The notes under the pieces are model-generated. The model made no database searches, had not been told where the DNA came from, and saw only the letters and a list, made by a program, of their open reading frames with translations. Source: Paecilomyces variotii (Eukaryota). Taken from it: a stretch of DNA of 64,000 nucleotides. Position 1 is the stretch's first letter. Every line of letters starts with the position of its first letter. The position numbers were made by a program, and so were the translations under genes. Location of the stretch: the NCBI GenBank assembly GCA_004022145.1, contig RCNU01000001.1; one strand, given 5' to 3'. Shown piece by piece: positions 1-64,000 of this stretch.

Positions 1-1496
1 CCCATCTCGGGCCCAACTCCCGTCATGTCTGAAGTACACCTGATGCGGAGTAAAGATCCAGCTCTTGAGGCATCATCTTCGTTCTAGTCCAGAAACAGTA
101 TCATTTCGCGTATGTCATCTCTTGCGGTGTTTGATTTGGAGAACGCGGGCGCGACAAGATACCTATCCGTTCACTGCGGGGCTTTCGGATACAAATTACT
201 CCGCATCAGAGATACAGAGTACTTTCGAGAGTACAAGAATTATTAATCAAACAGGTCCGACTCCTCATCGCGACGTGGTTATACTCCGCATGGGCACAAA
301 AATCTCGCAGAGGTTTCTCGGGATTGCGTGCTCAATAATGGCGGTATTTGGTATCTTCTGGAGGGACTTCTCGGGCAATGAAAGTCGTATGCTGATTCGC
401 AGGGTCTCCGAGCAATGAGCATTAACTAACTAGCACATGGACGAATGTGTAAGCCGAAGAACATGGGGCTTGAGAAGATTTATTATTAAGGAAATGGGCG
501 CCGGGAATGTCCACTTTACCAGACGGGGAAGTATCCCTTCAAAGTTCAGGATTGAAGCATGGAGAATGACCTTCATGTCACTGGCTTCAGGTCACATGAG
601 ATGTTCCTTGGGAACACAGCTGGTCATTAATCCATTCCGAAGTGTCATGGCTGTTCCTGCGCTCTGCGCTCAGAGATGGAAATGCTGATGGTATGGGTGC
701 ATTCAGACTAAATAGGTATGCTCCCTTGAATACCCGTGATTAGAAATATACTATTACTGACAAGCATCCTTAGAACGGCTATAGAGAAGCTCAAGATCAG
801 TAATCAGCATCGCGGATCGGAGCAGATAATTTCGCCGTAGGGCCGGCCCCTATCCGCATTTTTCAGTGATACAGACTTCCCTCTCCCCAAAGCTTTTATC
901 TCTTTATACATCCAATCATCTGGGTACCAGTCTGTTCTGCAATCGTTCCCATATTCGTTTTTCTATGAGTATCGTCCGAACGGTGGGAGAAAATATTTCT
1001 GAGACCTGATGGTGAGTCCGATACTGCGCAGCTTTCCGATGCAGGGCCTATTCCGGGCTTAATCCTACAAAATCTCTGGTATCGAGCAGATATGGGGATC
1101 CGAAGCGGGAACGCTTTGTTAGTCCTTGATCCGACGTGGCCTGCAGTGATTCGCGAATGAATTGTTAGTTGCCAGAGATCAAAGGTCGTAAATGAATGAC
1201 GGAAGTCGACTAGACGACTAGACCAAAAAGGAGAACTCCTCAGAAGTCTGATCCTAGCTGGATCTAACAATGAATATTGACAGTCTTAGAAGAGGATGCT
1301 AGCGCGCAGGAGAAAAGGGGACTGCCAGCATTTGACATCACAATCACACTCAACGAACCACAACACGAAGTTATTAAACTGGAGGGTATAAACCGTGACG
1401 ACGCTTGTCTCATTCTGGGCAGTATATCTCCTTAGCACGAGCGAGGTCGCCGTCGACCACAGGGCTTGTGGTGTGATTTTCGAAGCGTTCAACCCT

Positions 1497-1497
<1 letters not shown>

Positions 1498-1540
<43 letters not shown>
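1498..1540. repeat. poly(T) tract, 43 nt
   Basis: Uninterrupted T run read directly; it is poly(A) on the minus strand, about 270 bp downstream of the HNH gene stop. Confidence 0.95.
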
Positions 1541-1543
<3 letters not shown>

Positions 1544-1809
1544 CATTAGTTAGTTCGCTCACTCAGACTGCACATGAACCTATGTTGTTTTCTTTTGGGC
1601 ATTTGCTTCTTTTGTTCTAGTTCTACTACTATGGAAGCCCCCAGTTGTTTTTCTGGGCGTTGCTTATACCGTTCTGATTTCACAGCGAACCACCGTGATA
1701 CTCGCACCTCAGCATTTCGTGGTTGGCCGCGGCAGGTCATGGTTTTCATTTTGACTCCAGCAGGGCCTTACTCAAATGAACTCCATAGAACCCCTGACTC
1801 CTCGCTGGT

Positions 1810-2931
1810 CTACTCTTCGTCATCTTCATCGTCATCTTCATCATCATCATATTCAATACTATCTGCAGCCCCACGAATAGCAGCAATCCTATGCAGGACC
1901 CACTGCATCTGTAACAGATGGTAGGACGGCAAAGGATGGGTCTGTGGGTTATGAGTCTTGAAAGTTATCACATCGCCGGACTTGACCAGACAATCTGTAT
2001 GGCCATTTAACAGCTTAACGCACCGTCCCGTTGAATTAAGATCCGACCGCAGATCAGGCCGAGATGTGAGGATCGTATATAGCGCGATATCTTTGCGTTT
2101 ATTCGCCGGTAGCCAAAAGAACTCTACCTCCATCGTCTTCATGTCTGCGGAGGGAGGGCGTGGCTTGAGCGCAAAGAGGCATCTGTCCCAATAGGCATGC
2201 GCGCTAGGAGAGAGCGTGATGAGGTTTTCGCATTTTTCGGTCCCATTACCTCCCAATATAGCATCTTCCCATTGTTTAACATGCTCTGCTGTCCAGAAGG
2301 CTCGAAGAGATGCCCAGAATTCCCCTCGGAGACTGTTCCCAAGGCTAAATGGGAATATGTGGGCTGCTTCCACCACTTGGTCAGCGTGTGTAATAACACA
2401 CGTTTGGGAGTCTCTCTGGAGGCACTGACGCAATATATTAGTTGATACCCAATCTTGGCTTATTTGGGTGTACTCACGTTATCAATAGCCACCTGGGATC
2501 GGACCTTCTTAGCTGATAGCGACGGTGAGTTAGGATCTATTACAGACTGAGACTCATCGGTAGATGTCCGCCGCCTTTTGCCAGTCGGGGTAGACGCTTC
2601 ACTTGAGGGGTTTGTGTTTCCTCCCCAAGGATCCTTAACCCTTCTTCGGTTTGCCCCTAAAGAAATTAGCCCAGTAGTCATTTATTATAACCCTAGAATA
2701 CTTACAAATCTCTACGGCATCTAATATCATTGGATTGCCAGCCACGAAGACGGATGCCTTGACTGGATCGTCGTGGCTTGCGATTCTGCGTAGTGATTCA
2801 ACGTCGGCTACCCAAAGGGCAGCCCAGTTCTCTACACGAGCGTGAGTCAGATTGTTGGCTTCAATGAGGCGTTGCAGCTTTTCAAGAAGATCTAGTCTGT
2901 CCTGAGACTCGAATTCCTCCGTAAGACTCAT
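1810..2931 (-). CDS. Fungal HNH endonuclease-domain protein (HNH_2-like), 3 exons
   Basis: ORFs 2635-3042, 2460-2681 and 1810-2433 join in frame through GTAAGT/GTGAGT..AG introns. Motifs CVIT..VEAAHIFPF..ENLITLSPSAHAYWD and LPSYHLLQMQW.LHRIAA; acidic tail. Confidence 0.8.
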
Positions 2932-5896
2932 TCTCGAGAACGGAGTTGAATTGCTGCTGGTGGTAGAACTGCGCAGTTGGCTTGCGAAAGAGTTCAAGGC
3001 AGATATGGCCGTCTTTGAGATAATCGGAGCTCGTAATTTCAAGGAGGGTTGAAGGAGAGTTGAAGGAAAGTTGAAGGTCGAGTCATTCTAACGCTGTTAG
3101 GCAACCACGACCTGGCCTGATTCTGCCTGGCTATAGATAGCCCTGTTACGCTTGCCGACGTCCTTACCACAAACGTTCGGTTAACAGCACCAAACGATAA
3201 ATAAGATGCTGGTGTGGACTTCATGGAATGGGTGGGCAGCCAGGTGGATGTGGCTTAAACTCAACGGGTTCAACATTGGCATCTGATTCTATTAACTGTT
3301 CTGGGATTGACGCCAGAGAACTAGAGTGAAATTGCCTAGGGTTCTAAAACTCTGGGGTTGCGAGATTCTCACCTCAGTAATCGCATTCTACTGTATTCCC
3401 CGCGGTTGCCTGAGATAAAAGAATACCATAGAAGGGTTCTCTGCCGAAAAAGGAGAAAAGCATATGTTTTGTCATAGCAAATAATGTTGGATATGTCGCC
3501 GATGACTGATCGGGGCAGTAGACACATTGTAAATAGAGGTACCGCCGTTCTTCTAAGCATTCTGTCGCTGTGGGGTTATTGGACCATCTTATTGACAATA
3601 ATGACAACAAGGGAACAAGGCGATGTCTGTTGCATAATTGCAGAATTAGCAAGAGGAGTTTGTGCAAATACAATGTGATAACTATGTTCAGCATTCTCAG
3701 GCATTTGACTAGACAGCCGAATTTACCTACCGGAGACTGTTTTACTCTCAGATTTCGGGGATATATCCAGTCCTCGATGCGTTTGCTGAACGACGTGGTC
3801 TGGACCTCAATGCTCAGATAATCAGGTCTTATCTGATTAGATGTGTCCTCACAACGCGCGGATCGATTTCTGCACGACCATGCAGATGAGCTGTGGACAT
3901 GAATCAATCGGGCTACGATTTACCACTCAGTGGATCTCAGATGAATATCTTAATAGCAAAGATAGTAACTTAAAGTTTAGCGCTCTAGTAGTACAAGTGG
4001 CCGAAAGTTTGCTACGCATTTACTGTATTAGGATATTCGCTAAGGGACAAGTACATACTTCCTATGCAAGATGCCGGGGGCATCTAACTTACTCCAGGAC
4101 GGATATGCATGTTTAATTGTGATTGTCAAGCGCTAACTATCAGTCTATCATCGACAGTATTCCATTGACTGAGACGAATAAATGGCTCTGGTAAAAGCAC
4201 ATTGTCTTCTTACACGACATAATGTCTCAATGTCTCAGTGTCTCAGTACACCCGTGGGAAGCTAATCAATACCTTCTGCAGTAGACTCGAGTATTATTCT
4301 GTCATATTGTCCTTGCGGAAGTCTCCAAAATGCAGACGACCTCTATTCGATTGATTAATATTTGATAAGGAAAGCCGATCTCTTCGATCGGCGAGCCGGC
4401 AGTTGTGTTGCTGACGTACAGTCCTTAACGAGCCGATGCCGGAGCCGAAGTGGGCTGATGTTGGATTTGGCATTGCACTTCAATCTACTCCCGTACTTAG
4501 TTCTCTACCTAATAATGATTTCTCCACGCACTAAATAACTGAGAAACCGTGCCAAACAAAGTAAGTGGCTCTCCCCGCAATCTGGCCCGTCCTGCAACTG
4601 AGATACAATCTGGTTGGACTTCAGGATGGAAGCTGTTTCCACTCTGTTTAAGGTAAGCTGAGAGGTTGTCGGCAGTCTTGGAACCGTGACGATGTCGAAC
4701 GTCATCCACAATGTGCTGCCTACCTAGAGTTTTAGACCGTCGCCTCGGACAGACTGCCAGCTCGGCCATTTGCATAAATGGTCGCTTTACTTACCCGTAA
4801 ATTCCCTGTTTGCGACGCCTTAACATTAACTATGACCAAAACAACCAACATTATTTATTAAAATATATTGAAAACCTGCCTCTATAGATGAATATATTAA
4901 TATATACTTTAAATTTTATCTTTTTGTTAAGAAATACGGTAGGTTGTGGTAAAACTCCCAAGCAAATTGATGGGGTGACCGAGCTGCCAGTCTGTCCGAG
5001 GCGACGGTCTAAAACTCTATGCTCTTGCACCAAGGAAATCTCAATTTTTTTAATCGTCTTTTTATGACAATGGTCACAGTCAACCTATTCCGGTAGTCGA
5101 GGGCGCGCACATCCATAGCCAACGTGGGGCACAATATTCCCGGCTTCGCCTCTTTGCAACCACCACCAGGAGATGATTCTTGATAGCCTACAGGGGTGCC
5201 ACGGGGTCCTCTTGAGAAGAAGAAATGCTTTCCCCGAAAGAACAAGATCGGCGACAGAGCTGGAGCCGCGAGCCTCGCCACTCCTCTAGCCGTTCGATCC
5301 GAACTGGAGCTGTCCGCGTCTTCAACAAAACTCGTCCATCATCACTCCAATCTCCGGTCCAAGATGATCTCATGCATATTATTTGTGCCCCAGAAGACTG
5401 TATGTCAAATATCCTTGGACCGGCTTGTTCCGGATGCGCGTGCGGAAGGTGATAGGCCACCTACTCCTGCATACTATTTGATAATAAGCTCTTTTAGATC
5501 TCAATTCATACATTACGGAGAACCCGGAAACCGGAGGACTATCCTCCTTGACTTCATCTCCAGGTCGCTTTCTTGGTATGCCTCTGTAAAGGGCGGCCGC
5601 TACGATGGTTTGCCGATGACATCCCCACGTCATGGCTCCCGCCTAGCAAAGATGTGGAGTAATTTTTCATCTACCTCGAATTGAAATGCTGAGAGGATAA
5701 TCGCCTTTCCTCTTTCTCCGGGCTTTTTGGGATAGTTATGGGAAGCTTGCGTCACTAGTCCGTAGCTGACAAAAGATGATGCCTAGATCACGACAAGAAA
5801 TGCATATATCTACCCTCTATGCACCCTCTTTGGGTGATCTGCCAGGAACTTCAACCAGCAGATCTTGACTCGTCTTCTTGGGTACAGCTTCTCAAG

Positions 5897-7376
5897 ATGC
5901 CTTCAACCCATATCAGCGTCGCGGCGCTGCTGGCCTTGGTGCCCTTCACCCTGGCAGCTCCAGCCACCACGTCTGCAAGTACAACCCCAGATTCTGCGGC
6001 TGCTACGTCCACGTCTGCACCCTCTGCACCGCCTCTGCGTAGTCATCCGACATCGATCAGCCATGGACCCTACCTCGGCACTGCTACGACTACAGGGGCT
6101 TTGACAGCTGCCAGCGGTATACTCGGAACAGCTATTCCATCGCTGCCACCTAACCCCAACGCAACGACGTACCCAAGTGACGGAAAGCTCCATGACGCTG
6201 AGCCTGCTCCGTACGTACCGGCTGGAGGAGTTGGCACCAACGGTACTCCGCCCGTCTATAACGCAAAGAGTGACTTTGACTATGAATCCTTGGTATGTTT
6301 CTTGCATTGCCTAGCGATAAAGAGCCATTCATGCTAACAAGTTATAGGCACTTGCACTCTACCAGGAATGGATTGAATTGGATCTGTTCCACAATGGCCT
6401 GGCAAAGTTCTCTGTGGAAGACTTCGAGGCGGCCGGTCTAACCGCTGAAGACCGCTTCCTGATTGAGTTTATGGCAGACCAAGAAGCCGGGCACGCCACT
6501 ATGATCAGCAACATCCTGGGTGCTTCGGCTCCGCAGCAGTGCCAGTACAACTACCCGTACACGAACGTGCGGGAGTTTGTCGACTTTTGCCAGAAGCTCA
6601 CCCGTTTCGGTGAATCGGGTGTCTATGGCTTCCTTGGCCATCTTGACTCCCGGGAAGCCGCAACGCTCTTGCTGCAGTCAATCACTACGGAGGCCCGTCA
6701 GCAGATGATTTTCCGTCAGTTTGAAGGTCTATTCCCGATGCCAGTCTGGTTCGAGGTTGGCGTGCCCCAGTCCTGGGCTTGGTCTCTCATCTCGCCCTAC
6801 ATCGCTTCGTGTCCAGCCAACCAGACCAGATTGGCATGGCAGAACTTCCCAGCCCTCTGGGTGCTGAACCAGCCTAACCCAGAGCGCATTAACGGCACAT
6901 CCGGTTTCAACGAGACCATCAGCGCTGGTATGAACACCATGAACGCAACGGTTCCCAACAGTGACTCGTGTCTCAATGCCACCGGCGTTGGTACGAACTG
7001 CGGCCCTGCTATCACCCACAACCGCACGATTCCTCTATCCTACCCTGGACGCCAAGTTTTCTTCGAGTGGGAGACTCCTGGTAAGGCCGTCGGTCCCAAC
7101 AATAGCTACATCACCTCATCACAGGCTGGAGCTCCCAAGTATGTCGTCTGGGCGACGCAGCTGAACGTAACCTACTCTGCTCTTGTTCTCAATGGTAGCA
7201 ACTCCACTGCGGGTTGGACCCTCCAGCCCAACGTGTCGACCTACCAGGGCGATCCTGCTATCAACGGAACCATGTTTGTTGCCATCACTGACGACAACCC
7301 ATTCCTGACGCCCTTCAACTTCAGCTTGATCAACCCTCACGTGGTGGCTGGTCCTGCTCTCTACCAATCTGGTTAA
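5897..7376 (+). CDS. rds1: Rds1-like secreted ferritin-like stress-response protein, 2 exons
   Basis: Signal-peptide-like N-terminus and S/T/P-rich linker. Intron about 6293-6347 joins SDFDYESL to ALALYQEWIELDLF. Ferritin-like motifs DQEAGH, RFGESGVYGFL and EARQQMIFRQ. Confidence 0.85.
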
Positions 7377-8105
7377 AGAGACTTGGCGGACAACGCCGCG
7401 TCCTGTGGCGTTGAACGCGCTCAGTAACGCTGATATGATGGAAAACTGGTCTATGCTACTAATCTGTACAGAAGGAGTTCTTAATCTCCGCTACAGGCCC
7501 ACTCTATAATGTATGATAATTTCACCTAGTGATTAATGCGGAATAATCATGCTCCAAGTGCAATAATCTATATCCACCAGCCTCTCTTAAAAGTAAACGG
7601 TAGATTCTTCCGGGTGAAAAGAGCAGCAGTCTGGTGATATTGATGAGGTCATCATCGCTTATGCATTGTTGCAATATTTTATTTCAGCCGGGAGACTCGT
7701 AGTTTATGGCCGCTACCAAACAGGGTCCGGCTGGATCCGGTGTGGCAAAGAAGCCATGGGTTGGATGAGCGAGCTGCAGGGAACTGGGCAAAGTCAATTC
7801 GGATATCAACTGGTTTCAGGCAGACGCGCACAATCAACCTTCTAGATAGATGGAAAGAAAAATTGTTGAATGACATGCATCATAAATTCATAATACATAG
7901 TTAGTTAAAATTAATACTTCCGACATCCCGTAACGCCGCCGAATGCCGGAATGCCAAGGAAGCTTCTCGATCTAGTTAGTACTGTAAGAGTTAACCCGCC
8001 AGAGCTTAACTTTATCGCCAAACACGATAATGATCTGATCACCACCTGGTCTGGACCAACTCGTGAGCTTTTTTCAACCAGGGAAAACAGAAACAATAAC
8101 CTGTG

Positions 8106-8951
8106 ATGGACGCTCCACGGAACCGAAAACAGCGTCGAGCTGCTGCTAAAGAACCAGACTCCTTCGATCCGTCCTCCATCCCTCTGGCGCGACCGCCACC
8201 CCCGAGCCAGAACCAGAGGACGAAAACGCTCTTGGAGATCGCCGAGGAGAGGCAGCGGGAACTGTATCGTCTACATGGCCAAGATAATTCACAGGAAACT
8301 GGAGAGGGAAACGGAACTGAAACACAAAGGGGGAAGCAGGCGCAGTTCATGCGGATAGGGCCCGATGGAAATCTCGTTCCTGTGCCTTCTTCTTCGTCTT
8401 CACCAAATGATAATGATAACGACGAAGATGCGACTGCAGACCCTGATGACGCCATCTCGCCCTTCATCGATACCCTTCTCCTCTCGATCCCGCTCTCCGC
8501 CATGCATCTCACACTCTCATACCTCGCTGCGCATCAGTATGCGCAGGATATACCCGTGAAGAAACTCGTTAACGAATCGGTCTTCGCTGCGTTGCCCGTT
8601 CTCACGTTCCTGATCCATCTTTCTCACGGACATATCATCTCCTTTGGGAAGACAGATAGAGGCTCGAAGCAGCCCCCGCGTCTATCTGATTTGTCCTTTT
8701 CATCGATCTGGAAATTAATATTTCCACCTACGTTGCGCACACTCGTGTTCCTACCGCTGGCGGTGGCCCTGGGTGCGAAGCTCGTCGCACTGACGAATGA
8801 CGCGGGATATTATGCCGTGATGAAGAGAGCTCCGTCCATCGGGACACTCTGGGTGTGGTCTGTACTCGAGCTGTCTGCCGGGGCAGCAGCTATTGGGGTC
8901 ATAGTCCCTCTCGCATGGGGTGTGTGGTGGATGGGATATACAATCATTTAG
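8106..8951 (+). CDS. Conserved-looking fungal membrane protein of unknown function
   Basis: Intronless ORF of about 281 aa; charged N-terminus (RNRKQRR) and several hydrophobic C-terminal segments. Confidence 0.7.
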   Translation: MDAPRNRKQRRAAAKEPDSFDPSSIPLARPPPPSQNQRTKTLLEIAEERQRELYRLHGQDNSQETGEGNGTETQRGKQAQFMRIGPDGNLVPVPSSSSSPNDNDNDEDATADPDDAISPFIDTLLLSIPLSAMHLTLSYLAAHQYAQDIPVKKLVNESVFAALPVLTFLIHLSHGHIISFGKTDRGSKQPPRLSDLSFSSIWKLIFPPTLRTLVFLPLAVALGAKLVALTNDAGYYAVMKRAPSIGTLWVWSVLELSAGAAAIGVIVPLAWGVWWMGYTII

Positions 8952-11189
8952 CGTGTAGTCGCTTGTTACGACATAGCGTTCATAATTTCTGCGTTGTATA
9001 CGGAGTTCAAATGCTTGGAAACTAATCAATCATAAGGGTGGCGCTTCGCGATTATCTGATGGTGTTGAGGAATATATCGCCGACTTTTCGTATTTGGGAT
9101 TACCCTCGAGTACTACAACAAATCGGGGTTTCCTCTCTTCGGGCATCGTATATCCTGTTTGATTCATGTCGGCTTTCTCTGAAGCATTGCGGGTGTTTAC
9201 AACGGGGATATCAAAAGCAGTGATTTGTTTCTCCGTTCATTGAATGTGAAGTTCATTTCTCGACGGATCTACCATACCAAAAAAAAGCTACGCCTCTGCC
9301 CGTATCCTCATCCCTCTCTCTCTCTCTCTCTCTCATTGATTCATCGCTGCTCTCTGCAGTGCCATCATTTCCTACCTTTTTCCTTACTGAATTCCACTTT
9401 ATCGAAGTGCGAGCACCCTACCCAATGCAGATGACGGTATCGCCAGTATAAACACATTTCGCAGCCCCTGATTATACGTATCAAGCAGTACTGGCAGTTG
9501 ACTCGGGTTGATCTATTTCCGCACATCAGTCGCGCTGGCAGAGAAGACGCGACTCAAGTCCAGGCGCCAGAAGATTACGGATCATGGCACTTCCGATGGA
9601 GACGAAATGGCCCCTGAGAGGTTCTGAATGAGAAATATCAAGGCGGTTCCAATGGGCACCTCCTCTGCAGGTAGAACTGTCTGGATTGTAAGGAAGTACT
9701 GCTGGACTGCCGTGCCGAAACCGGGGCCTGCGATGATCTCGTACCCGATCTATCGACCGGCAGAAATATCTACATGCACGGTGCATAAGTAGTAGGCCTG
9801 CACCAACAGCGCCCACTGCGGGACCTGTCAAGGCTGGAGGATTGTAGTTAGTTAACTAGTTAGTTAAAAGCTTGTCTTAGTCACAATAACGCCGGCGAGG
9901 ACGGCGGCGAGCGAGGAAGTTCATTACGGCGTAAGAGATCAAATTGATGCTAGATTGCAGGGGACTTGCATCCCGAGTAGTCTGAAACCAATACTTACGG
10001 CAAGTAGTAAACAACAAGAAGCGTACATAGCTCCTCCAAGGCAAATCGCCGCCACTAAGCAGGCCGGCGCGGTCCTTTCTATCATGAAATGCAGCGGGAG
10101 AAGCGAAGCTTCTCCACGTTGTTAATTCTGCCATGCCAGGAACAGAATACTCTCGGCCCCGAATCCGACTACCGCAGGCCGATACTTAGTCCGCGAGCTA
10201 TTTCAGGGATGGATATGTCACGCCACCCCATTGCATGGCGAGGAGCAGCATGACTACTGCGGTGATTATCAGGAGATTTCCAAGGAGATCTAGCCCAAGT
10301 AGTCGCTTAGAGAACGGTTCACGGATGCGTTCATTATTCTTGCGCAGATGGCCGATAAGAAGCAGGAAAAGAGATATACTGGATAGTAGATACTAAGTAG
10401 TGGTTGCTGTTCCGTTGAGGATGTAGTGTCTGTTAGGGAAACAACTTGGTCCCATTCACCATCCCCAGGGTGACGGTGATGTCGATATACCTTTTTCTCA
10501 CCTCTTTCTGGCTTATAGATTTTTCCGTCATGTTTGTCGAATCATCCATATTATAAGAACTCAAAAAGTATATAAAGATCGATAAGAGCTAAATAGGCGT
10601 CAGATTAGGATTTTCCTACAAATGTTTGTCGAATCTGGCCTGAACTAAACTCCATAGAACAAGGGATACTTGAACAACTCTCTTCGATAGGACGATGCAC
10701 AAGTATGTGGTGTGGGATGCGACATATACAAGTTGTAGTTAGTGATACAGCTTAGCCAAGTTGTCGTATTGTATCACCATTGGCACACACTATTCACGCT
10801 CGTTGATGTGTTCCTGTGTGCGACTTCACCTGGAGTAACTAGCGGGAACTGCAGATCTCAGAATGTGCTAGCTAATAGCACTAACTTTACTGTTTCGAAC
10901 TACTCAATGAATGTTGTACTGTACTTGGTTCCTATATGGTCTGGTGAATAGTAAAAAAGGACTGTACCACTTTTACTTACGCTACTTGATTTTGGTAACA
11001 CAAAGCTCTGATAAATCATGAAGAAGTCCCGGGTGCCACATCAGGAGCTAGACACATCTCAAGGGCCTCTGGATGAGATTTGTGACAGTGTATACCGTTG
11101 AGTCATAACCTTGTGAGGCATCGATTGAGATGTACACGTTCAATATTAAGATAGAAGTATGCTAAGTCACGATCCCAAACATCCGGTAC

Positions 11190-13013
11190 CTACAACACTT
11201 TCCTTCGCCTCACCTCCACCAACAGATCGGTTCTGGGATCAAGCATTGTCAATGCTGGCTTCTCGACCGCTGGAAGAGGCACCTTCGTCTCACCAGCCGG
11301 TCGCATATCAAATCTTGACAATGCGATTGCAACAAAACGGGTGACCTCTCTCTTGGCGAGGAACCGTCCTGGACATAACGTCTTTCCACCGCCAAAAGGT
11401 GCAAAGGCCTTAGTAGACTCCAGATTCTTGTCTCTCATCCAGCGCTCTATGTTGAATTCATCAGCGTCAGGACCGAAGATCCTTGGTTGCAGATGCGTCA
11501 TTCGCAGAGGACCAAGGACTTGAGTCCCGGGGCGGATGGTCGTGTTGCCGATGACTGTCGTACGGATCGTGTTGCGGGCAACGGTGCCATTGCTGTACAG
11601 ACGAAGGGCTTCAAGCCATACTGCATCGAGTGTTGGACAGCAAGAAGAGAGCTCTGTGAGATCAAGTGAGCCATCTTGACGGCGAAGAGATGATACTTCG
11701 CTGGTAATTGTCGCCTTAAGGGCCGGGTCACAGATGATGTGTGCGAAAACCCAAAAAGCCATTCGAAATGTATTGAAATTGACGCTGGTTCAGAGTGTCA
11801 GTCCAAAGATTCCGACTAAGGGGTTAATACGGATTGTGAAGTTTGTAACGTACGCCCAGAGCATCAAAATACCAATTGAAGCAGTCTCTTGAACTGAAAA
11901 CCCCAGGCGTTGCTGCTCACTCTGCATCCGATTGAATAGCCAACTAATGCGCGGTCGTTCCTCTTCTGGGCGCGAGTAGTATTTGACAAAGGCATCAACT
12001 AGCTTGTCTCGGGCCTTGTTCAGATCTCTGCAGAAGATTCTAGGAACTTGGTGTGGGATTTTCCAGCTTGTGTTATCCCACTGCACGTAATGCTCGACGA
12101 ATTGGGGGTCAATATTCAATATCTCTGGGCCTATAAATGTCATGCAGGCTGCATCAACAAGTGTGTACCGACAAAAGCTATATAAACTCAGTGATTTTGT
12201 TCCGTGCTCTGGATCTTCGGATATGAGGTATCTGGGTGTTGACAACTTGTCCCAAATCAACAACTTATCGAGGTATTCTAGGAGAAGCTTTTCGGCAGCC
12301 TTAGCCCTTTCACCACCTTGGAACTGCTCCTTGATCCATTCGTCTTGAATATCAATAAAGCGCTTATCCAATGGATTCTCTTTCACGAAGAACGGGGCCT
12401 CATTTTCATCTTCTTGGTTGCGCTTATAAAGACTCGCTGGTCGTTCAAGGAACATGAGGCTGTAACTCGCTTCTCGCAGGCCGATTCCTGCGAACGTATT
12501 CTGCATGTAATGGTCGAAAGACAGTGATTTTGTGTCTCTCCATACAGCTAGAACATCATTTGTGTTTCGAACTATGAGGAAAGTACGGCCACCAATTCTA
12601 AGCGCATATGGGTCATCTCCTTTAAAGTACCGACTTGATTATGAATGTGCACGTTAGCAGATTATTACGGATGAACTCTCCGCAGAGTATAAGGTTACTT
12701 ACTTCGCATTTCGTATAGTACCTTCCGGGTTTATCAGGAAACTGAGTGTATGGCCTGCTCGAGAGGAAATAGCGGCTGTTAGCTTCCCTCCTTTATGAGA
12801 TGTAGGTAGATATATAATTTCATTACCGAGTAAAGGAACAAAATATGGAAAGACCAACGGCTCATTAGGCCAGATCAGTGGGATAATGGTAAACTTCCAA
12901 ACTCTCCAGCAGAACCAGATTGTTAGTATGGAAATAGTCACGGTTGTATCGAATTCGCAATCTCCAAGGTGCTGCAGGCTTTGCAGAGCGCTATGTAAGG
13001 CGGAAAATATCAT
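11190..13013 (-). CDS. Cytochrome P450 resembling the CYP7/CYP8-like fungal group, multi-exon
   Basis: Heme motif PFGGGKTLCPGR, K-helix EALR, FNIERW, spliced I-helix LWAVNFNT and an N-terminal membrane anchor. Introns near 12826-12757, 12701-12637 and 11853-11786 (approximate). Confidence 0.9.
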
Positions 13014-13555
13014 AGCGTCTATAGTAGAGTGTAAAATGAGACTGTCGATCACTTAGTCAATGAGATGCCTTTCTCTGCGACGAACATTTATCAGCACCCG
13101 GTCCTTCCTCTAGTAAATAACTGTCAGTCGGGTTCTACAGTTTTATGGCACTCCCGCGATGTTTCTTCTTCAACTTGCTTTGTTTCAGCGGGCACTTCCA
13201 CCCATATGTTCGTCCAAGCCCTAGAGCAACTGTGGTTGGACTATGATGGCATATTCCGACTCTATAGTCTCACAAGCTTCCAAAAACATGTTTTCGTGAT
13301 TACACAAAAATCTATATTTAGTGCTACATACAGTACTCCTTGAGCGGAATCTGCCTTACCCTGCGACATTTGCACACCATGTCTCCGCTCCCAGACTCTA
13401 AGGAGATTCCCCTCATATCCAGGCTGAGTGGGTATCATGTTATTGCTCACCTAGTATAATGCCCCCCCCCCCTCCACCCCAAGAGGTATATCTCCGCTTT
13501 CTGTGCTTCTTAAAGTTCCGGCACTGGTGGTGATAATTGTCGATTGTTCGATACA

Positions 13556-15434
13556 ATGTCTTTTCCATTTCAACTTGAGAATCTACAGCTTCTGCACATC
13601 TTTTGGCCGCAGCTGGGAGCTATTCTGGCAATTCTCTATTTGCTGTGGCTGAAAATAGTGCATTATATCAGGCTAAGACATATTCGCGGCCCATGGTGGG
13701 CAGCCATCACTAGAATTTGGATGTTGGGAGCACTAGCATCTGAGGATTCATCGAACATTTATATCCGTGTCAATCGCAAGTATGGTTCGTATCTATGTTT
13801 CTCCCAGAAAAAGCTGGCTGTGTTCTCACATCCTCAAGGACCTCTAGCTCGAATTGGGCCAAACCATCTCCTTCTTAGCGATCCAGACAGCATCCGCACC
13901 ATTCTCGCGGCACGGTCACGCTATACTCGAGGACCATGGTATGATGCTCTGCGGATTCACCCTCATAGGGCGAATCTGATTACAGAGCGAGATGAACGGA
14001 AACATCAGAAGCTCCGTCACCAGATGGCTGCAGGTGTAAGTTGTCTAACTGTCGTTTGACGCACTATGGTCTGGCCAGTTGACCCTTGCAGTATAACGGA
14101 AATGATATTCCAAGCCTAGAACCTACGATAGACGAGAGAATCCATGAATGGCTGACGTACATTGACTCTTTTGGCATCTCTACATCTTCCTCAACCGTGA
14201 AGTTTGATATAGCTCGAAGCCTGCAATATCTGACTACCGATATCATATCCCACTTATGCTTTGGAGAGCCCTTTGGTTTTGTCAAGACTCATGATGATGT
14301 CTATGGATTTCTGGCAACTCTGGAATCTCGGCTTCCTATTGTGGAAAAGTTCTCTGTGGTGGTCGAGCTAAGCAGTCTATTGTCCGCGCTATCATATATC
14401 CCTTATTTCGAGCACTGCGTGCTACCCCAACCGACAGATGAAAATGGGTTAGGTAAGATACTTGGGGTATGTTCACTCGAAGTCACAGTCCTATAAAGTG
14501 GTGCGTATACTTACGCTACTAGCAGATATCGAAGAGGGTAGTAGATACACGTTTTGAACCTAATTCTATTTGCCGGACGGATATTCTTGGATCTTTCTTG
14601 AAAAACGGAATCTCTAGGAAGCAAGTGGAATCCGAGATCACAATCTCGTTGTAGGGGCTTTCTATTATCCCACTACCAATCAAAGGTTCAAGAGCTGATT
14701 GATCTACCAGATTTGCAGGTTCAGACACTACGGCCAGCGGTCTTCGCGGTACCTTACTTCACATCGTAACTAACCCGAACGTCTATGCAAAACTAAAAGC
14801 TGAAATCGATGAGGCTGTTTCCAAGGGCTTAGTTTCATCACCCACACAAGCGCACGAAGCGGCAAAGCTTCCATACCTCCAAGCATGCATCAAAGAAGGC
14901 CTACGTATCTTCCCACCGATCACTTCTCTTCGCGAACGTGTAGTTCCCCCAGAGGGAGACACTATTCTAGGGAGATTCATACCTGGTGGGACTAACATCG
15001 GGATTAACATGGCTGGCTCGTTACTAAGCGACATATTTGGACCTGATCCAGATGTCTTCAGGCCAGAAAGATGGTTAGAAGCGGATTCGACGAATTTGGC
15101 GCAGATGGAGCGGGTCCACGAGCTTGTATTTGGTCATGGGGCAACGCGATGTCTAGGGATTCGTATCGCGACAATGACTCTCAATAAGGTCTTCGTTGAG
15201 GTATGGATTAAGCTTATTCTTGGTCATTTTGCCGTTCAGGGGAAAGTTGTCCTTTGCTAATCCCAGACCTAGCTTTTACGCCGCTACGAAATATCAGTCA
15301 CAAACCCAATCAATCCTTGGAAGAGCCGATGTCATGGGATCTTCTTCCAGCGAGATTTCTGGATTCGAATCACACTGAGAGAGAACGACTCAGCGCGTAA
15401 ATGTTCTCTATCATTGCAGAACAATCAGCTGTGA
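13556..15434 (+). CDS. Cytochrome P450 (pisatin-demethylase-like group), multi-exon
   Basis: GPLARIGPNHLL, FAGSDTTA, LPYLQACIKEGLRIFPP, FRPERWL and heme motif FGHGATRCLG. The last exon LLRRYEISV... ends at TGA 15432-15434. Confidence 0.9.
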
Positions 15435-16999
15435 TATGTGGAGGGCATGCTTTGAAGCAAGTCAGTCTTATATTTTTCCCGGCTGTAAAGCTTGCCATCT
15501 CACTCGTGTTCATACTACCGCTTCATATTCACTGATAATATGTATTCCTGTTTGATACTCCTATGTAGTCTAGGTGCTTAAGTACATACATAATCTGTCA
15601 TTGTGGGTTTCCCCAGTGTGACTTGCGGTTGAGATTTGCTTTTTCTCCATTTACCTTGCCTTACCCGCGATCTTATCAAGCTATCGGCTAAAGTTGTTCA
15701 ATGTCGGTCTGGGCCGGTGTATGTATATGATACATCCTATAGCAAATAAAGATAATGTCGTGATCCGTACCGACTACTACGTGCTCGCGTGATTAATGCA
15801 AAGCCACTGTGCCGCGTCCGCTGTCCACGCATCACCAACCGCCAAAGAGAACCAGGTTGGCAGCCTGAATTTACAATTGGCTACTCCAGAGACAACCCTA
15901 GAGATACTCCATGTATGTGACTTTGATGTGAGCTATTGACCGACATCTCACGCTGATCCCTCTCTCTAGCAGTTTATTACAGAATATCGCGGCGGGATCT
16001 CGATAGATCGCTGTTTCAGCGCTCTTGGCAGCAGGAAACGCTGCGGGGAATAAAACACAATATTAGGGTCTAGTTTGCGGTTCAGACCATCGCAACATAC
16101 TCCGTACACGACGCGGATAGATCTTACTTCGATAGTATGAGGCGGCTATTGCTGCAGTACTGCGCTATGTACTGAAAATAGATTTCTAAGTGCCCGCACC
16201 GATTCCCGTATCGGCCGGCCAACCAACGGGAAAAATCGTATACTATATTCATGCATCGGGCAGAAATAACTAGGATGTTGGCTCTTCGGTCTTTCGAGTC
16301 GTTAATCTCGATTTCGTCCGTCGCTGGAAGCCTGTCATCGCGTGGTCTGTATCAGCCCCGAGCTCACCCTTAACAGGAGAGCGGGCCCGCTCTGAGCCCT
16401 TGCGCAGGGCATCTACCGAACTAAATAGAGAAAGACTGTACGAGATCGAATATCTGGTACAAGCATTGCTCCGCATCTGGTGTGGGTAGGAGAGCCACCG
16501 TATATGCTTTCTTTCCGCGGAGGGGAAATACGGCGGTGGAGATAGGGAATTATTTTCACCTTCAGTTCTTCTCACAGACTACTGTAGGTGCTAAGTTGTT
16601 GTGAGTCTCAGCAGCCCTCTTTACTGGCATGGTCAGGAAGATCTATCTTGGCCTGCCCCAGGTAAGCTTCTACTACATGTTGGATCACCCTAGGACACTT
16701 GGTAACTAAGTACCGTGACCATAAATTAGAATGCTGAAGTGGGGTTATACTCCTTTACCTGGCCCTGATAATGGATACGCCAAGTCTAAAGAAGGAAATC
16801 CACAGCTTACTATGTCTTAGCAAGTCCCATTATTCTCCGCAGAATATCATGGCACCTAGTCCGTCCGTTAAATCTTTCCTTGGCAGCTTGACATGATACA
16901 AAAGGATGGTATCTGCGTGGGTAGCTCTCTGGCGTCCTGTTCTGTGATCATATTCAGTTCTAATTTGCATTGCAGTTTCTACTGTGTTGTTGTTAAAGC

Positions 17000-19429
17000 A
17001 TGGCACTTATATCGAAGAGCCTAGTATGTTGTCTGTTTTTGATGTTTGGCCAGCTCGTCAGCTCAGTTACTGGTCTAGAGCTGTCGGTGTCAACTTCTGG
17101 AGGCAACGAGTCGAGTTCGATTCTCTATGGTCTTATGTTTGAGGTATATTATATTATTTTCCTCTCTGTTTACTGTCGCTGAGTGCTATTTTACCTTGAC
17201 AAATTTGTGGCATAATTTATTCTGTTATCTACCGATTACTAGCTACTTTACGCTTTCACGGTTACAGAGCACCTCCGAACTCATATCAGAGAATTGACTG
17301 CGTTAAGGACTATCAACATTCTGGAGACGGCGGTATCCATGGCCAGCTTCTGCAGAATAATGGCTTTCAGGGCCCAAACATAACTTTGGTGGCATATGAT
17401 GCCATTGGAGACGCAACATTGGCTGTAGATACCGAGAACCCCTTATCAACAGCTATCACGCGGTCACTAAAGGTTTCGGTACCTGAAGGAGCCTCGGGAG
17501 AGGTGGGCTTCTCTAACGCAGGATACTGGGGCATTCCAGTCAACGAGGACGAGTACTGGAACTCCTTCTATATCAAAGGAGACTACAATGGACCAATCAC
17601 GCTTCGTTTAGTCGGTGCTGCTAGTGGGACAGTGTACGCGTCCAACACGATCAACGTCGTCAGCAACAGTTCGGAGTTTTCGTATATCGAAACAAAATAT
17701 ACAGCAAATCAGGCTCCAGATGGAAATAACCTGTGGACTTTATCATTCAATGCTTCTAGTGTTGCTGGCAGCGAGCTATATTTTGATTTATTCCAACTTT
17801 TCCATTCTACGTTCAACAACAGGTGAGTATATCGCATTGTCAGCTGTTCTGGGAATCTGATATACTGACACCTTCTCAGGACTAATGGACTAAAACCCGG
17901 TATTGTTGATGTTTTGACAGGTCTTAATCCATCTTTTCTGCGCTTTCCAGGAGGGAACAACCTGTAAAGTTTTGGCTACTGACTGGATCCCGGGATATTT
18001 GAATGACTGACGTGAGATAGTGAGGGATGGACTCCTGATTCACGTTGGAAGTGGAATGAGACGATTGGTCCATTGACGGACCGTCCTGGTCGTAATGGTT
18101 CATGGGGTTATACGAATACTGATGCCCTTGGTGAAGTCCTCGCATGATAACATTCTTTATGGTGCGCTAACTACAAAAAGGTCTCAATGAATATTTCCTT
18201 TGGGCTCATGACATGAATTTGGTGCCGCTTCTCGGGGTCTGGGATGGTTTGTCATTGAATGGCCCTATTATTACCGGCGATGCCCTGGATCCCTACGTTG
18301 ACGATGTTCTCAACGAAATAGAGGTATTCTCACACACCTTGTCTCTGCTACATGTAGATAGCGTTGGTAGTGACTGATGCAGTACATCATCGGGGATACG
18401 AGCACAACTTATGGTGCTCTACGCGCCTCTCATGGATTTCCCGATCCGTGGCCCTTAACACATGTAGAGATCGGTAACGAGGACCATCTACACAACGGCG
18501 GCCCTACCTATGCAGAGCGCTTCACGGCCTTTTACAATGCTATCAATTCTGCCTATCCACAACTCACCATTATCACTAGCACACCGCTATACCTACCAGA
18601 CCCGAAACCTGCCGGAATATGGCTCGACTGGCACCTGTATTCGACTATGGGGTATATGGTCGAACAGTTCAACAAGTTCGACAACGTCGACCGCGCTTTT
18701 CCGTGGGTAGTCACCGAGTACGCCTGTACTAAGTGGAACAATGGCACGAACGTACCTTATCCGATCATGCAGAGCTCCGTTGCGGAAGCAGTCTTCATGA
18801 TTGGCATAGAAAGGAACAGTGATATAGTCAAGATGGCAGCCTATGCACCGTTACTTCAGCTGGAGAATTATACACAATGGACAGTGAGTTTCTCTCGTTT
18901 TTCTCTTTTTGTTGTCCTCGCCGTGGAAGGTATGTTAAAAGTGTCTGACACTTACCAGCCAAACCTCATCCCTTTCAACCAAAACCCGAATAGTATTATC
19001 AAGACCACGAGCTACTACGTACAGCAGCTCTTTTCCACCAACCGGGGTGCAACCATTTTGCCCGTTACATCAGACGAGGGTTTCAATCCTGGTAAGAACC
19101 CCCGTTCATCCGTCTCGCTGTCTCTGCGAGGTTCAATCGCTTTTCGAGACTGACATGACGCAGTTTATTATGTCGCCTCTCTATCATCAGACAACAGCAC
19201 TTACTATGTCAAGTTGGCCAACTATAATGGTACCGCGCAGGACGTCAACATCACTATCGACGGGGCTTCCTCGGGCAAATTCACTCTCCTGTCTAATGGC
19301 TCACCACTTGCAACTAATGACTTGACCGAGACACAAATCACTCCCCAAACGAGCTCTGTCGAGGCAACTGATGGTAAATTCCAGGTTCACCTTCCCGCCT
19401 GGACTGTGGCTCTTTTGGCAGCTAGCTAG
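17000..19429 (+). CDS. GH51 alpha-L-arabinofuranosidase, secreted, multi-exon
   Basis: Signal peptide; LYGLMFE/..[28 protein letters not shown], acid/base EIGNED, nucleophile region VTEY, and [16 protein letters not shown]. Confidence 0.92.
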
Positions 19430-19704
19430 GTTGGAGTGTCCTGAAAGATGCGATATATATAATCGGTTACCCACATGTTTAATTTATTTGTTTTATTACT
19501 CTTCGTGGTTATGATCACCAGCAGAATACATCCCTAACCACTTGCATACATTCGATTCTAGATACCACATTTACTACCTTTACCGTCTACCCCATTAGCT
19601 ATTCAAAGAACGCACGAAACAAATCCACCGTAATCAAACATCTTCATACCAAGCACCATATGTAGCTTCAACAAACACAATCCCGGACCGTTCTATCATC
19701 CAAT

Positions 19705-19776
19705 GGGGTCGTGGTTTAGTGGTATAATGCATCCTTAGCATGGATGAGGTCCGGGGTTCGATTCCCCGCGACTCCA
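19705..19776 (+). tRNA. tRNA-Ala(AGC)
   Basis: Acceptor GGGGTCG/CGACTCC, anticodon arm CATCC-TTAGCAT-GGATG, T-loop GTTCGATTC, downstream T-run. Confidence 0.97.
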
Positions 19777-20318
19777 TTACCTTTTTGCGCTTTCTCTGTT
19801 CATTCTAAACGGCGCAGAAATTTTTCCTTTTCTCCCTTTTTTTTTTTTTGGTGAAATGGCTTCAGTCCGGTCCATTGCGGGAGTGGTGTGGATCCGGCCG
19901 TAGTCCGGTTATGCCAAGTGATGGGGTTAAGGGCTACGGTCACACGTGATCTGTTATTTTCTCGCCTGCGGTTGAAAGATTGTTTCACGCATAGGTGTGC
20001 ATGGGCTGCGTGGAAGTAAAAGGTAGTCTAGTAAGTACTCTATGGTAGTAGTGGACTGAGGAGCCTTCTAGCTAGCAGATTTAATCATATAGTCTATATC
20101 TCTCCCAGAATTGCAAAACTCCCTGTTTCCGTAACAAGTAAATACCGGAACAGTTTTACCACCGCAAACTAATCACCAAAAAGAAAGCACTTGCTATAAT
20201 CGAGCGAGCCCTTTTGCCTGTCCGCCGCTAAGGAATATGTATATCTTCTTCAGCATCGAGAGCCATGCTCAAAAAATGAATGCGACAAGTATAGGTTTTT
20301 CAAAAAAGCAAAAAGTAA

Positions 20319-20390
20319 TGGAGTCGCGGGGAATCGAACCCCGGACCTCATCCATGCTAAGGATGCATTATACCACTAAACCACGACCCC
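20319..20390 (-). tRNA. tRNA-Ala(AGC), identical to 19705-19776
   Basis: Exact reverse complement of the first copy, with a T-run terminator on the minus strand. Confidence 0.97.
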
Positions 20391-20782
20391 ATTGGATGAT
20401 ATATTACGTCAGGTAGGAGTGATTTATCAAGAAAAGAAGGATTTCATATTGTCAGAAGACGCTAGTAATTTATTTTACGCATGGTATGGGATGCTGCTGT
20501 TTAGGAGGGTACGTTCTGGGTCTCTGTCTTGGGTCCGTGATATGTTTTTCCTATTGTACTGGATTCTTGTATAGCATTCATAACCGGGATCCTAGGGTTA
20601 ATGCGATACGTTGGTGTTTTACTGTGATGGGTCGAACGTTTAAACATAATTGGATCTTTGGAATGTATCTCATCTATGAGTGTTCTGATAATCCATAGCC
20701 CTGTTGTCTCCAAAAATGCCCATATTCCAACCAAACGCAAGATTAGACCAACCTAAAAGAACAAGAAAAAAGGTAAAGAACA

Positions 20783-22444
20783 TTACGCCTTAACAATATC
20801 AAAGCCCTTGAAACTAGGAAGTACTTCTCTGATCTCTGTCAGGTACGGCATCATGCCACCGGCATAGTTGACCTGCTCGAACGGTTTCCCGGGGACACTG
20901 CCACCCATGAATGTAGAACGGGTGGTTGGGAAAAGAGTGATGTCAGAAAGGTGGTTGATGTGCTTCTTCCATTCCTTGGCGGATTCGGGCGTTGGGTTTA
21001 TATACTTGATGCCTTGACGCTCCATTAGACGGATGGCATCGACAATCCAGCGACCTTGGACTTCAACGCTCGTCGGACCGTTACTGAAGAGAGTCGGACC
21101 CTGAGCTCCGTACAGGTGGAACATGTTCGGATAGCCGCTCACGGTCGTTCCTAGGTAGGTATAGGCGCCAGATTTCCATTCGTCCTCAAGGTTTGTGTTG
21201 TTGATACTGCGGAGACCCATCTGGGTCATGCTGCCAGTGGTGATATCAAAGCCCGTGGCAACACAGACAACGTCTAATTCGTGCACGGTGCCATCGGCCA
21301 GTTCAATGCCAGTTTCAGTAAACCTCTTGATCGGATTGTTTTTGACGTCGACGACATCCACGTTTGGGCGATTGAACTGTTCGAAATAGCTCTCTTCTAA
21401 ACACGGGCGCTTGATTCCGAATGCGTGTGGTGGCTCCTCGGGAGCGAGGAGTTCGCGCTTCTTAGGGTCTGCAATTCTGGCTCGTGTCTTCTTGGCCCAG
21501 AAGTTGTATATTTCTCTGTTGGCTTTGAGGTCAAATAAGTAGTCCTTGTAGTTAGCCAACCAGAAATGGAATCCACCGTCTTCCCATATCTTTTCGAGGA
21601 AAGCTTGTCTCTCTTCTTCGGTGTCTTCGAAAGTATTCCGCTCGCAAAAGTGGTATGTAAATCCTGCAAAGCATTTCTCCCGTAGCTCAAAGAGTTGCGG
21701 GTAATGCTGCTTGCAGTGCTCTTGTTCTTCCACTGTAAGGTTCCTCCGACGCAAAGGGACAGCGAGATTGGGAGTTCGCTGATACACCTTGAGCGAACCG
21801 GCAACAGGTCCCCATGCTTGCGTGACCTGGACGCCAGAGGCGCCTGTACCGATGATGCCGCAGCGTTTTCCACGGACATCTACACCCTCTTCGGGCCAGA
21901 ATGATGAATGGTGGATAACGCCTTTGAACTTATCCATGCCTTCATATTCGGGGATGTATCGCTTCGCGGAGAAACCAGCCCCGATAACCAGATATTTCGC
22001 CTTAGCAGTTCTGCCGTCGGCAGTTTTTACATGCCAACGGGCCTCGTCCAGATTGAATTCGGCCCCCACGACCACGCTCTCAAATGCGCAGTCCTTCTTG
22101 ATGTCGAGGACTTTTGCGACATGGTCGAAGTAGGCCCGCAACTCCTTGTAGCTTGGGTAGTTCGTGCTCCACGTCCAATCCTTGTAGGTCTCCGGGATCG
22201 AATACTGGTACTCCGGAACTTCGGAGTCAACAGCAGCTCCAGGGTAGCAATTCCAACGCCACGTGCCTCCGAGATCTTTGCCAGCCTCGTATATGACCGT
22301 CTTGAGTCCGCGTTTCCGTAACTCATACAACATGAAAACTCCACTAAAACCCCCACCTACAACTAGGGCATCGACTTCAAGGTTGTCCGCGTAGGGTCCG
22401 GTCGTATCCCTCCGGTTCGCGTATTCCTTAAGTTCGGATCGCAT
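20783..22444 (-). CDS. Type I Baeyer-Villiger monooxygenase (cyclohexanone/phenylacetone monooxygenase family)
   Basis: Intronless, about 553 aa. Two Rossmann motifs (GGGFSG, GTGASG), GGTWRWNCYPG, BVMO fingerprint FKGVIHHSSFWP, and ATGFD. Confidence 0.95.
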   Translation of the reverse strand: MRSELKEYANRRDTTGPYADNLEVDALVVGGGFSGVFMLYELRKRGLKTVIYEAGKDLGGTWRWNCYPGAAVDSEVPEYQYSIPETYKDWTWSTNYPSYKELRAYFDHVAKVLDIKKDCAFESVVVGAEFNLDEARWHVKTADGRTAKAKYLVIGAGFSAKRYIPEYEGMDKFKGVIHHSSFWPEEGVDVRGKRCGIIGTGASGVQVTQAWGPVAGSLKVYQRTPNLAVPLRRRNLTVEEQEHCKQHYPQLFELREKCFAGFTYHFCERNTFEDTEEERQAFLEKIWEDGGFHFWLANYKDYLFDLKANREIYNFWAKKTRARIADPKKRELLAPEEPPHAFGIKRPCLEESYFEQFNRPNVDVVDVKNNPIKRFTETGIELADGTVHELDVVCVATGFDITTGSMTQMGLRSINNTNLEDEWKSGAYTYLGTTVSGYPNMFHLYGAQGPTLFSNGPTSVEVQGRWIVDAIRLMERQGIKYINPTPESAKEWKKHINHLSDITLFPTTRSTFMGGSVPGKPFEQVNYAGGMMPYLTEIREVLPSFKGFDIVKA

Positions 22445-22787
22445 AATGACGAGTGGGGCGAGAATCGGACGATATCGGGCGAGTGTATAGATTTGTGGTT
22501 TGACTGTGATATTATTATTGTTCGGTCTCAATCCCTGAAGCTGAGATACCAGCTTTCCATCTCAAATATATATCCTACCGGTCGACCTGGACCCCAGATT
22601 GTCGCATTGTACTTTCCCCGCAAATGCTTCCACCTCATCAGCATGATCACTCGGATAAAGGCCCAGGGAATACTTGAGAGAGCCGCATTCGGTCACACAG
22701 AATGTCTATGACACAAAGGCCACCACGACTGCCATCTCCGCAAAATCGAATCAGTGGAACTCAATGTATTGGCCTGGAATCCGGGGT

Positions 22788-22799
22788 TGCGGATCCGCA
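22788..22799. promoter_or_regulatory. AlcR-type palindromic site TGCGG-N2-CCGCA
   Basis: TGCGGATCCGCA read directly in the BVMO/esterase divergent intergenic region. It matches the inverted-repeat architecture known for AlcR targets in A. nidulans alc promoters. Confidence 0.6.
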
Positions 22800-23892
22800 T
22801 CGGTCCATGATGGTTTTCTTGAACCGCTTCCCATCTATATGTCACGTGGACCGTCCATGATCGGCGTTGCCATTTTTCAGAACTTCACAGAACTTACAAA
22901 CCCAAGAACTCGTCGATATCTGTCTCAAACAGTAACTTCCTGGAGACGAAGTTTGGCAGTATGCGGTTCCGGCAATATCCAGATCCCCGCAACTAAGGAG
23001 CTTGAGACTTCAACGACGCCGGGATCGCCATTCCTATTTGACCGGGTTGATGTTCATGAGAACCGAAACGCGGGGTTTCTCCAGGATATAACTCCACTTG
23101 ATGCGGAGATCATAACTAGGACCATAGACGTTCCTAGGTGACCGTTGCCACCCACGCCTTGTCCTGGCCTCGACAATCCTAAAGGACGACAATCTCTCAG
23201 TTATGAGCACCTTGATGGCTGTTATCACGGGCAATGGAATATACACAACCCCCGTCCAATGTTGACGCCACTGAGTTATATGTTGGTTGTCAATTGTAGC
23301 GCTGGCGCCAGCAATCCGATAGATACCCATCATCCCAATGCACCGATAGACTTCAATGGCAGAAAAGCCTTGTCTTAATCCCTGTGTTGAACCCCTGTTG
23401 GCAGATCTGGAGCGTGGCCTCCCTACGATCCAGCGACATGGCTTGTAGCTCTATCCTGAACTCGAAATAAAGCCCGCATAACGGTGGGTCATCTTGTTTT
23501 CTGCTCCGCATGCCCAGAGCTATTCCTGAAAGATCCATAGCACCGGGAAAAGGGGAGCATATTTGCAGAGTAATGAGGGGTCGGCCTTGTATGCGGACCG
23601 AATCCATGCGGACATCATAAACGTTAGATAACAGGGCGCACGATCTACCGTACCTCCAAGCGCTTGGCTGATTTACAGAGGCTTTAGGAGCAAGTAGTCT
23701 CCAAAACAAGGTGCACTGCCCTCAGACGATGGCTCAATTCGGCCTGGTCTCACGATATCGTGAGCGGAAGAAGGAGCTGCCTCAAACCATATAAGATATC
23801 CTATCGCTCCCCTTCCATTATCAAAGATGTTTTTGAAGAGAAAGAGCTTTTCTTGGAAGAAGCCCTTACGATTTTTACGCTCCTCGCCCACA

Positions 23893-25293
23893 ATGGGAAC
23901 CCTCTCAGCTTCCACCGTCGAAACCCTCCAGCAGAAGATCGATGCTGCTTGCGCTGACCAGGAGAAAGGCATCCCAGGGACAACTATTGTTATAGTAGGC
24001 AAAGATGGGAAGGAAAAGTTTGCATACTCAGCAGGAAAGCGCGGGTATGGAAGTTCCGAGCCCATGACGCTTGACAACATCTTCTGGATCGCATCCTGTA
24101 CGAAGATGGTTGTGGGGATTGCCTGTATGCAGCTAGTAGAGCAAGGGCTGCTCTCTCTGGACGACTCAAACCAGGTTGAAACACTTTGCCCGGAGCTCAA
24201 AGACCTCAAAGTGTTGCAGGATGATGGCACACTGGTCCCCAAGAAAAGAGGAATCACCTTGAGAATGCTCTTGTCTCATACCGGTGAGTCTGAACTCCAG
24301 ATGATCTGACCAAAGGCATCTCCTGACGATCAATAGCTGGGTTTGGATATACGTTCTTCAATAAGAAACTCCGAGATTACAGCAAGCCAATCGGCTATGA
24401 CGAGTTTTCCGGTCACATCTATGACATACTGCAGCCTCTGGTAAACCAGCCGGGTGAGGGCTGGGAGTACGGTGTAAGCAATCCGTCCCACTGGCAGAAT
24501 CTGAATTTCTCACACCCACCAGGTCAGCATCGATTGGGCAGGTATATGCCTCGAGCGTGTTACCGGTCAAACCTTGAACGATTACTTGCACAAGCATATA
24601 TTCGAGCCCCTCGGCCTCAAGAATATATCCATGTTCCCCACAAAGTCGATGAAGGAAAAGTTGGCATATATGAACAGCCGCGCCCCTGATGGCCAGCTGT
24701 CGCCCCGCGATCACCCTCTGCGCAGACCTTTGATTGTCGAAGGAGCGGAAGAGATCAAGAACTGCCTGAATAGCGGAGGAGCTGGTTGCTTTGCCAAACC
24801 GCAGGAATACTGCCGTGAGTGCCCCCCCTCGTCGCTGAGACATGCTGGTTGGTTCTGGACCTGACGGGGATGTTCAGAAATCATTGCTGTGTTGCTCAAC
24901 GATGGTACTTCCCCGACCACGGGTGCGAAACTGCTTCGAAAGGAGACCGTAGATGAGATGTTCCGCAATCAAATTCCAGAGTTCCCCCATTTCGGAACTC
25001 AAGGCATTCCAGATTCCAAGCCCGATCTCACCAACCCGATTCCAGACCTCTATCCACTTCCTCCGACCGGCGGACAAGGTTGGGGATTGACCTTCATGCT
25101 GACCGGAGGAGCTACCGGTCGATCGACAGGCACCGGCCATTGGGCTGGCCTGCCCAATCTTTGGTGGTGGTGTGACAGAGAGAAGGGGGTCGGTGGCATG
25201 GTGTGCGCGCAAATATTGCCATTCGTGGATGCGCAGGTCACGGGCCTGTGGGTTGATATTGAGACCGAAGTATACAAAGCTTTGGCCAGCTAA
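23893..25293 (+). CDS. Beta-lactamase-fold (family VIII/LovD-like) serine esterase, 4 exons
   Basis: SxxK motif IASCTK, LLSHT|AG, WEYG, IFEPLG and WAGLPNLWWWCDREKG. Three GT..AG introns near 24284, 24474 and 24815. Confidence 0.9.
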
Positions 25294-26166
25294 GGGATCT
25301 GAAGCTAGGCATATAGTCAGTAAATACGCCGTTCTTGTTGGCTGTAAACAGTGATTGATTTACTTATTGCTCCGTTCTGACCATCATCGTCCTTCTGCTA
25401 GTACTTACATAGCACAACGGGCTAGACCAACATGTAAACACGAACCTTACATGCAAGCTAGATCCTTTGGGAACCGGATTTTTAGCTCGTCTCCAACAAG
25501 AACAATAATAACCATCCAAGGGTTTTGAGTTGCGACAAAGTTCCGGTCGTCCGGGTATGGCATCCCGCCTGTCTCGCGGCGGCGGTTGAGATACCCGATA
25601 CTTTTCTCGAACAGACTCCGACTAATTCTTTTGATAGGCTCAGCTCGTGTCCTTTGCAAGGCTAGGATTCCGATCGCCACTGGGGATACTCGGGCGTTCG
25701 TGTCGTTTAAGCCCCTTCCGTCGTGCGGGGCGGAACCAAGAGGAAATGGGCCAGCTAGCGGCGAGTAGAGCGATCTGCTACAGGGCAAACGTTGAAGCCA
25801 GAGGGTTGATGCCTTGATGGAGCTGTTCCCGCACATACCCGATGGACACTAGATAGAACAGGGAGAAGTTAGAAGTCGTAAAATCGGGACGTGAGGCTAA
25901 CCTACCCCAGACTTCCCCGGACTGCGAGAGACGCAAGCGGAGGAGAAGACGAGGCCAAACGCTCAGCTGAACTCCCCGCAACAAGCCCCCTCACCGCTCA
26001 CCATCCAGTTCATGTTCATGTTCATGTTCGAGTTCGAGTTCATCTGTTCATGCTGGGTAACTCACTCACTTGACTCCCGTGTCCCTGCCTGGTCGCGTGT
26101 GACATCGAGGATAACTACCAGTCATTTCTCAACAGAGGATAGATAATCTGCTCCTCGTCGTTGTCC

Positions 26167-29131
26167 ATGGCCCAACTGCCCCCGGCCGACCCCTGCGCGA
26201 GCCTCCAGGGGCAACAGATCCTCAGCATCAGGACTTCGCCCAAGGCGCAGTCCGGGAGGGCGGAATTACCACGTCGTCGACAGAATCGGAGCTGTGATCA
26301 GTGTCGCAAGGGCAAGAGAGCCTGCGACGCGGCCATCGTGGGGAAGACAGGTTCGCCCACCTCATCGTCGACATCCAGTGGTTCTCCTGACACCGGGGTC
26401 CCTGCTGCGGGCCCATGTTCGAATTGCAGGCGATGGAGGAAGGAGTGCACGTTCAAGTGGCTCCATTCAGTACAGACCAAGAGTTCGAAGCGGCGAAGGA
26501 AATCTGAAACCGCTCAGGACAGCGCAGAGTGCGAACCGATCGCAGCAGCGTTGAATGAGTCGAACCTACAGATTCCGGGCACCTACGTTGGTCCACCGGC
26601 CGATCCCACAGCAAACCACGAGAATCCTTCGCTATGGGAGCAACAAGATCCACTGACCGCGGCCCTGCGATGGCAGGACTCGTCGGACAGCTCAGATCTG
26701 TCCGGAAGTAGAGGCCCTGATTCCGTCGAAGATGACATGTCAGTAGTAGAGACAGACGTAATCGGCTTTGCTATCAGGCACGACGAACCGATGCAGCATG
26801 AACAGACGATGAGAGGCTATCAAGGTAAGCTTGTTGATCCACCACGTACCTTTGGTAAAGCAGCAACAATAGTGATAAAGCTGTTACCATATGCTAACAA
26901 TGTCATTATTAGATCTAAATAGGCCTCAATCCTACCCTCCCAATTACGTCTCTGAGGAAGGTGAACACCCGCGTCGTCATGCCTTGCAATCAGAGAGGCA
27001 TCCTTATCGGAAAAAGACATCGTCGCCGCCAAAGACGGTCAGCGAGCTGCTACACCAGTCAGGAAAACTGTCACAATCTTTCAGTCGTTCTGCAATGACC
27101 CAAAATCTTCTTCGAATCTATCGCGACAGCATGGAGAATGCCCTGTCTTGTTGGCTTATAGAGAGAACCTGTCCGTACAGCGGACCAGTCACTTTGAGCG
27201 GCAAGAGACCGGACGTTCCTCCGCCGTTTTCTATGAAGTCCGAATGGGGTCCGAATTGGTCGAATCGAATCTGCACACGAGTCTGCCGCCTGGACCGCGC
27301 TTACTCGATGATACGCGGGCGGAGTTTGACTTCTACGGAAGAGAAGGCAGCTTCTCGGGCGCTCCATACCTCCATTATGGCCTTTGCTACGCAGTGGACG
27401 CAGACAGGTCGCCCTATTGTGGAGGATGGCAGCGCCGATTCCTCAATATCTCCGAAGGGTATCCATCGATCAATCCAGGAATCGTGTTGGAACCAGGCAT
27501 ATAAAGCGCTGAATGATTCAGTCGGTATAGAATCATTTCGCGTGGTCTTTGCTCACATCATTTTCTCTCTCACTCTACGGCCGTTGAACGTGAAGCAACA
27601 TCTAGAGGCCATGAATGCGCGGCGCTGTATCAGCTGCCAACGGAGACGAAGTTCTGTTAACTTGTCATCCGGAGAACCACCGAGTGACTGTACTTGCGGT
27701 GTATCAGACTTTTCAGAGCTGTCGGAGATACTTGACTCTGACAAGGCCCCCCTCTTCCTGGAGACGGCAGTTCGGCAGATGTACACTTATCGACACAAAT
27801 TGGCAGGGGTCCAGCGCCGTGGCGCCCTAGCTGGTCAACATAGAAGCGGAGGAGAAAGTCCATCGACAATGGATCCTTTCGCACCATTCGCGCCTCCAGA
27901 ACGGAGAGCGAGCATCGGTGGACCTCCACAGCCGAGCTCACAAACACAAATGGTGTTAAGTGCTACCGATTACGAGACTTTCAACCTACTCTTTTGGCTG
28001 GGTATCATGTTCGACACCTTGTCCGCCGTCATGTATCAACGCCCCCCGGTCGTCTCGGATGAAGATAGCGATGTCACCACTGCAATACCTGAAGAGCGAG
28101 CTCAGTCCACAGCCATGGAGAATGAAATCGATCTGAACGGATGGAACATGCTTTCTGTGTACGCCGATGCCGGGAAGAAGGGAAAGGAGATATGGGGTGA
28201 TTTCTTTCTTGACAAGAGACCTGTCACACGCTGGAAGAATATCACCAACTGGCCTTGTTCTTACGAAGAGGCGGCCGAGATCCTGTCTGATGCTGCGCCA
28301 GTCAAAGTGCTGATCTACCGTCGCCTGACACGCTTGCAGACGTTGATCTATCGAGGTGCTCCTGCCGAGGAACTTGAGGAAGCAGTTCAGGAGTCACTTC
28401 GGGTATATCAGTACTGGAACCATACCTACGGGCGGTTCATGCTAGGCTGCGTCACGCATCACGAGAGCCTTCCACCTCGAGTGCAGTCATGGTACATTCT
28501 CCTCGCCGCCCATTGGCATCTCGCCCCCATCCTGATGGCCGATATCTTGGACGGGACAGACAGAGCTGGTATAGGCGTCGAATCAGAGCGAGAATCGAGG
28601 CGCGCCACGCACTTTTCCTCTGCCTTGCGAAAGGAAAATGCCTTTGCTGTCTCAGAACTGGCTCGCTGCTGCAGTCATGACCAAGCTTCGTCTTTCTCCA
28701 AGGCCGCCGAGTTCCACGATGCGGTTAATTCCCAGGCTCTCCTCACTGAGCCATGGACAGCCGTTCTTATCCGCTCTTTCGCTCGAGCAGGATATATCCT
28801 TCTAGACGGTGTCGCTGCTCCGCCCTCGGGTGAGGAACCCCCAAACATCTACCTTGCGCAGCCCGGCATGCTCGAGGAGTCCAGACGACGCTGCCAGATG
28901 TGCATCGATGCTCTACGTTGGATAGGCAGAAAGTCAGACATGGCGTTCCTTGCCGCCAGAGCGCTATCCGACAGTTATGAGGCGAGAATCAATGGCGCCC
29001 GACGAAGCACCACGTCTGCGGAGATCTCAGAGATCCCATTCCCGGAAGTCGAAGTTCCTGACTACCAAACACACGATGATTGTTCACGCGATGACATTCT
29101 ATATCCGCTGGTTGGATCTATTGCTGGGTAG
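26167..29131 (+). CDS. alcR: Zn(II)2Cys6 transcription factor, AlcR-like, 2 exons
   Basis: RRRQNRSCDQCRKGKRACDA, then an unusually long Cys3-Cys4 loop, then CSNCRRWRKECTFKWL, which is the AlcR-type cluster. C-terminal blocks IYRDSMENALSCWL, EWGPNWSNR, DAAPVKVL and LLTEPW. Intron about 26825-26922. Orthologue versus paralogue is unresolved. Confidence 0.85.
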
Positions 29132-29256
29132 GGTAGGGTAGTATAGTTATTTGCTAGCGGTCACCTTGTATCCAGCCGCCATTAATTACCCGTATATACA
29201 GTGTATCACAATACAGTGTATCACATGTACTTTCCTTTCGCACGTGGCGGTGGGTT

Positions 29257-29612
29257 GGTCGCGAGGTGGCGAGGCGGCGTCTCGCGAGGTGGCGAGGTTT
29301 TTGTTACCAGTAGATTACTAGTAAATTACTATTTTATATTAAAATTATATTAATATATACTAATAGGGAATAAAATCTAAAATTTTTAAATCTGGCGGGG
29401 TGGTAAGTACAGGTAAATCTTATCTCGCGGGGCGGTAAGATTGTAATTGCTGTATTTTATACTAAATATTATTAGTTTTACTAGTAAAGTTTAATTACTA
29501 TTAAAACAGCTTAGTTGTAAATTACCATTATACCGCCCCGCGAGACCGTGTAAATAACCGTTAGATCTGTATTAAAATTAAGCAAATACAGGCTATTAAT
29601 CTTGGCTGATCT
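29257..29612 (+). repeat. Left TIR of the MULE-like element
   Basis: Reverse complement of 37987-38342. Confidence 0.95.
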
Positions 29613-30174
29613 ACTAGTATATACTGGTAGATTTTAAAATCTACAGATACAAGAGACTAAGTATTATTAAAGGCAGAAGATAAAAGGGAGTTAGTAAGTA
29701 ATGTCTCCTAGAATATACTAGGTATTACTAGTTACTAACCATAATAACTAATTAGAAATATTTAAGATAAATTATAAACTTTTAAAGTTGTAATTATATA
29801 TATATATAATTATAATTTTAATTTAAATATTCTATTTTAATTTATTTTAATATAAACTAAATATTACTAATATAACTATTAACTAATATATTTATATAGC
29901 TCAATCATTTTTTAGAGATATTATAATTTACTGAAATATAGTAGTTATTACTATAATCTAGCAGTCAGGACCAGTAATTACTATAGTAAGCTCACGGGAA
30001 ATGGTCGGCCCGATAGGAGAGTTCCTATACTAAGCTTAGTAAGCTAAGGGTTTATACAAACAATACAAATATTTTAGCGAGTAAAAAGTTTAAACACACT
30101 AAAAAAACTTCTACAACCTTTTTATCTTTAGATATTACTTTTCTTTAGCTATTAATAGTCTTATTAAGACTATT

Positions 30175-33100
30175 ATGGCTTTAGATCTATCTCAAAGACT
30201 CCTAGGAGTTATAGAATCTAATAATATTTCTGACTGGAATCAAAAAGATGATTATTCAGTTTATTCTACTGAAACTCCTAATATCTTAGAGATATTAGAT
30301 GAATTCGAGCGGGAGCCTCAGGATGAAGACTCTGATAACGAAGATCCTTTGAATACGGTATGTTAATTACTATTATATACTAATCTTTACTGTGATAATG
30401 TTTATATTACTAATACTATATTATAATATTAGATTGACAACCAACCTACTACTAGTATATCTAGTAGGGAATCTAGTAACCAATTACTAGATCCAGAGGA
30501 GTTACATCCAATCTCTACCAATAGTTCATTGGAGATATTACCTTTTTCTAGATCAACCAGTGTTGAACTAGGCACGAAACCGCTTTTTGGTATTTTCAGT
30601 CAAGCTAAATACCTCCAATATTCTCAGACAATACCAGAATACCCTAGTACTCATCCTGAAGGTGTTGCTTATTGTGTGAACGTCAGTAACCTGACGCAAT
30701 CCACAATCGATAACTATCATAGTCAGGTAAGTATTAATCTATATTGGTAGCGGTTATAAGAGTACTAATATATATTAGGTTCAATATGGTAAAGGTTCAA
30801 GAACAACCAGCAGCAGTAAGACGAAAGTAACTGCACATATACCATTTCTTAATAATACTGAATGTATTGTTAAGAAATGGCAATGTTCTGGTGTTCGTTG
30901 TTGTCCACATGTACCAGAACATATTCAGACTCTCAATCATACCGAAGCTTCTGAAAGTATTTGGTTACAACTAGTACTCAATCGACATGACCAAGAAAAC
31001 ATTACCAATAACCGAACGGATCAGCAACGACTAGAAGAAACCAGCAACCGACTCTATGATTCTGGGATTTACCAACGAGACCATAGATGTCCTGATTCCT
31101 GCCGTAATGGAGGCTTGAAACTTGGATATGATCACACAAAGGTAAGTACTAATTCCAATTAGTATAATCTAATATATTAGTAGTATAATTACTACCAGGA
31201 CTTAATACTAATAATAAATCTTATTAGGATCTATACTGGCTTAGGTGTAACCAATGGTTCCCATCTGATAGTGCACAGCATTATTTCCAGTATCTTCCAA
31301 GAACACTAAACTTTGACCACACTCACTTGCGTGAGTTATGCAACTCGCAAGCCAGTAATTCTAATCCTACCAGTACCACTGGTTATACTGGTATCTCTAC
31401 CAATACTACTTCAACAACAAACCCACGAATCTGCAGTTTAGTTGAATCAGTACGAGCTCGCAGTAAATATTGTGGTAAGGAAAATTTTTAATCCCTACTA
31501 AAACTAACTGGATATAACTGCTAATACTGGGTACTATTATATTACTAGCTTATCATGGCGTATCTAGTCCGATTCAAACAGTTCCATGTGATGTTCAATT
31601 TTTGTATATCACACCTAAAGACTATCAGCAAGTACCATTTGTACTGTTTGTTAGTTTTGGAACCCATCGACATCCACCACCTCCTACAGCAAAGGTACCC
31701 CGTGATATCTGGAATGATATTACTAAAATTATTCAAAAAACCGATACTCGGGGGCTTACTGTTGGTATGTTTTAAGATATATTAGTAACCCCTAATAATT
31801 ACTAATAAAATACACTATATACTAACAACTATTAATACTAGGTCGATTCATACGGAATAGTAATCTCCAACAATACCTAAAAGAGAATAATGCAACTAGG
31901 CTTTCTCAGATCCACCCAGCTTTGAACAATCAGGACATTATACGCCAGATGATATACAAAGAAAAGCTATTAAGGAATCCATTTGGCGAGAGCTATGACG
32001 GTAAGTATAAGCTATAATTATTAATATATACTGGTAGATACTAATATATCCTATAATACAGCGGTTCTCTTCCAGTTCCTAATGAAAACCCAAAATTCAC
32101 AAAGTCATGAATACATTCGTGATATGTACAATGATGGGGTAAATATTCGTATCATTTGCTTTTCTCAAGAACAATCAGTTGCTTTCAGTAAACAACGTTC
32201 TTTTCAAGTCGATATGACTTACAAACGCACTGGTAATGGCTTCAACGAAGTTGTTTTTGCAACTATGCCAGAAACAGTTGGTAACGGTATGTACTACTAT
32301 ATACTAATTGTTACTAAGTATACTTAATACTGACTAAGCCTATTTACTACTTTAGCGGTTGTCCTTGCTCGAGTTTTTGTGAATAAAGACTCAACAACAA
32401 TGTACACAAAGCTATTCGAAAAGATTTTCCCTCTTTTAGCCGCTACTAGTAATAGTAGCAGCCACCGGTTCAACTGGTGGCACATTGATGGCTCCGGGAT
32501 ACAAGCAGTAATCACCGATATGTGTCACAAACAAGCTGCTGGTAAGTATTATAATAATCGGTTTTAGCAATATATATACTAGTATAGTACTAATATTTAC
32601 TAGGCCTTGGTCGATACTTATATAGTATCGATAATACCCGATCTTGGCAGGAGCATATAATGCATACTACCATATTCTGTTTGATTCACTATTTCCGAGG
32701 TGTACATCGGAAATATCGGAGCTTTGATGCATACCAGCTTATGCGTCGGTTAGTTTCAGAAACAACTAAAAGCAACTGTGATCGAATCTTACAGACTTTA
32801 CGCAACCACAACAACCGGGATATCCGAACATGGGTTAAACATAAGGAGATTCCTTGGATCCTATCTGGTCTAAACGCCAATTACTCTCGGATGCCTTCAA
32901 TTACGTTTAATACCTACCAGAGGAATTCAAATGCAGTTGAAGCGATACACCATCGGGACCAAGTCTTGACTGGTACTGGAATTTCGTTACTTAGTGCTAT
33001 CATCCAGTAGGTAATATAACCTATTGGATAAAACTATTACTAACTGGGTCTATAGAGCACAAGATATCGATAACCGAGCTGTTCATGGAATTAACCAGTA

Positions 33101-33736
33101 TCTTGAAACTGGTGTAAGACCTGCTTCAAATTTGTCTACACCTCTAAGGCGTATTCAGAATCGACCAGTACAAGCTACACCGTCAATATCAACTGGTAAG
33201 TAATAAAACCTATTATATGGTTAATTATACGGAGACTATTATTATATATAAAATACTAATAAAGTACAGTTACATCTGGTATTGCTAGCCCAATTGATCT
33301 TACAGATAGCCCAGACCCTCCAGTGGCAACTCAGGCTATTCAATCTATATTGGATAGATTCAACTCTAGTGGTGTTACTGGTAAAAGAAAGCGAACTCGG
33401 CAGGCCATGACTACAGACCCTATTACGTCGCCTACACCTAACCAGAAAAGATCCAGAAAATCAGCAAATAAGAACCTAATACTGACAGCAACTGGAACTA
33501 CTGGACCTACTGATATACCTAGCTTTGAGAGGTTACCCTCTTTAGAGACTAGTAGTCAGTCAAGAAATACTAGGGTACCTAGTAACATTATGGCTTACAC
33601 CGATGAACCAGCTGCTACTGGTAACACCAATACAACTAACGACAATGATCTGGCATTTAATAGAGAGCTTACCGCTCTCCAAGATAATATCAATCGCCAG
33701 ATATTAGAACTTCGAAAGAAGTATAATAAGATGTGA
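30175..33736 (+). CDS. MULE-type DDE transposase, 11 exons, about 960 aa, reading frame intact
   Basis: Exons approx. 30175-30357, 30433-30726, 30779-31141, 31228-31474, 31549-31764, 31842-32000, 32062-32287, 32356-32541, 32604-33006, 33056-33196 and 33270-33736 splice GT..AG in frame without stops. Motifs GTHRHPPP, FQVDMTYK (D1), VITDMCHKQAAGL (D2), FCLIH (CxxH) and NSNAVEAIH (E). Confidence 0.85.
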
Positions 33737-33955
33737 GCAAGGATAATAGGTTTCGGTTTCAAGTTTTGTCATTTAGTATTACCAGAAGATGTTAGTGAGT
33801 TAAATATTATTAGTTAATACTAATATATTAGTCTATTAAAAAGAGATATATTATAAAATCAGTTTATTAAACTAGAACTACTAGTATAAACTATACTAGA
33901 TTACTGGTTACTAGAAAACCAGATAGTATTAAATTCTAAGTCTGAATTGCAACTA

Positions 33956-36070
33956 CTGGACCTAATTATCTAGTATATAGTCCTACCTAATATATAATTT
34001 TTCTTAAGGAATTTAGAATTTTAAAATATAAATATCTTTATAATTAGTAGATTAAATATTTAAATATTTAAATAAGATATTTTAAAACCCTTAAAAATAT
34101 AATATATATAATTTTTATAAAAAATATTAATATTAAAATAATTAAATCTATTATTATATATAATAATATTTAAAAATTATTTATTTATTTTAATCTTTAA
34201 TAAATTAATTATTTTTATTTATTTTATTAATTAAATATATTTAAATAATTTTTAAACTTAGTTATTTAATATATAATTTTATTTAAACTTTTACTAAAAT
34301 TTAAAAAATTTAAAATATAAATATTATTAATAAATAATTAAATTATTAAATATTTAAATAAAATAAAATTATTAGTTTTATCTTTACAATAAGCTTTATA
34401 TAAAAATAGAATTATTTATTAGATATAATAAGATTTTATATTTAACTTTCATATATCTTTTTATAATTCAAATCAAAAAATATTAATTTAATTAGATAAT
34501 ATCTGAATGAACCGACATTCTTACTAATTTTTAAATATAGAGATATTATTAATTTTTTAAAGATATTTTATAATATTATAAATAATTCAGATTAAAAATA
34601 AATTTAAAAATTAATTTTTATAATTATTTTGAAAGATATTATAATTATTATTAAAAATTAATAAATATATAGAATTTTAAATAATAAAAAAAAATTCTAA
34701 ATCTCTCTTATATAATTAAAATAAATAAATAAATAAAAATATTAAAAGTAAGCTTAAAATTAAATTAAAATTAATTTTTTAAATAATAATATTTAAACTT
34801 AAATAAAGAAAAATAATATAAATTTTAACTTTTAAATCTATATTATAATTTATAAATTTCTTTATAAATAAAACTTAAAGAAATTTTTAATTTAAATTAA
34901 AAGGAATATAATATATTAAAGAAGTATTTTTAATATATTAAATCTATTAAATCTATTTATAAAATAGTTTTAATAATTTAAATTTAAATATTATATATTT
35001 TAAGTTTATTCTAATATTTTTTATTATTTATATTTAAATATATTATATTATTAGAAAAATTTATTTATTTTTTTTAAAAAATTTTAAAATATTAAATTAA
35101 ACCTTTATTATAATAAAGTTATTTAAGAATTAATTAAAATAAATTAATTATTTAATAATAAATTATATAGATTAAATCTTTAATTTATTATTAATTTAAA
35201 AATATATAACTTTTAATTTAATTATTAAAAAAAATAGAATTTATTTTTAAATTTAAAAAATTTTTAATTATTCTTAATAATAGACTTTATAAAAAATTAT
35301 TAATTTAAGAATTAATAAAATATTTAATATATTTTAAAACTATTATTAATTTTTTAATATTATTAATTTAAAAGTTATTTTATATATTAATTTAAATATT
35401 ATACTTTTAATATAATATAATATATATTTTTATTATTTAATTATATAATATATAAAATATTATAATAATATTTAAATTATTTTAAAAACTATAATAAATT
35501 ATAATATTAATATTTAAATTTTAAAATATTAATAATATTATAAAATATAATATTATTATATTTTAAAGTTTAAAGATAAAAAAAGAAGTTTTTCTTATAA
35601 TTATTTTATATTTTTTCTTATATATAAATTATTTTATAAGTTAAAAATATTAAAAATTACTTTAAATTTAAGCTAAAAAATAAATTAAAAATTTCATTAA
35701 AAAACTTAATTAAATAATAAAAGAATTAAGAATTAAATAATTTTAAAATAATATTAAATAAGTTTATTAAAATTATAAAAAGATTTATAAATATTTTATT
35801 TATTTAAAAATTATAAAAATATTAATTTATTAAAAATTAAAATAAAAAAATTTAAATATTATTAAATATAATAATAGATTTAATTATTTTAATATTATTA
35901 TTATTCTATAAAAATTATATATATTATTATTTTTAGGGATTTAGAATACTCTACTTAAATATCTAATTATTTACTCTACTAATTATTAAGATATTTATAT
36001 TTTAAAGTTTTTAATTCCTTAGGGAAAATTATATATTAGGTAGGACTATACACCAGATAATTAGGTCCAG
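33956..36070. mobile_element. RIP-degenerate TIR transposon relic (Tc1/mariner-type by TA duplication), nested in the MULE
   Basis: TA|CTGGACCTAATTATC...GATAATTAGGTCCAG|TA with imperfect TIRs of about 200 bp. The interior is almost pure A/T with no ORF; length 2115 bp. Confidence 0.85.
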
Positions 36071-36238
36071 TAATAATGGAGATATTTTAAGCAGTGTACC
36101 AGTAAATTTACTAGCTACCAAAAGGGACCAGTATTAATCTACTACGGTCTACCTAACTGCCTTTACAAGAAACCAGCACCAACCAGTACCAACCAGCACC
36201 AAGCAGCACCAACCCATTGCCCAGTTGCGATTAGTTGC

Positions 36239-37364
36239 TCACGCCTTCGCCTTTCCTTTGCCTTTGCCCTTAGCACCGCTGGCCCCACCAGTAGTACCGG
36301 TAGCACTGCTCTCATTGGTGGTGGTGGGATTGTTTCGGGTCTTACGAGGTGGGTAGTAGCTATTGGTAAGGTTAGTAACAACCAGTATATCTTAGAATAT
36401 CAATACTCACTGGGAACAACTGTGATTGATCCTATCACAGGCCTTGTGCTTCTTGTTTGCACATGATTTGCAAGGACTAGTTGTATTAGTAAATACCAAT
36501 ACCAACCAAGGAAATAACATATACTAGTAGAACTGTTACATACCCGATGGTCGTCTCAGGGGATTTTGATCTAGCGGAGTCATCAGAGGAGTCCTCCCCT
36601 TCAGAATCGGTTTCTGCCACTTCGAGTTCACTACTACCATTAGATACTAGTATCACAGAGTATATTCTAGTAACTGCACTTACTGATCGCCCTTGCCCTT
36701 TCCCCCATCTAAAACCCTCAGGCCCTTAAACAGATCGATACGTTTGGATCCCTATTAGTACTACCAGTTAGTATCAGTAGAGAATCAACCGAATGAGTAT
36801 ACTCACGATATGAGATGTCTTGATGTGTTTGCGAATAATGGAACCCGAACCCCAAGTCGACTGGTTCGCTCTAGTAGGACCAGTCAGTACCAATACTAAC
36901 TGGGCAATTATACAACCAATTAATACATACGGCTCGTAGACGCAATATGGACAGCGTTTCGCACACTTCGGTATCTCCTAGTAGCTATTAGTACTCTCAA
37001 ATATAACCAATAAGGATTAGACGTAAATACTTACGATCTCGCCTTTGTACGGCCACTTCTTCTTCTCATGATGGGCGCAATCGCAAATTTTTTTCTTCCT
37101 GTAACTAATCAGAATAGTACTACCAGTAAATACCAATATGTAATAGACGTACACGATTTTGCTGCTCTTGGACGGGGTAGCCTCCTGCGCGTTGGGATTA
37201 CTGGTTAAACCAGTAGTATCAGTGGTATGACTGCCGCCAGTAGGGCCGGTGGGAGCAGTATAACCAGTCGTATCAGTGGGATTGGTGGTAACGGTGGTAA
37301 CGCCAGTGGTATCGTCACTGGCATTGGTAGTAGTATTACCGGTCGGACTGGTAGGGGTCGCCAT
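36239..37364 (-). CDS. Transposon-borne Cys/His-rich (zinc-finger-like) protein, 8 exons, about 243 aa
   Basis: Seven short GT..AG introns join in frame: Thr/Pro-rich N-terminus; KKKICDCAHHEKKK; CAKRCPYC-x16-HIKTSH; acidic stretch; CKSCANKKHKACDRINHSCSH; basic tail GKGKGKAKA* (TGA 36241-36239). An alternative ATG lies at 37409. Confidence 0.65.
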
Positions 37365-37810
37365 CGTACTAGTTGGTAGACTGTACCTACCTAATCTACC
37401 AATCGCCATCTGTTAGTAATTAGTACTTACCAAACATAACCAATATAACCGGAAACGCATAAAAAGTGGTAAGAAATGGGAGTAACCAGTATTGGCTTTT
37501 GAGCCTAATCATTGGTCGCGGTCGCAACTGCCAAGTCTGACTATCGCTTTCCCGTTCCCTATAAGCTCAAACTAGGGGATATAAGGTTTAAAAGAGACAG
37601 AATTAGAATAATAATAAACTCAGTGTATCCAGACACCTTTATTAGGGATTAAAAACAAGATTAACTAGGACTTACCTGTCTGAAGATGGTTGACGAAGGG
37701 AAGAAATTAAAAGGGATTAATCAAATGTGATTTTTTTTTCATATGGTGTTTGTGGGCTGAGTGAATAACATACTAGCCTAATTTGGAAATATAAACATCT
37801 ACCAGAGTGA

Positions 37811-37931
37811 ATCTGATATTGCCTAGTCTACTAGTCGGATATAGCCTACGAGTATACCAGTTGTATATAGCCTGCCACCAGTATACCAGTCGGATATGGC
37901 CCACTACTAAGGTATAAGTCGGATATTGCCT
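37811..37931. repeat. Five imperfect copies of an approximately 15 bp motif AGTCGGATAT(A/T/G)GCCT, subterminal in the MULE
   Basis: Copies start near 37811, 37833, 37859, 37888 and 37917. Confidence 0.7.
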
Positions 37932-37986
37932 GGCATACTAGCCGCGACTACCTTGTACCAGTACGTTTTAGTAGACTAGTTTACCA

Positions 37987-38342
37987 AGATCAGTTAAAAT
38001 TAATAGCCTGTATTTGCTTAATTTTAATACAGATCTAACGGTTATTTACACGGTCTCGCGGGGCGGTATAATGGTAATTTACAACTAAGCTGTTTTAATA
38101 GTAATTAAACTTTACTAGTAAAACTAATAATATTTAGTATAAAATACAGCAATTACAATCTTACCACCCCGCGAGATAAGATTTACCTGTACTTACCACC
38201 CCGCGAGATTTAAAAATTTTAGATTTTATTCTCTATTAGTATATATTAGTATAATTTTAATATAAAATAATAATTTACCAGTAACCTACTGGTAACAAAA
38301 ACCTCGCGACCTCGCGAGACGCCACCTCGCGACCTCGCGACC
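37987..38342 (-). repeat. Right TIR of the MULE-like element
   Basis: Reverse complement of 29257-29612. Confidence 0.95.
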
Positions 38343-38726
38343 CATATAACCCGCACGTGGTGCGATTTTTTTTTTCTTTGTCTTCCTAAACATCCTTGTT
38401 TTGTTCTTCTAGCCCCGTAATCAACGAGACCATATCGATGAAATATATACGTAGAATCGACCATATAAAATCCCTCATCCCCTCCCCCCCAATCTCTACA
38501 ATAGAGTTAGCACACACACACACGCAATATAATAATAATTCACCATATTCTACATCAACATTCCATCTTACAAAGTAAATAAATACATACATACATACCC
38601 ACTAAGTAATTTTTCCCCTTCCCATATCAAAAACAAGACATACTCGTACTCGTACTCGAAAAAAAAGCAAGGACCAATCTAAAAGAAAAAGAAAAAAATA
38701 ATAATAATAATCGGGCCAAAAAAAAA

Positions 38727-38798
38727 TGGAGTTGCGGGGAATCGAACCCCGGACCTCATCCATGCTAAGGATGCATTATACCACTAAACCACAACCCC
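38727..38798 (-). tRNA. tRNA-Ala(AGC), acceptor variant GGGGTTG/CAACTCC
   Basis: Same body as the copies at 19.7 and 20.3 kb with one compensatory base-pair change; T-run terminator. Confidence 0.97.
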
Positions 38799-39801
38799 AT
38801 TTGATGAAAGAAGGGTCGGGAAATATGTTACATATACCAAGATTATTGGCTGTTTAGTTCAGTTCTCAGTTAGACGATGGTAGTTACTGTAACTATGCTT
38901 GTAATTTTATCGAGAGTAGATTTAAATTAAGGTGTGTAGCCGGTAGGTAAGTGCATATTCTTGATGACTAGGTAGCTCATTATTCCAATCCTACTCTTTG
39001 AGCAGCATACTTAGGTGGTGGCATTAACTTGAAAGTGTTAATTGCTTTGGTACTCCGTATTTCATTTGTCGTAAGAAGATGGATAGTTAGAAAGTGCAAG
39101 CTATTGTTATTATTATTGAGTTACCATCTACTATTTACGATATAATGCTCAAGATTAAGATGATAAGATGATTACCATGTGGTATTTAAAAGAAAAGTAG
39201 CTAACAATCTCCATGCCGAAGCACTCTGGTATTTCTAAGTACGTTGGTGCAATATAGACGCCTGTGAACTATTTCCCTTTTCGCCAATTTGAACAGAACA
39301 CCGCACCCAGATACTGTGGAAAAAACAAGCAGTAATCCCAGAGAAAGCTCTCTGTTCGAGCTGGGTATAATAAAAAACAAATGCTTTTGATCACGTAATT
39401 CAGGTCATTAAAATGTGTATGTTCAATGCGATTTGCAAATTCCAAGGGGAGGAAAAAAGAATCCCTCTCGAACAGCCCATCATGACGCGTTCGAAGGGTC
39501 ATGAATGATCGAACAGTGAGACGTCGCGGACGTCGAGACTAGGTCTGGCGAATTAAGGAGTAGACGGTAGTCAGAACGGGAAGCTGATGGACCGTGGTTG
39601 ATGTCAGTTCCAACGGCATCCGCGGTTCTGGCGTCCCATGGATGATAAACGCGCAAGCAACTTTAATTGTCCCAAAGCACACAGGCGAACCAGGCCCCCG
39701 GTCTTAATGACTAATAGCAGATTCATGACTTCGTAAGAGTTCCGGTGCAGTCCAAACAGGGGATGCAGATGGAACTATTGCAAACCGAAAGATGAGCGGT
39801 T

Positions 39802-41454
39802 TCACCGTACAACACCCTGTGCGACATCAGACGAGTCGCCTTCGTCTTCGGGATGAGCACGACCTCTGGTCTCAATTGGTGGTCCGGCAACGAGGTCGTC
39901 GGTGGTCAGTCGTGCCCTCTCCTGAGGACGACTCTCCATGCTTTCCATTGATGGTCGGGAGGACCTGGTGGAGTCACCATCAAGTCGCAAGTGCTCCATC
40001 CTCTCGAGGTCCTGGTAGTCAGGGAGCGGTAGTGGAGAGCCTCGGTAATCTTCCATGGTGCTGTTGACGTCCAAAATCGCGTATCCGGGAGGGCTGGCAG
40101 GTACATCGTTGTAGACAGGTGGCATCTCCTCGTCCCAGCTGATGCCCAGTCCACTCCGCTCGGTGACGTGCAGGTGGAACTGCATCCGGAGAACACGGGC
40201 AGCTCCGGTGGGCGTGATAAGTTTGGTGTTGCGGTTGGGGCAGAACTCCTCGGCGACGATAAGTTCGATCACCAGATTGTGCTTCACCTCTAGTCCACCG
40301 GGGGCGTCCATATCACACACTGGGTTGCAGCCAGGTTTGATGTTCGCATCGAATTCCATCGTAATCTCACCTCCAGCGGTGTCGAAGTCCGTTTTCCATC
40401 CACTCTTCTCCTCATTGTGTCCGATGATTCTGGTTTCCTGGTGCAGGACTCCCTTTCCTTCCCCGCCGACCTTGTGAGCATGTTTCGCGCAAGCAGTGGA
40501 GATGATCTTCTGGTGCTCTTCAATGCGCCACATCATCTTTCGTAGGCGCCATCTCGTCTGGGTCTCCTCGCCCTTGTCGACCACTCCGCTCAGAGTCATT
40601 TGAACCGGGAAGGTTCCAATGGGATGGACGACGGAAGGAAGCACCACCCGACCGGTGAGATTAGTGGGAGGGAAGATGCGGATGGAGGACTTGTCATTTC
40701 CGGGCAGAATGGCGCGACGGATCGTCAACGGTGTCTGGAAGGTAAACTCCTCTCCAGTCGAGGTCAGGGCCCTGGCCGAGAGCTTATATTCTACCCCTCC
40801 CAGTGTGCCATTGGCAGAAGCGGGGAGATGGCCGGGGAACAAGTAACTGAAAGGATAGTCATGTTTACCGCGCTGCAGCTTGGCGGGTTCTGTCAAGAAA
40901 TCCCACTCACACAGCGGTTCTGTGCGGGTGGAACAGTTGGGGCAGTCCCTCGAGACTGGCTTCTTCGTGCTGATACTGGATGTCAAGCGCATCTCAAGCT
41001 TCTGGAGAGTGACCGCTCCAGGGATCTCCGCCACATCGATCAGGAGACGGCCAGACATCAGAGCGCCGCTCGAGTTTGCTGGACTGCCATAGAAGACGAG
41101 AGGCGGGGATTCGAAGATGACGTCCAGCTGGGCCGGAGGCTGATGAGACTCGTCTCTGGCTGCTGGACGCTCCTTTGACCGCGACGAACGCCCCAGGCTG
41201 CGGCGCTTCTCCTTGCTTTCCTTGTGGGGGTGGATGAGAGATTCGAGAGATTCCATGGAGAACGACAGACGACGCTCAGGGATTAGAGCCTGCACGGCAT
41301 GAGCATTCGCGGGTTGCTTCCGCGACACCGTTTGGTGGGAGATTTCGTTGACTGACGACGATGAAGAGTTGTTGGAGTGTGTGGAAGCGGTAGCAGAATT
41401 GTGTAGAGAAGAGGCGACGGGCCGGACGAAATTAGGGAGGAGACGGCCGGGCAT
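39802..41454 (-). CDS. LDB19: Alpha-arrestin, Ldb19/Art1-like Rsp5 adaptor
   Basis: 550 aa ORF. FESPPLVFYG..SGALMSG, YPFSYLFPGHLP, RIFPPT, WRLRKMMWRIEE, PTGAARVLRMQF and ERSGLGISWDEEMPPVY; PY-type motifs PPVY, PPGY and LPDY. Confidence 0.85.
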   Translation of the reverse strand: MPGRLLPNFVRPVASSLHNSATASTHSNNSSSSSVNEISHQTVSRKQPANAHAVQALIPERRLSFSMESLESLIHPHKESKEKRRSLGRSSRSKERPAARDESHQPPAQLDVIFESPPLVFYGSPANSSGALMSGRLLIDVAEIPGAVTLQKLEMRLTSSISTKKPVSRDCPNCSTRTEPLCEWDFLTEPAKLQRGKHDYPFSYLFPGHLPASANGTLGGVEYKLSARALTSTGEEFTFQTPLTIRRAILPGNDKSSIRIFPPTNLTGRVVLPSVVHPIGTFPVQMTLSGVVDKGEETQTRWRLRKMMWRIEEHQKIISTACAKHAHKVGGEGKGVLHQETRIIGHNEEKSGWKTDFDTAGGEITMEFDANIKPGCNPVCDMDAPGGLEVKHNLVIELIVAEEFCPNRNTKLITPTGAARVLRMQFHLHVTERSGLGISWDEEMPPVYNDVPASPPGYAILDVNSTMEDYRGSPLPLPDYQDLERMEHLRLDGDSTRSSRPSMESMESRPQERARLTTDDLVAGPPIETRGRAHPEDEGDSSDVAQGVVR

Positions 41455-44400
41455 GGTGGGCGAGCTTCACGCCTTGGGTGAAGAAGTTAAGGATGTAGAC
41501 TTAAGATCCCCCTCCCCCAAGAGATAAGACAATCAGGCTATTCCCTTGTATAAAAAAAAAATTCAGATAGCCAATGGCGAGTGGTGAATGGCGCGGACAG
41601 TGGCTTTGTCCGAGTGACGTTTGCGGAAAGAGACGCTCTCTGCGGATGCGACGTAGAAAGTGCAATTGAAGTATAAAATGCGGATTCGGCAGCTATAGTC
41701 TTCGAGTTGATGAGATGAGTGAGAAGAAAGACGTGGCACGACGGTTCACATATACATCGTCCTCCGCGCGAGATCCTGCAGCAATGACGGCAGCGCAGGC
41801 GCAATCTAGACTGGGGAAGTCGTGATCCAAGTCCCTGTGGTGAGATGTGCGTGAGATGGAAGCGGGTTATTCTTAGGCAGTATGCGCGCAGCAAACAGGG
41901 TATCAAAGATGAGAAGCGAGTACGCAAAGTCGTAGTGTCAAAAAGTCTCAAGTAGAAGTAATAATAATAATACTACCAAGATCGTATTCTACGACTCCCT
42001 GGTGGGCGCCAGGGAGGTTTTGTAGTCTATGTCTCGAACAAAACATTTGCCAGGCGGCAAGGGGCCACCGAGGACCCAGCAGCCAACGTCTTTCCCAGAT
42101 CCATCTAAGCTTCGACCAAGGAACGAGTTTTTTCTCCGTCGAGACTTTTTCTTCTTTTTTTTTTCAGACCAGGTGGTTCATTCCAGGGCATTCGGAGCGT
42201 ACCTTGACGGCCTAGCCACCGATGCTCGCGGACAAGTGGGGTCTCGTTTCGAATCGACAGGTCTCGACACCGTCTCGTTTCTTACCGGATACCATACCAT
42301 ACCATCATCATACAGCCAGCGGGATGACACCATCTGGGTTTGGAGGAGTACTATGATTAGATACCTACCTAACCTAGGTATGACCCTGACTCATTTTGCC
42401 CTCATCAACATGAAACAGAAAAGGACCAAAAGAAAGCTTCATCTTATGAAAGTCTAGAACTCCTAGTAATAATTCGTCAGATGTGTATACTGCTCTTGAG
42501 ACGTACTCATGGTCCAAGCAAAAGCAAGGGTAGTCTAGATAGAAATCACCCTGCAGTGTGCACACTATGGTAACTGTTGTTGCAGGGTTAACTACTACTA
42601 ACTACTCCACTGCATCAGGTCATGCTTCCCATCCAACTCTGACATGCGGGGTAGATACGGCTGTACTGTACTTGCGACGGACATATGATCGATCGCCTTG
42701 ATCAAGAAGAATAGCATACTAACGACCGTGCATTGTTGATGACTGGATGGATGCAGTACATAGATGCCGTCGCCGGGGAATCGGAGACGAGTCCCTGACT
42801 CCCTGATCACCTCCGGGCGAGAGTTTAGGGTACGTGGCCTGTCACGTGCTGAACCAAGTAGATAGGATGGCAATCTGTGAGATCGAGATGAGCAATGGTG
42901 TTGACATTCCGCGCAATGCCAGGATCATCTCGTGCTATGCGCTTGACGTGTCGCAACGGTCACCCGCCATCGCCGTCATCGGCTCATCACGTGGCGCCAT
43001 TGTCAGGCTGTTGACCGCCCAGGAACTTGTAGCCGGACTGGCACTGCCGCTTTGCCGGACCCAGCATGCACCATGGGCAATACCGATTGTGACGATCACA
43101 ATACGGTAACAATACGGCTGCGAACAAAGAAGGCGCAGCCCTATTTGGCGATCCCGCGGGCGCCAGGATGCTCCACCAGACACGCCGGGCTGCCATTGGC
43201 TCCCCTGCAGACCCAGGGAAAATTCTGAGGATTCTGTTCTCCTCGCTGCTTCCTGTTTGGGCTCCTCGTCGCTTAACCCCGCACTGTCTGCTCTGCCGGG
43301 CCCGCGGGGATTATTATTATTATTGCGCAGGAGAGCAGCTCGGCTATCCTCATATTATTATACTGTAGTATGTTATTGCATTTGGCACATGAACTCGACC
43401 CCCTTTCTGCACAGGGGTCACTACAATTTTCTCGAGAATCTAGGCTGTCTCAATATCTTTTAGTTTGGCCACTTGGTGCTCTGTGCGCTCGTTTCTGGGG
43501 GATGATGCAGCGTGATGACAGCTGGGATGGCAGACTAATTACCTAACAGCTTTGTTCTCATTGCAAGTCCGGGGTCAACAAGCTTAATGCGCTACCTTTC
43601 TCCCCTGCCACGTCGTCCATAGAGATCTCGCCATCGGGAGCGTGGCCGTGTTTCGACGCCAGAAGTCAGGGTCTGGTCTCTACTCTAAGCTTACTACTCT
43701 ATTACTACGTACTACTACTAATCATACATGATGATACATACTCCTCCCCGAAGCGCATCACGCTCGATCCAACGGGTACCTTGCGAACGTGCTTCGCGCG
43801 ATGGAGACGGATTCGTTGAAGCTCTCCCGGTGCAATCATCGGGAAGATCGCACCATTCATCCCTGGCCCGGTACCCTCGTGGTCTGATGGAGAGTAGGTA
43901 TGATCCTACCTCCTTGTTAGGGAGATTAAGATAATTTCGGACTCGCTCCCGGCCCATGACTCCCGGATGCCGGGCCGTGGATATTATTGGGTCACGACTT
44001 GCGGTGTGTTCTACCCATAACATACATTTTTGCTCTGATCTATACTGAAACATCTCCCTCTGCAACAGCGTATCTCAGTTATCAATCTAAACGACGAGTA
44101 TAGCCGGCAATAATAAAATACGCCGTCTCCACCGTCGTCCATGGTTCCCGGTCTGGATGCCGCACTTCAATCCACAGCAGGAGACCGCTGGTGTCGGCTG
44201 CTCTACGGCGCTGTAGTAGATCTGTCGTCCAGCGGGTAGATTTTTTTTGACTAGGTATCTATCTCCATACAATGCCCTATCTCGAATGGTGCCCGCATCA
44301 TGGCCGTCGTTGCGAAGCCAGATCCACCTACACACGCCCGAATACTACGTTGCGCCAGCAGTTGCCATGGAACAAAGCAATCCATCTTTTCGTATTCTAT

Positions 44401-45730
44401 CCACCGGCAAAACCATGTGAGGAATTATTGTTATTTAGGTCCAGTACGGTGCTTTATTATTGTGGGAAAATTATGGCTGAAAAGCACACCATCCTACAAC
44501 CCGGGATTCTGCACCCGAATCGCCTGATTTGGCCCTTTCATGTCGGCTTTAGTCAACCGTCACCACATCGTTAGGGCGTACTGTTCTCGAGGTTGGTCTT
44601 ATGTAACGCCCCGTTGCAGTAACTAATTAAAATAATACCCTTCTGGGTCGCACGGTTGTCCCTATTTCTGTCAATTCGTGACTCATTTTGCGCTCTATAA
44701 TAATAATAAAAAAAAATTAATCAAACCCTCAAATATGCTATGTCGCTCTTACACCGCACCGCCTGGAAAAGTCAGCCATACCCACTTGTCTATCGGGCGA
44801 GACTCGACACCGAGTGGACCGCATCGCAGCCCCTGGAGGCATTTTTTCCGCTTCAGGAATTCTCACGCTGCTTGCTCGGCATCCAGAAGTTCCTCGCGAT
44901 CTCTATTTTGAGCACCAGGCGACGGCGCGTCCTACTATTGGCTCCGTAGGCCGCCGGCGTCTGTGTAGAATATTTTTGGCTGGCGGGCCCCTCGATTAAT
45001 TCTTCCATCGGCGGGTCTTGCCTTTGCTAAATAAATTCTGCCGTGTCTTCGGAGGTCTCCGTCGGCCGCTGCTAACCGCTGCCAGATCTACTAACTATCT
45101 AGTAGTAGTAGGAAGTCCAGAGCATTATTATTGTTGCCATCTCTTCTTCGAACTAAGCGCTGGCGCATGGCTTCACACAATATCATTAACTAATTAACCA
45201 ATTGTTAGTTTGCTGGAGATCTCATCCTTTAATTTACCTGCTACATTACCCATTTGCAGCGGGTTCATTGCTATAGGATATGTAAATACCTACCTGACCA
45301 GGTTCCCAGGCTCTGGGCCAAGGTCGGGCAAGCAACTTGCGAGCTTGGAGAGGTCCAATATTCCGTTTGCTTTTCATGCCATTTGGGATATAGCGACTGC
45401 TCTGTGTGGATATTCTCGACGTAATAATAATAATCTAAATGGTATTAGCTGCTTAAGAAAGTCAGCCTTTACTTCCCCGCGGAAATAATACTATCGCTCA
45501 GAAATATATATTATATATCGCACGGGAAGGTAACAACAATATAACCCATAAGAGGGCGTAGGCGTTGCGCTATCAATCATTTAAACCCAATATGCAAGAT
45601 ATAATACTATATTAACATCTCTATTATTATTGCTATCTATAGATATGCGTCTTTATCTGTCTTACCGAAAAAGGTGACTCTCTAGAGATTCCCCTCTTAA
45701 ATCGCATTGAGGAGCAGACTATCATCCAAT

Positions 45731-45802
45731 GGGGTTGTGGTTTAGTGGTATAATGCATCCTTAGCATGGATGAGGTCCGGGGTTCGATTCCCCGCAACTC
45801 CA
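45731..45802 (+). tRNA. tRNA-Ala(AGC), identical to 38727-38798
   Basis: GGGGTTG...CAACTCCA followed by a T-run. Confidence 0.97.
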
Positions 45803-46625
45803 TTTTTTGCCGATTTAATATTTTTTGTCTCCACGAAGAGGAGGGATGTGTCTAGTTTATATATACTGCTACCTACTGACATTGTGCAGTATTTTCATTT
45901 TTCCTCTTCGTTGTTGGTTGTATATCTATCATTGTTGATGTCGGAGGAAGTTAACGAGTGACCTTGGTAGAAAAGTATCGCGTGAGCCATGATGGAGCTC
46001 CTCTATTCAGGTTAAAGAAAGTATACGGATAGTAATATGTTTTCTGGTAAATGCCGTTTAAGTCTCAGATATAATCATCTCGTCCTGGGGTATAACCCTG
46101 TAGTTACTATGTAGTATTACTTCAACTACTTATAGTCTACATAGTACATACAAACATACCAACTCTACCCCTCCCCCTTTTCCTCCGGGTGTTTTATGCC
46201 ACGTTACATGTTCGTGATTGGATCTTCAATTGACTTGATTTCTCATCGGAGAAACCAAAAGATTTCATGATACCTCTCGCATAATTCTTTCCTGCGTCAA
46301 CAGCAAAGAACGGGGATCATTAATTGGTGCTATGTTATGGTGATGTCGGCTGCGCATCGTCCGTTTCGCCGCATCGTGACCCATCCCGACTCTCCGCAGC
46401 TCCGCTCCATTTTATTATCATCGCTTCGATAACGGCGACACCCTCTCTTTGCTTTCTCCTCTTGCGACGCGACGCGACGCGCAATTGGGTGCCGTCGCTT
46501 GACAATCCCAATAATTAAACTATAACTATCCTATCCAATCCAATCGCATATGATCTTCAATTGACGACGCAACCACCACCCTCACCTCCGTGTCGAGTCG
46601 AACTCGACATTTTGCCTCTCCCGCA

Positions 46626-47788
46626 ATGTCAACCTCGACATTATACACGCTCGCTCTCACATTACCTCTAGTCCTGATCTTCTGGACATTGTCGTCGACC
46701 TCTGGGTCTCCCTTCGGGAGCTCTTTTCCGCGACTGTACAATAAGCGGATATGTCTGCTCATCGCGCATCCGGATGACGAGGCGATGTTCTTTGCGCCGG
46801 CGCTGTTGGCGCTGACGAAGCCGGCGTTGGGGAACCATGTGAAGATTCTGTGTTTGAGTACTGGTATGTGAAGAAGATGTTTCTCCTTTGGGTTTGAGAT
46901 ACATTGGAGGATCACGGGGAAGGAGTGGCTTGTCTGATGCTGCGCGAAAAGCTCAGCGGACAAGTTACGATCTAGATCAATGGCGCAATTGCTGCTACAC
47001 TACATTACATACCTACATACCAGGAAACAAAGGAGAAAACATGCTAATAGATATATTTCCTTCCAGGCGACGCCGACGGCCTCGGCCATATCCGACAAAA
47101 AGAGCTCCAAAAGAGCGCCCAGCATCTCGGCCTCCGCAGCGAATCCGACGTCTTCATCGTTGACAACCCGGCCCAATTCCCAGATAGCATGTCGAAAACC
47201 TGGTCTGAAAACGACATCGCATCTCTGCTCGCATCGGCCTTCGCCCCTAACATCTCATCATCCACCCCCTCGGCAAACGGCTCATCATCCTCGCGCCGAA
47301 AACAAAATACATCCGATAACGACGCCCCCTTCGCGACAATCGACGTCCTCATCACGTTCGACAAGCACGGAATCAGCAACCACCCCAACCACCGCTCTCT
47401 CTACTATGGCGCCCTGGCATTCCTCCGTACTCTCATGAAGGGAAAAACAGGCTACTCCTGCCCCGTGACGCTCTACACACTTAGCACGACGAACATCGTG
47501 CGCAAATACGCCGGTGTGCTCGATGCCCCTGTGACGATGCTCGTTGGCGCGCTGAGTAATCTACGATCCGCCCTCGGAGGATCTAGAAGTGGGAAATCGA
47601 GATCGAGCACAGGCGGCGGCGCGACGGCTCCGGAGCGGTTATTGTTTGTGAGTAATGTGAATGAATGGCTACGTGCACAGGGGTCGATGGTGAAGGCGCA
47701 TAAGAGTCAGATGGTTTGGTTTCGATGGGGCTGGATCACGATTGGGAGGTATATGGTCGTGAATGATCTGAGGAAGGAGAAGATTTGA
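46626..47788 (+). CDS. GPI12: GlcNAc-PI de-N-acetylase (PIG-L/Gpi12), 2 exons
   Basis: N-terminal TM segment, IAHPDDEAMFFAP, LCLST|GDADGLG, ITFDKHGISNHPNH and AHKSQMVWFR; intron about 46865-47066. Confidence 0.93.
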
Positions 47789-47993
47789 ATTGAAAATGAA
47801 AAAAAAAAAAAAAAAAGTTACTGCCAATGATGGAATTGGTGTCCTACTCTACTCTACACTACAATACCATATAATGTATGTATGTGTAGCATACATATAC
47901 TGCGGAAGTAGTGTATGTACAGTACAGTACATATACTGCCTAGATTTATAAGGAAAGCCCCAGAAATCAGGATGGACGGAAGGAAAGAATGAT

Positions 47994-48017
47994 GATGGAT
48001 GGATGGATGGATGGATG
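47994..48017. repeat. (GATG)n microsatellite
   Basis: About six tandem GATG/GGAT units. Confidence 0.85.
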
Positions 48018-48692
48018 GACTGTATATAATAATGTATCTTACGCTTATGCCATGTACATATGTAATTTTCATTTACACATTGGTTCTTCCCTCTTTCTAC
48101 TTTCAACTATGTAATATAGACAGAAGCGTACACTGATGTAGTGAGCAACTTACCATAGCTGAAATAACCCGCCCCCCCTACCTTCGAGAGCAGAGATATC
48201 ACATCTCACATCACATGGTCAATACTCTTACTTCGTCCGAGAAAACTACAACTATCGAAATTGAAGCTGACAGAGAAAGAATATCATTGCTGATAATGAA
48301 ATACATTCAACATCGCTAATAAAGAAAACCTCATTTTCCTTTCCAGATCCGCCTTTTTTTTTGTTCCTCGCTTTTTTCATACCTTACACTGACTGATTAG
48401 TTTTCGCGATGTTGAAACAAAGGAAAGATAAGAGACATGATACATGAGGAATCATTAGAAATGGGGTAGGAAAAGCATTAGGTCGTAGATGGAAGTAAAT
48501 GAAATTAAGAGGATCGCCGATCCTGTTTGATGTAAAGAAAAGAAAAGAAAGAAGGGATAAGGAATAAGAGATGCATTATGAAGTTGGAAGGGAATTGGAA
48601 TTTTTCGTTTGGGGTATGTGCATAAAAAGCCGAAACAAAAAGAGAAATATGTAAAAAAAGGGCATAATAGAGAGGGAGCGAGAGACGACGGC

Positions 48693-50984
48693 CTACAGTA
48701 CCGTTCTAGCCCACACGTCTCTCATCCAGGGGAGAGACAGCCATGGGATAGTTGGGGATGGGCTTCTGATTTCCTTTTCGGTGTCATGTCCTGGTTCAGC
48801 CTCTTCCTCAGGGGCAGCTAGACCATTTGCTGTATTGCGAATCCGGTCAAGCCAACTCAACAAGTCCATATTGATTGTATCTGCATCATCGATAACACCG
48901 GTATCGAGCTCATCTAGTTCGTCAGGGATCAGGTATTTCTCACTTTCCCACACCAGCTGCGTCAAGGGCGCCACATCGAAATTCAGATTACGCCCGTCAC
49001 CAGCACGGAAGCTCTGCCAGAAGAAGTCGTCGTCAACTTCCTCGGCTTCCTCCCAAATCTCGGGGTTTTCCGCGCGTGAAACTCGACGGATGGCTACCTT
49101 GTTATGGGGCTTGAGCTTGCACTGCCCCCAGAAGGTTTTCCCTTTAAACCCGACAACCCCAGTGCCGGAGTAATACCAGAAGGTAGTCGGTAAGAAATCG
49201 GCCCATTCTTCGAGACCTCGGGGAAGAATCTGCCACTCGAATACTGGATTGTCTCTTCCTGTGAAGCGGTGGTGGATCAAGAGCAAACGGGCCATACGCT
49301 CCACGAGTGCTGTTACCTGCGCAGTCATCAGCCGTCGGATTCCGTAGGTGTGAATTGCATCTGCCAGTGCGCTCGATTGGAGCACTGAGTTCCGGTCATC
49401 CGCGTCTGCCCGGGAGGCTGCCGTGAGATATTCTGCTACGACTGACCTGGCGTGTCTTGATTGCTGTCTTACTTCCCTAAGCAGGTCGTAACAGGCGTTC
49501 ATATGGCTCCGGAATTCGCGTAATCGGGCCCTGGTCCAGGCGGTTTTCGCCATTCTGAAATATTCCGCCGCCCTAGGATGCACATGGTACGGAGCCGATG
49601 TCATAACCTCGAATAGCGCAGTCAGGAAATCGTACGAAACACTCCCTTTGGCATTTCGGACGGCGTCCGGTCCAAATCGCGGCCGGGAGAGGACAAAGGA
49701 TCTCTCGAATAGCTCGTACCAGACGTTTTCCGGTACGGGGATATTGTACGAGCGCGATACGTAGTCCAGAACGCGCAGGGCGCTTTGCAAGTCGTTGTTG
49801 GTCCCGAATCCATGTGCTACGGCGAAAAGTAAGCGTTCTGACGGATGGAGCGGAGAGGAAGGCTCGAAGCTGGTTGCGGGAGGAATCTTTTCGGGGTCAT
49901 TCTCCTCCCGTAACAGATCAATATCGACGTTCCAGACCAGCTTGAGGATACTTTTCATGTTTCCCGTATGGCCCGTGCGGCAGCAAGCCAGGAAGAGATT
50001 CACAAACGTCCTCTCATCTGGAGGAATCTCTCGTTGCGTCATGTCCCTGAAAATAGCCATCACCTTCAAGCGGACACTTCTGTTTCCAGTTCCGTAACCC
50101 TGCCATCCTTCACTAGGAGTGTCAGACCGTCTCTTGCGATAGTAGTACGGAGTGACGCGCAGGTTATACTTTTCGCGCCCAACGAACGTATGGTCCCAGA
50201 CTTTGGCTTCCATGTAGTGATTATAGCACTGGATGTCTGGATCCACTCTCTCCTCCTTCATGTCGAGCCAGATGGCGTCTGCCATCTCCACATCGCCCAT
50301 GGCGCGTGCACAATCGAGGAGATGTTGGTATTCTGCCAGTCCCAGGGTCTGCTCCCCCTCGTGCCTGATGCGAATGATTGCCGCAAGGTTGTGAACGAAC
50401 TCGTCGAATATAACCTCTAATGGTTTAAACATCTTCGCCAAAACCCCTGTTAGATGCATAGGCCGGTAAATGGGCCGGTAAGGCTCAATGAAGTAGGCTG
50501 GGGACAGGATACGCAGTGCCTCGACAAAGACGCTGGATGGCAGCGATGCGACCACTTCACGGTACTGCGGATCCAACATTGCATTCATCACCCGGTCTGG
50601 TTGGCCATCTCGAATGATTCTGTAAAATGCACGCTCTCGTGCCACCGCGTCTTCCCGGGGCTCATTGTCCTCTTCTCGCGACGCTTCTGAGGGACCTTCG
50701 AGCACGCTCGTAAAATTCCAACTCTGTCGCGAGACGAACCTGTTGTCAAATATACTCGACCTGTCTGGGGGTGGAGCCGGCTTCCATTTGGGTTTCGGGA
50801 TAAGATCTACATCTGTTGGAATGTCAGATTTGGTGGTTGTCGTCCGCAGATGAACCCGATCCCCGCGACGGGAGACACAGAGACCAGGAACCGGGCGATG
50901 ATATCCTGGACATGGCAGAGGAGCAGCGAAAGAATCAGTTCGAAAGATGATGCCCCGCATGAAGGGCGATAAGAACGTTATCAT
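48693..50984 (-). CDS. Mitochondrial PPR-like protein, Aep2/Atp13 family (start codon uncertain)
   Basis: PPR-like repeats (YQHLLDCARAMGD..A..IWLDM..PDIQCYNHYM; PPDERTF) and SPLHPSERLLFAVAHGFGTNNDLQSALRVLDYVSRSYNIPVP. The frame stays open upstream to 51428, with in-frame ATGs at 50960, 50984, 51182 and 51233. Confidence 0.75.
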   Translation of the reverse strand: MITFLSPFMRGIIFRTDSFAAPLPCPGYHRPVPGLCVSRRGDRVHLRTTTTKSDIPTDVDLIPKPKWKPAPPPDRSSIFDNRFVSRQSWNFTSVLEGPSEASREEDNEPREDAVARERAFYRIIRDGQPDRVMNAMLDPQYREVVASLPSSVFVEALRILSPAYFIEPYRPIYRPMHLTGVLAKMFKPLEVIFDEFVHNLAAIIRIRHEGEQTLGLAEYQHLLDCARAMGDVEMADAIWLDMKEERVDPDIQCYNHYMEAKVWDHTFVGREKYNLRVTPYYYRKRRSDTPSEGWQGYGTGNRSVRLKVMAIFRDMTQREIPPDERTFVNLFLACCRTGHTGNMKSILKLVWNVDIDLLREENDPEKIPPATSFEPSSPLHPSERLLFAVAHGFGTNNDLQSALRVLDYVSRSYNIPVPENVWYELFERSFVLSRPRFGPDAVRNAKGSVSYDFLTALFEVMTSAPYHVHPRAAEYFRMAKTAWTRARLREFRSHMNACYDLLREVRQQSRHARSVVAEYLTAASRADADDRNSVLQSSALADAIHTYGIRRLMTAQVTALVERMARLLLIHHRFTGRDNPVFEWQILPRGLEEWADFLPTTFWYYSGTGVVGFKGKTFWGQCKLKPHNKVAIRRVSRAENPEIWEEAEEVDDDFFWQSFRAGDGRNLNFDVAPLTQLVWESEKYLIPDELDELDTGVIDDADTINMDLLSWLDRIRNTANGLAAPEEEAEPGHDTEKEIRSPSPTIPWLSLPWMRDVWARTVL

Positions 50985-51231
50985 GAACTTGGGTGGAGTA
51001 TCGTCAACTAGCGGATCAATCCAAACTCTCCCGAGTCTTAGTTTTCTTGGGTTTTGTCCGCGCTTGGCGTCTTTTGATGCGCTACTGTAGGCCGACCTCG
51101 TCTGCCGCCAGAAGTCCCAAGCTCGCCGGTAGATAGCTCTTGCGACGCTCAATCGACGCAACCTCCTCGTCGCTCTTTTCATACCTTGCTGTCCTGTTCC
51201 CTGTGGACCGTGATTTACTACACTCCGCGCC

Positions 51232-51715
51232 ATGGCTGACGTTGAGGACGCCGGTTCCTCTGTCTCGGAGCCCTTAGATCTCGTCCGTCTGTCGCTCGAC
51301 GAGGTCGTTTTCGTGAAGCTACGTGGGGATCGCGAACTGAAGGGCCGGTTACATGTGAGAAACACACAAGATATATGTTGATGGACTGAACTGGGAAGCT
51401 CATTGCGCGACAGGCCTACGACAGTCACTGCAACCTGGTGCTAGGGGAGGTCGAAGAGACCGTCTACGTGGTGGAAGAGGATGAATCCGGGGAAGAAACA
51501 ATCAAGGTGCGTTTGTCTGGGCTATGATGCACCTATGGTCCGTGTCAGGATTACTGATGCTCATGGCAACCGGTTTAGACCATCAGGAAGCAGGAAGAGA
51601 TGCTTTTCGTACGAGGTGAGTCGTGTGCTACTGAACGCTCTAGGCTGAACTATGGATGCTCATGATGTCTTCTCGCACAGGTGACTCGGTCGTGTTGATC
51701 TCCCCTCAAGCGTAA
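51232..51715 (+). CDS. LSM3: U6 snRNA-associated Sm-like protein Lsm3, 4 exons (missed by the ORF track)
   Basis: Spliced product [57 protein letters not shown]..|[23 protein letters not shown]. Confidence 0.95.
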
Positions 51716-52401
51716 TACAATCGGGTCGAGGAATACTTGGGAAGGACGATATCTGGACGCGCATGTGGACGCGCATGCTGCAGGGAAGAAGAGTGAAGCA
51801 GAGGGAGCTTTTGAAGAGACCATGGAAGTTATAATGCAGGACGACGAACTCAAAATACGTATTGAAACGGATAAAATGGGCTTTATGACCCGCACATCTA
51901 GGTAGCTACTATTACCTAGGCACCTAGTGGGATAGACACGAATAGGACCTGACGGGCACAGACCCGACACTCCGCCTCAGGAATGCAAAAAGAAAAATGA
52001 GACTCCACGAAGGCGCATGCCACTAAAAAGTGCTATGATACATCACTCGTTCTGCCTAGAATGACTGACCAGCTGCGGCGGTGGTGGAATGACTCAGTTG
52101 TGCGCGTGTGAGTCGCGCGAGGAGCCTCGGGAGTCACTCGCTATCGATAACTTTAAGTCCGCTTCGCCGTCATCGCCGCGCCAACATCTCCTTTCCGTCT
52201 GCTCTCCCTCCGCACTCTGGTTTTACCATCTGTTTCGCATATTATTCTTGTATCTAGACTGAACCATGATCATTCGAATACGTACCTGAATCCGCCTGTG
52301 GCGACAATATCGACTTACCCTATAGCTACCTAGATACCATTAGTTTCACCACTACTTCCAGACCGCTTCCCCGGATCTTGCTACTACACACCACCCGAAT
52401 C

Positions 52402-54439
52402 ATGCCGCAGGCCGGCCAGAAACAGACCCCTGAGGAGCGCCGGCGAGGTGAACTGGTATGGTCCTTCATGTCCTGACTGGAAATCTCGTAAGGAGAGAAG
52501 ACTCACCAGCTTTGCGACAGGCACTGAGTGAATTCGCCGACTACGTCGCAAAGGAACAGGCTCATCGCGCGGTCTATGGCATCGCTGCCAATGCTCCTGG
52601 TGCTTTCAGCGATAGCGGATACTCGACAACCAGCCCGTCTATAGTCACTGAAGACCATGCGGAGTTGGACATCTTGGACCAGTTGGGACTGTCAGATGCC
52701 CCCAGCAATGTCCGGTTAAAAGACCTCCTGCTTGGCACCGAAACAGAACCCGAGAGCAGTCTTCAGCTGCTGGCTGGGATCATACAATCTCGAATTGACG
52801 AAGGCCATGGCGAGACGCTGTTCGATCTGGGCCAGGAGGACAACGGAGAGTCGATGGGGTTTGACATCACGCAGTGGAATACGGCCCTGGCTCGGCTACG
52901 AGAGGCAGCTGAGACGATTCCTGCACACTGTCGGGTTCTATTGACGTACAATGTGGGTGGCCCGGAGGAGACAACGACAAAATCAGACAAGGTGAAGGGC
53001 TCCTGTGGCAAGATCTTGATCCGGCAGGTCCCCGGATCGGCGGAGGAAGTAATTGAGACAAGAATTGCAGTTGTGGGAAATGTTGACGCTGGAAAGAGCA
53101 CTATGCTGGGTGTTCTGGTGAAAGGCAGCCTGGATGACGGCCGTGGACGCGCTCGGGTCAGCCTCTTCCGTCACAAGCATGAGATCGAAAGTGGACGTAC
53201 CAGCTCTGTTGGCATGGAGATCATGGGCTTTGACAGCTATGGGAATATCGTGAGTAGCACACAAGGACGCAAGCTATCCTGGGAGGAGATTGGTAAAAAG
53301 GCCGCGAAAGTGATATCTTTCTCTGACCTGGCTGGCCATGAACGCTATCTCCGCACGACCGTGTTTGGGATGCTGAGCAGCAGCCCCAACTATTGCCTGC
53401 TGATGGTGGCCGCCAACAACGGCTTGATCGGTATGAGTAAGGAACACCTAGGGATTGCGTTGGCGCTCAACGTGCCTGTGATGGTGGTGATTACGAAAAT
53501 CGACATCTGCCCTCCACAGATTCGGGAGCAGACGATTACTCAGTTGACGCGAATTCTCAAGTCCCCAGGAGCTCGCAAAATTCCCATTTTCGTCCAAGAC
53601 ATGGAGAGCACCATCAATACCGCGACTCAATTCGTCAGCAAACGTATCTGCCCTATCTTTCAGGTTTCTAACGTCACGGGCGAGAGTCTTGATCTGGTGC
53701 GGACATTTCTAAATATCCTCCCTCACTACGGTTACTACAACCCGGAGGCGCCATTTGAGTTCTTGGTCAACGATACATTCTCCGTCCCCTTCGTGGGGAC
53801 AGTCGTCTCTGGCGTGGTGAAGTCCGGGGTTGTCCATGCCGGTGACACGGTGCAGATAGGCCCCGACTCTCTTGGTCAGTTCACGACTACGACAATCAAG
53901 TCCATTGAGCGCAAGCGTATCCCAGTCAATGTGTGCACGGCGGGACAGTCTGCCTCCTTCGCATTGAAGCGTGTCCGGCGAAAGGAAGTCCGTAAGGGCA
54001 TGGTGGTGCTGCCTAAGCTCGAAGGCCCTCCTAAGGTGTATCGAGAATTTGTTGCTGAAGGTAGGTTCCTTTTGCCCACCGTGGTTTACGTCTCATCTGT
54101 TAGTTATCTACGCATTGATGCTTACTATCCTGGCTAGTTCTCATCCTATCACATGCGACGACGATCAAACCGAAGTATCAAGCCATGCTCCACGTGGGAG
54201 CGGTTAGCCAGACGTGCGCCATCATTGATATTGATCGTGCATTCATCCGGACGGGTGATCGGGCGCTGGTCGCCTTCCGTTTCGTCCAACGACCCGAGTT
54301 CCTTGCTGTTGGAGATCGAGTGCTCTTCCGAGAGGGTCGGACGAAAGGTCTGGGGATCGTCAAGAGTGTCGGATACGATCCAGAGAAACCCCTGAATCCG
54401 GAGGCCAAGGCCGCTAAGGAGGGTAAATCATCAGGATAG
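52402..54439 (+). CDS. GTPBP1: GTP-binding protein 1-like translational GTPase, 3 exons
   Basis: GNVDAGKST, HEIESGRTSS, DLAGHERY and TKID, plus EF-Tu-like domains II/III ending FREGRTKGLG. Introns about 52455-52509 and 54062-54136. Confidence 0.92.
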
Positions 54440-55499
54440 CAATGTTTAATTTGACTTGCTCTGTGTCTTTGTGCCGATTTCATACATTTCATTATTGGTC
54501 TTTTTTCTACTGCAATCTCATGCTTGCACGTGACGACCCGAACCAGAGGATCGGGATGTCCAAGGATGATATCTATGTGGTGAGCTTACAATTTCATGTC
54601 TACACCTTTGATTATACTGCATAGATAAGGTCCGGGGAGTTTTTTTCCTTTCCAGGCTTAGCTAGTAATCGTTCGTTTTCCTTGTCCTGGCGGTGTAGCA
54701 TTATTATTGAGCATCAGCACATGCATCATTCTTCAATCTGTGGCTGGAAAAATATGTCAATATCATGCATTATTATCACGATTCCAGAATTACTTCTAAG
54801 TTAGGTAGATCATAGTATGTACACAGATCCAGTGACCCTCACGCTCTCGGTACTCGGTACATACCTGATCACTGCTGTGCCACTTTTTCCCGCCATCCCG
54901 CTTTCAATAATATGCAGATCTATGGTACTATGCGAGTAGATCGGATCAATCCACACAGCACGGCTGGGACGGTTCCACAATTGCAAGCTGATATCATACC
55001 AATTCTTTCTTTCGCAGGCTGAACGATGATCGCACAACGACAATGTTGGCGTTCCGTTTCGGCCAGACCACGTGATGGCACTGACGTCAGACATGAGGCA
55101 ACCGGACAACTCGTCCTTGTTGCTTTCTGTCGCTCACGGCCGTCTCTTTTCTGCGATCGAGAAGAACAAATTCACCAATGATGGCCACATGGTGGCTGTC
55201 GTGCCCCGTCCGGCCACTGCCCCTCCATCCTCTCGGAAAAGGGGAGAGACGCAGACGTCAGTGGGGGACGACTGACGTCGGTGAAGTCTTCGACTCGTAA
55301 TGCCTGCTCCCAGTTCATTTCCGGACCAAACGTAGCGATATATTTTGGCCACCCCTGAATGATCTCCCTCTTGTCTCTAGGAATTGGCATTCATATGTTA
55401 TCGGGTTTACGATTAACTATCCGGAAAATTACTTGTCTATCATCGTGATCTACTTTGAAGATACCCCCCTACCTCTCAGGTAAATAACAAAACATCATC

Positions 55500-56334
55500 A
55501 TGGAGACTGTGAACAGGGCCATCGATACTGCGTCCCAGGCTATCTGGGGCGAGAACTCTTCTCAGTCGCAGTTGCAGCAGCAGCAGCAACAGCATGGTTC
55601 TGAGCCTCTGTCTGGTGTGTCTGGCAAGGGCACTGTTACCGATCCCTATGACGCTGGAAACCGTGATGGTACGTGTCTCATCCCATACTGAGGTTACGGG
55701 CAGAGGATTGATCCTCTTGCACGCTTCTGTTTTCTATCCGAATGATGCTAACTACCTAACCATCTTACAGAGCAACCCGCTGCTGCCACTCAGACCGGCG
55801 GTATCGACCCTGCCAATAGACCTGCTAGCTACGCAGCATCCGGCAATAGGAACTACCAGGCCTCTGGCTCTGAATATCCCGCTTCCGGCGTGCAGCCTGG
55901 CGATGAGGGTGATGCTTCTAGCAGCCAGAAGGGAAGAACCACTACTTCCGAAATGGACTCTACCACCACCAACCAGGGCAGCGAAGGCGACAACCAGTCA
56001 TCGGAAAACACTTCTTCCGAAGAGTCCGAGAGTGCCAGACAGAATGTGAGCAAGGAAGCTCTGGAAGGACCCCAGGGTCCGCCCCCAGAGCACTACGACA
56101 CCAACGGACTTGTCGGCGAGCCAAAAAAGAGCCGCGGCGTGGTCAATGACGGTGCTGGTAAGTGCTGAGAGAACCTTGAAATATATAGATATAGTGCGAT
56201 CAATCTTTACTAACAACATCACAGAAATCCGCCAGGACAACCCTGCTTCTTCCAACAAGCCCGGAAAGGGGAACATAAGCGGAAAAGGAAGCAAGATAGC
56301 TCAACTGAAAGAGAAGCTACACGGACACATTTAA
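55500..56334 (+). CDS. Hydrophilic low-complexity fungal protein of unknown function, 3 exons
   Basis: METVNRAIDTASQAIWG..EPLSGVSGKGTVTDPYDAGNRD. GT..AG introns near 55669-55770 and 56158-56225; ends KLHGHI*. Confidence 0.65.
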
Positions 56335-57006
56335 ACCGTTTAAACTTAATGTTGCTTTTCTCTCGCGACTGAATGACACGCTACGATCTGTTTGTTTGCT
56401 TCATGTACTGTACATCTACTAATATGTTCCTGGTTGAATGTATGACGTCATTAAACTGAGATGAGATTCCTATTTGCTTCTTAAAAGACAATTAATATCT
56501 AGCACTGATATCTTTTAAGTATACTTCCTGGTTCCTTCGAGAAAATGCAGTCATGGCCAAAGATCTTAACAATATAAAAGCAAAGCCGGAATCGCTGCTT
56601 TTTGCCGGTCAATAGTAGTTAGTAGCACTGCGGGCGTGATAAGTATCTATATTCGCCGACGTTGTAAAAAGGATGCGCCTTACGCTAGTGTTATTATCAG
56701 GTCAAGCATATATATATATATACTACAATCTCATTTTCCTACTAGAATGAACCGAGCTACAATATTTGGCTTGTGCAATATATTAATAGACGCCAGCCAC
56801 TGAAAATATCACGTGACGAGACACATGTACCATAGTTATTGTTCGCCGCCGAGTCAACCTCTTCGATGATAACTGTTCCGCACTTATCTGACAACACCCC
56901 ACCACCAACGGCTCACTGAGGCTTTCCAGGTATCAGTGAGCCTGTCACTACTGTATTGTTAGTTGCAGATGTTAGGAACCGTGTGATTCTGAACCCCCTA
57001 GCCAAA

Positions 57007-58196
57007 ATGCAGGGCTTTAGTAAGTTTCCCTGAATCCAGGCGAGATCAGCGTATTATTGCACGGATTTTTTGAGCTAATACTCTCTTTTTTTTCTTCTTA
57101 TATAGATATGGGACGCTACGTCCCTCCCGACCAAGAAGGTCTAACGACAGGCAACAAACTCGCTGGAAAACATGCCCTTGGAGCACGAGCGCGCCACCTC
57201 CGCACGACAGGTGCTCTGGTCGTGCGATTCGAGATGCCCTTCGCAGTATGGTGCACGCACTGTCAGCCCGAAGCGATCATCGGACAAGGAGTGCGGTTTA
57301 ACGCGGAGAAGAAAAAAGTCGGCAACTACTACTCTACTCCGATCTACAGCTTTCGTATGAAACATACTGCTTGTGGAGGGTGGATTGAGATTCGGACGGA
57401 TCCGAAGAATACGGCGTATGTCGTTACGGAGGGTGGGAGGAAGAGGGATACGGGGGAAGATAAATTTACGGGAGAACCGGGGGAGATTCGGATTCGGTTA
57501 GGTGCGGAGGAGGAGGAAAAGAAGAAGAAGGAAGATTCGTTTGCGAAACTTGAGGGGAAGGTGGAGGATAAGAGGCGGGCGATGACGGAGTCGAGTCGTA
57601 TTCTGGAACTGCAGAAACGACAGGCGAGAGATTGGGAGGATCCGTATGAGAAGTCAAGAAAGTTGCGCAGGACGTTTCGGACGGAGAGGAAAGAGCTTCA
57701 GAAGGCGGAGGGGATCAAAGAGGCTCTGAAGGATAAGATGAGTCTGGGGATAGAGATTGTCGATGAAACGGAGGAAGACAGAATGCGTGCGGGCATGGTG
57801 GACTTTGGAGCAATTCCAGATCCTTCTCACGCAACTCGGACGAAGCCCATGTTTGCGATTTCCTCCTCGCCTCATGGCCGAAGTTCTAAGTCCTTGGACC
57901 ATGGGAAGAAAGGGAGGAAAACCAAGGCTGCTGATATTGCTACAGAGCGCAAAGCCTTGCTCCGGAGCGAGCTGAGTGGTAATACCCGCGCTGCCCTGGA
58001 TCCTTTCTTAACCGGAGAGAGTGTATGGCGGCCAGAGATCAAGAAACGAAAAGCAACAAAACAGAATGGTGGTGGTGGGAATATGGAGGGATCTGCTAAG
58101 CTGTCTCCTGATAATGGTCAAGCGATCTCAGAGACGTCCGCAGAGCGCAGTTCAGGCATGCCAGCACTCGTGGATTATGGTTCTGATTCGGATTGA
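57007..58196 (+). CDS. CWC16/YJU2 family splicing factor (CCDC130/Saf4-like), 2 exons
   Basis: MQGF|NMGRYVPP, VRFEMPFAVWC..C..IIGQGVRFNAEKKKVGNYYSTPIYSF, IEIRTDPKN and C-terminal LVDYGSDSD. Confidence 0.92.
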
Positions 58197-58502
58197 GCAG
58201 AGTGGTTTACGGCGTGTTCCGTTTGTTTTTGTTTCCTTGCATGATACCCCGGATCGGATGGAGTCGGTTCTGCTTTGAGTGCATATGGGATTATAGGTTG
58301 AACTGGCATTTTATGCTGCGAATGAGTCGTTCATGAAGCCTTCCGTCAGATCAGATACCCTCCTTTGGATATGCCAACAGTCATCTATGCGGTGTCTACA
58401 CCAATAGAAGTGGCGTTTCACATGGACAGGTCATTTGGGCTATGTACATTATAGAAAATTCATGTAGACATTACTGTTGCCTATATTGTTGAGAAGAATA
58501 GA

Positions 58503-59991
58503 TCAAGACTTAGCCCACGGAGCTCTCGTTGGCATATCACCCGGATCATCACGGGAGTTGGCTGGAGGCTGGTCTCGAGCCCATGGAGCTCGTGTAGGCG
58601 CCATCGGTCCGGGTGGCATCCGGGATGTGTCTGGAAGAATCGGACCTGTGCCAGCGGCCGGAACAGATGCTGGCCCTCTGGAAGCCGCCCAGGGCGCAGC
58701 CGTGGCTCCGATCGGTCCTGTAGATTGCGAAGCCCAAGGCGCCCTGGCGCCGTAATCAGTGGAAGTCCCCGGAGCCTGAGCTAGCGTGCCTTCTGCAGGG
58801 CGAGCTTGAGGTCCCGATGTAGCGTGCACCGTTGATGGAGGAGGGGGAGCATTGGGATCCTTTTCCCAGCTCAAGAGTGAACCGAAGGGGAAGTGCTGTA
58901 CCACGGGAAATTTGGAAAGAACTTCCGCGTTATACATCTTGATCATGCCTTTGTTAATTTTAGCCCATCCCGCCTTGATACCGGAGATATCATATAGCAT
59001 AGGACTGTGCTCCCAAAATGGTCCTCTCTTGACATCATATATGAACCCGATGGCAGAAAAATACATGTTAGTCTTTCTCTCTCTCTCGACGACAGCGGCC
59101 TTTGCGACTCCAGAAGGATCCGGGGCATCAGGTAATGATCCTTCCACTGGAGTCTGATCGGTCTCTGTTATGGCAGGGGAAAGCTGCGCTGAACCAAAAA
59201 TGTAGGGAATAAAGGAATGGTCATCCAGACCCCATACACCGTGGGATCCTGCTGGCTCGAGTGTATAAGTCTTTATAATCGTTCGAACAAGTTGAAGGTA
59301 CCTAGGCAACCGACATGTTAGCATAATTCCTGCATGTTGATTTACGAGTAACGTACGGTTCTATCACTCCAAGGACGATGCCTCTTTCCTCGACTCCCTG
59401 GCTTGCTTTGGGGAACCCGTTGAGCTTCCATATACAGGCCAAGAAAGCCAGGAAGCTCAATTCATGTCCACTTCCATAGTCAAGTCTTTGCGGGCTTCCG
59501 AAACTTCCCAGGAAGTAAGGTATCAACTCAACTTTAGCTGATGGAGAGTCGGGTTCAGTGTTTTCTGGCCGTAGTACTTCCGGCCATAAGCACTCGTCCA
59601 GAAGATCCGAAGCTCGACTCTCCACGACCTGATACCATTTCCTAAAACTGATATTTCCGAACCGTCTGGGTCCTTTGTCCGGAGGAGTTTCCTGGAGGAT
59701 TTCCTCGAGCTTTTCCAAAAGTAACTGCAGCCGTCGGACGGGTTCTGAGAACTCCACTGCGTCTGAATTGAGTGGCCACGTCTGTACCGTGCCATCGGGC
59801 AGTTTCGAAGGAAACATCGATCTATTCAATTGCAAAAGGAACGTCATCGTGTCAGTGTAAGCTTTGGTGGTTAGGAATGTCGAGACGTCCTGGCCTTCGT
59901 GGATCTTTTTGCTGGGCTCCACGAAGGAATGTCTCTGAGAGGTCTGCAGGGTCTCAAGGACCCTAACAGAGGCTGCTCCATCGAGAGCCAT
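58503..59991 (-). CDS. RRD1: PP2A activator PTPA, Rrd1/Ypa1-type, 2 exons
   Basis: [43 protein letters not shown] and [12 protein letters not shown]; Pro-rich tail with APWA repeats. Confidence 0.9.
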
Positions 59992-60299
59992 TGTAAATAA
60001 ACTACCAACCGGCTGCAAGATGGTAGTGAGCTGCGGTGCTTTCAAGTCGTCGAGTTCATGAACAATGGACTATCGAGGTGGGGTGATGGCGGGGAGTGCT
60101 TAAACTGGCGGGAGAGCTTGTCGCGCTTCTCCACCATAGCTCGACTTTCTCTTTGCTCCGAAACACCGCGCGACCCCTGAGGCTGTCCGACTTCTCGCTT
60201 ACTGCGTACTAGTTACCCAGTTATGCGATGCAAGCCGCGCCTGGCTTCATTGACACGGTGCCCTCTGTGCACGCCGGGCTTTGATGTCCCTGGGTGGTC

Positions 60300-61970
60300 A
60301 TGGCAGGTTCCAACCACCAATCCTATCGACGAAGAAAACGGGATACCACAGGCCGTACGGTAGACCTGCTGAACGGTCTCACTGCAGGCGATACACCCCC
60401 ACCATCGTCTCCTCGCAGTATTCTTGAAACGCCGCAATCGACGGATGCCAGACAGGCTAGCCCAGGGGAGGATCGTCATGGCGCTAAACCCGGAGCTTCT
60501 AGCAATGAGTCTGCTGAAGATGGAGATGCTGAGTCCAGCCATGGATCGGACGCAAGTGATTCTGACGATCTCCCATCGATATCGAAGATATTTGAACAGA
60601 GGGAAAGTGAGTCTGAGGGAGCCCTGACCGCCAACGATCACGAAACGTCGAGTAGCGATTCACCCGCCTATGTCGAATTGCTCCCACCTTCGTATGTCAG
60701 CGACGAGGAGGAAGAGAGAGAAGAGGAGAAACAGCAAGGGAAATTACAGCCATTAGTGGAGGTTGCAGTACCAATCTTGTCAAGCCCCTTCGCATCGTCA
60801 CCTAGCGCAGATTCGCAATCTTCCGAACAAATGGACACGGAGATGAGAAATGCAGATGAACAGTCACGAGAAGATTCAAGTGCCGAATTGGATGGGGACG
60901 CCGCCGAATCGGCCAGTGGCTGTTCTGATAATGGATTGGAAAGGTCGGCATCGACTCCAGAGGACACCCCAGATCCCTTATTCCTTGAGGCTTCACAATT
61001 TCTGAACTTAGAGGACAGCTGGTCGATCCTAGTCCAGCGAGCACCCCAACTCGGTGACTTCGCAGAAGACAGAGATGCCAGCCGCTTTGAGAACATCAAC
61101 GGACTTTTGGAAGAATTGCTTCAGTTATACCCTGATCCTGCGAATGAACATTTCAACGGCCATCGGGTTCCATCTGATGCGGCTCACAATCTGATCCAAG
61201 CGATTTTTGATGAGGCGATGGGATTCCTGAACAAAGCCTGCAGAGATGCGAAGAACCTGGACGCTCAAGGCTCCAGGGCTAGAAGAAAGTACCTCTCTGC
61301 GACAGATCTAGTGGATGCATTTGAAGCCCATGTGATCCCAGCGCTCACTTTAGCTACTTGTATGAGCTTACGAGCCCACTACGTTGATGGCAAGCTCCGT
61401 GGACTTGGAGACCTTATGCACGCATTGAAAGTTCTGTATAGACTCTGTGAAAGGATTTCCAACTTGCGTACGGAAGGCTGTCTTGATTGCTCGGCGCGTA
61501 GCAGATTTCTTCTCCGCCCTGTTAAGAGAATTCTTACAGCCCTCGAATATGAATCATCCGGGCGACCGCCGCGCGCAGCTCCTCCGCCTAAAAGGCGACG
61601 CTCGAATACTCCGGAAGTGATAGAATTGGACAGTGATGGGTCCATCAGCCCCGTTCGAGGCTCTCAAGCAAGATGGACTCATCAGGAGGGTGAAGCTCTC
61701 CTCGACGGGCTCAAGCTCTATCAAGGTATGTTTAGACCATATTTCCGGAGAACAAAGGACAACGAAAGTAATATTCATTGGGTGCTACCTGAAGGTCCGG
61801 ATCGTTATCGTCAGATCATCAAGCATTATGGACACAGGCTGAAAGGGCGGACGGTAGCAGACCTACAGGCGAAGGCTCGAGAGATCCGTGACAATTACAG
61901 ACCGGGGATCCAAGAACAGCTACGGAGTCACCGGGGCCAGCAACAGTGGGCATGGCTGCTGAGTGTCTAG
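60300..61970 (+). CDS. Protein with acidic disordered N-terminus and C-terminal Myb/SANT-like domain
   Basis: WTHQEGEALLDGLKLYQ|GPDRYRQIIKHYGHRLKGRTVADLQAKA after removal of a 69 nt in-frame GT..AG intron (61726-61794); basic PPKRRR segment. Confidence 0.7.
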   Translation: MAGSNHQSYRRRKRDTTGRTVDLLNGLTAGDTPPPSSPRSILETPQSTDARQASPGEDRHGAKPGASSNESAEDGDAESSHGSDASDSDDLPSISKIFEQRESESEGALTANDHETSSSDSPAYVELLPPSYVSDEEEEREEEKQQGKLQPLVEVAVPILSSPFASSPSADSQSSEQMDTEMRNADEQSREDSSAELDGDAAESASGCSDNGLERSASTPEDTPDPLFLEASQFLNLEDSWSILVQRAPQLGDFAEDRDASRFENINGLLEELLQLYPDPANEHFNGHRVPSDAAHNLIQAIFDEAMGFLNKACRDAKNLDAQGSRARRKYLSATDLVDAFEAHVIPALTLATCMSLRAHYVDGKLRGLGDLMHALKVLYRLCERISNLRTEGCLDCSARSRFLLRPVKRILTALEYESSGRPPRAAPPPKRRRSNTPEVIELDSDGSISPVRGSQARWTHQEGEALLDGLKLYQGMFRPYFRRTKDNESNIHWVLPEGPDRYRQIIKHYGHRLKGRTVADLQAKAREIRDNYRPGIQEQLRSHRGQQQWAWLLSV

Positions 61971-62298
61971 ATAGGTACATGAGATATTTGAAGCGTTGGT
62001 ATTTACGCAGGATGTATGGAGTACTTCTTGGGCTCAGATAGGTTTGTTTATTTATATGCCGTTTAGGACATGGCTTCATAGAATCGCATCATTACCGATC
62101 AATTATATTTATCCGTGGTAAAATTAAATTTCAGGAACGTAAAAACATACGAAGTCAAAGCCTTCTGACACTTCGCAATAAAAGATTATACTTAGTGACC
62201 TGATAGATAATATAATAAAAACAATGTAGTAGTAATCGTACTAACATAGTTAACAGTAAGATAGAATTGACAAACAAAAAAAAAAGAGCAAAAAGTTA

Positions 62299-62407
62299 TG
62301 ACAAGGGTGGGATTCGAACCCACGCCTCTTGCGAGAAATGAAACCCCTTGTTCAGGGAAGCTTCTGAAGCTTGAGTCATTCGCCTTAGACCACTCGGCCA
62401 CCTTGCC
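62299..62407 (-). tRNA. tRNA-Leu(CAA) with an intron of about 27 nt
   Basis: GGCAAGG/CCTTGTC acceptor, TGGCCGAGTGGTCTAAGGC D-arm, AATGA-CTCAAG..TCATT anticodon arm split by an insertion, long variable arm and GTTCGAATC. Confidence 0.93.
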
Positions 62408-62662
62408 ATTTGATATTATTCATCGATCTGACCATGACTGATATGGAGCTTTTTCCTCATGATATCAAGACCGTCATCACGGCGTGAAGCATGACTCAGG
62501 AATTATAGGATGCAAATAACGACATATCTGCCGTGTGCATATCGTTCTTGGGCGATAGAAAAGAGAAACTATCGAGATAACCATTCTATAGTGTGTGAAA
62601 TGTGCGATTATACCGTAGTTACAACCTTGAGAGTATGCACTTGACAACTAAAACTGAATATA

Positions 62663-63008
62663 CAGTAAAACCTGCCTATAACGAATCATTTTTTCCAGGC
62701 AGTCTAATTCGTAGTATAGAGGATTCGTTGTATAAAAAGTGGGTCTGTATTAGTAATATACGGATTTTTAGTGAGATTTTCGAATAAATTTCCTTAATTG
62801 GTAATTAATGATTAGGTAATCACTGACTAATAAGGTAAATCTGTACTTTTCTATAACGAATTGTATGGGAAAGGTCTGAAAAAATTAATGAATTTCGTAG
62901 TAGGAAGGAATAACGAATTTTGTATGGGAATTTGAATTTGACACGGTGTCAAATTCGTTGTGTAGAGGAATTCGTTATATGCGGTATCGTTATAAAAAGG
63001 TTTTACTG
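62663..63008. mobile_element. MITE, Tc1/mariner-pogo type, 346 bp
   Basis: TA|CAGTAAAACCTgccTATAACGA ... TCGTTATAaaaAGGTTTTACTG|TA. No coding capacity; internal TATAACGAAT/ATTCGT repeats. Confidence 0.88.
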
Positions 63009-64000
63009 TATTATTATTGGTCAGTTAACTATGTTGATGGCCCCCTGATTATCTAATCTAGCCTCGCCTGTCCCATTTGTGGACTAGCGTGAGCCCAATG
63101 TTTTGGTCGTCCGATTGTCATAATAATAAGAATAAAAGAATAACAACATGATTCTTCGTTCTCAATAAAGACACAGCAAGTAACTCAGAAGTCCTGTATT
63201 CGAATGCTACATACTTACCCCCCCATGTCGGGCATCTGCAGAAGTGATGAGGGGTTGGAATGGAGGGGGAAGGGGACTAGAGACGACGCGCCTCCAATAA
63301 TGATCTGCTGAGATGCCACGTCGGCAGTATCAGAGTATTCTCTGTCCTGTATCGCTGGAAGTATCTGACGATCTCGTATATCTCAGCCATTGTATGTACA
63401 TACATAGGTATATATGGCCTTCTCCTCCAGGAGTACTGTCACCGGGACACGAGTATCAAGTCGCGATAGACGTTAACGAGCTTCATCCGAACCTCTCGAT
63501 CCTTGTACGCACCCTGAACTCCTGGGCTCCACCGTTCTGAACGTTGGCCTCATCTGCAATCTCCATCGCAGTTCTTCTGGAGCCACGCGGGCGACCGGCG
63601 TGCTCGACGGACTGTTTTGGCGTCGCCGCGATCGTCCCGAGGCGCGCGCTGGTTGGCCTCGAACAGAGAAACACAACGTTCGTTGGATCGTCGCATCTCC
63701 GCCTGTTGTCCGAGCTCCTTGCTCACCTTCTCCTTCCACCCCCTCCTCTTTTTTCTTTGCTGCGTGTTCCCCTGCCGGGTGTTTCGTCCATCGTCATCGC
63801 TGCTTTCTGTTTGTTCTCATCAACGATTCCGATCTCATCGATCGAGCCCCGGGCGACAACGTGGACCCTTGATCTCTCCCGCTCGTGTCCTGTCCGTGCG
63901 AATTGCAAACACGGGGCTGAACCGGCTTCTCTTTTTCTCGAACGGCCCAATCTCCGGACGTTGGACGGGCTCGGAGGCTCTGGAGCTTGGGTGACAAGTG

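Follow-up and report, generated by a model that had tools for sequence, protein, structure and literature searches.

In the maize transposon MuDR the genes mudrA and mudrB are arranged convergently. The presence of these two genes is described in the part of a published account available to us, which for Mutator-like elements (MULEs) gives target site duplications (TSDs) of 8-11 bp and terminal inverted repeats (TIRs) of 14-500 bp, and which reports MULEs with two ORFs from Ascomycota, namely Mutyl and a Hop subgroup having one or two ORFs (PMC6446971). According to excerpts of two further papers, MULEs are characterized by conserved D, D and E residues, a (C/D)xxH motif following the second D, a W residue, a long TSD and a hairpin on the flank (PMC5499845), and those of fungi have been assigned with the models PF10551 (MULE) and PF00872 (Transposase_mut) (PMC5751038).

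The DNA analysed here (the window) is a 64-kb stretch of Paecilomyces variotii in which positions 29248-38351 comprise a whole element of 9104 bp bounded by a TSD. A first-pass annotation had read it as a divergent MULE with two convergent genes. That observation was confirmed, and its interpretation is supported in part, as regards the Mutator type, the divergence, the exon model and the convergent layout. The element is, with good confidence, a structurally complete class II (cut-and-paste) transposon, and we place it in a divergent lineage of the Mutator/IS256 superfamily because of predicted folds that match ISCth4 first, together with the 9-bp TSD and the long TIRs. It represents a known type of system in a well-preserved form, not a new one. 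Its novelty is smaller than was claimed at first, since two-ORF fungal MULEs are already in print (PMC6446971) and both genes are found in GenBank as hypothetical proteins.

The TSD is a perfect repeat of CGCACGTGG and the longest word common to the two 30-nt flanks; when these flanks were shuffled, a shared word of at least 9 nt was reached in 47 of 20000 shuffles. Both copies are placed exactly 9 nt outside the complementary TIR arms, which show 96.3% identity by blastn, whereas complementarity is absent from the outermost 9 nt of the element (six mismatches of nine). The duplication and the repeats, both of which had been proposed earlier, fall within the ranges given above for MULEs. The motif TCGCGRGG has 16 matches in the window, 11 of them inside the two TIRs, against 3.0 expected for the whole window. 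The GC content per kb is 5-43% in the element compared with 46-57% in the flanks, and the insertion is flanked by a Zn2Cys6 regulator gene and an arrestin-like gene, both with their 3' ends towards it. Where the two genes of the element converge with their 3' ends, the spacer holds a nested relic of a different element, which disrupts neither gene and the edges of which are compatible with a TA duplication. Subtraction of the relic leaves 6985 bp, in agreement with the earlier estimate of about 7.0 kb. The coordinates of all features are given in Table 1.

Table 1. Features of the P. variotii element and of its insertion site (positions in the window).
Feature	Position	Strand	Details
Left TSD copy	29239-29247		CGCACGTGG; direct reading; identical to 38352-38360
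Left terminal 9 nt	29248-29256	+	non-complementary to right terminal 9 nt; 6/9 mismatches vs 38343-38351
Left TIR	29257-29612	+	356 nt; 4 copies of TCGCGRGG; 96% complementary to right arm
Transposase gene	30175-33736	+	11 exons, 960 aa: 30175-30357, 30433-30726, 30779-31141, 31228-31474, 31549-31764, 31842-32000, 32062-32286, 32356-32541, 32604-33006, 33056-33195, 33270-33736
Cys-rich exon 3 segment (CxGxxxC)	30788-30973	+	missing from DTO280E4_2001; aligned and conserved in 6 full-length homologues
Exon 5, probable zinc-binding DNA-binding module	31549-31764	+	motif C.V.F ... G.H.HPPPP; conserved in 10/10 aligned family members
Catalytic core	32211-32941	+	D538 (32211-32213), D617 (32517-32519), C650/H653 (32678-32689), W701 (32831-32833), E737 (32939-32941)
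Nested relic of another element	33954-36072		2119 bp; 169-nt inverted ends, 88% complementary; GC 7.1%, core 5.3%
Gene 2, convergent	36239-37409	-	7 exons, 276 aa: 37409-37035, 36977-36931, 36870-36807, 36751-36684, 36633-36544, 36476-36411, 36359-36239 including stop
Subterminal tandem repeat	37825-37901		29-nt unit x 2.8; just inside right TIR
Right TIR	37987-38342	-	356 nt; 7 copies of TCGCGRGG; 96% complementary to left arm
Right TSD copy	38352-38360		CGCACGTGG; direct reading

After splicing, the transposase gene (ATG at 30175, stop at 33736) gives the single frame without internal stop that had been described for its 11 exons. The longest stop-to-stop ORFs in the element region do not exceed 157 aa, and the gene therefore appears in the ORF track as fragments only, as stated previously. 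The 10 introns, 48-86 nt in length, all have GT-AG borders; 5' of most acceptors CTAAT/CTAAC-type motifs can be seen. For introns 7 and 10 we chose the version with canonical GTATGT/GTAAGT donors, which yields the 960-aa protein and outscores the alternative against all four homologues compared. Junctions 2-9 are conserved and gap-free in the alignment with 11 fungal homologues, and one uninterrupted HSP, about 700-790 residues long, extends across them; junctions 1 and 10, located in unconserved regions, are based on splice signals alone. The GenBank hypothetical protein DTO280E4_2001, annotated independently, has these junctions too, and its exons are identical to those of our model except for four in-frame segments that are spliced out. 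Judging from the alignment of homologues, the 11-exon model is better than this deposited annotation, which wrongly splices out the conserved Cys-rich segment of exon 3. In the 960-aa protein the N-terminal Cys/His region is long and the tail disordered. Exon 5, which precedes the catalytic core, encodes a motif that is probably a zinc-binding DNA-binding module and that may represent a WRKY/FAR1-like C..C..HxH finger.

The residues D538, D617, C650xxH653, W701 and E737, arranged in the order expected of a MULE, are invariant, or conserved to at least 90%, in alignments of 25 and 41 sequences. A search with exon 9 yielded 126 representative proteins at E<=0.001. However, no match to PF10551 or PF00872 was obtained for any of the 127 family proteins (at E<=10 for DTO280E4_2001, E<=0.01 for 26 long relatives and E<=0.001 for 100 further relatives), and a weak match to the Pfam MULE model, at E=0.1, was seen in one of 25 alignment members. 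The IS256 models of NCBIfam gave no match either, and a profile search of PDB sequences returned nothing. At the level of sequence, standard protein-family models fail to detect this family, which points to a divergent lineage as the first-pass annotation had suggested.

A relationship of the DDE domain with IS256-family transposases was found at the fold level only, in two independent AlphaFold predictions, and both present the RNase H-like DDE fold with an insertion domain that had been anticipated. In the AF2 model of DTO280E4_2001 (pLDDT mostly 84-98 over residues 310-680) the predicted order, in the numbering of that protein, is beta(D437)-beta-beta-alpha-beta(D516)-alpha-beta-CxxH-helical insertion(W600)-alpha(E636), that is, an RNase H-like order of strands and helices with an insertion which is all-helical. 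With this model the top five of five Foldseek matches in PDB were to ISCth4, of the IS256 family (E 1.3e-5 to 5.8e-4, probability 1.00), followed by Hermes (E 6.5e-3, probability 0.47). The second model, which covers a 347-aa core from a relative with 26% identity (pLDDT 86.8), again had ISCth4 as its top five of five matches (E 4.0e-5 to 1.1e-3, probability 1.00) and Hermes next (1.9e-2).

The convergent second gene near the opposite TIR was also borne out as a gene model, running on the minus strand from the ATG at 37409 to the stop at 36241-36239, and all six proposed introns have GT-AG borders. The transposase starts 563 nt and gene 2 starts 578 nt inside the inner TIR edges, each gene beginning inside its own end as in MuDR-type elements. 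A near-identical model is deposited for another strain (hypothetical protein DTO166G4_184, 242 aa), which has the same exons with two residue changes and differs by a later start, one extra intron and a 3-nt acceptor shift dropping one residue. The predicted product is Thr/Gly-rich and of low complexity, with Cys/His clusters and a Lys/Gly tail. It has no Pfam family and no Atlas neighbour of at least 0.9, and its Atlas recognition score is low (2016), which is neutral on whether the gene is real. The protein search recovered the copy from this element in another strain and nothing else; no relatives outside P. variotii came to light. Gene 2 would be either an accessory factor or passenger DNA.

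We suggest that the 960-aa product acts as a DDE transposase, the N-terminal Cys/His region of which may bind DNA and recognise the TCGCGRGG-type repeats of the 356-nt TIRs. Cleavage of the ends would fall to the RNase H-like core (D538, D617, E737), with the CxxH and the conserved Trp in the all-helical insertion, possibly with a hairpin forming on the flanking DNA as it does for the MULE Muta1. The core would then join the ends to a target in which the two strands are cut 9 bp apart, and repair would yield the TSD. The relic, almost purely A+T, has inserted between the two genes. Gene 2 might have a part in transposition, and the element may be autonomous and active at present.

A coding-length-maximising search can always find some path, and it could be argued that the low GC and the fragmented ORF track are those of a RIP-degraded pseudogene, with "introns" that result from over-fitting a path through the stop codons. 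According to the part of the source available to us, RIP has been experimentally demonstrated in P. variotii (PMC6300479), and the non-coding parts of the element do show RIP-like indices (TpA/ApT of 1.45-1.49 in the TIRs and 1.61 in the introns). Nevertheless the transposase CDS lacks a RIP signature (TpA/ApT 0.99; (CpA+TpG)/(ApC+GpT) 1.05), and the conserved gap-free junctions, supported by up to 11 homologues, the long single HSP, the intron borders and acceptor motifs and the independent annotation with the same junctions effectively refute this explanation. It is, on the other hand, quite possible, with chances somewhat short of even, that we are dealing with an immobile, fixed and recently dead MULE, with an ORF open by chance or recency and with gene 2 as a captured or fortuitous sequence (a Pack-MULE-like passenger or an ab initio artefact). 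The outermost 9 nt are not the same at both ends, the element harbours a 2.1-kb foreign relic, no second copy of the element was found within the 64-kb window and, from the same excerpt, RIP would disable any such copy (PMC6300479). Moreover gene 2, for which neither Pfam nor Atlas gave a family, resembles in composition the host ORF (CDS GC 50% and 53%, GC3 52% and 55%, respectively) and not the transposase (40% and 31%). Yet the 960-codon frame over 11 exons with all catalytic residues intact, the perfect TSD and the 96% TIR identity point to a copy that is young or has been maintained. The CDS free of RIP and the exact placement of the relic in the intergenic spacer also speak against a dead element, just as the six GT-AG introns of gene 2 and its independent prediction by another annotation speak against an artefact.

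The failure of all 127 family members to match the Pfam MULE or IS256 models could also mean that the transposase belongs to a separate, unnamed superfamily of the wider hAT/Mutator/Transib/RAG-like group, sharing CxxH and W without being a true MULE, in which case its likeness to IS256 would reflect only a common RNase H core with a helical insertion. The TM-scores to ISCth4 are indeed modest (0.33-0.41 for the two predicted models), Hermes is next best in both fold searches, and among the PDB matches listed no eukaryotic MULE, Kolobok or Zisupton structure competes with ISCth4. We regard this possibility as unlikely: the E-values of ISCth4 are 2-3 orders of magnitude better than those of Hermes with two independent models, and a 9-bp TSD with TIRs of several hundred nt is the Mutator pattern in the portion of the account cited (PMC6446971). 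In addition, the best ten family-bearing matches among the Atlas language-model neighbours all fall in the MULE family or its clan. Two other memberships were considered and rejected. The hAT elements have an 8-bp TSD, short TIRs and a C-terminal hAT dimerisation domain, while in the present element the TSD is 9 bp, the TIRs are 356 nt, no Pfam domain is found at E<=10 and Hermes is only the second-best fold match. The Kyakuja-Dileera-Zisupton (KDZ) transposons of fungi carry a KDZ transposase domain and CxC domains, both with Pfam models, and no Pfam family was found at E<=10 in DTO280E4_2001 or the 25 alignment members.

Among described systems, the best structural match of both predicted models is ISCth4 (PDB 6xgx, 6xg8, 6xgw), with its RNase H-like DDE core and helical insertion. 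It is, however, the enzyme of a bacterial insertion sequence, about 400 aa long, with 9-13% identity, compared with 960 aa for the protein of the window, and its mode is described as copy-out/paste-in. Hermes shares the CxxH, the W residue and a helical insertion domain, but its E-values are 2-3 orders of magnitude weaker than those of ISCth4 and the hAT dimerisation domain (Pfam) is absent here. Muta1 of Aedes aegypti, an active MULE studied in vitro, has by description the DDE triad, the conserved W and the long TSD in common with our element and makes its double-strand break via a hairpin on the flanking DNA, although it is an animal element, described as a foldback element with subterminal repeats (PMC5499845, in part). 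The fungal MULEs (Hop of Fusarium, Mutyl of Yarrowia and the Hop "sub-group Fungi" of Ascomycota), compared by their description in the available part of the source, are likewise cut-and-paste DDE elements with a 9-bp TSD and TIRs in the 14-500 bp range, and in Mutyl there is also mutB, the second ORF, which functions in DNA binding; TIRs are 22-99 bp in Mutyl and the Ascomycota subgroup against 356 nt here (PMC6446971). Cys/His motifs upstream of the catalytic core are common to them and to our element. Unlike these fungal MULEs, the transposase of P. variotii is missed by PF10551 and PF00872 and has 10 introns, and gene 2 has no detectable family. Sequence-level similarity of the transposase to the MULE domain was not detected, and the likeness to maize MuDR is one of layout, with two genes reading inward from opposite ends and long TIRs of about 0.2-0.4 kb.

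A single outstanding inverted pair was recovered by the repeat finder within 28500-39200, its arms being 356 nt long and 96% complementary (arm identity by blastn 96.3%), which agrees with the long terminal inverted repeats (TIRs) proposed in the first-pass annotation. The 9-bp direct repeat proposed at the flanks was also read directly, as CGCACGTGG on both sides, each copy separated from its complementary arm by exactly 9 nt. No longer word is common to both 30-nt flanks, and a shared word of at least 9 nt was obtained in only 47 of 20000 shuffles of these flanks. The position of this target-site duplication (TSD), together with the complementary arms, delimits an element of 9104 bp. The outermost 9 nt of its two ends are not complementary, with six of the nine positions mismatched. 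Most of the differences inside these arms are transitions, and a repeated TCGCGAGGT(G/C)GCGAGG motif accounts for three G/C transversions. The 64-kb window contains 16 occurrences of the octamer TCGCGRGG where 3.0 would be expected, and 11 of them are inside the TIRs (left four, right seven). No other pieces of the element were found elsewhere within the window.

The host context is ordinary: the element has a Zn2Cys6 transcription-factor gene on one side and an LDB19/arrestin-like gene on the other, and the 3' ends of both genes point towards it. The duplicated target includes the palindrome CACGTG. Two tandem repeats were also observed. One consists of 2.8 copies of a 29-nt unit immediately internal to the right TIR and lacks a left-hand counterpart; the other, 4.4 copies of the 10-nt unit AACCAGCACC, lies past the stop codon of gene 2. 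An Rfam scan of 28500-39500 returned the flanking tRNA-Ala(AGC) gene, one of four in the 64 kb, and no match inside the element. Three further GC dips in the window, against a level of about 0.5, may represent additional small patches that are rich in A+T or derived from repeats.

At the transposase locus the plus-strand stop-to-stop ORFs reach at most 157 aa, so the gene is indeed visible only as ORF fragments, as had been noticed. A splice search from the ATG gave 11 exons and 10 GT-AG introns (48-86 nt, GC 16-31%) in a frame that is open to the stop, and CTAAT/CTAAC-type motifs were seen upstream of most acceptors. The canonical donors GTATGT (32287) and GTAAGT (33196) at two ambiguous junctions lead to a protein of 960 aa, and this version outscores the alternative against four of four homologues. 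Choosing splice sites for maximal length had produced two non-canonical donors and a poor gene-2 model, and was replaced by hand-checked canonical sites; the furthest-reaching splice path for the transposase contained wrong introns. When the protein was aligned with 11 homologues by MAFFT, the sequence around junctions 2-9 proved to be conserved and free of gaps (as in QAVITDMCHKQAAG|LGRYL), and for junctions 1 and 10, located in unconserved regions, the support consists of the splice signals. The uninterrupted 11-exon frame of about 960 aa described in the first-pass annotation is upheld by the splice search and by the alignment across junctions 2-9. A pseudogene degraded by RIP, the repeat-directed mutation active in this host, and fitted with too many introns is ruled out by the conserved ungapped junctions and by the neutral dinucleotide indices of the coding sequence (TpA/ApT 0.99; (CpA+TpG)/(ApC+GpT) 1.05), RIP-like values being seen only in introns and other non-coding sequence of the element.

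GenBank already lists both genes of the element as hypothetical proteins. The Paecilomyces variotii protein DTO280E4_2001 (here P0001, 840 aa) matches exon 9 at 100% identity and equals the 960-aa model minus four in-frame segments spliced out in the deposited model. One of them (30788-30973) holds a Cys-rich motif, CxGxxxC, with conserved counterparts at the aligned position of six full-length homologues, and for this reason we consider the 960-aa model the better one; the deposited protein is about 120 aa too short.

Features of the element and its surroundings (window positions), and of its transposase (residues, where stated)
Feature	Position	Strand	Remark
tRNA-Ala(AGC) gene	19704-19777	+	
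tRNA-Ala(AGC) gene	20318-20391	-	
Zn2Cys6 transcription-factor gene	26143-29131	+	stop 116 bp from element
TSD, left copy	29239-29247		
Element	29248-38351		
TIR, left arm	29257-29612		
Transposase gene	30175-33736	+	ATG 30175, stop 33736
Segments absent from P0001	30457-30573, 30788-30973, 33554-33568, 33572-33613	+	comparison with 960-aa model
Nested relic	33954-36072		2119 bp
10-nt tandem unit	36171-36214		
Gene 2	36239-37409	-	ATG 37409, TGA 36241-36239
29-nt tandem unit	37825-37901		
TIR, right arm	37987-38342		
TSD, right copy	38352-38360		
tRNA-Ala(AGC) gene	38726-38799	-	366 bp beyond right TSD
LDB19/arrestin-like gene	39802-41466	-	
GC dip	45001-46000		0.42
tRNA-Ala(AGC) gene	45730-45803	+	
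GC dip	48001-49000		0.42
GC dip	62001-63000		0.36
P0001 model, DSSP, first half	residues 433-492		strand 433-439 (D437); strands 448-454, 463-470; helix 475-492
P0001 model, DSSP, middle	residues 512-552		strand 512-515 then D516; helix 519-532; strand 546-548 then CxxH
P0001 model, DSSP, end	residues 550-646		all-helical 550-627 (W600); helix 633-646 (E636)
Conserved residues, P0001 numbering	D437, D516, C549, H552, R555, W600, K604, E636		
Counterparts in 960-aa model	D538, D617, C650, H653, W701, E737		

The protein belongs to a sizeable family. Exon 9 matches at least 126 representatives of 50%-identity clusters at E<=0.001, the best being 46% identical, and the spliced protein aligns with full-length family members over residues about 113-850. 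No Pfam family matched P0001 even at E<=10, scans of 26 long relatives and 100 further relatives gave nothing relevant, and those of 16 single ORF fragments of the region nothing meaningful. The MULE domain (PF10551) was found in one of 25 family members, at E=0.1; an NCBIfam scan of the same 25 gave no IS256 model, and their family profile retrieved from PDB sequences low-complexity noise only (E>=0.35). From 7999 candidates, a word-index protein search with the family alignment recovered only P0001 and one Penicillium maclennaniae protein, the sole relative that has a name, and no Pfam-labelled distant relatives. Judged by the Pfam, NCBIfam and PDB profile searches, the transposase appears to belong to no catalogued family.

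The residues D, D, CxxH, R, W, K and E are invariant or nearly invariant in the family alignments (25 and 41 sequences), and the D..D..CxxH..E motif recognized in the first reading of the sequence is therefore present and conserved across the family. Upstream of the catalytic core the family conserves C...C, C.V.F and G.H.HPPPP, a region which we take to resemble a C..C..HxH zinc finger of the WRKY/FAR1 type. MULEs bind DNA through such a zinc finger. The nearest ESM Atlas clusters come mostly from Basidiomycota and Mucoromycota; they consist of Basidiomycota proteins without a name and of clusters called 'MULE transposase domain-containing protein'. All of the best ten family-bearing Atlas matches belong to the MULE family or clan, although the tool itself cautions that one in three shuffled proteins gives such a result.

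AlphaFold2 modelling of P0001 on the 25-sequence alignment gave an average pLDDT of 70.8 and values of 84-98 for most of residues 310-680. The model shows an RNase H-like core in which a helical stretch is inserted ahead of the Glu helix, that is, the DDE fold with an insertion domain that had been anticipated. Foldseek against the PDB placed the IS256-family transposase ISCth4 (6xgx, 6xg8, 6xgw) in the top five positions (E 1.3e-5 to 5.8e-4, probability 1.00), followed by the hAT transposase Hermes (E 6.5e-3, probability 0.47) and then by retroviral integrases. When the test was repeated with the 347-aa core of P0016, a protein 26% identical to P0001, using the 41-sequence alignment (pLDDT 86.8, pTM 0.78), ISCth4 again occupied the top five (E 4.0e-5 to 1.1e-3), with Hermes next at 1.9e-2. 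The TM-scores to ISCth4 are modest (0.33-0.41), indicating a relationship at clan level and not a close one.

It is established that the Mutator transposases of eukaryotes have their prokaryotic counterpart in IS256 (see also the available part of PMC3942029). The traits published for MULEs include TSDs of 8-11 bp and TIRs of 14-500 bp (accessible text of PMC6446971), as well as a (C/D)xxH motif, a conserved W and long TSDs, which are shared with hAT (accessible text of PMC5499845). The element has all of these (TSD, TIR length, CxxH and W), and the single Mutator membership test that failed is recognition by Pfam models. Given these traits and the ISCth4-like predicted fold, we assign it to the Mutator/IS256 superfamily despite the failed recognition, very probably as a divergent lineage, which is what the first-pass annotation had claimed. 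That specialists would rank the transposase lineage as a sister superfamily seems quite improbable to us. Membership of hAT was rejected on the 9-bp TSD, the absence of a hAT Pfam domain and the weaker fold match to Hermes, and that of KDZ on the absence of a KDZ Pfam domain.

The convergent second gene, expected to start near the opposite TIR, is supported by a hand-checked model of seven exons with canonical sites (276 aa) and by an independent prediction. A search with 65 residues of exon 1 recovered the P. variotii hypothetical protein DTO166G4_184 (P0128, 242 aa), whose exons are the same except for two residue changes, a later start, one extra intron and a 3-nt acceptor shift with one residue dropped. 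This match means that gene 2 was predicted by an independent pipeline, and that at least one more strain carries the element or a copy nearly identical to it. The protein is Thr/Gly-rich, with two Cys/His clusters and a Lys/Gly tail at its end; it matched no Pfam family at E<=10 and had no Atlas neighbour at 0.9 or above, with a low recognition score. Its coding sequence has a GC of 50% and a GC3 of 52%, compared with 40% and 31% for the transposase and 53% and 55% for a neighbouring host ORF. The GC3 gap between the two genes is a hint that the halves of the element may differ in origin. Gene 2 may be a genuine accessory gene, host-like DNA that was captured, or an artefact of gene prediction.

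Nested between the two genes is a relic with 169-nt inverted ends (88% complementary) and a GC content of 7.1% overall and 5.3% in its core. It lies 218 bp past the transposase stop and 167 bp past the gene-2 stop, so that neither gene is interrupted. Its borders (...CAAC TA CTGGACC...GGTCCAG TA ATAA...) are compatible with a TA duplication. RIP activity was shown experimentally in P. variotii (available part of PMC6300479). The extreme A+T content of the relic fits exhaustive RIP of a once multi-copy element, and the relic resembles a TA-duplicating transposon mutated by RIP, possibly of a Tc1/mariner or pogo-like type.

Regarding the mechanism, the analysis shows the element's ends, an intact catalytic set and clustered short TIR repeats, and the TSD implies a stagger of 9 bp. 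By analogy with Muta1, as presented in the available part of PMC5499845, the transposase would bind the element ends, a double-strand break would be made via a flanking-DNA hairpin with involvement of the conserved W, and strand transfer would follow. Present-day activity is a tenable but rather doubtful proposition: the open 960-codon frame with its complete catalytic residues, the perfect TSD, the TIR identity of 96% and a transposase coding sequence free of RIP signature all speak for it, whereas the non-complementary terminal 9 nt, the 2.1-kb foreign insert, the one copy within the window and a host where any duplication invites RIP speak against it. A wider reading, which we regard as unlikely, would make the element the autonomous, active founder of an uncatalogued clade common among fungi, Pfam-invisible, Mutator/IS256-like and comprising at least 126 clusters at 50% identity. 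It would have passed horizontally from an intron-rich, AT-rich lineage into an intron-poor, GC-richer, RIP-proficient Eurotiales genome, the 10 introns in 3.6 kb and the GC3 of 31% against 55% in the host being the signs of such a transfer. Gene 2 would then encode a new zinc-binding accessory factor on which transposition depends, with a function parallel to that of mudrB or mutB.

This lineage would escape fungal transposon surveys in which MULEs are assigned via Pfam PF10551/PF00872, a method described in the available part of PMC5751038. It is not a small lineage: at least 126 clusters match one exon. A literature search of titles and abstracts found no description of the element in P. variotii, and the available parts of PMC13004909 and PMC6300479 do not mention it. 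With its ends, TSD and correct 11-exon model, this clean full-length copy can serve as a reference for annotating the lineage, and the 960-aa model corrects a deposited gene model that misses a conserved Cys-rich segment. The element is also a candidate for a transposition assay or a tagging tool in a genetically tractable mould, and a test case of an intact DNA transposon persisting despite active RIP.

No new mechanism is revealed, and a transposon specialist would not be surprised. The MuDR-like two-gene layout suggested in the first pass held in its geometry, the genes being convergent with nearly symmetric starts (transposase ATG 563 nt and gene-2 ATG 578 nt inside the inner edge of their own TIRs), and in nothing beyond geometry. 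The element is not categorically new, but a clean representative of a Mutator-type lineage plus an orphan second gene. Two-ORF MULEs of Ascomycota have already been described, namely Mutyl with mutB, and the Hop subgroup with one or two ORFs (accessible text of PMC6446971).

What the first reader, a model, noticed from the sequence alone, without database searches (positions are those of the whole stretch)
36239..37364. Hidden 8-exon cargo gene with C2H2-like and truncated Zn2Cys6-like motifs in the mudrB position
Seen: seven introns of about 50-60 nt splice into an open frame of about 243 aa. It contains CxCxHH, CxxxCPYC-x16-H-x4-H, an acidic patch, C-x2-C-x7-C-x6-C (like the first four Cys of a fungal Zn cluster) and Lys-rich patches. 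Inference: a nuclear DNA- or chromatin-binding accessory protein such as a transposition cofactor, target selector, autoregulator or anti-silencing factor, by analogy with plant MULE accessory genes (mudrB, VANC). I see no sequence similarity to those genes and recognise no family.
Basis: partly seen in the sequence, partly recalled or inferred. Interest (0 to 1): 0.72.

Follow-up and report, generated by a model that had tools for sequence, protein, structure and literature searches.

The report
Expressed zinc-finger gene inside fungal Mutator-like transposon
The eight-exon gene is real and spliced exactly as described, sits as the second, convergent gene of an apparently intact Mutator-like transposon in the mould Paecilomyces variotii, and encodes a small zinc-finger-like protein of an unnamed fungal family whose role in transposition is still untested.

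Summary
Observation confirmed. The minus-strand model (ATG 37364, stop ending at 36239, seven GT..AG introns of 51-67 nt, 242 aa) is reproduced. One cDNA-like contig of run X5 carries all seven joints exactly. The product is identical to an NCBI 'hypothetical protein' of Paecilomyces variotii, so it is annotated, not hidden.

It lies inside a 9.1-kb element with 356-nt TIRs and an exact 9-bp target-site duplication. It is convergent to an intact 840-aa transposase gene. That transposase has no Pfam hit but resembles MULE clusters in the ESM Atlas.

The protein has no Pfam family. An exhaustive search found 14 distant relatives: 13 from named Eurotiomycetes and one from unnamed metagenome contigs. 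They share a Cys/His core of about 75 residues, which AlphaFold models confidently and which has no PDB match.

A role as accessory factor is plausible but untested. Its host-like codon usage, and relatives held on one contig each in several Penicillium species, keep 'captured passenger gene' alive. An element-specific motif, TACYRGTA, suggests a testable DNA target.

The parts
29239..29247 (.). left copy of the 9-bp target-site duplication CGCACGTGG
   Evidence: Exact 9-bp direct repeat with 38352-38360 (11 bp with 1 mismatch), directly outside the two arms.
29248..29612 (+). left terminal inverted repeat
   Evidence: 29257-29612 pairs with 37987-38342 over 356 nt at 96% (aligned). It holds 8-nt GGTGGCGA-type subrepeats and TACYRGTA sites at 29305 and 29316, 11 nt apart. 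The outermost 9 nt do not match the right arm in this copy.
30175..33733 (+). transposase gene, 13 exons, 840 aa (equals P0003)
   Evidence: 837 of 840 residues of P0003 map as exact peptide segments; the other 3 sit at exon junctions. No Pfam hit at E<=10. ESM Atlas feature scores of 0.96-0.88 to MULE-annotated clusters, with 10 of the 10 best family-bearing hits in one family or clan.
33954..36072 (.). block of 5-7% GC with its own 169-nt inverted ends; probably a nested, RIP-destroyed TIR element
   Evidence: Inverted repeat I2, 88%. GC 0.071. A TA dinucleotide flanks both ends, read by eye.
36171..36214 (.). 10-nt tandem repeat (AACCAGCACC, 4.4 copies) just 3' of the stop codon
36239..37364 (-). 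coding region of the second gene: 8 exons (37364-37153, 37098-37035, 36977-36931, 36870-36807, 36751-36684, 36630-36544, 36476-36411, 36359-36239), 242 aa (equals P0002)
   Evidence: Model. All 7 joints are in X5 contig record 25. Identical to P0002.
36689..37154 (-). part coding for the conserved Cys/His core (residues 71-150; last two bases of exon 1, exons 2-4 and most of exon 5, with their introns)
   Evidence: Invariant C97, C101, P102 and H123; nearly invariant I94, C104, R121 and H128 in 15 sequences. pLDDT 72-94 over residues 71-150. Coordinates are my own arithmetic from the exon lengths.
37365..37397 (-). at least 33 nt of 5' untranslated region
   Evidence: The X5 contig reaches 37397. 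A contig end is not a transcription start.
37825..37901 (.). 29-nt tandem repeat (2.8 copies) between the gene's start and the right TIR
37987..38351 (-). right terminal inverted repeat
   Evidence: TACYRGTA sites at 38276 and 38287, 11 nt apart. Contigs of X1-X3 leave the window sequence at 38342, 38351 and 38352.
38352..38360 (.). right copy of the 9-bp target-site duplication

Best explanation
This is the second gene of a two-gene Mutator-like DNA transposon (29248-38351) in Paecilomyces variotii.

Shown:
- The gene is transcribed inward from the right end, convergent to an intact transposase gene, and is spliced at seven introns.
- It encodes a 242-aa protein. Thr/Gly-rich and Lys-rich tails and an acidic patch are modelled as disordered. 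They surround a confidently modelled core of about 75-80 residues: CxCxxH, then C-x3-C-P-Y-C, 18 residues, H-x4-H.
- This core is shared by a small unnamed family; every member whose source is named is a Eurotiomycete.

Inferred:
- The core binds two zinc ions: a C2H2/BED-like finger plus a CCHC-type site.
- The protein is nuclear and binds nucleic acid.
- It acts on the element that carries it, most likely by binding element DNA. A candidate target is the element-specific palindromic motif TACYRGTA, which occurs as a pair in each TIR and is scattered through the element. Binding would help or regulate the transposase or the element's expression.
For: Gene reality:
- All 7 joints are in one X5 contig, and X5 also splices a host intron.
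- The same 242-aa model is in NCBI for several strains.

Inside an element:
- TIRs of 356 nt at 96% and an exact 9-bp TSD directly outside them.
- The transposase gene is intact: 837 of 840 residues map exactly and the other 3 sit at exon junctions.
- The Atlas places the transposase with MULE clusters.
- The transposase and this protein carry consecutive NCBI accessions in strain DTO280E4. Taking that as adjacency is my inference.

Shared history of the two halves:
- ACCAGT/ACTGGT occurs 3.8 and 8.8 times per kb in the two halves, against 0.16-0.34 per kb in host DNA.
- The introns of both genes have GC 0.28-0.32 and TpA/ApT 1.5-1.8.
- The peptide NPT-x-TTGYT occurs in both proteins.

Selection on the core:
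- Invariant C97, C101, P102, H123 and nearly invariant C104, H128 across 15 sequences at 24-38% identity.
- RIP-like indices are lower in the exons than in the introns (0.86 against 1.83).
- Both genes are intact in a second allele: 2 aa changes in this protein and 6 substitutions in the transposase.

Fold:
- pLDDT 72-94 over residues 71-150, with both His in helix 116-129.
- Only sub-threshold likeness to C2H2 or BED fingers.

Candidate target:
- 23 of the 25 TACYRGTA sites in the window lie in the element's 6,985 bases outside the AT block. Dinucleotide shuffles give 1.5 +/- 1.25, with a maximum of 7 in 500.

Precedent:
- MULEs with extra ORFs such as mudrB, mutB, vanB and vanC (passages of PMC6446971).
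- VANC21 binds a short motif enriched in its own element (passages of PMC5735166).
Against: - No experiment or computation here links the protein to transposition or to DNA.
- Its coding GC3 is host-like (0.54, core 0.60; host ORFs 0.55-0.66), whereas the transposase has 0.33. The two genes therefore differ in compositional history.
- One branch of the family is at least 90% conserved across five Penicillium species, each copy on record on one contig, up to 7.6 Mb long. That looks like an ordinary host gene.
- I could not see the genomic context of any relative.
- The motif family looks partly like RIP products of a CCAGCA-type simple repeat. It may therefore be mutational debris, not a binding site.
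- Zinc binding is inferred from residues only.
- The transposase fails Pfam's MULE model.
- The tips of the two TIRs do not match in this copy.
Confidence: 0.45

Rival explanations
1. Passenger gene. A complete host-type gene of this zinc-finger family was captured by, or enclosed in, the Mutator-like element. It is still expressed but does nothing for the element.
For: - GC3 is 0.54 (core 0.60), like host ORFs at 0.55-0.66 and unlike the transposase at 0.33.
- In Penicillium the family has members held on one contig per species, up to Mb size. One branch is at least 90% identical in P. thymicola, P. discolor, P. camemberti, P. viridicatum and P. nordicum, and one member is annotated only 'Zinc finger, C2H2'.
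- MULEs are known to acquire host sequences (passages of PMC6446971).
Against: - No second copy or closer paralogue was found among P. variotii proteins: only the one cluster came back. RIP could have erased a donor copy, though.
- Pack-MULE cargo is usually gene fragments (passage of PMC11162782). Here the whole gene, its promoter region and seven working introns are kept.
- Its introns carry the element's own k-mer signature, about 10-50 times the host density.
- The closest relatives are in Onygenales, not in Eurotiales. That is a patchy pattern, although the tree is unresolved.
Confidence: 0.35
2. Neutral or decaying ORF. The transcript is real, but the protein has no function and is on its way to being destroyed by RIP.
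For: - RIP-like indices are raised over the whole element, exons included: TpA/ApT is 0.86 against 0.49 in host ORFs.
- RIP is active in this species (passages of PMC6300479).
- About two thirds of the protein is modelled as disordered low complexity.
- The two allelic differences are both transitions.
Against: - The frame and all seven splice sites are intact in the two alleles seen.
- The Cys/His ligands are conserved in relatives at 24-38% identity.
- Exons are much less RIP-like than introns.
- The core is modelled with pLDDT up to 94.
Confidence: 0.1
3. Not one element. A host gene happens to lie between two independent TIR-bearing insertions, or beside a one-gene element.
For: - The TIR stretch has far higher contig depth than the interior in X1 (1422-1761 against 37.7). 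Contigs also leave the TIR end into several different flanks, so short TIR-bearing copies may exist. Depth is not a copy number.
- A 2.1-kb foreign block separates the two genes.
Against: - The exact 9-bp duplication flanks the whole 9.1 kb.
- Both halves share a k-mer signature that is absent from host DNA.
- No other copy or solo TIR lies in the window.
Confidence: 0.05

Closest known systems
MuDR of maize (mudrA transposase plus mudrB)
   Same: A two-gene Mutator-type element with long TIRs and a 9-bp TSD. The second gene lies between the transposase gene and the far TIR and is transcribed convergently (layout here; mudrB as described in passages of PMC6446971).
   Different: No sequence likeness is known. 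I had no MURB sequence to compare, and Pfam finds nothing in this protein. The host is a filamentous ascomycete. The product is a Cys/His finger protein. The transposase is too divergent for Pfam's MULE model.
Mutyl of Yarrowia lipolytica (transposase plus second ORF mutB/'MudrB')
   Same: A fungal MULE of similar size (7.4 kb) with a 9-bp TSD and a second ORF of unknown or DNA-binding role (passages of PMC6446971 and PMC5014426).
   Different: Mutyl has 22-bp TIRs, against 356 nt here. Its host is a yeast of the Saccharomycotina. Homology of the second ORFs was not tested. The two passages of PMC6446971 disagree on the orientation of mutB.
VANDAL21/Hiun of Arabidopsis (vanA, vanB, vanC)
   Same: A MULE whose extra gene product, VANC21, binds a short motif (YAGTATTAY). 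That motif is enriched in non-coding parts and introns of its own element. VANC proteins have conserved domains beside variable, repeat-like regions (passages of PMC5735166). Here too there is an element-specific short motif and a protein with a conserved core and low-complexity tails.
   Different: Binding is not shown here. The motifs are dispersed and palindromic, not arrayed in one orientation as tandem repeats. No homology was tested. The fungal silencing system at stake would be RIP and associated methylation, not RdDM.
C2H2 and BED-type zinc fingers
   Same: The ligand pattern C-x2-C ... H-x4-H, with both His on a helix in the model. There are weak sub-threshold hits in relatives: zf-H2C2_5 E 0.0054, zf-C2H2 E 0.036 and zf-BED E 0.042 in P0014. 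A ZFAT finger scores E 0.34 and a ZBTB10 finger is first in Foldseek at E 3.2.
   Different: No hit reaches a curated threshold, and there is none at all for this protein. The Cys-to-His spacer is 18 residues. An extra conserved CxCxxH...C part precedes the finger. There is no structural match at Z>=2.

Membership tests
Mutator superfamily element (MULE) | Target-site duplication of 8-11 bp (as stated in PMC6446971) | tested here: met
   Exact 9-bp direct repeat CGCACGTGG at 29239-29247 and 38352-38360, directly outside the arms.
Mutator superfamily element (MULE) | Terminal inverted repeats, often long | tested here: met
   356 nt at 96%. The outermost 9 nt are mismatched in this copy.
Mutator superfamily element (MULE) | Transposase with the MULE catalytic domain (PF10551 or related) | tested here: inconclusive
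   Pfam gives 0 families at E<=10 for P0003 and P0024, and there is no PDB sequence match. ESM Atlas features score 0.96-0.88 to clusters named or annotated MULE/SWIM, with 10 of 10 family-bearing best hits in one family or clan. A D...D...CxxH...E pattern is visible by eye in P0003 and was compared with the recalled MULE signature only.
MuDR-type accessory gene (mudrB-like) | Second gene inside the TIRs, convergent to the transposase gene | tested here: met
   Transposase gene 30175-33733 (+), this gene 37364-36239 (-), both inside 29248-38351.
MuDR-type accessory gene (mudrB-like) | Sequence homology to MURB | not tested
   No MURB sequence was available from a tool. Pfam finds nothing in P0002.
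MuDR-type accessory gene (mudrB-like) | Needed for insertion of the element | not testable with these tools
   Needs genetics.
VANC-type anti-silencing factor | Short DNA motif highly enriched in the protein's own element | tested here: met
   TACYRGTA: 23 of 25 window sites lie in the element, against 1.5 +/- 1.25 in 500 shuffles. TAYYRRTA: 57 sites in the element against 11 in eight times more host DNA. The sites are not arrayed as same-orientation tandem repeats.
VANC-type anti-silencing factor | Protein binds that motif and removes silencing marks | not testable with these tools
   Needs gel-shift or ChIP assays and methylation assays.
C2H2 zinc finger (PF00096) | Match to the family profile above its curated cut-off | tested here: not met
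   P0002 has 0 families at E<=10. The best relative, P0014, scores 15.0 bits against a cut-off of 25.2.
C2H2 zinc finger (PF00096) | C-x2-4-C ... H-x3-5-H ligands on a beta-hairpin plus helix | tested here: inconclusive
   C101-x2-C104-x18-H123-x4-H128 are conserved. The model has strand 90-93 and helix 116-129. There is no significant structural match. The canonical 12-residue spacer is recalled.
Fungal Zn2Cys6 cluster (PF00172) | Six Cys in the pattern C-x2-C-x6-C-x5-12-C-x2-C-x6-8-C (recalled) | tested here: not met
   Only four Cys are present (C183, C186, C194, C201, with spacings 2, 7 and 6). There is no Pfam hit. pLDDT is 41-51. The cluster is shared by 1 of 14 relatives.

The most novel reading that the evidence does not exclude
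The protein is a sequence-specific guardian of its own transposon, a fungal counterpart of plant VANC. Through its two-zinc module it would recognise the TACYRGTA-type motifs that pervade the element (TIRs, introns, spacers). It would keep the element transcribed and mobile, for example by hindering heterochromatin, DNA methylation or RIP-linked silencing, in a species where RIP is experimentally active. That could explain how a two-gene element stays intact next to a nested insertion that has been mutated down to 5-7% GC.
Probability: 0.1. Interest if true: 0.8.

Novelty: new member of a known kind. Interest (0 to 1): 0.4.

Why it matters
What the extra genes of Mutator-type transposons do is still largely open; mudrB is still described as of unknown function in the review passages read (PMC6446971). 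I found no paper on such a gene in filamentous fungi. The searches were made, and the accession search gave 0 papers.

This is a compact case with both genes intact and the second one shown to be spliced. The mould can be transformed and crossed, and RIP has been demonstrated in it (passages of PMC6300479). Deletion, tagging and excision assays are therefore feasible.

The finding also defines an unnamed Cys/His domain family in Eurotiomycetes that Pfam and the PDB do not cover.

Tried and rejected
- Whole genome: none is held for this window, so copy number and other insertion sites could not be counted.
- Earlier findings of this scan: nothing by place, sequence or words.
- Pfam on single exon references: one search failed on a frame slip of mine and was not repeated. 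The database protein was scanned instead.
- Pfam on 8 stop-to-stop pieces of the transposase region: no real hit; one chance-level ACOX match at E 0.072.
- Genomic context of relatives in metagenome contigs: the 15-sequence alignment was too diverged to search with. P0009 alone gave 292 pattern matches with none confirmed. A 5-sequence alignment gave 86 pattern matches with none confirmed.
- Word-based protein search with P0002: only its own cluster came back.
- ESM Atlas for P0002: best score 0.89, below the level that means anything; structure rows have TM <= 0.25.
- Single-sequence AlphaFold: pLDDT 41.8.
- Fold searches: Foldseek found nothing at E <= 0.001. VIA-align wide found nothing at Z >= 2.
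- PDB by sequence: only a ZFAT finger at E 0.34.
- Family tree: 9 of 12 inner branches are unresolved, with no usable grouping of the cargo protein.
- Bacterial-type promoter and terminator scan: not applicable to a fungus.
- Complex prediction of the transposase with the core domain: never accepted because the queue was full. There is no result of any kind.
- Runs X1-X3: unspliced contigs, also unspliced at the host intron. They are uninformative on splicing.
- Two papers (PMC13004909 and the bioRxiv preprint 10.1101/2025.06.16.659975): passages were read, and nothing bears on this element.

Full report
**The observation.** On the minus strand an ATG at 37364 opens a frame. After removal of seven introns of 54, 57, 60, 55, 53, 67 and 51 nt, the frame runs to a stop codon ending at 36239 and gives 242 aa. 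All introns have GT[AG]NGT donors and YAG acceptors. Openness alone proves little: trying all nearby AG acceptors gave many other open combinations of 264-268 aa.

The decisive evidence is transcript data. Of the 11 runs that hold this stretch, I laid four on 36073-46000. Run X5 is listed only as 'RNA?'. It holds one 769-nt contig (depth 26.2, no differing letters, 36242-37397) with all 7 of the 7 predicted joints at exactly the predicted places. The same run removes a 65-nt GT..AG intron from a neighbouring gene (44002/44068) and has about zero depth over 37397-38389, so it behaves as RNA.

The three metatranscriptome runs X1-X3 hold unspliced contigs here. They also run unspliced through the host intron and the intergenic DNA, so they are uninformative. 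The evidence for splicing is therefore one contig in one run.

**Identity.** A search with an unbroken window reference covering exon 1, in-frame intron 1 and exon 2 returned a 242-aa 'hypothetical protein' of Paecilomyces variotii. Its cluster holds two sequences. P0002 is identical to my translation and is filed under NCBI accessions from at least two strains. P0001 differs at two residues. The gene model is thus already in public annotation. No paper in the library holds its accession numbers. The flanking genes are fungal: an LDB19 arrestin at E 9.7e-63 and a weak Fungal_trans match.

**The surroundings.**
- Arms 29257-29612 and 37987-38342 are 356 nt long and 96% complementary.
- Directly outside them lies an exact 9-bp direct repeat, CGCACGTGG, at 29239-29247 and 38352-38360. 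Contigs of X1-X3 leave the window sequence at 38342, 38351 and 38352. The element is therefore 29248-38351.
- On the plus strand, 837 of 840 residues of a second P. variotii hypothetical protein, P0003, map as exact peptides in 13 exons over 30175-33733. The other 3 sit at exon junctions. This gene is intact.
- P0003 and P0002 carry consecutive accession numbers in one strain.
- P0003 has no Pfam hit even at E<=10 and no PDB sequence match. The ESM Atlas puts it at 0.96-0.88 beside clusters annotated MULE or SWIM, and 10 of 10 family-bearing best hits agree.
- With the 9-bp duplication and long TIRs I call the element Mutator-like. Membership by catalytic domain remains inconclusive.
- Between the two genes lies a 2.1-kb block of 5-7% GC with its own 169-nt inverted ends. 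It is probably a nested element destroyed by RIP, which is experimentally active in this species (passages of PMC6300479).

**The protein.** Pfam finds nothing, and the word-based search finds only its own cluster. The exhaustive HMMER search of 1.84 billion representatives found 15 proteins at E<=0.001. One is its own cluster and 14 are others of 84-235 aa, with E from 3.5e-18 to 8.6e-4. I looked up all 14:
- 13 come from named fungi: Trichophyton violaceum, Microsporum audouinii, Myotisia sp., Aspergillus sclerotialis and nine Penicillium species or strains.
- 1 comes from unnamed metagenome contigs.
- Myotisia and Paecilomyces were checked to be Eurotiomycetes. The placement of the other genera is from my own knowledge.

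The matches cover query residues of about 70-145. In the alignment C97, C101, P102 and H123 are invariant, and I94, C104, R121 and H128 are nearly so. The upstream CxCxxH is present in most members. The C-terminal four-Cys cluster is shared only with the Trichophyton protein.

With this alignment AlphaFold models residues 71-150 at pLDDT 72-94, with strand 90-93, helix 116-129 holding both His, and strand 140-143. The rest scores below about 60. Without the alignment the mean was 41.8. Foldseek and VIA-align find no PDB match. Only sub-threshold likeness to C2H2 or BED fingers appears. I read the core as a two-zinc module: a C2H2/BED-like finger preceded by a CCHC-type site. That is inference from residues and model only.

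**Does the gene belong to the element?**

For:
- Both halves of the element share a k-mer signature that host DNA lacks. ACCAGT/ACTGGT occurs 3.8 and 8.8 times per kb against 0.16-0.34. TACTAG/CTAGTA occurs 6.1 times per kb in both halves against 0.2-0.3.
- The introns of both genes have GC 0.28-0.32 and TpA/ApT 1.5-1.8.
- A shared peptide, NPT-x-TTGYT, occurs in both proteins.
- No paralogue was found in P. variotii.

Against:
- The coding GC3 is 0.54 (core 0.60), like host ORFs at 0.55-0.66, while the transposase has 0.33.
- One Penicillium branch of the family is at least 90% conserved across five species, each copy on record on one contig, up to 7.6 Mb long.
- The family tree is unresolved.
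- I could not see the genomic context of any relative. This is the main gap.

**A candidate target.** The palindromic motif TACYRGTA occurs 25 times in the window. Of these, 23 lie in the element's 6,985 bases outside the AT block. Dinucleotide shuffles of the element give 1.5 +/- 1.25, with a maximum of 7 in 500. Each TIR has a pair 11 nt apart. The relaxed family TAYYRRTA counts 57 in the element against 11 in eight times more host DNA. These may be protein-binding sites, as for VANC21 and its YAGTATTAY motif (passages of PMC5735166). They may also be RIP derivatives of simple repeats such as the AACCAGCACC array at 36171-36214.

**Verdict.**
- The gene is annotated but uncharacterised, and its domain family is unnamed.
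- My best reading is an element-borne nucleic-acid-binding accessory protein (0.45). A captured passenger gene comes next (0.35).
- Two-gene MULEs are known in plants and yeast. Table passages of PMC6446971 list ascomycete MULE groups with '1 or 2' ORFs. This is therefore a new member of a known kind, of moderate interest. The interest comes mainly from the fact that the host allows the function to be tested.

Noticed in passing
window 33954-36072: A 2.1-kb block of 5-7% GC with 169-nt inverted ends at 88%, flanked by TA on both sides. It looks like a nested TA-target TIR element mutated almost to pure A/T, sitting between two intact genes.
   Followed up: partly
window 29248-29256 and 38343-38351: The outermost 9 nt of the two arms do not match in this copy. 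A contig of X1 leaves at 38342 with 9 letters that are the exact complement of the left tip, so another copy or strain has a matching right tip. This copy may be impaired for transposition.
   Followed up: partly
window 38059-38389: In X1 the TIR stretch has a contig depth of 1422-1761, against 37.7 for the element's interior and 124.7 for the neighbouring host contig. Contigs diverge into at least two different flanks at 38351 and at 38352. Short TIR-bearing derivatives may be much more numerous than the full element, but depth is not a copy number.
   Followed up: no
window 37407-37409 (minus strand): An in-frame ATG lies 15 codons upstream of the annotated start. The X5 contig ends at 37397, so its use is unknown.
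   Followed up: no
window 29248-38351: The palindromic motif TACYRGTA and its transition derivatives (TAYYRRTA) are about 40-90 times denser in the element than in host DNA. Pairs 11 nt apart sit near the outer end of each TIR.
   Followed up: yes
window 30175-33733 versus 36239-37364: The two genes of one element differ strongly in third-position GC (0.33 against 0.54), although their introns and RIP-like indices are similar.
   Followed up: partly
window 31360-31389 and 37250-37290 region: The transposase and the second protein both carry Thr/Gly/Asn-rich tracts with the shared peptide NPT-x-TTGYT. These tracts are coded in the same ACYRGT-rich 'language' as the element's non-coding DNA, which suggests that low-complexity coding parts grew out of the element's own simple repeats.
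   Followed up: no
window 37825-37901: A 29-nt unit repeated 2.8 times lies between the second gene's start and the right TIR. It is a possible regulatory array.
   Followed up: no
P0024 (strain DTO166G4): In another strain's assembly the transposase gene sits alone on a 4.3-kb contig. It differs from P0003 by 6 substitutions and by a 19-residue difference in the gene model.
   Followed up: partly
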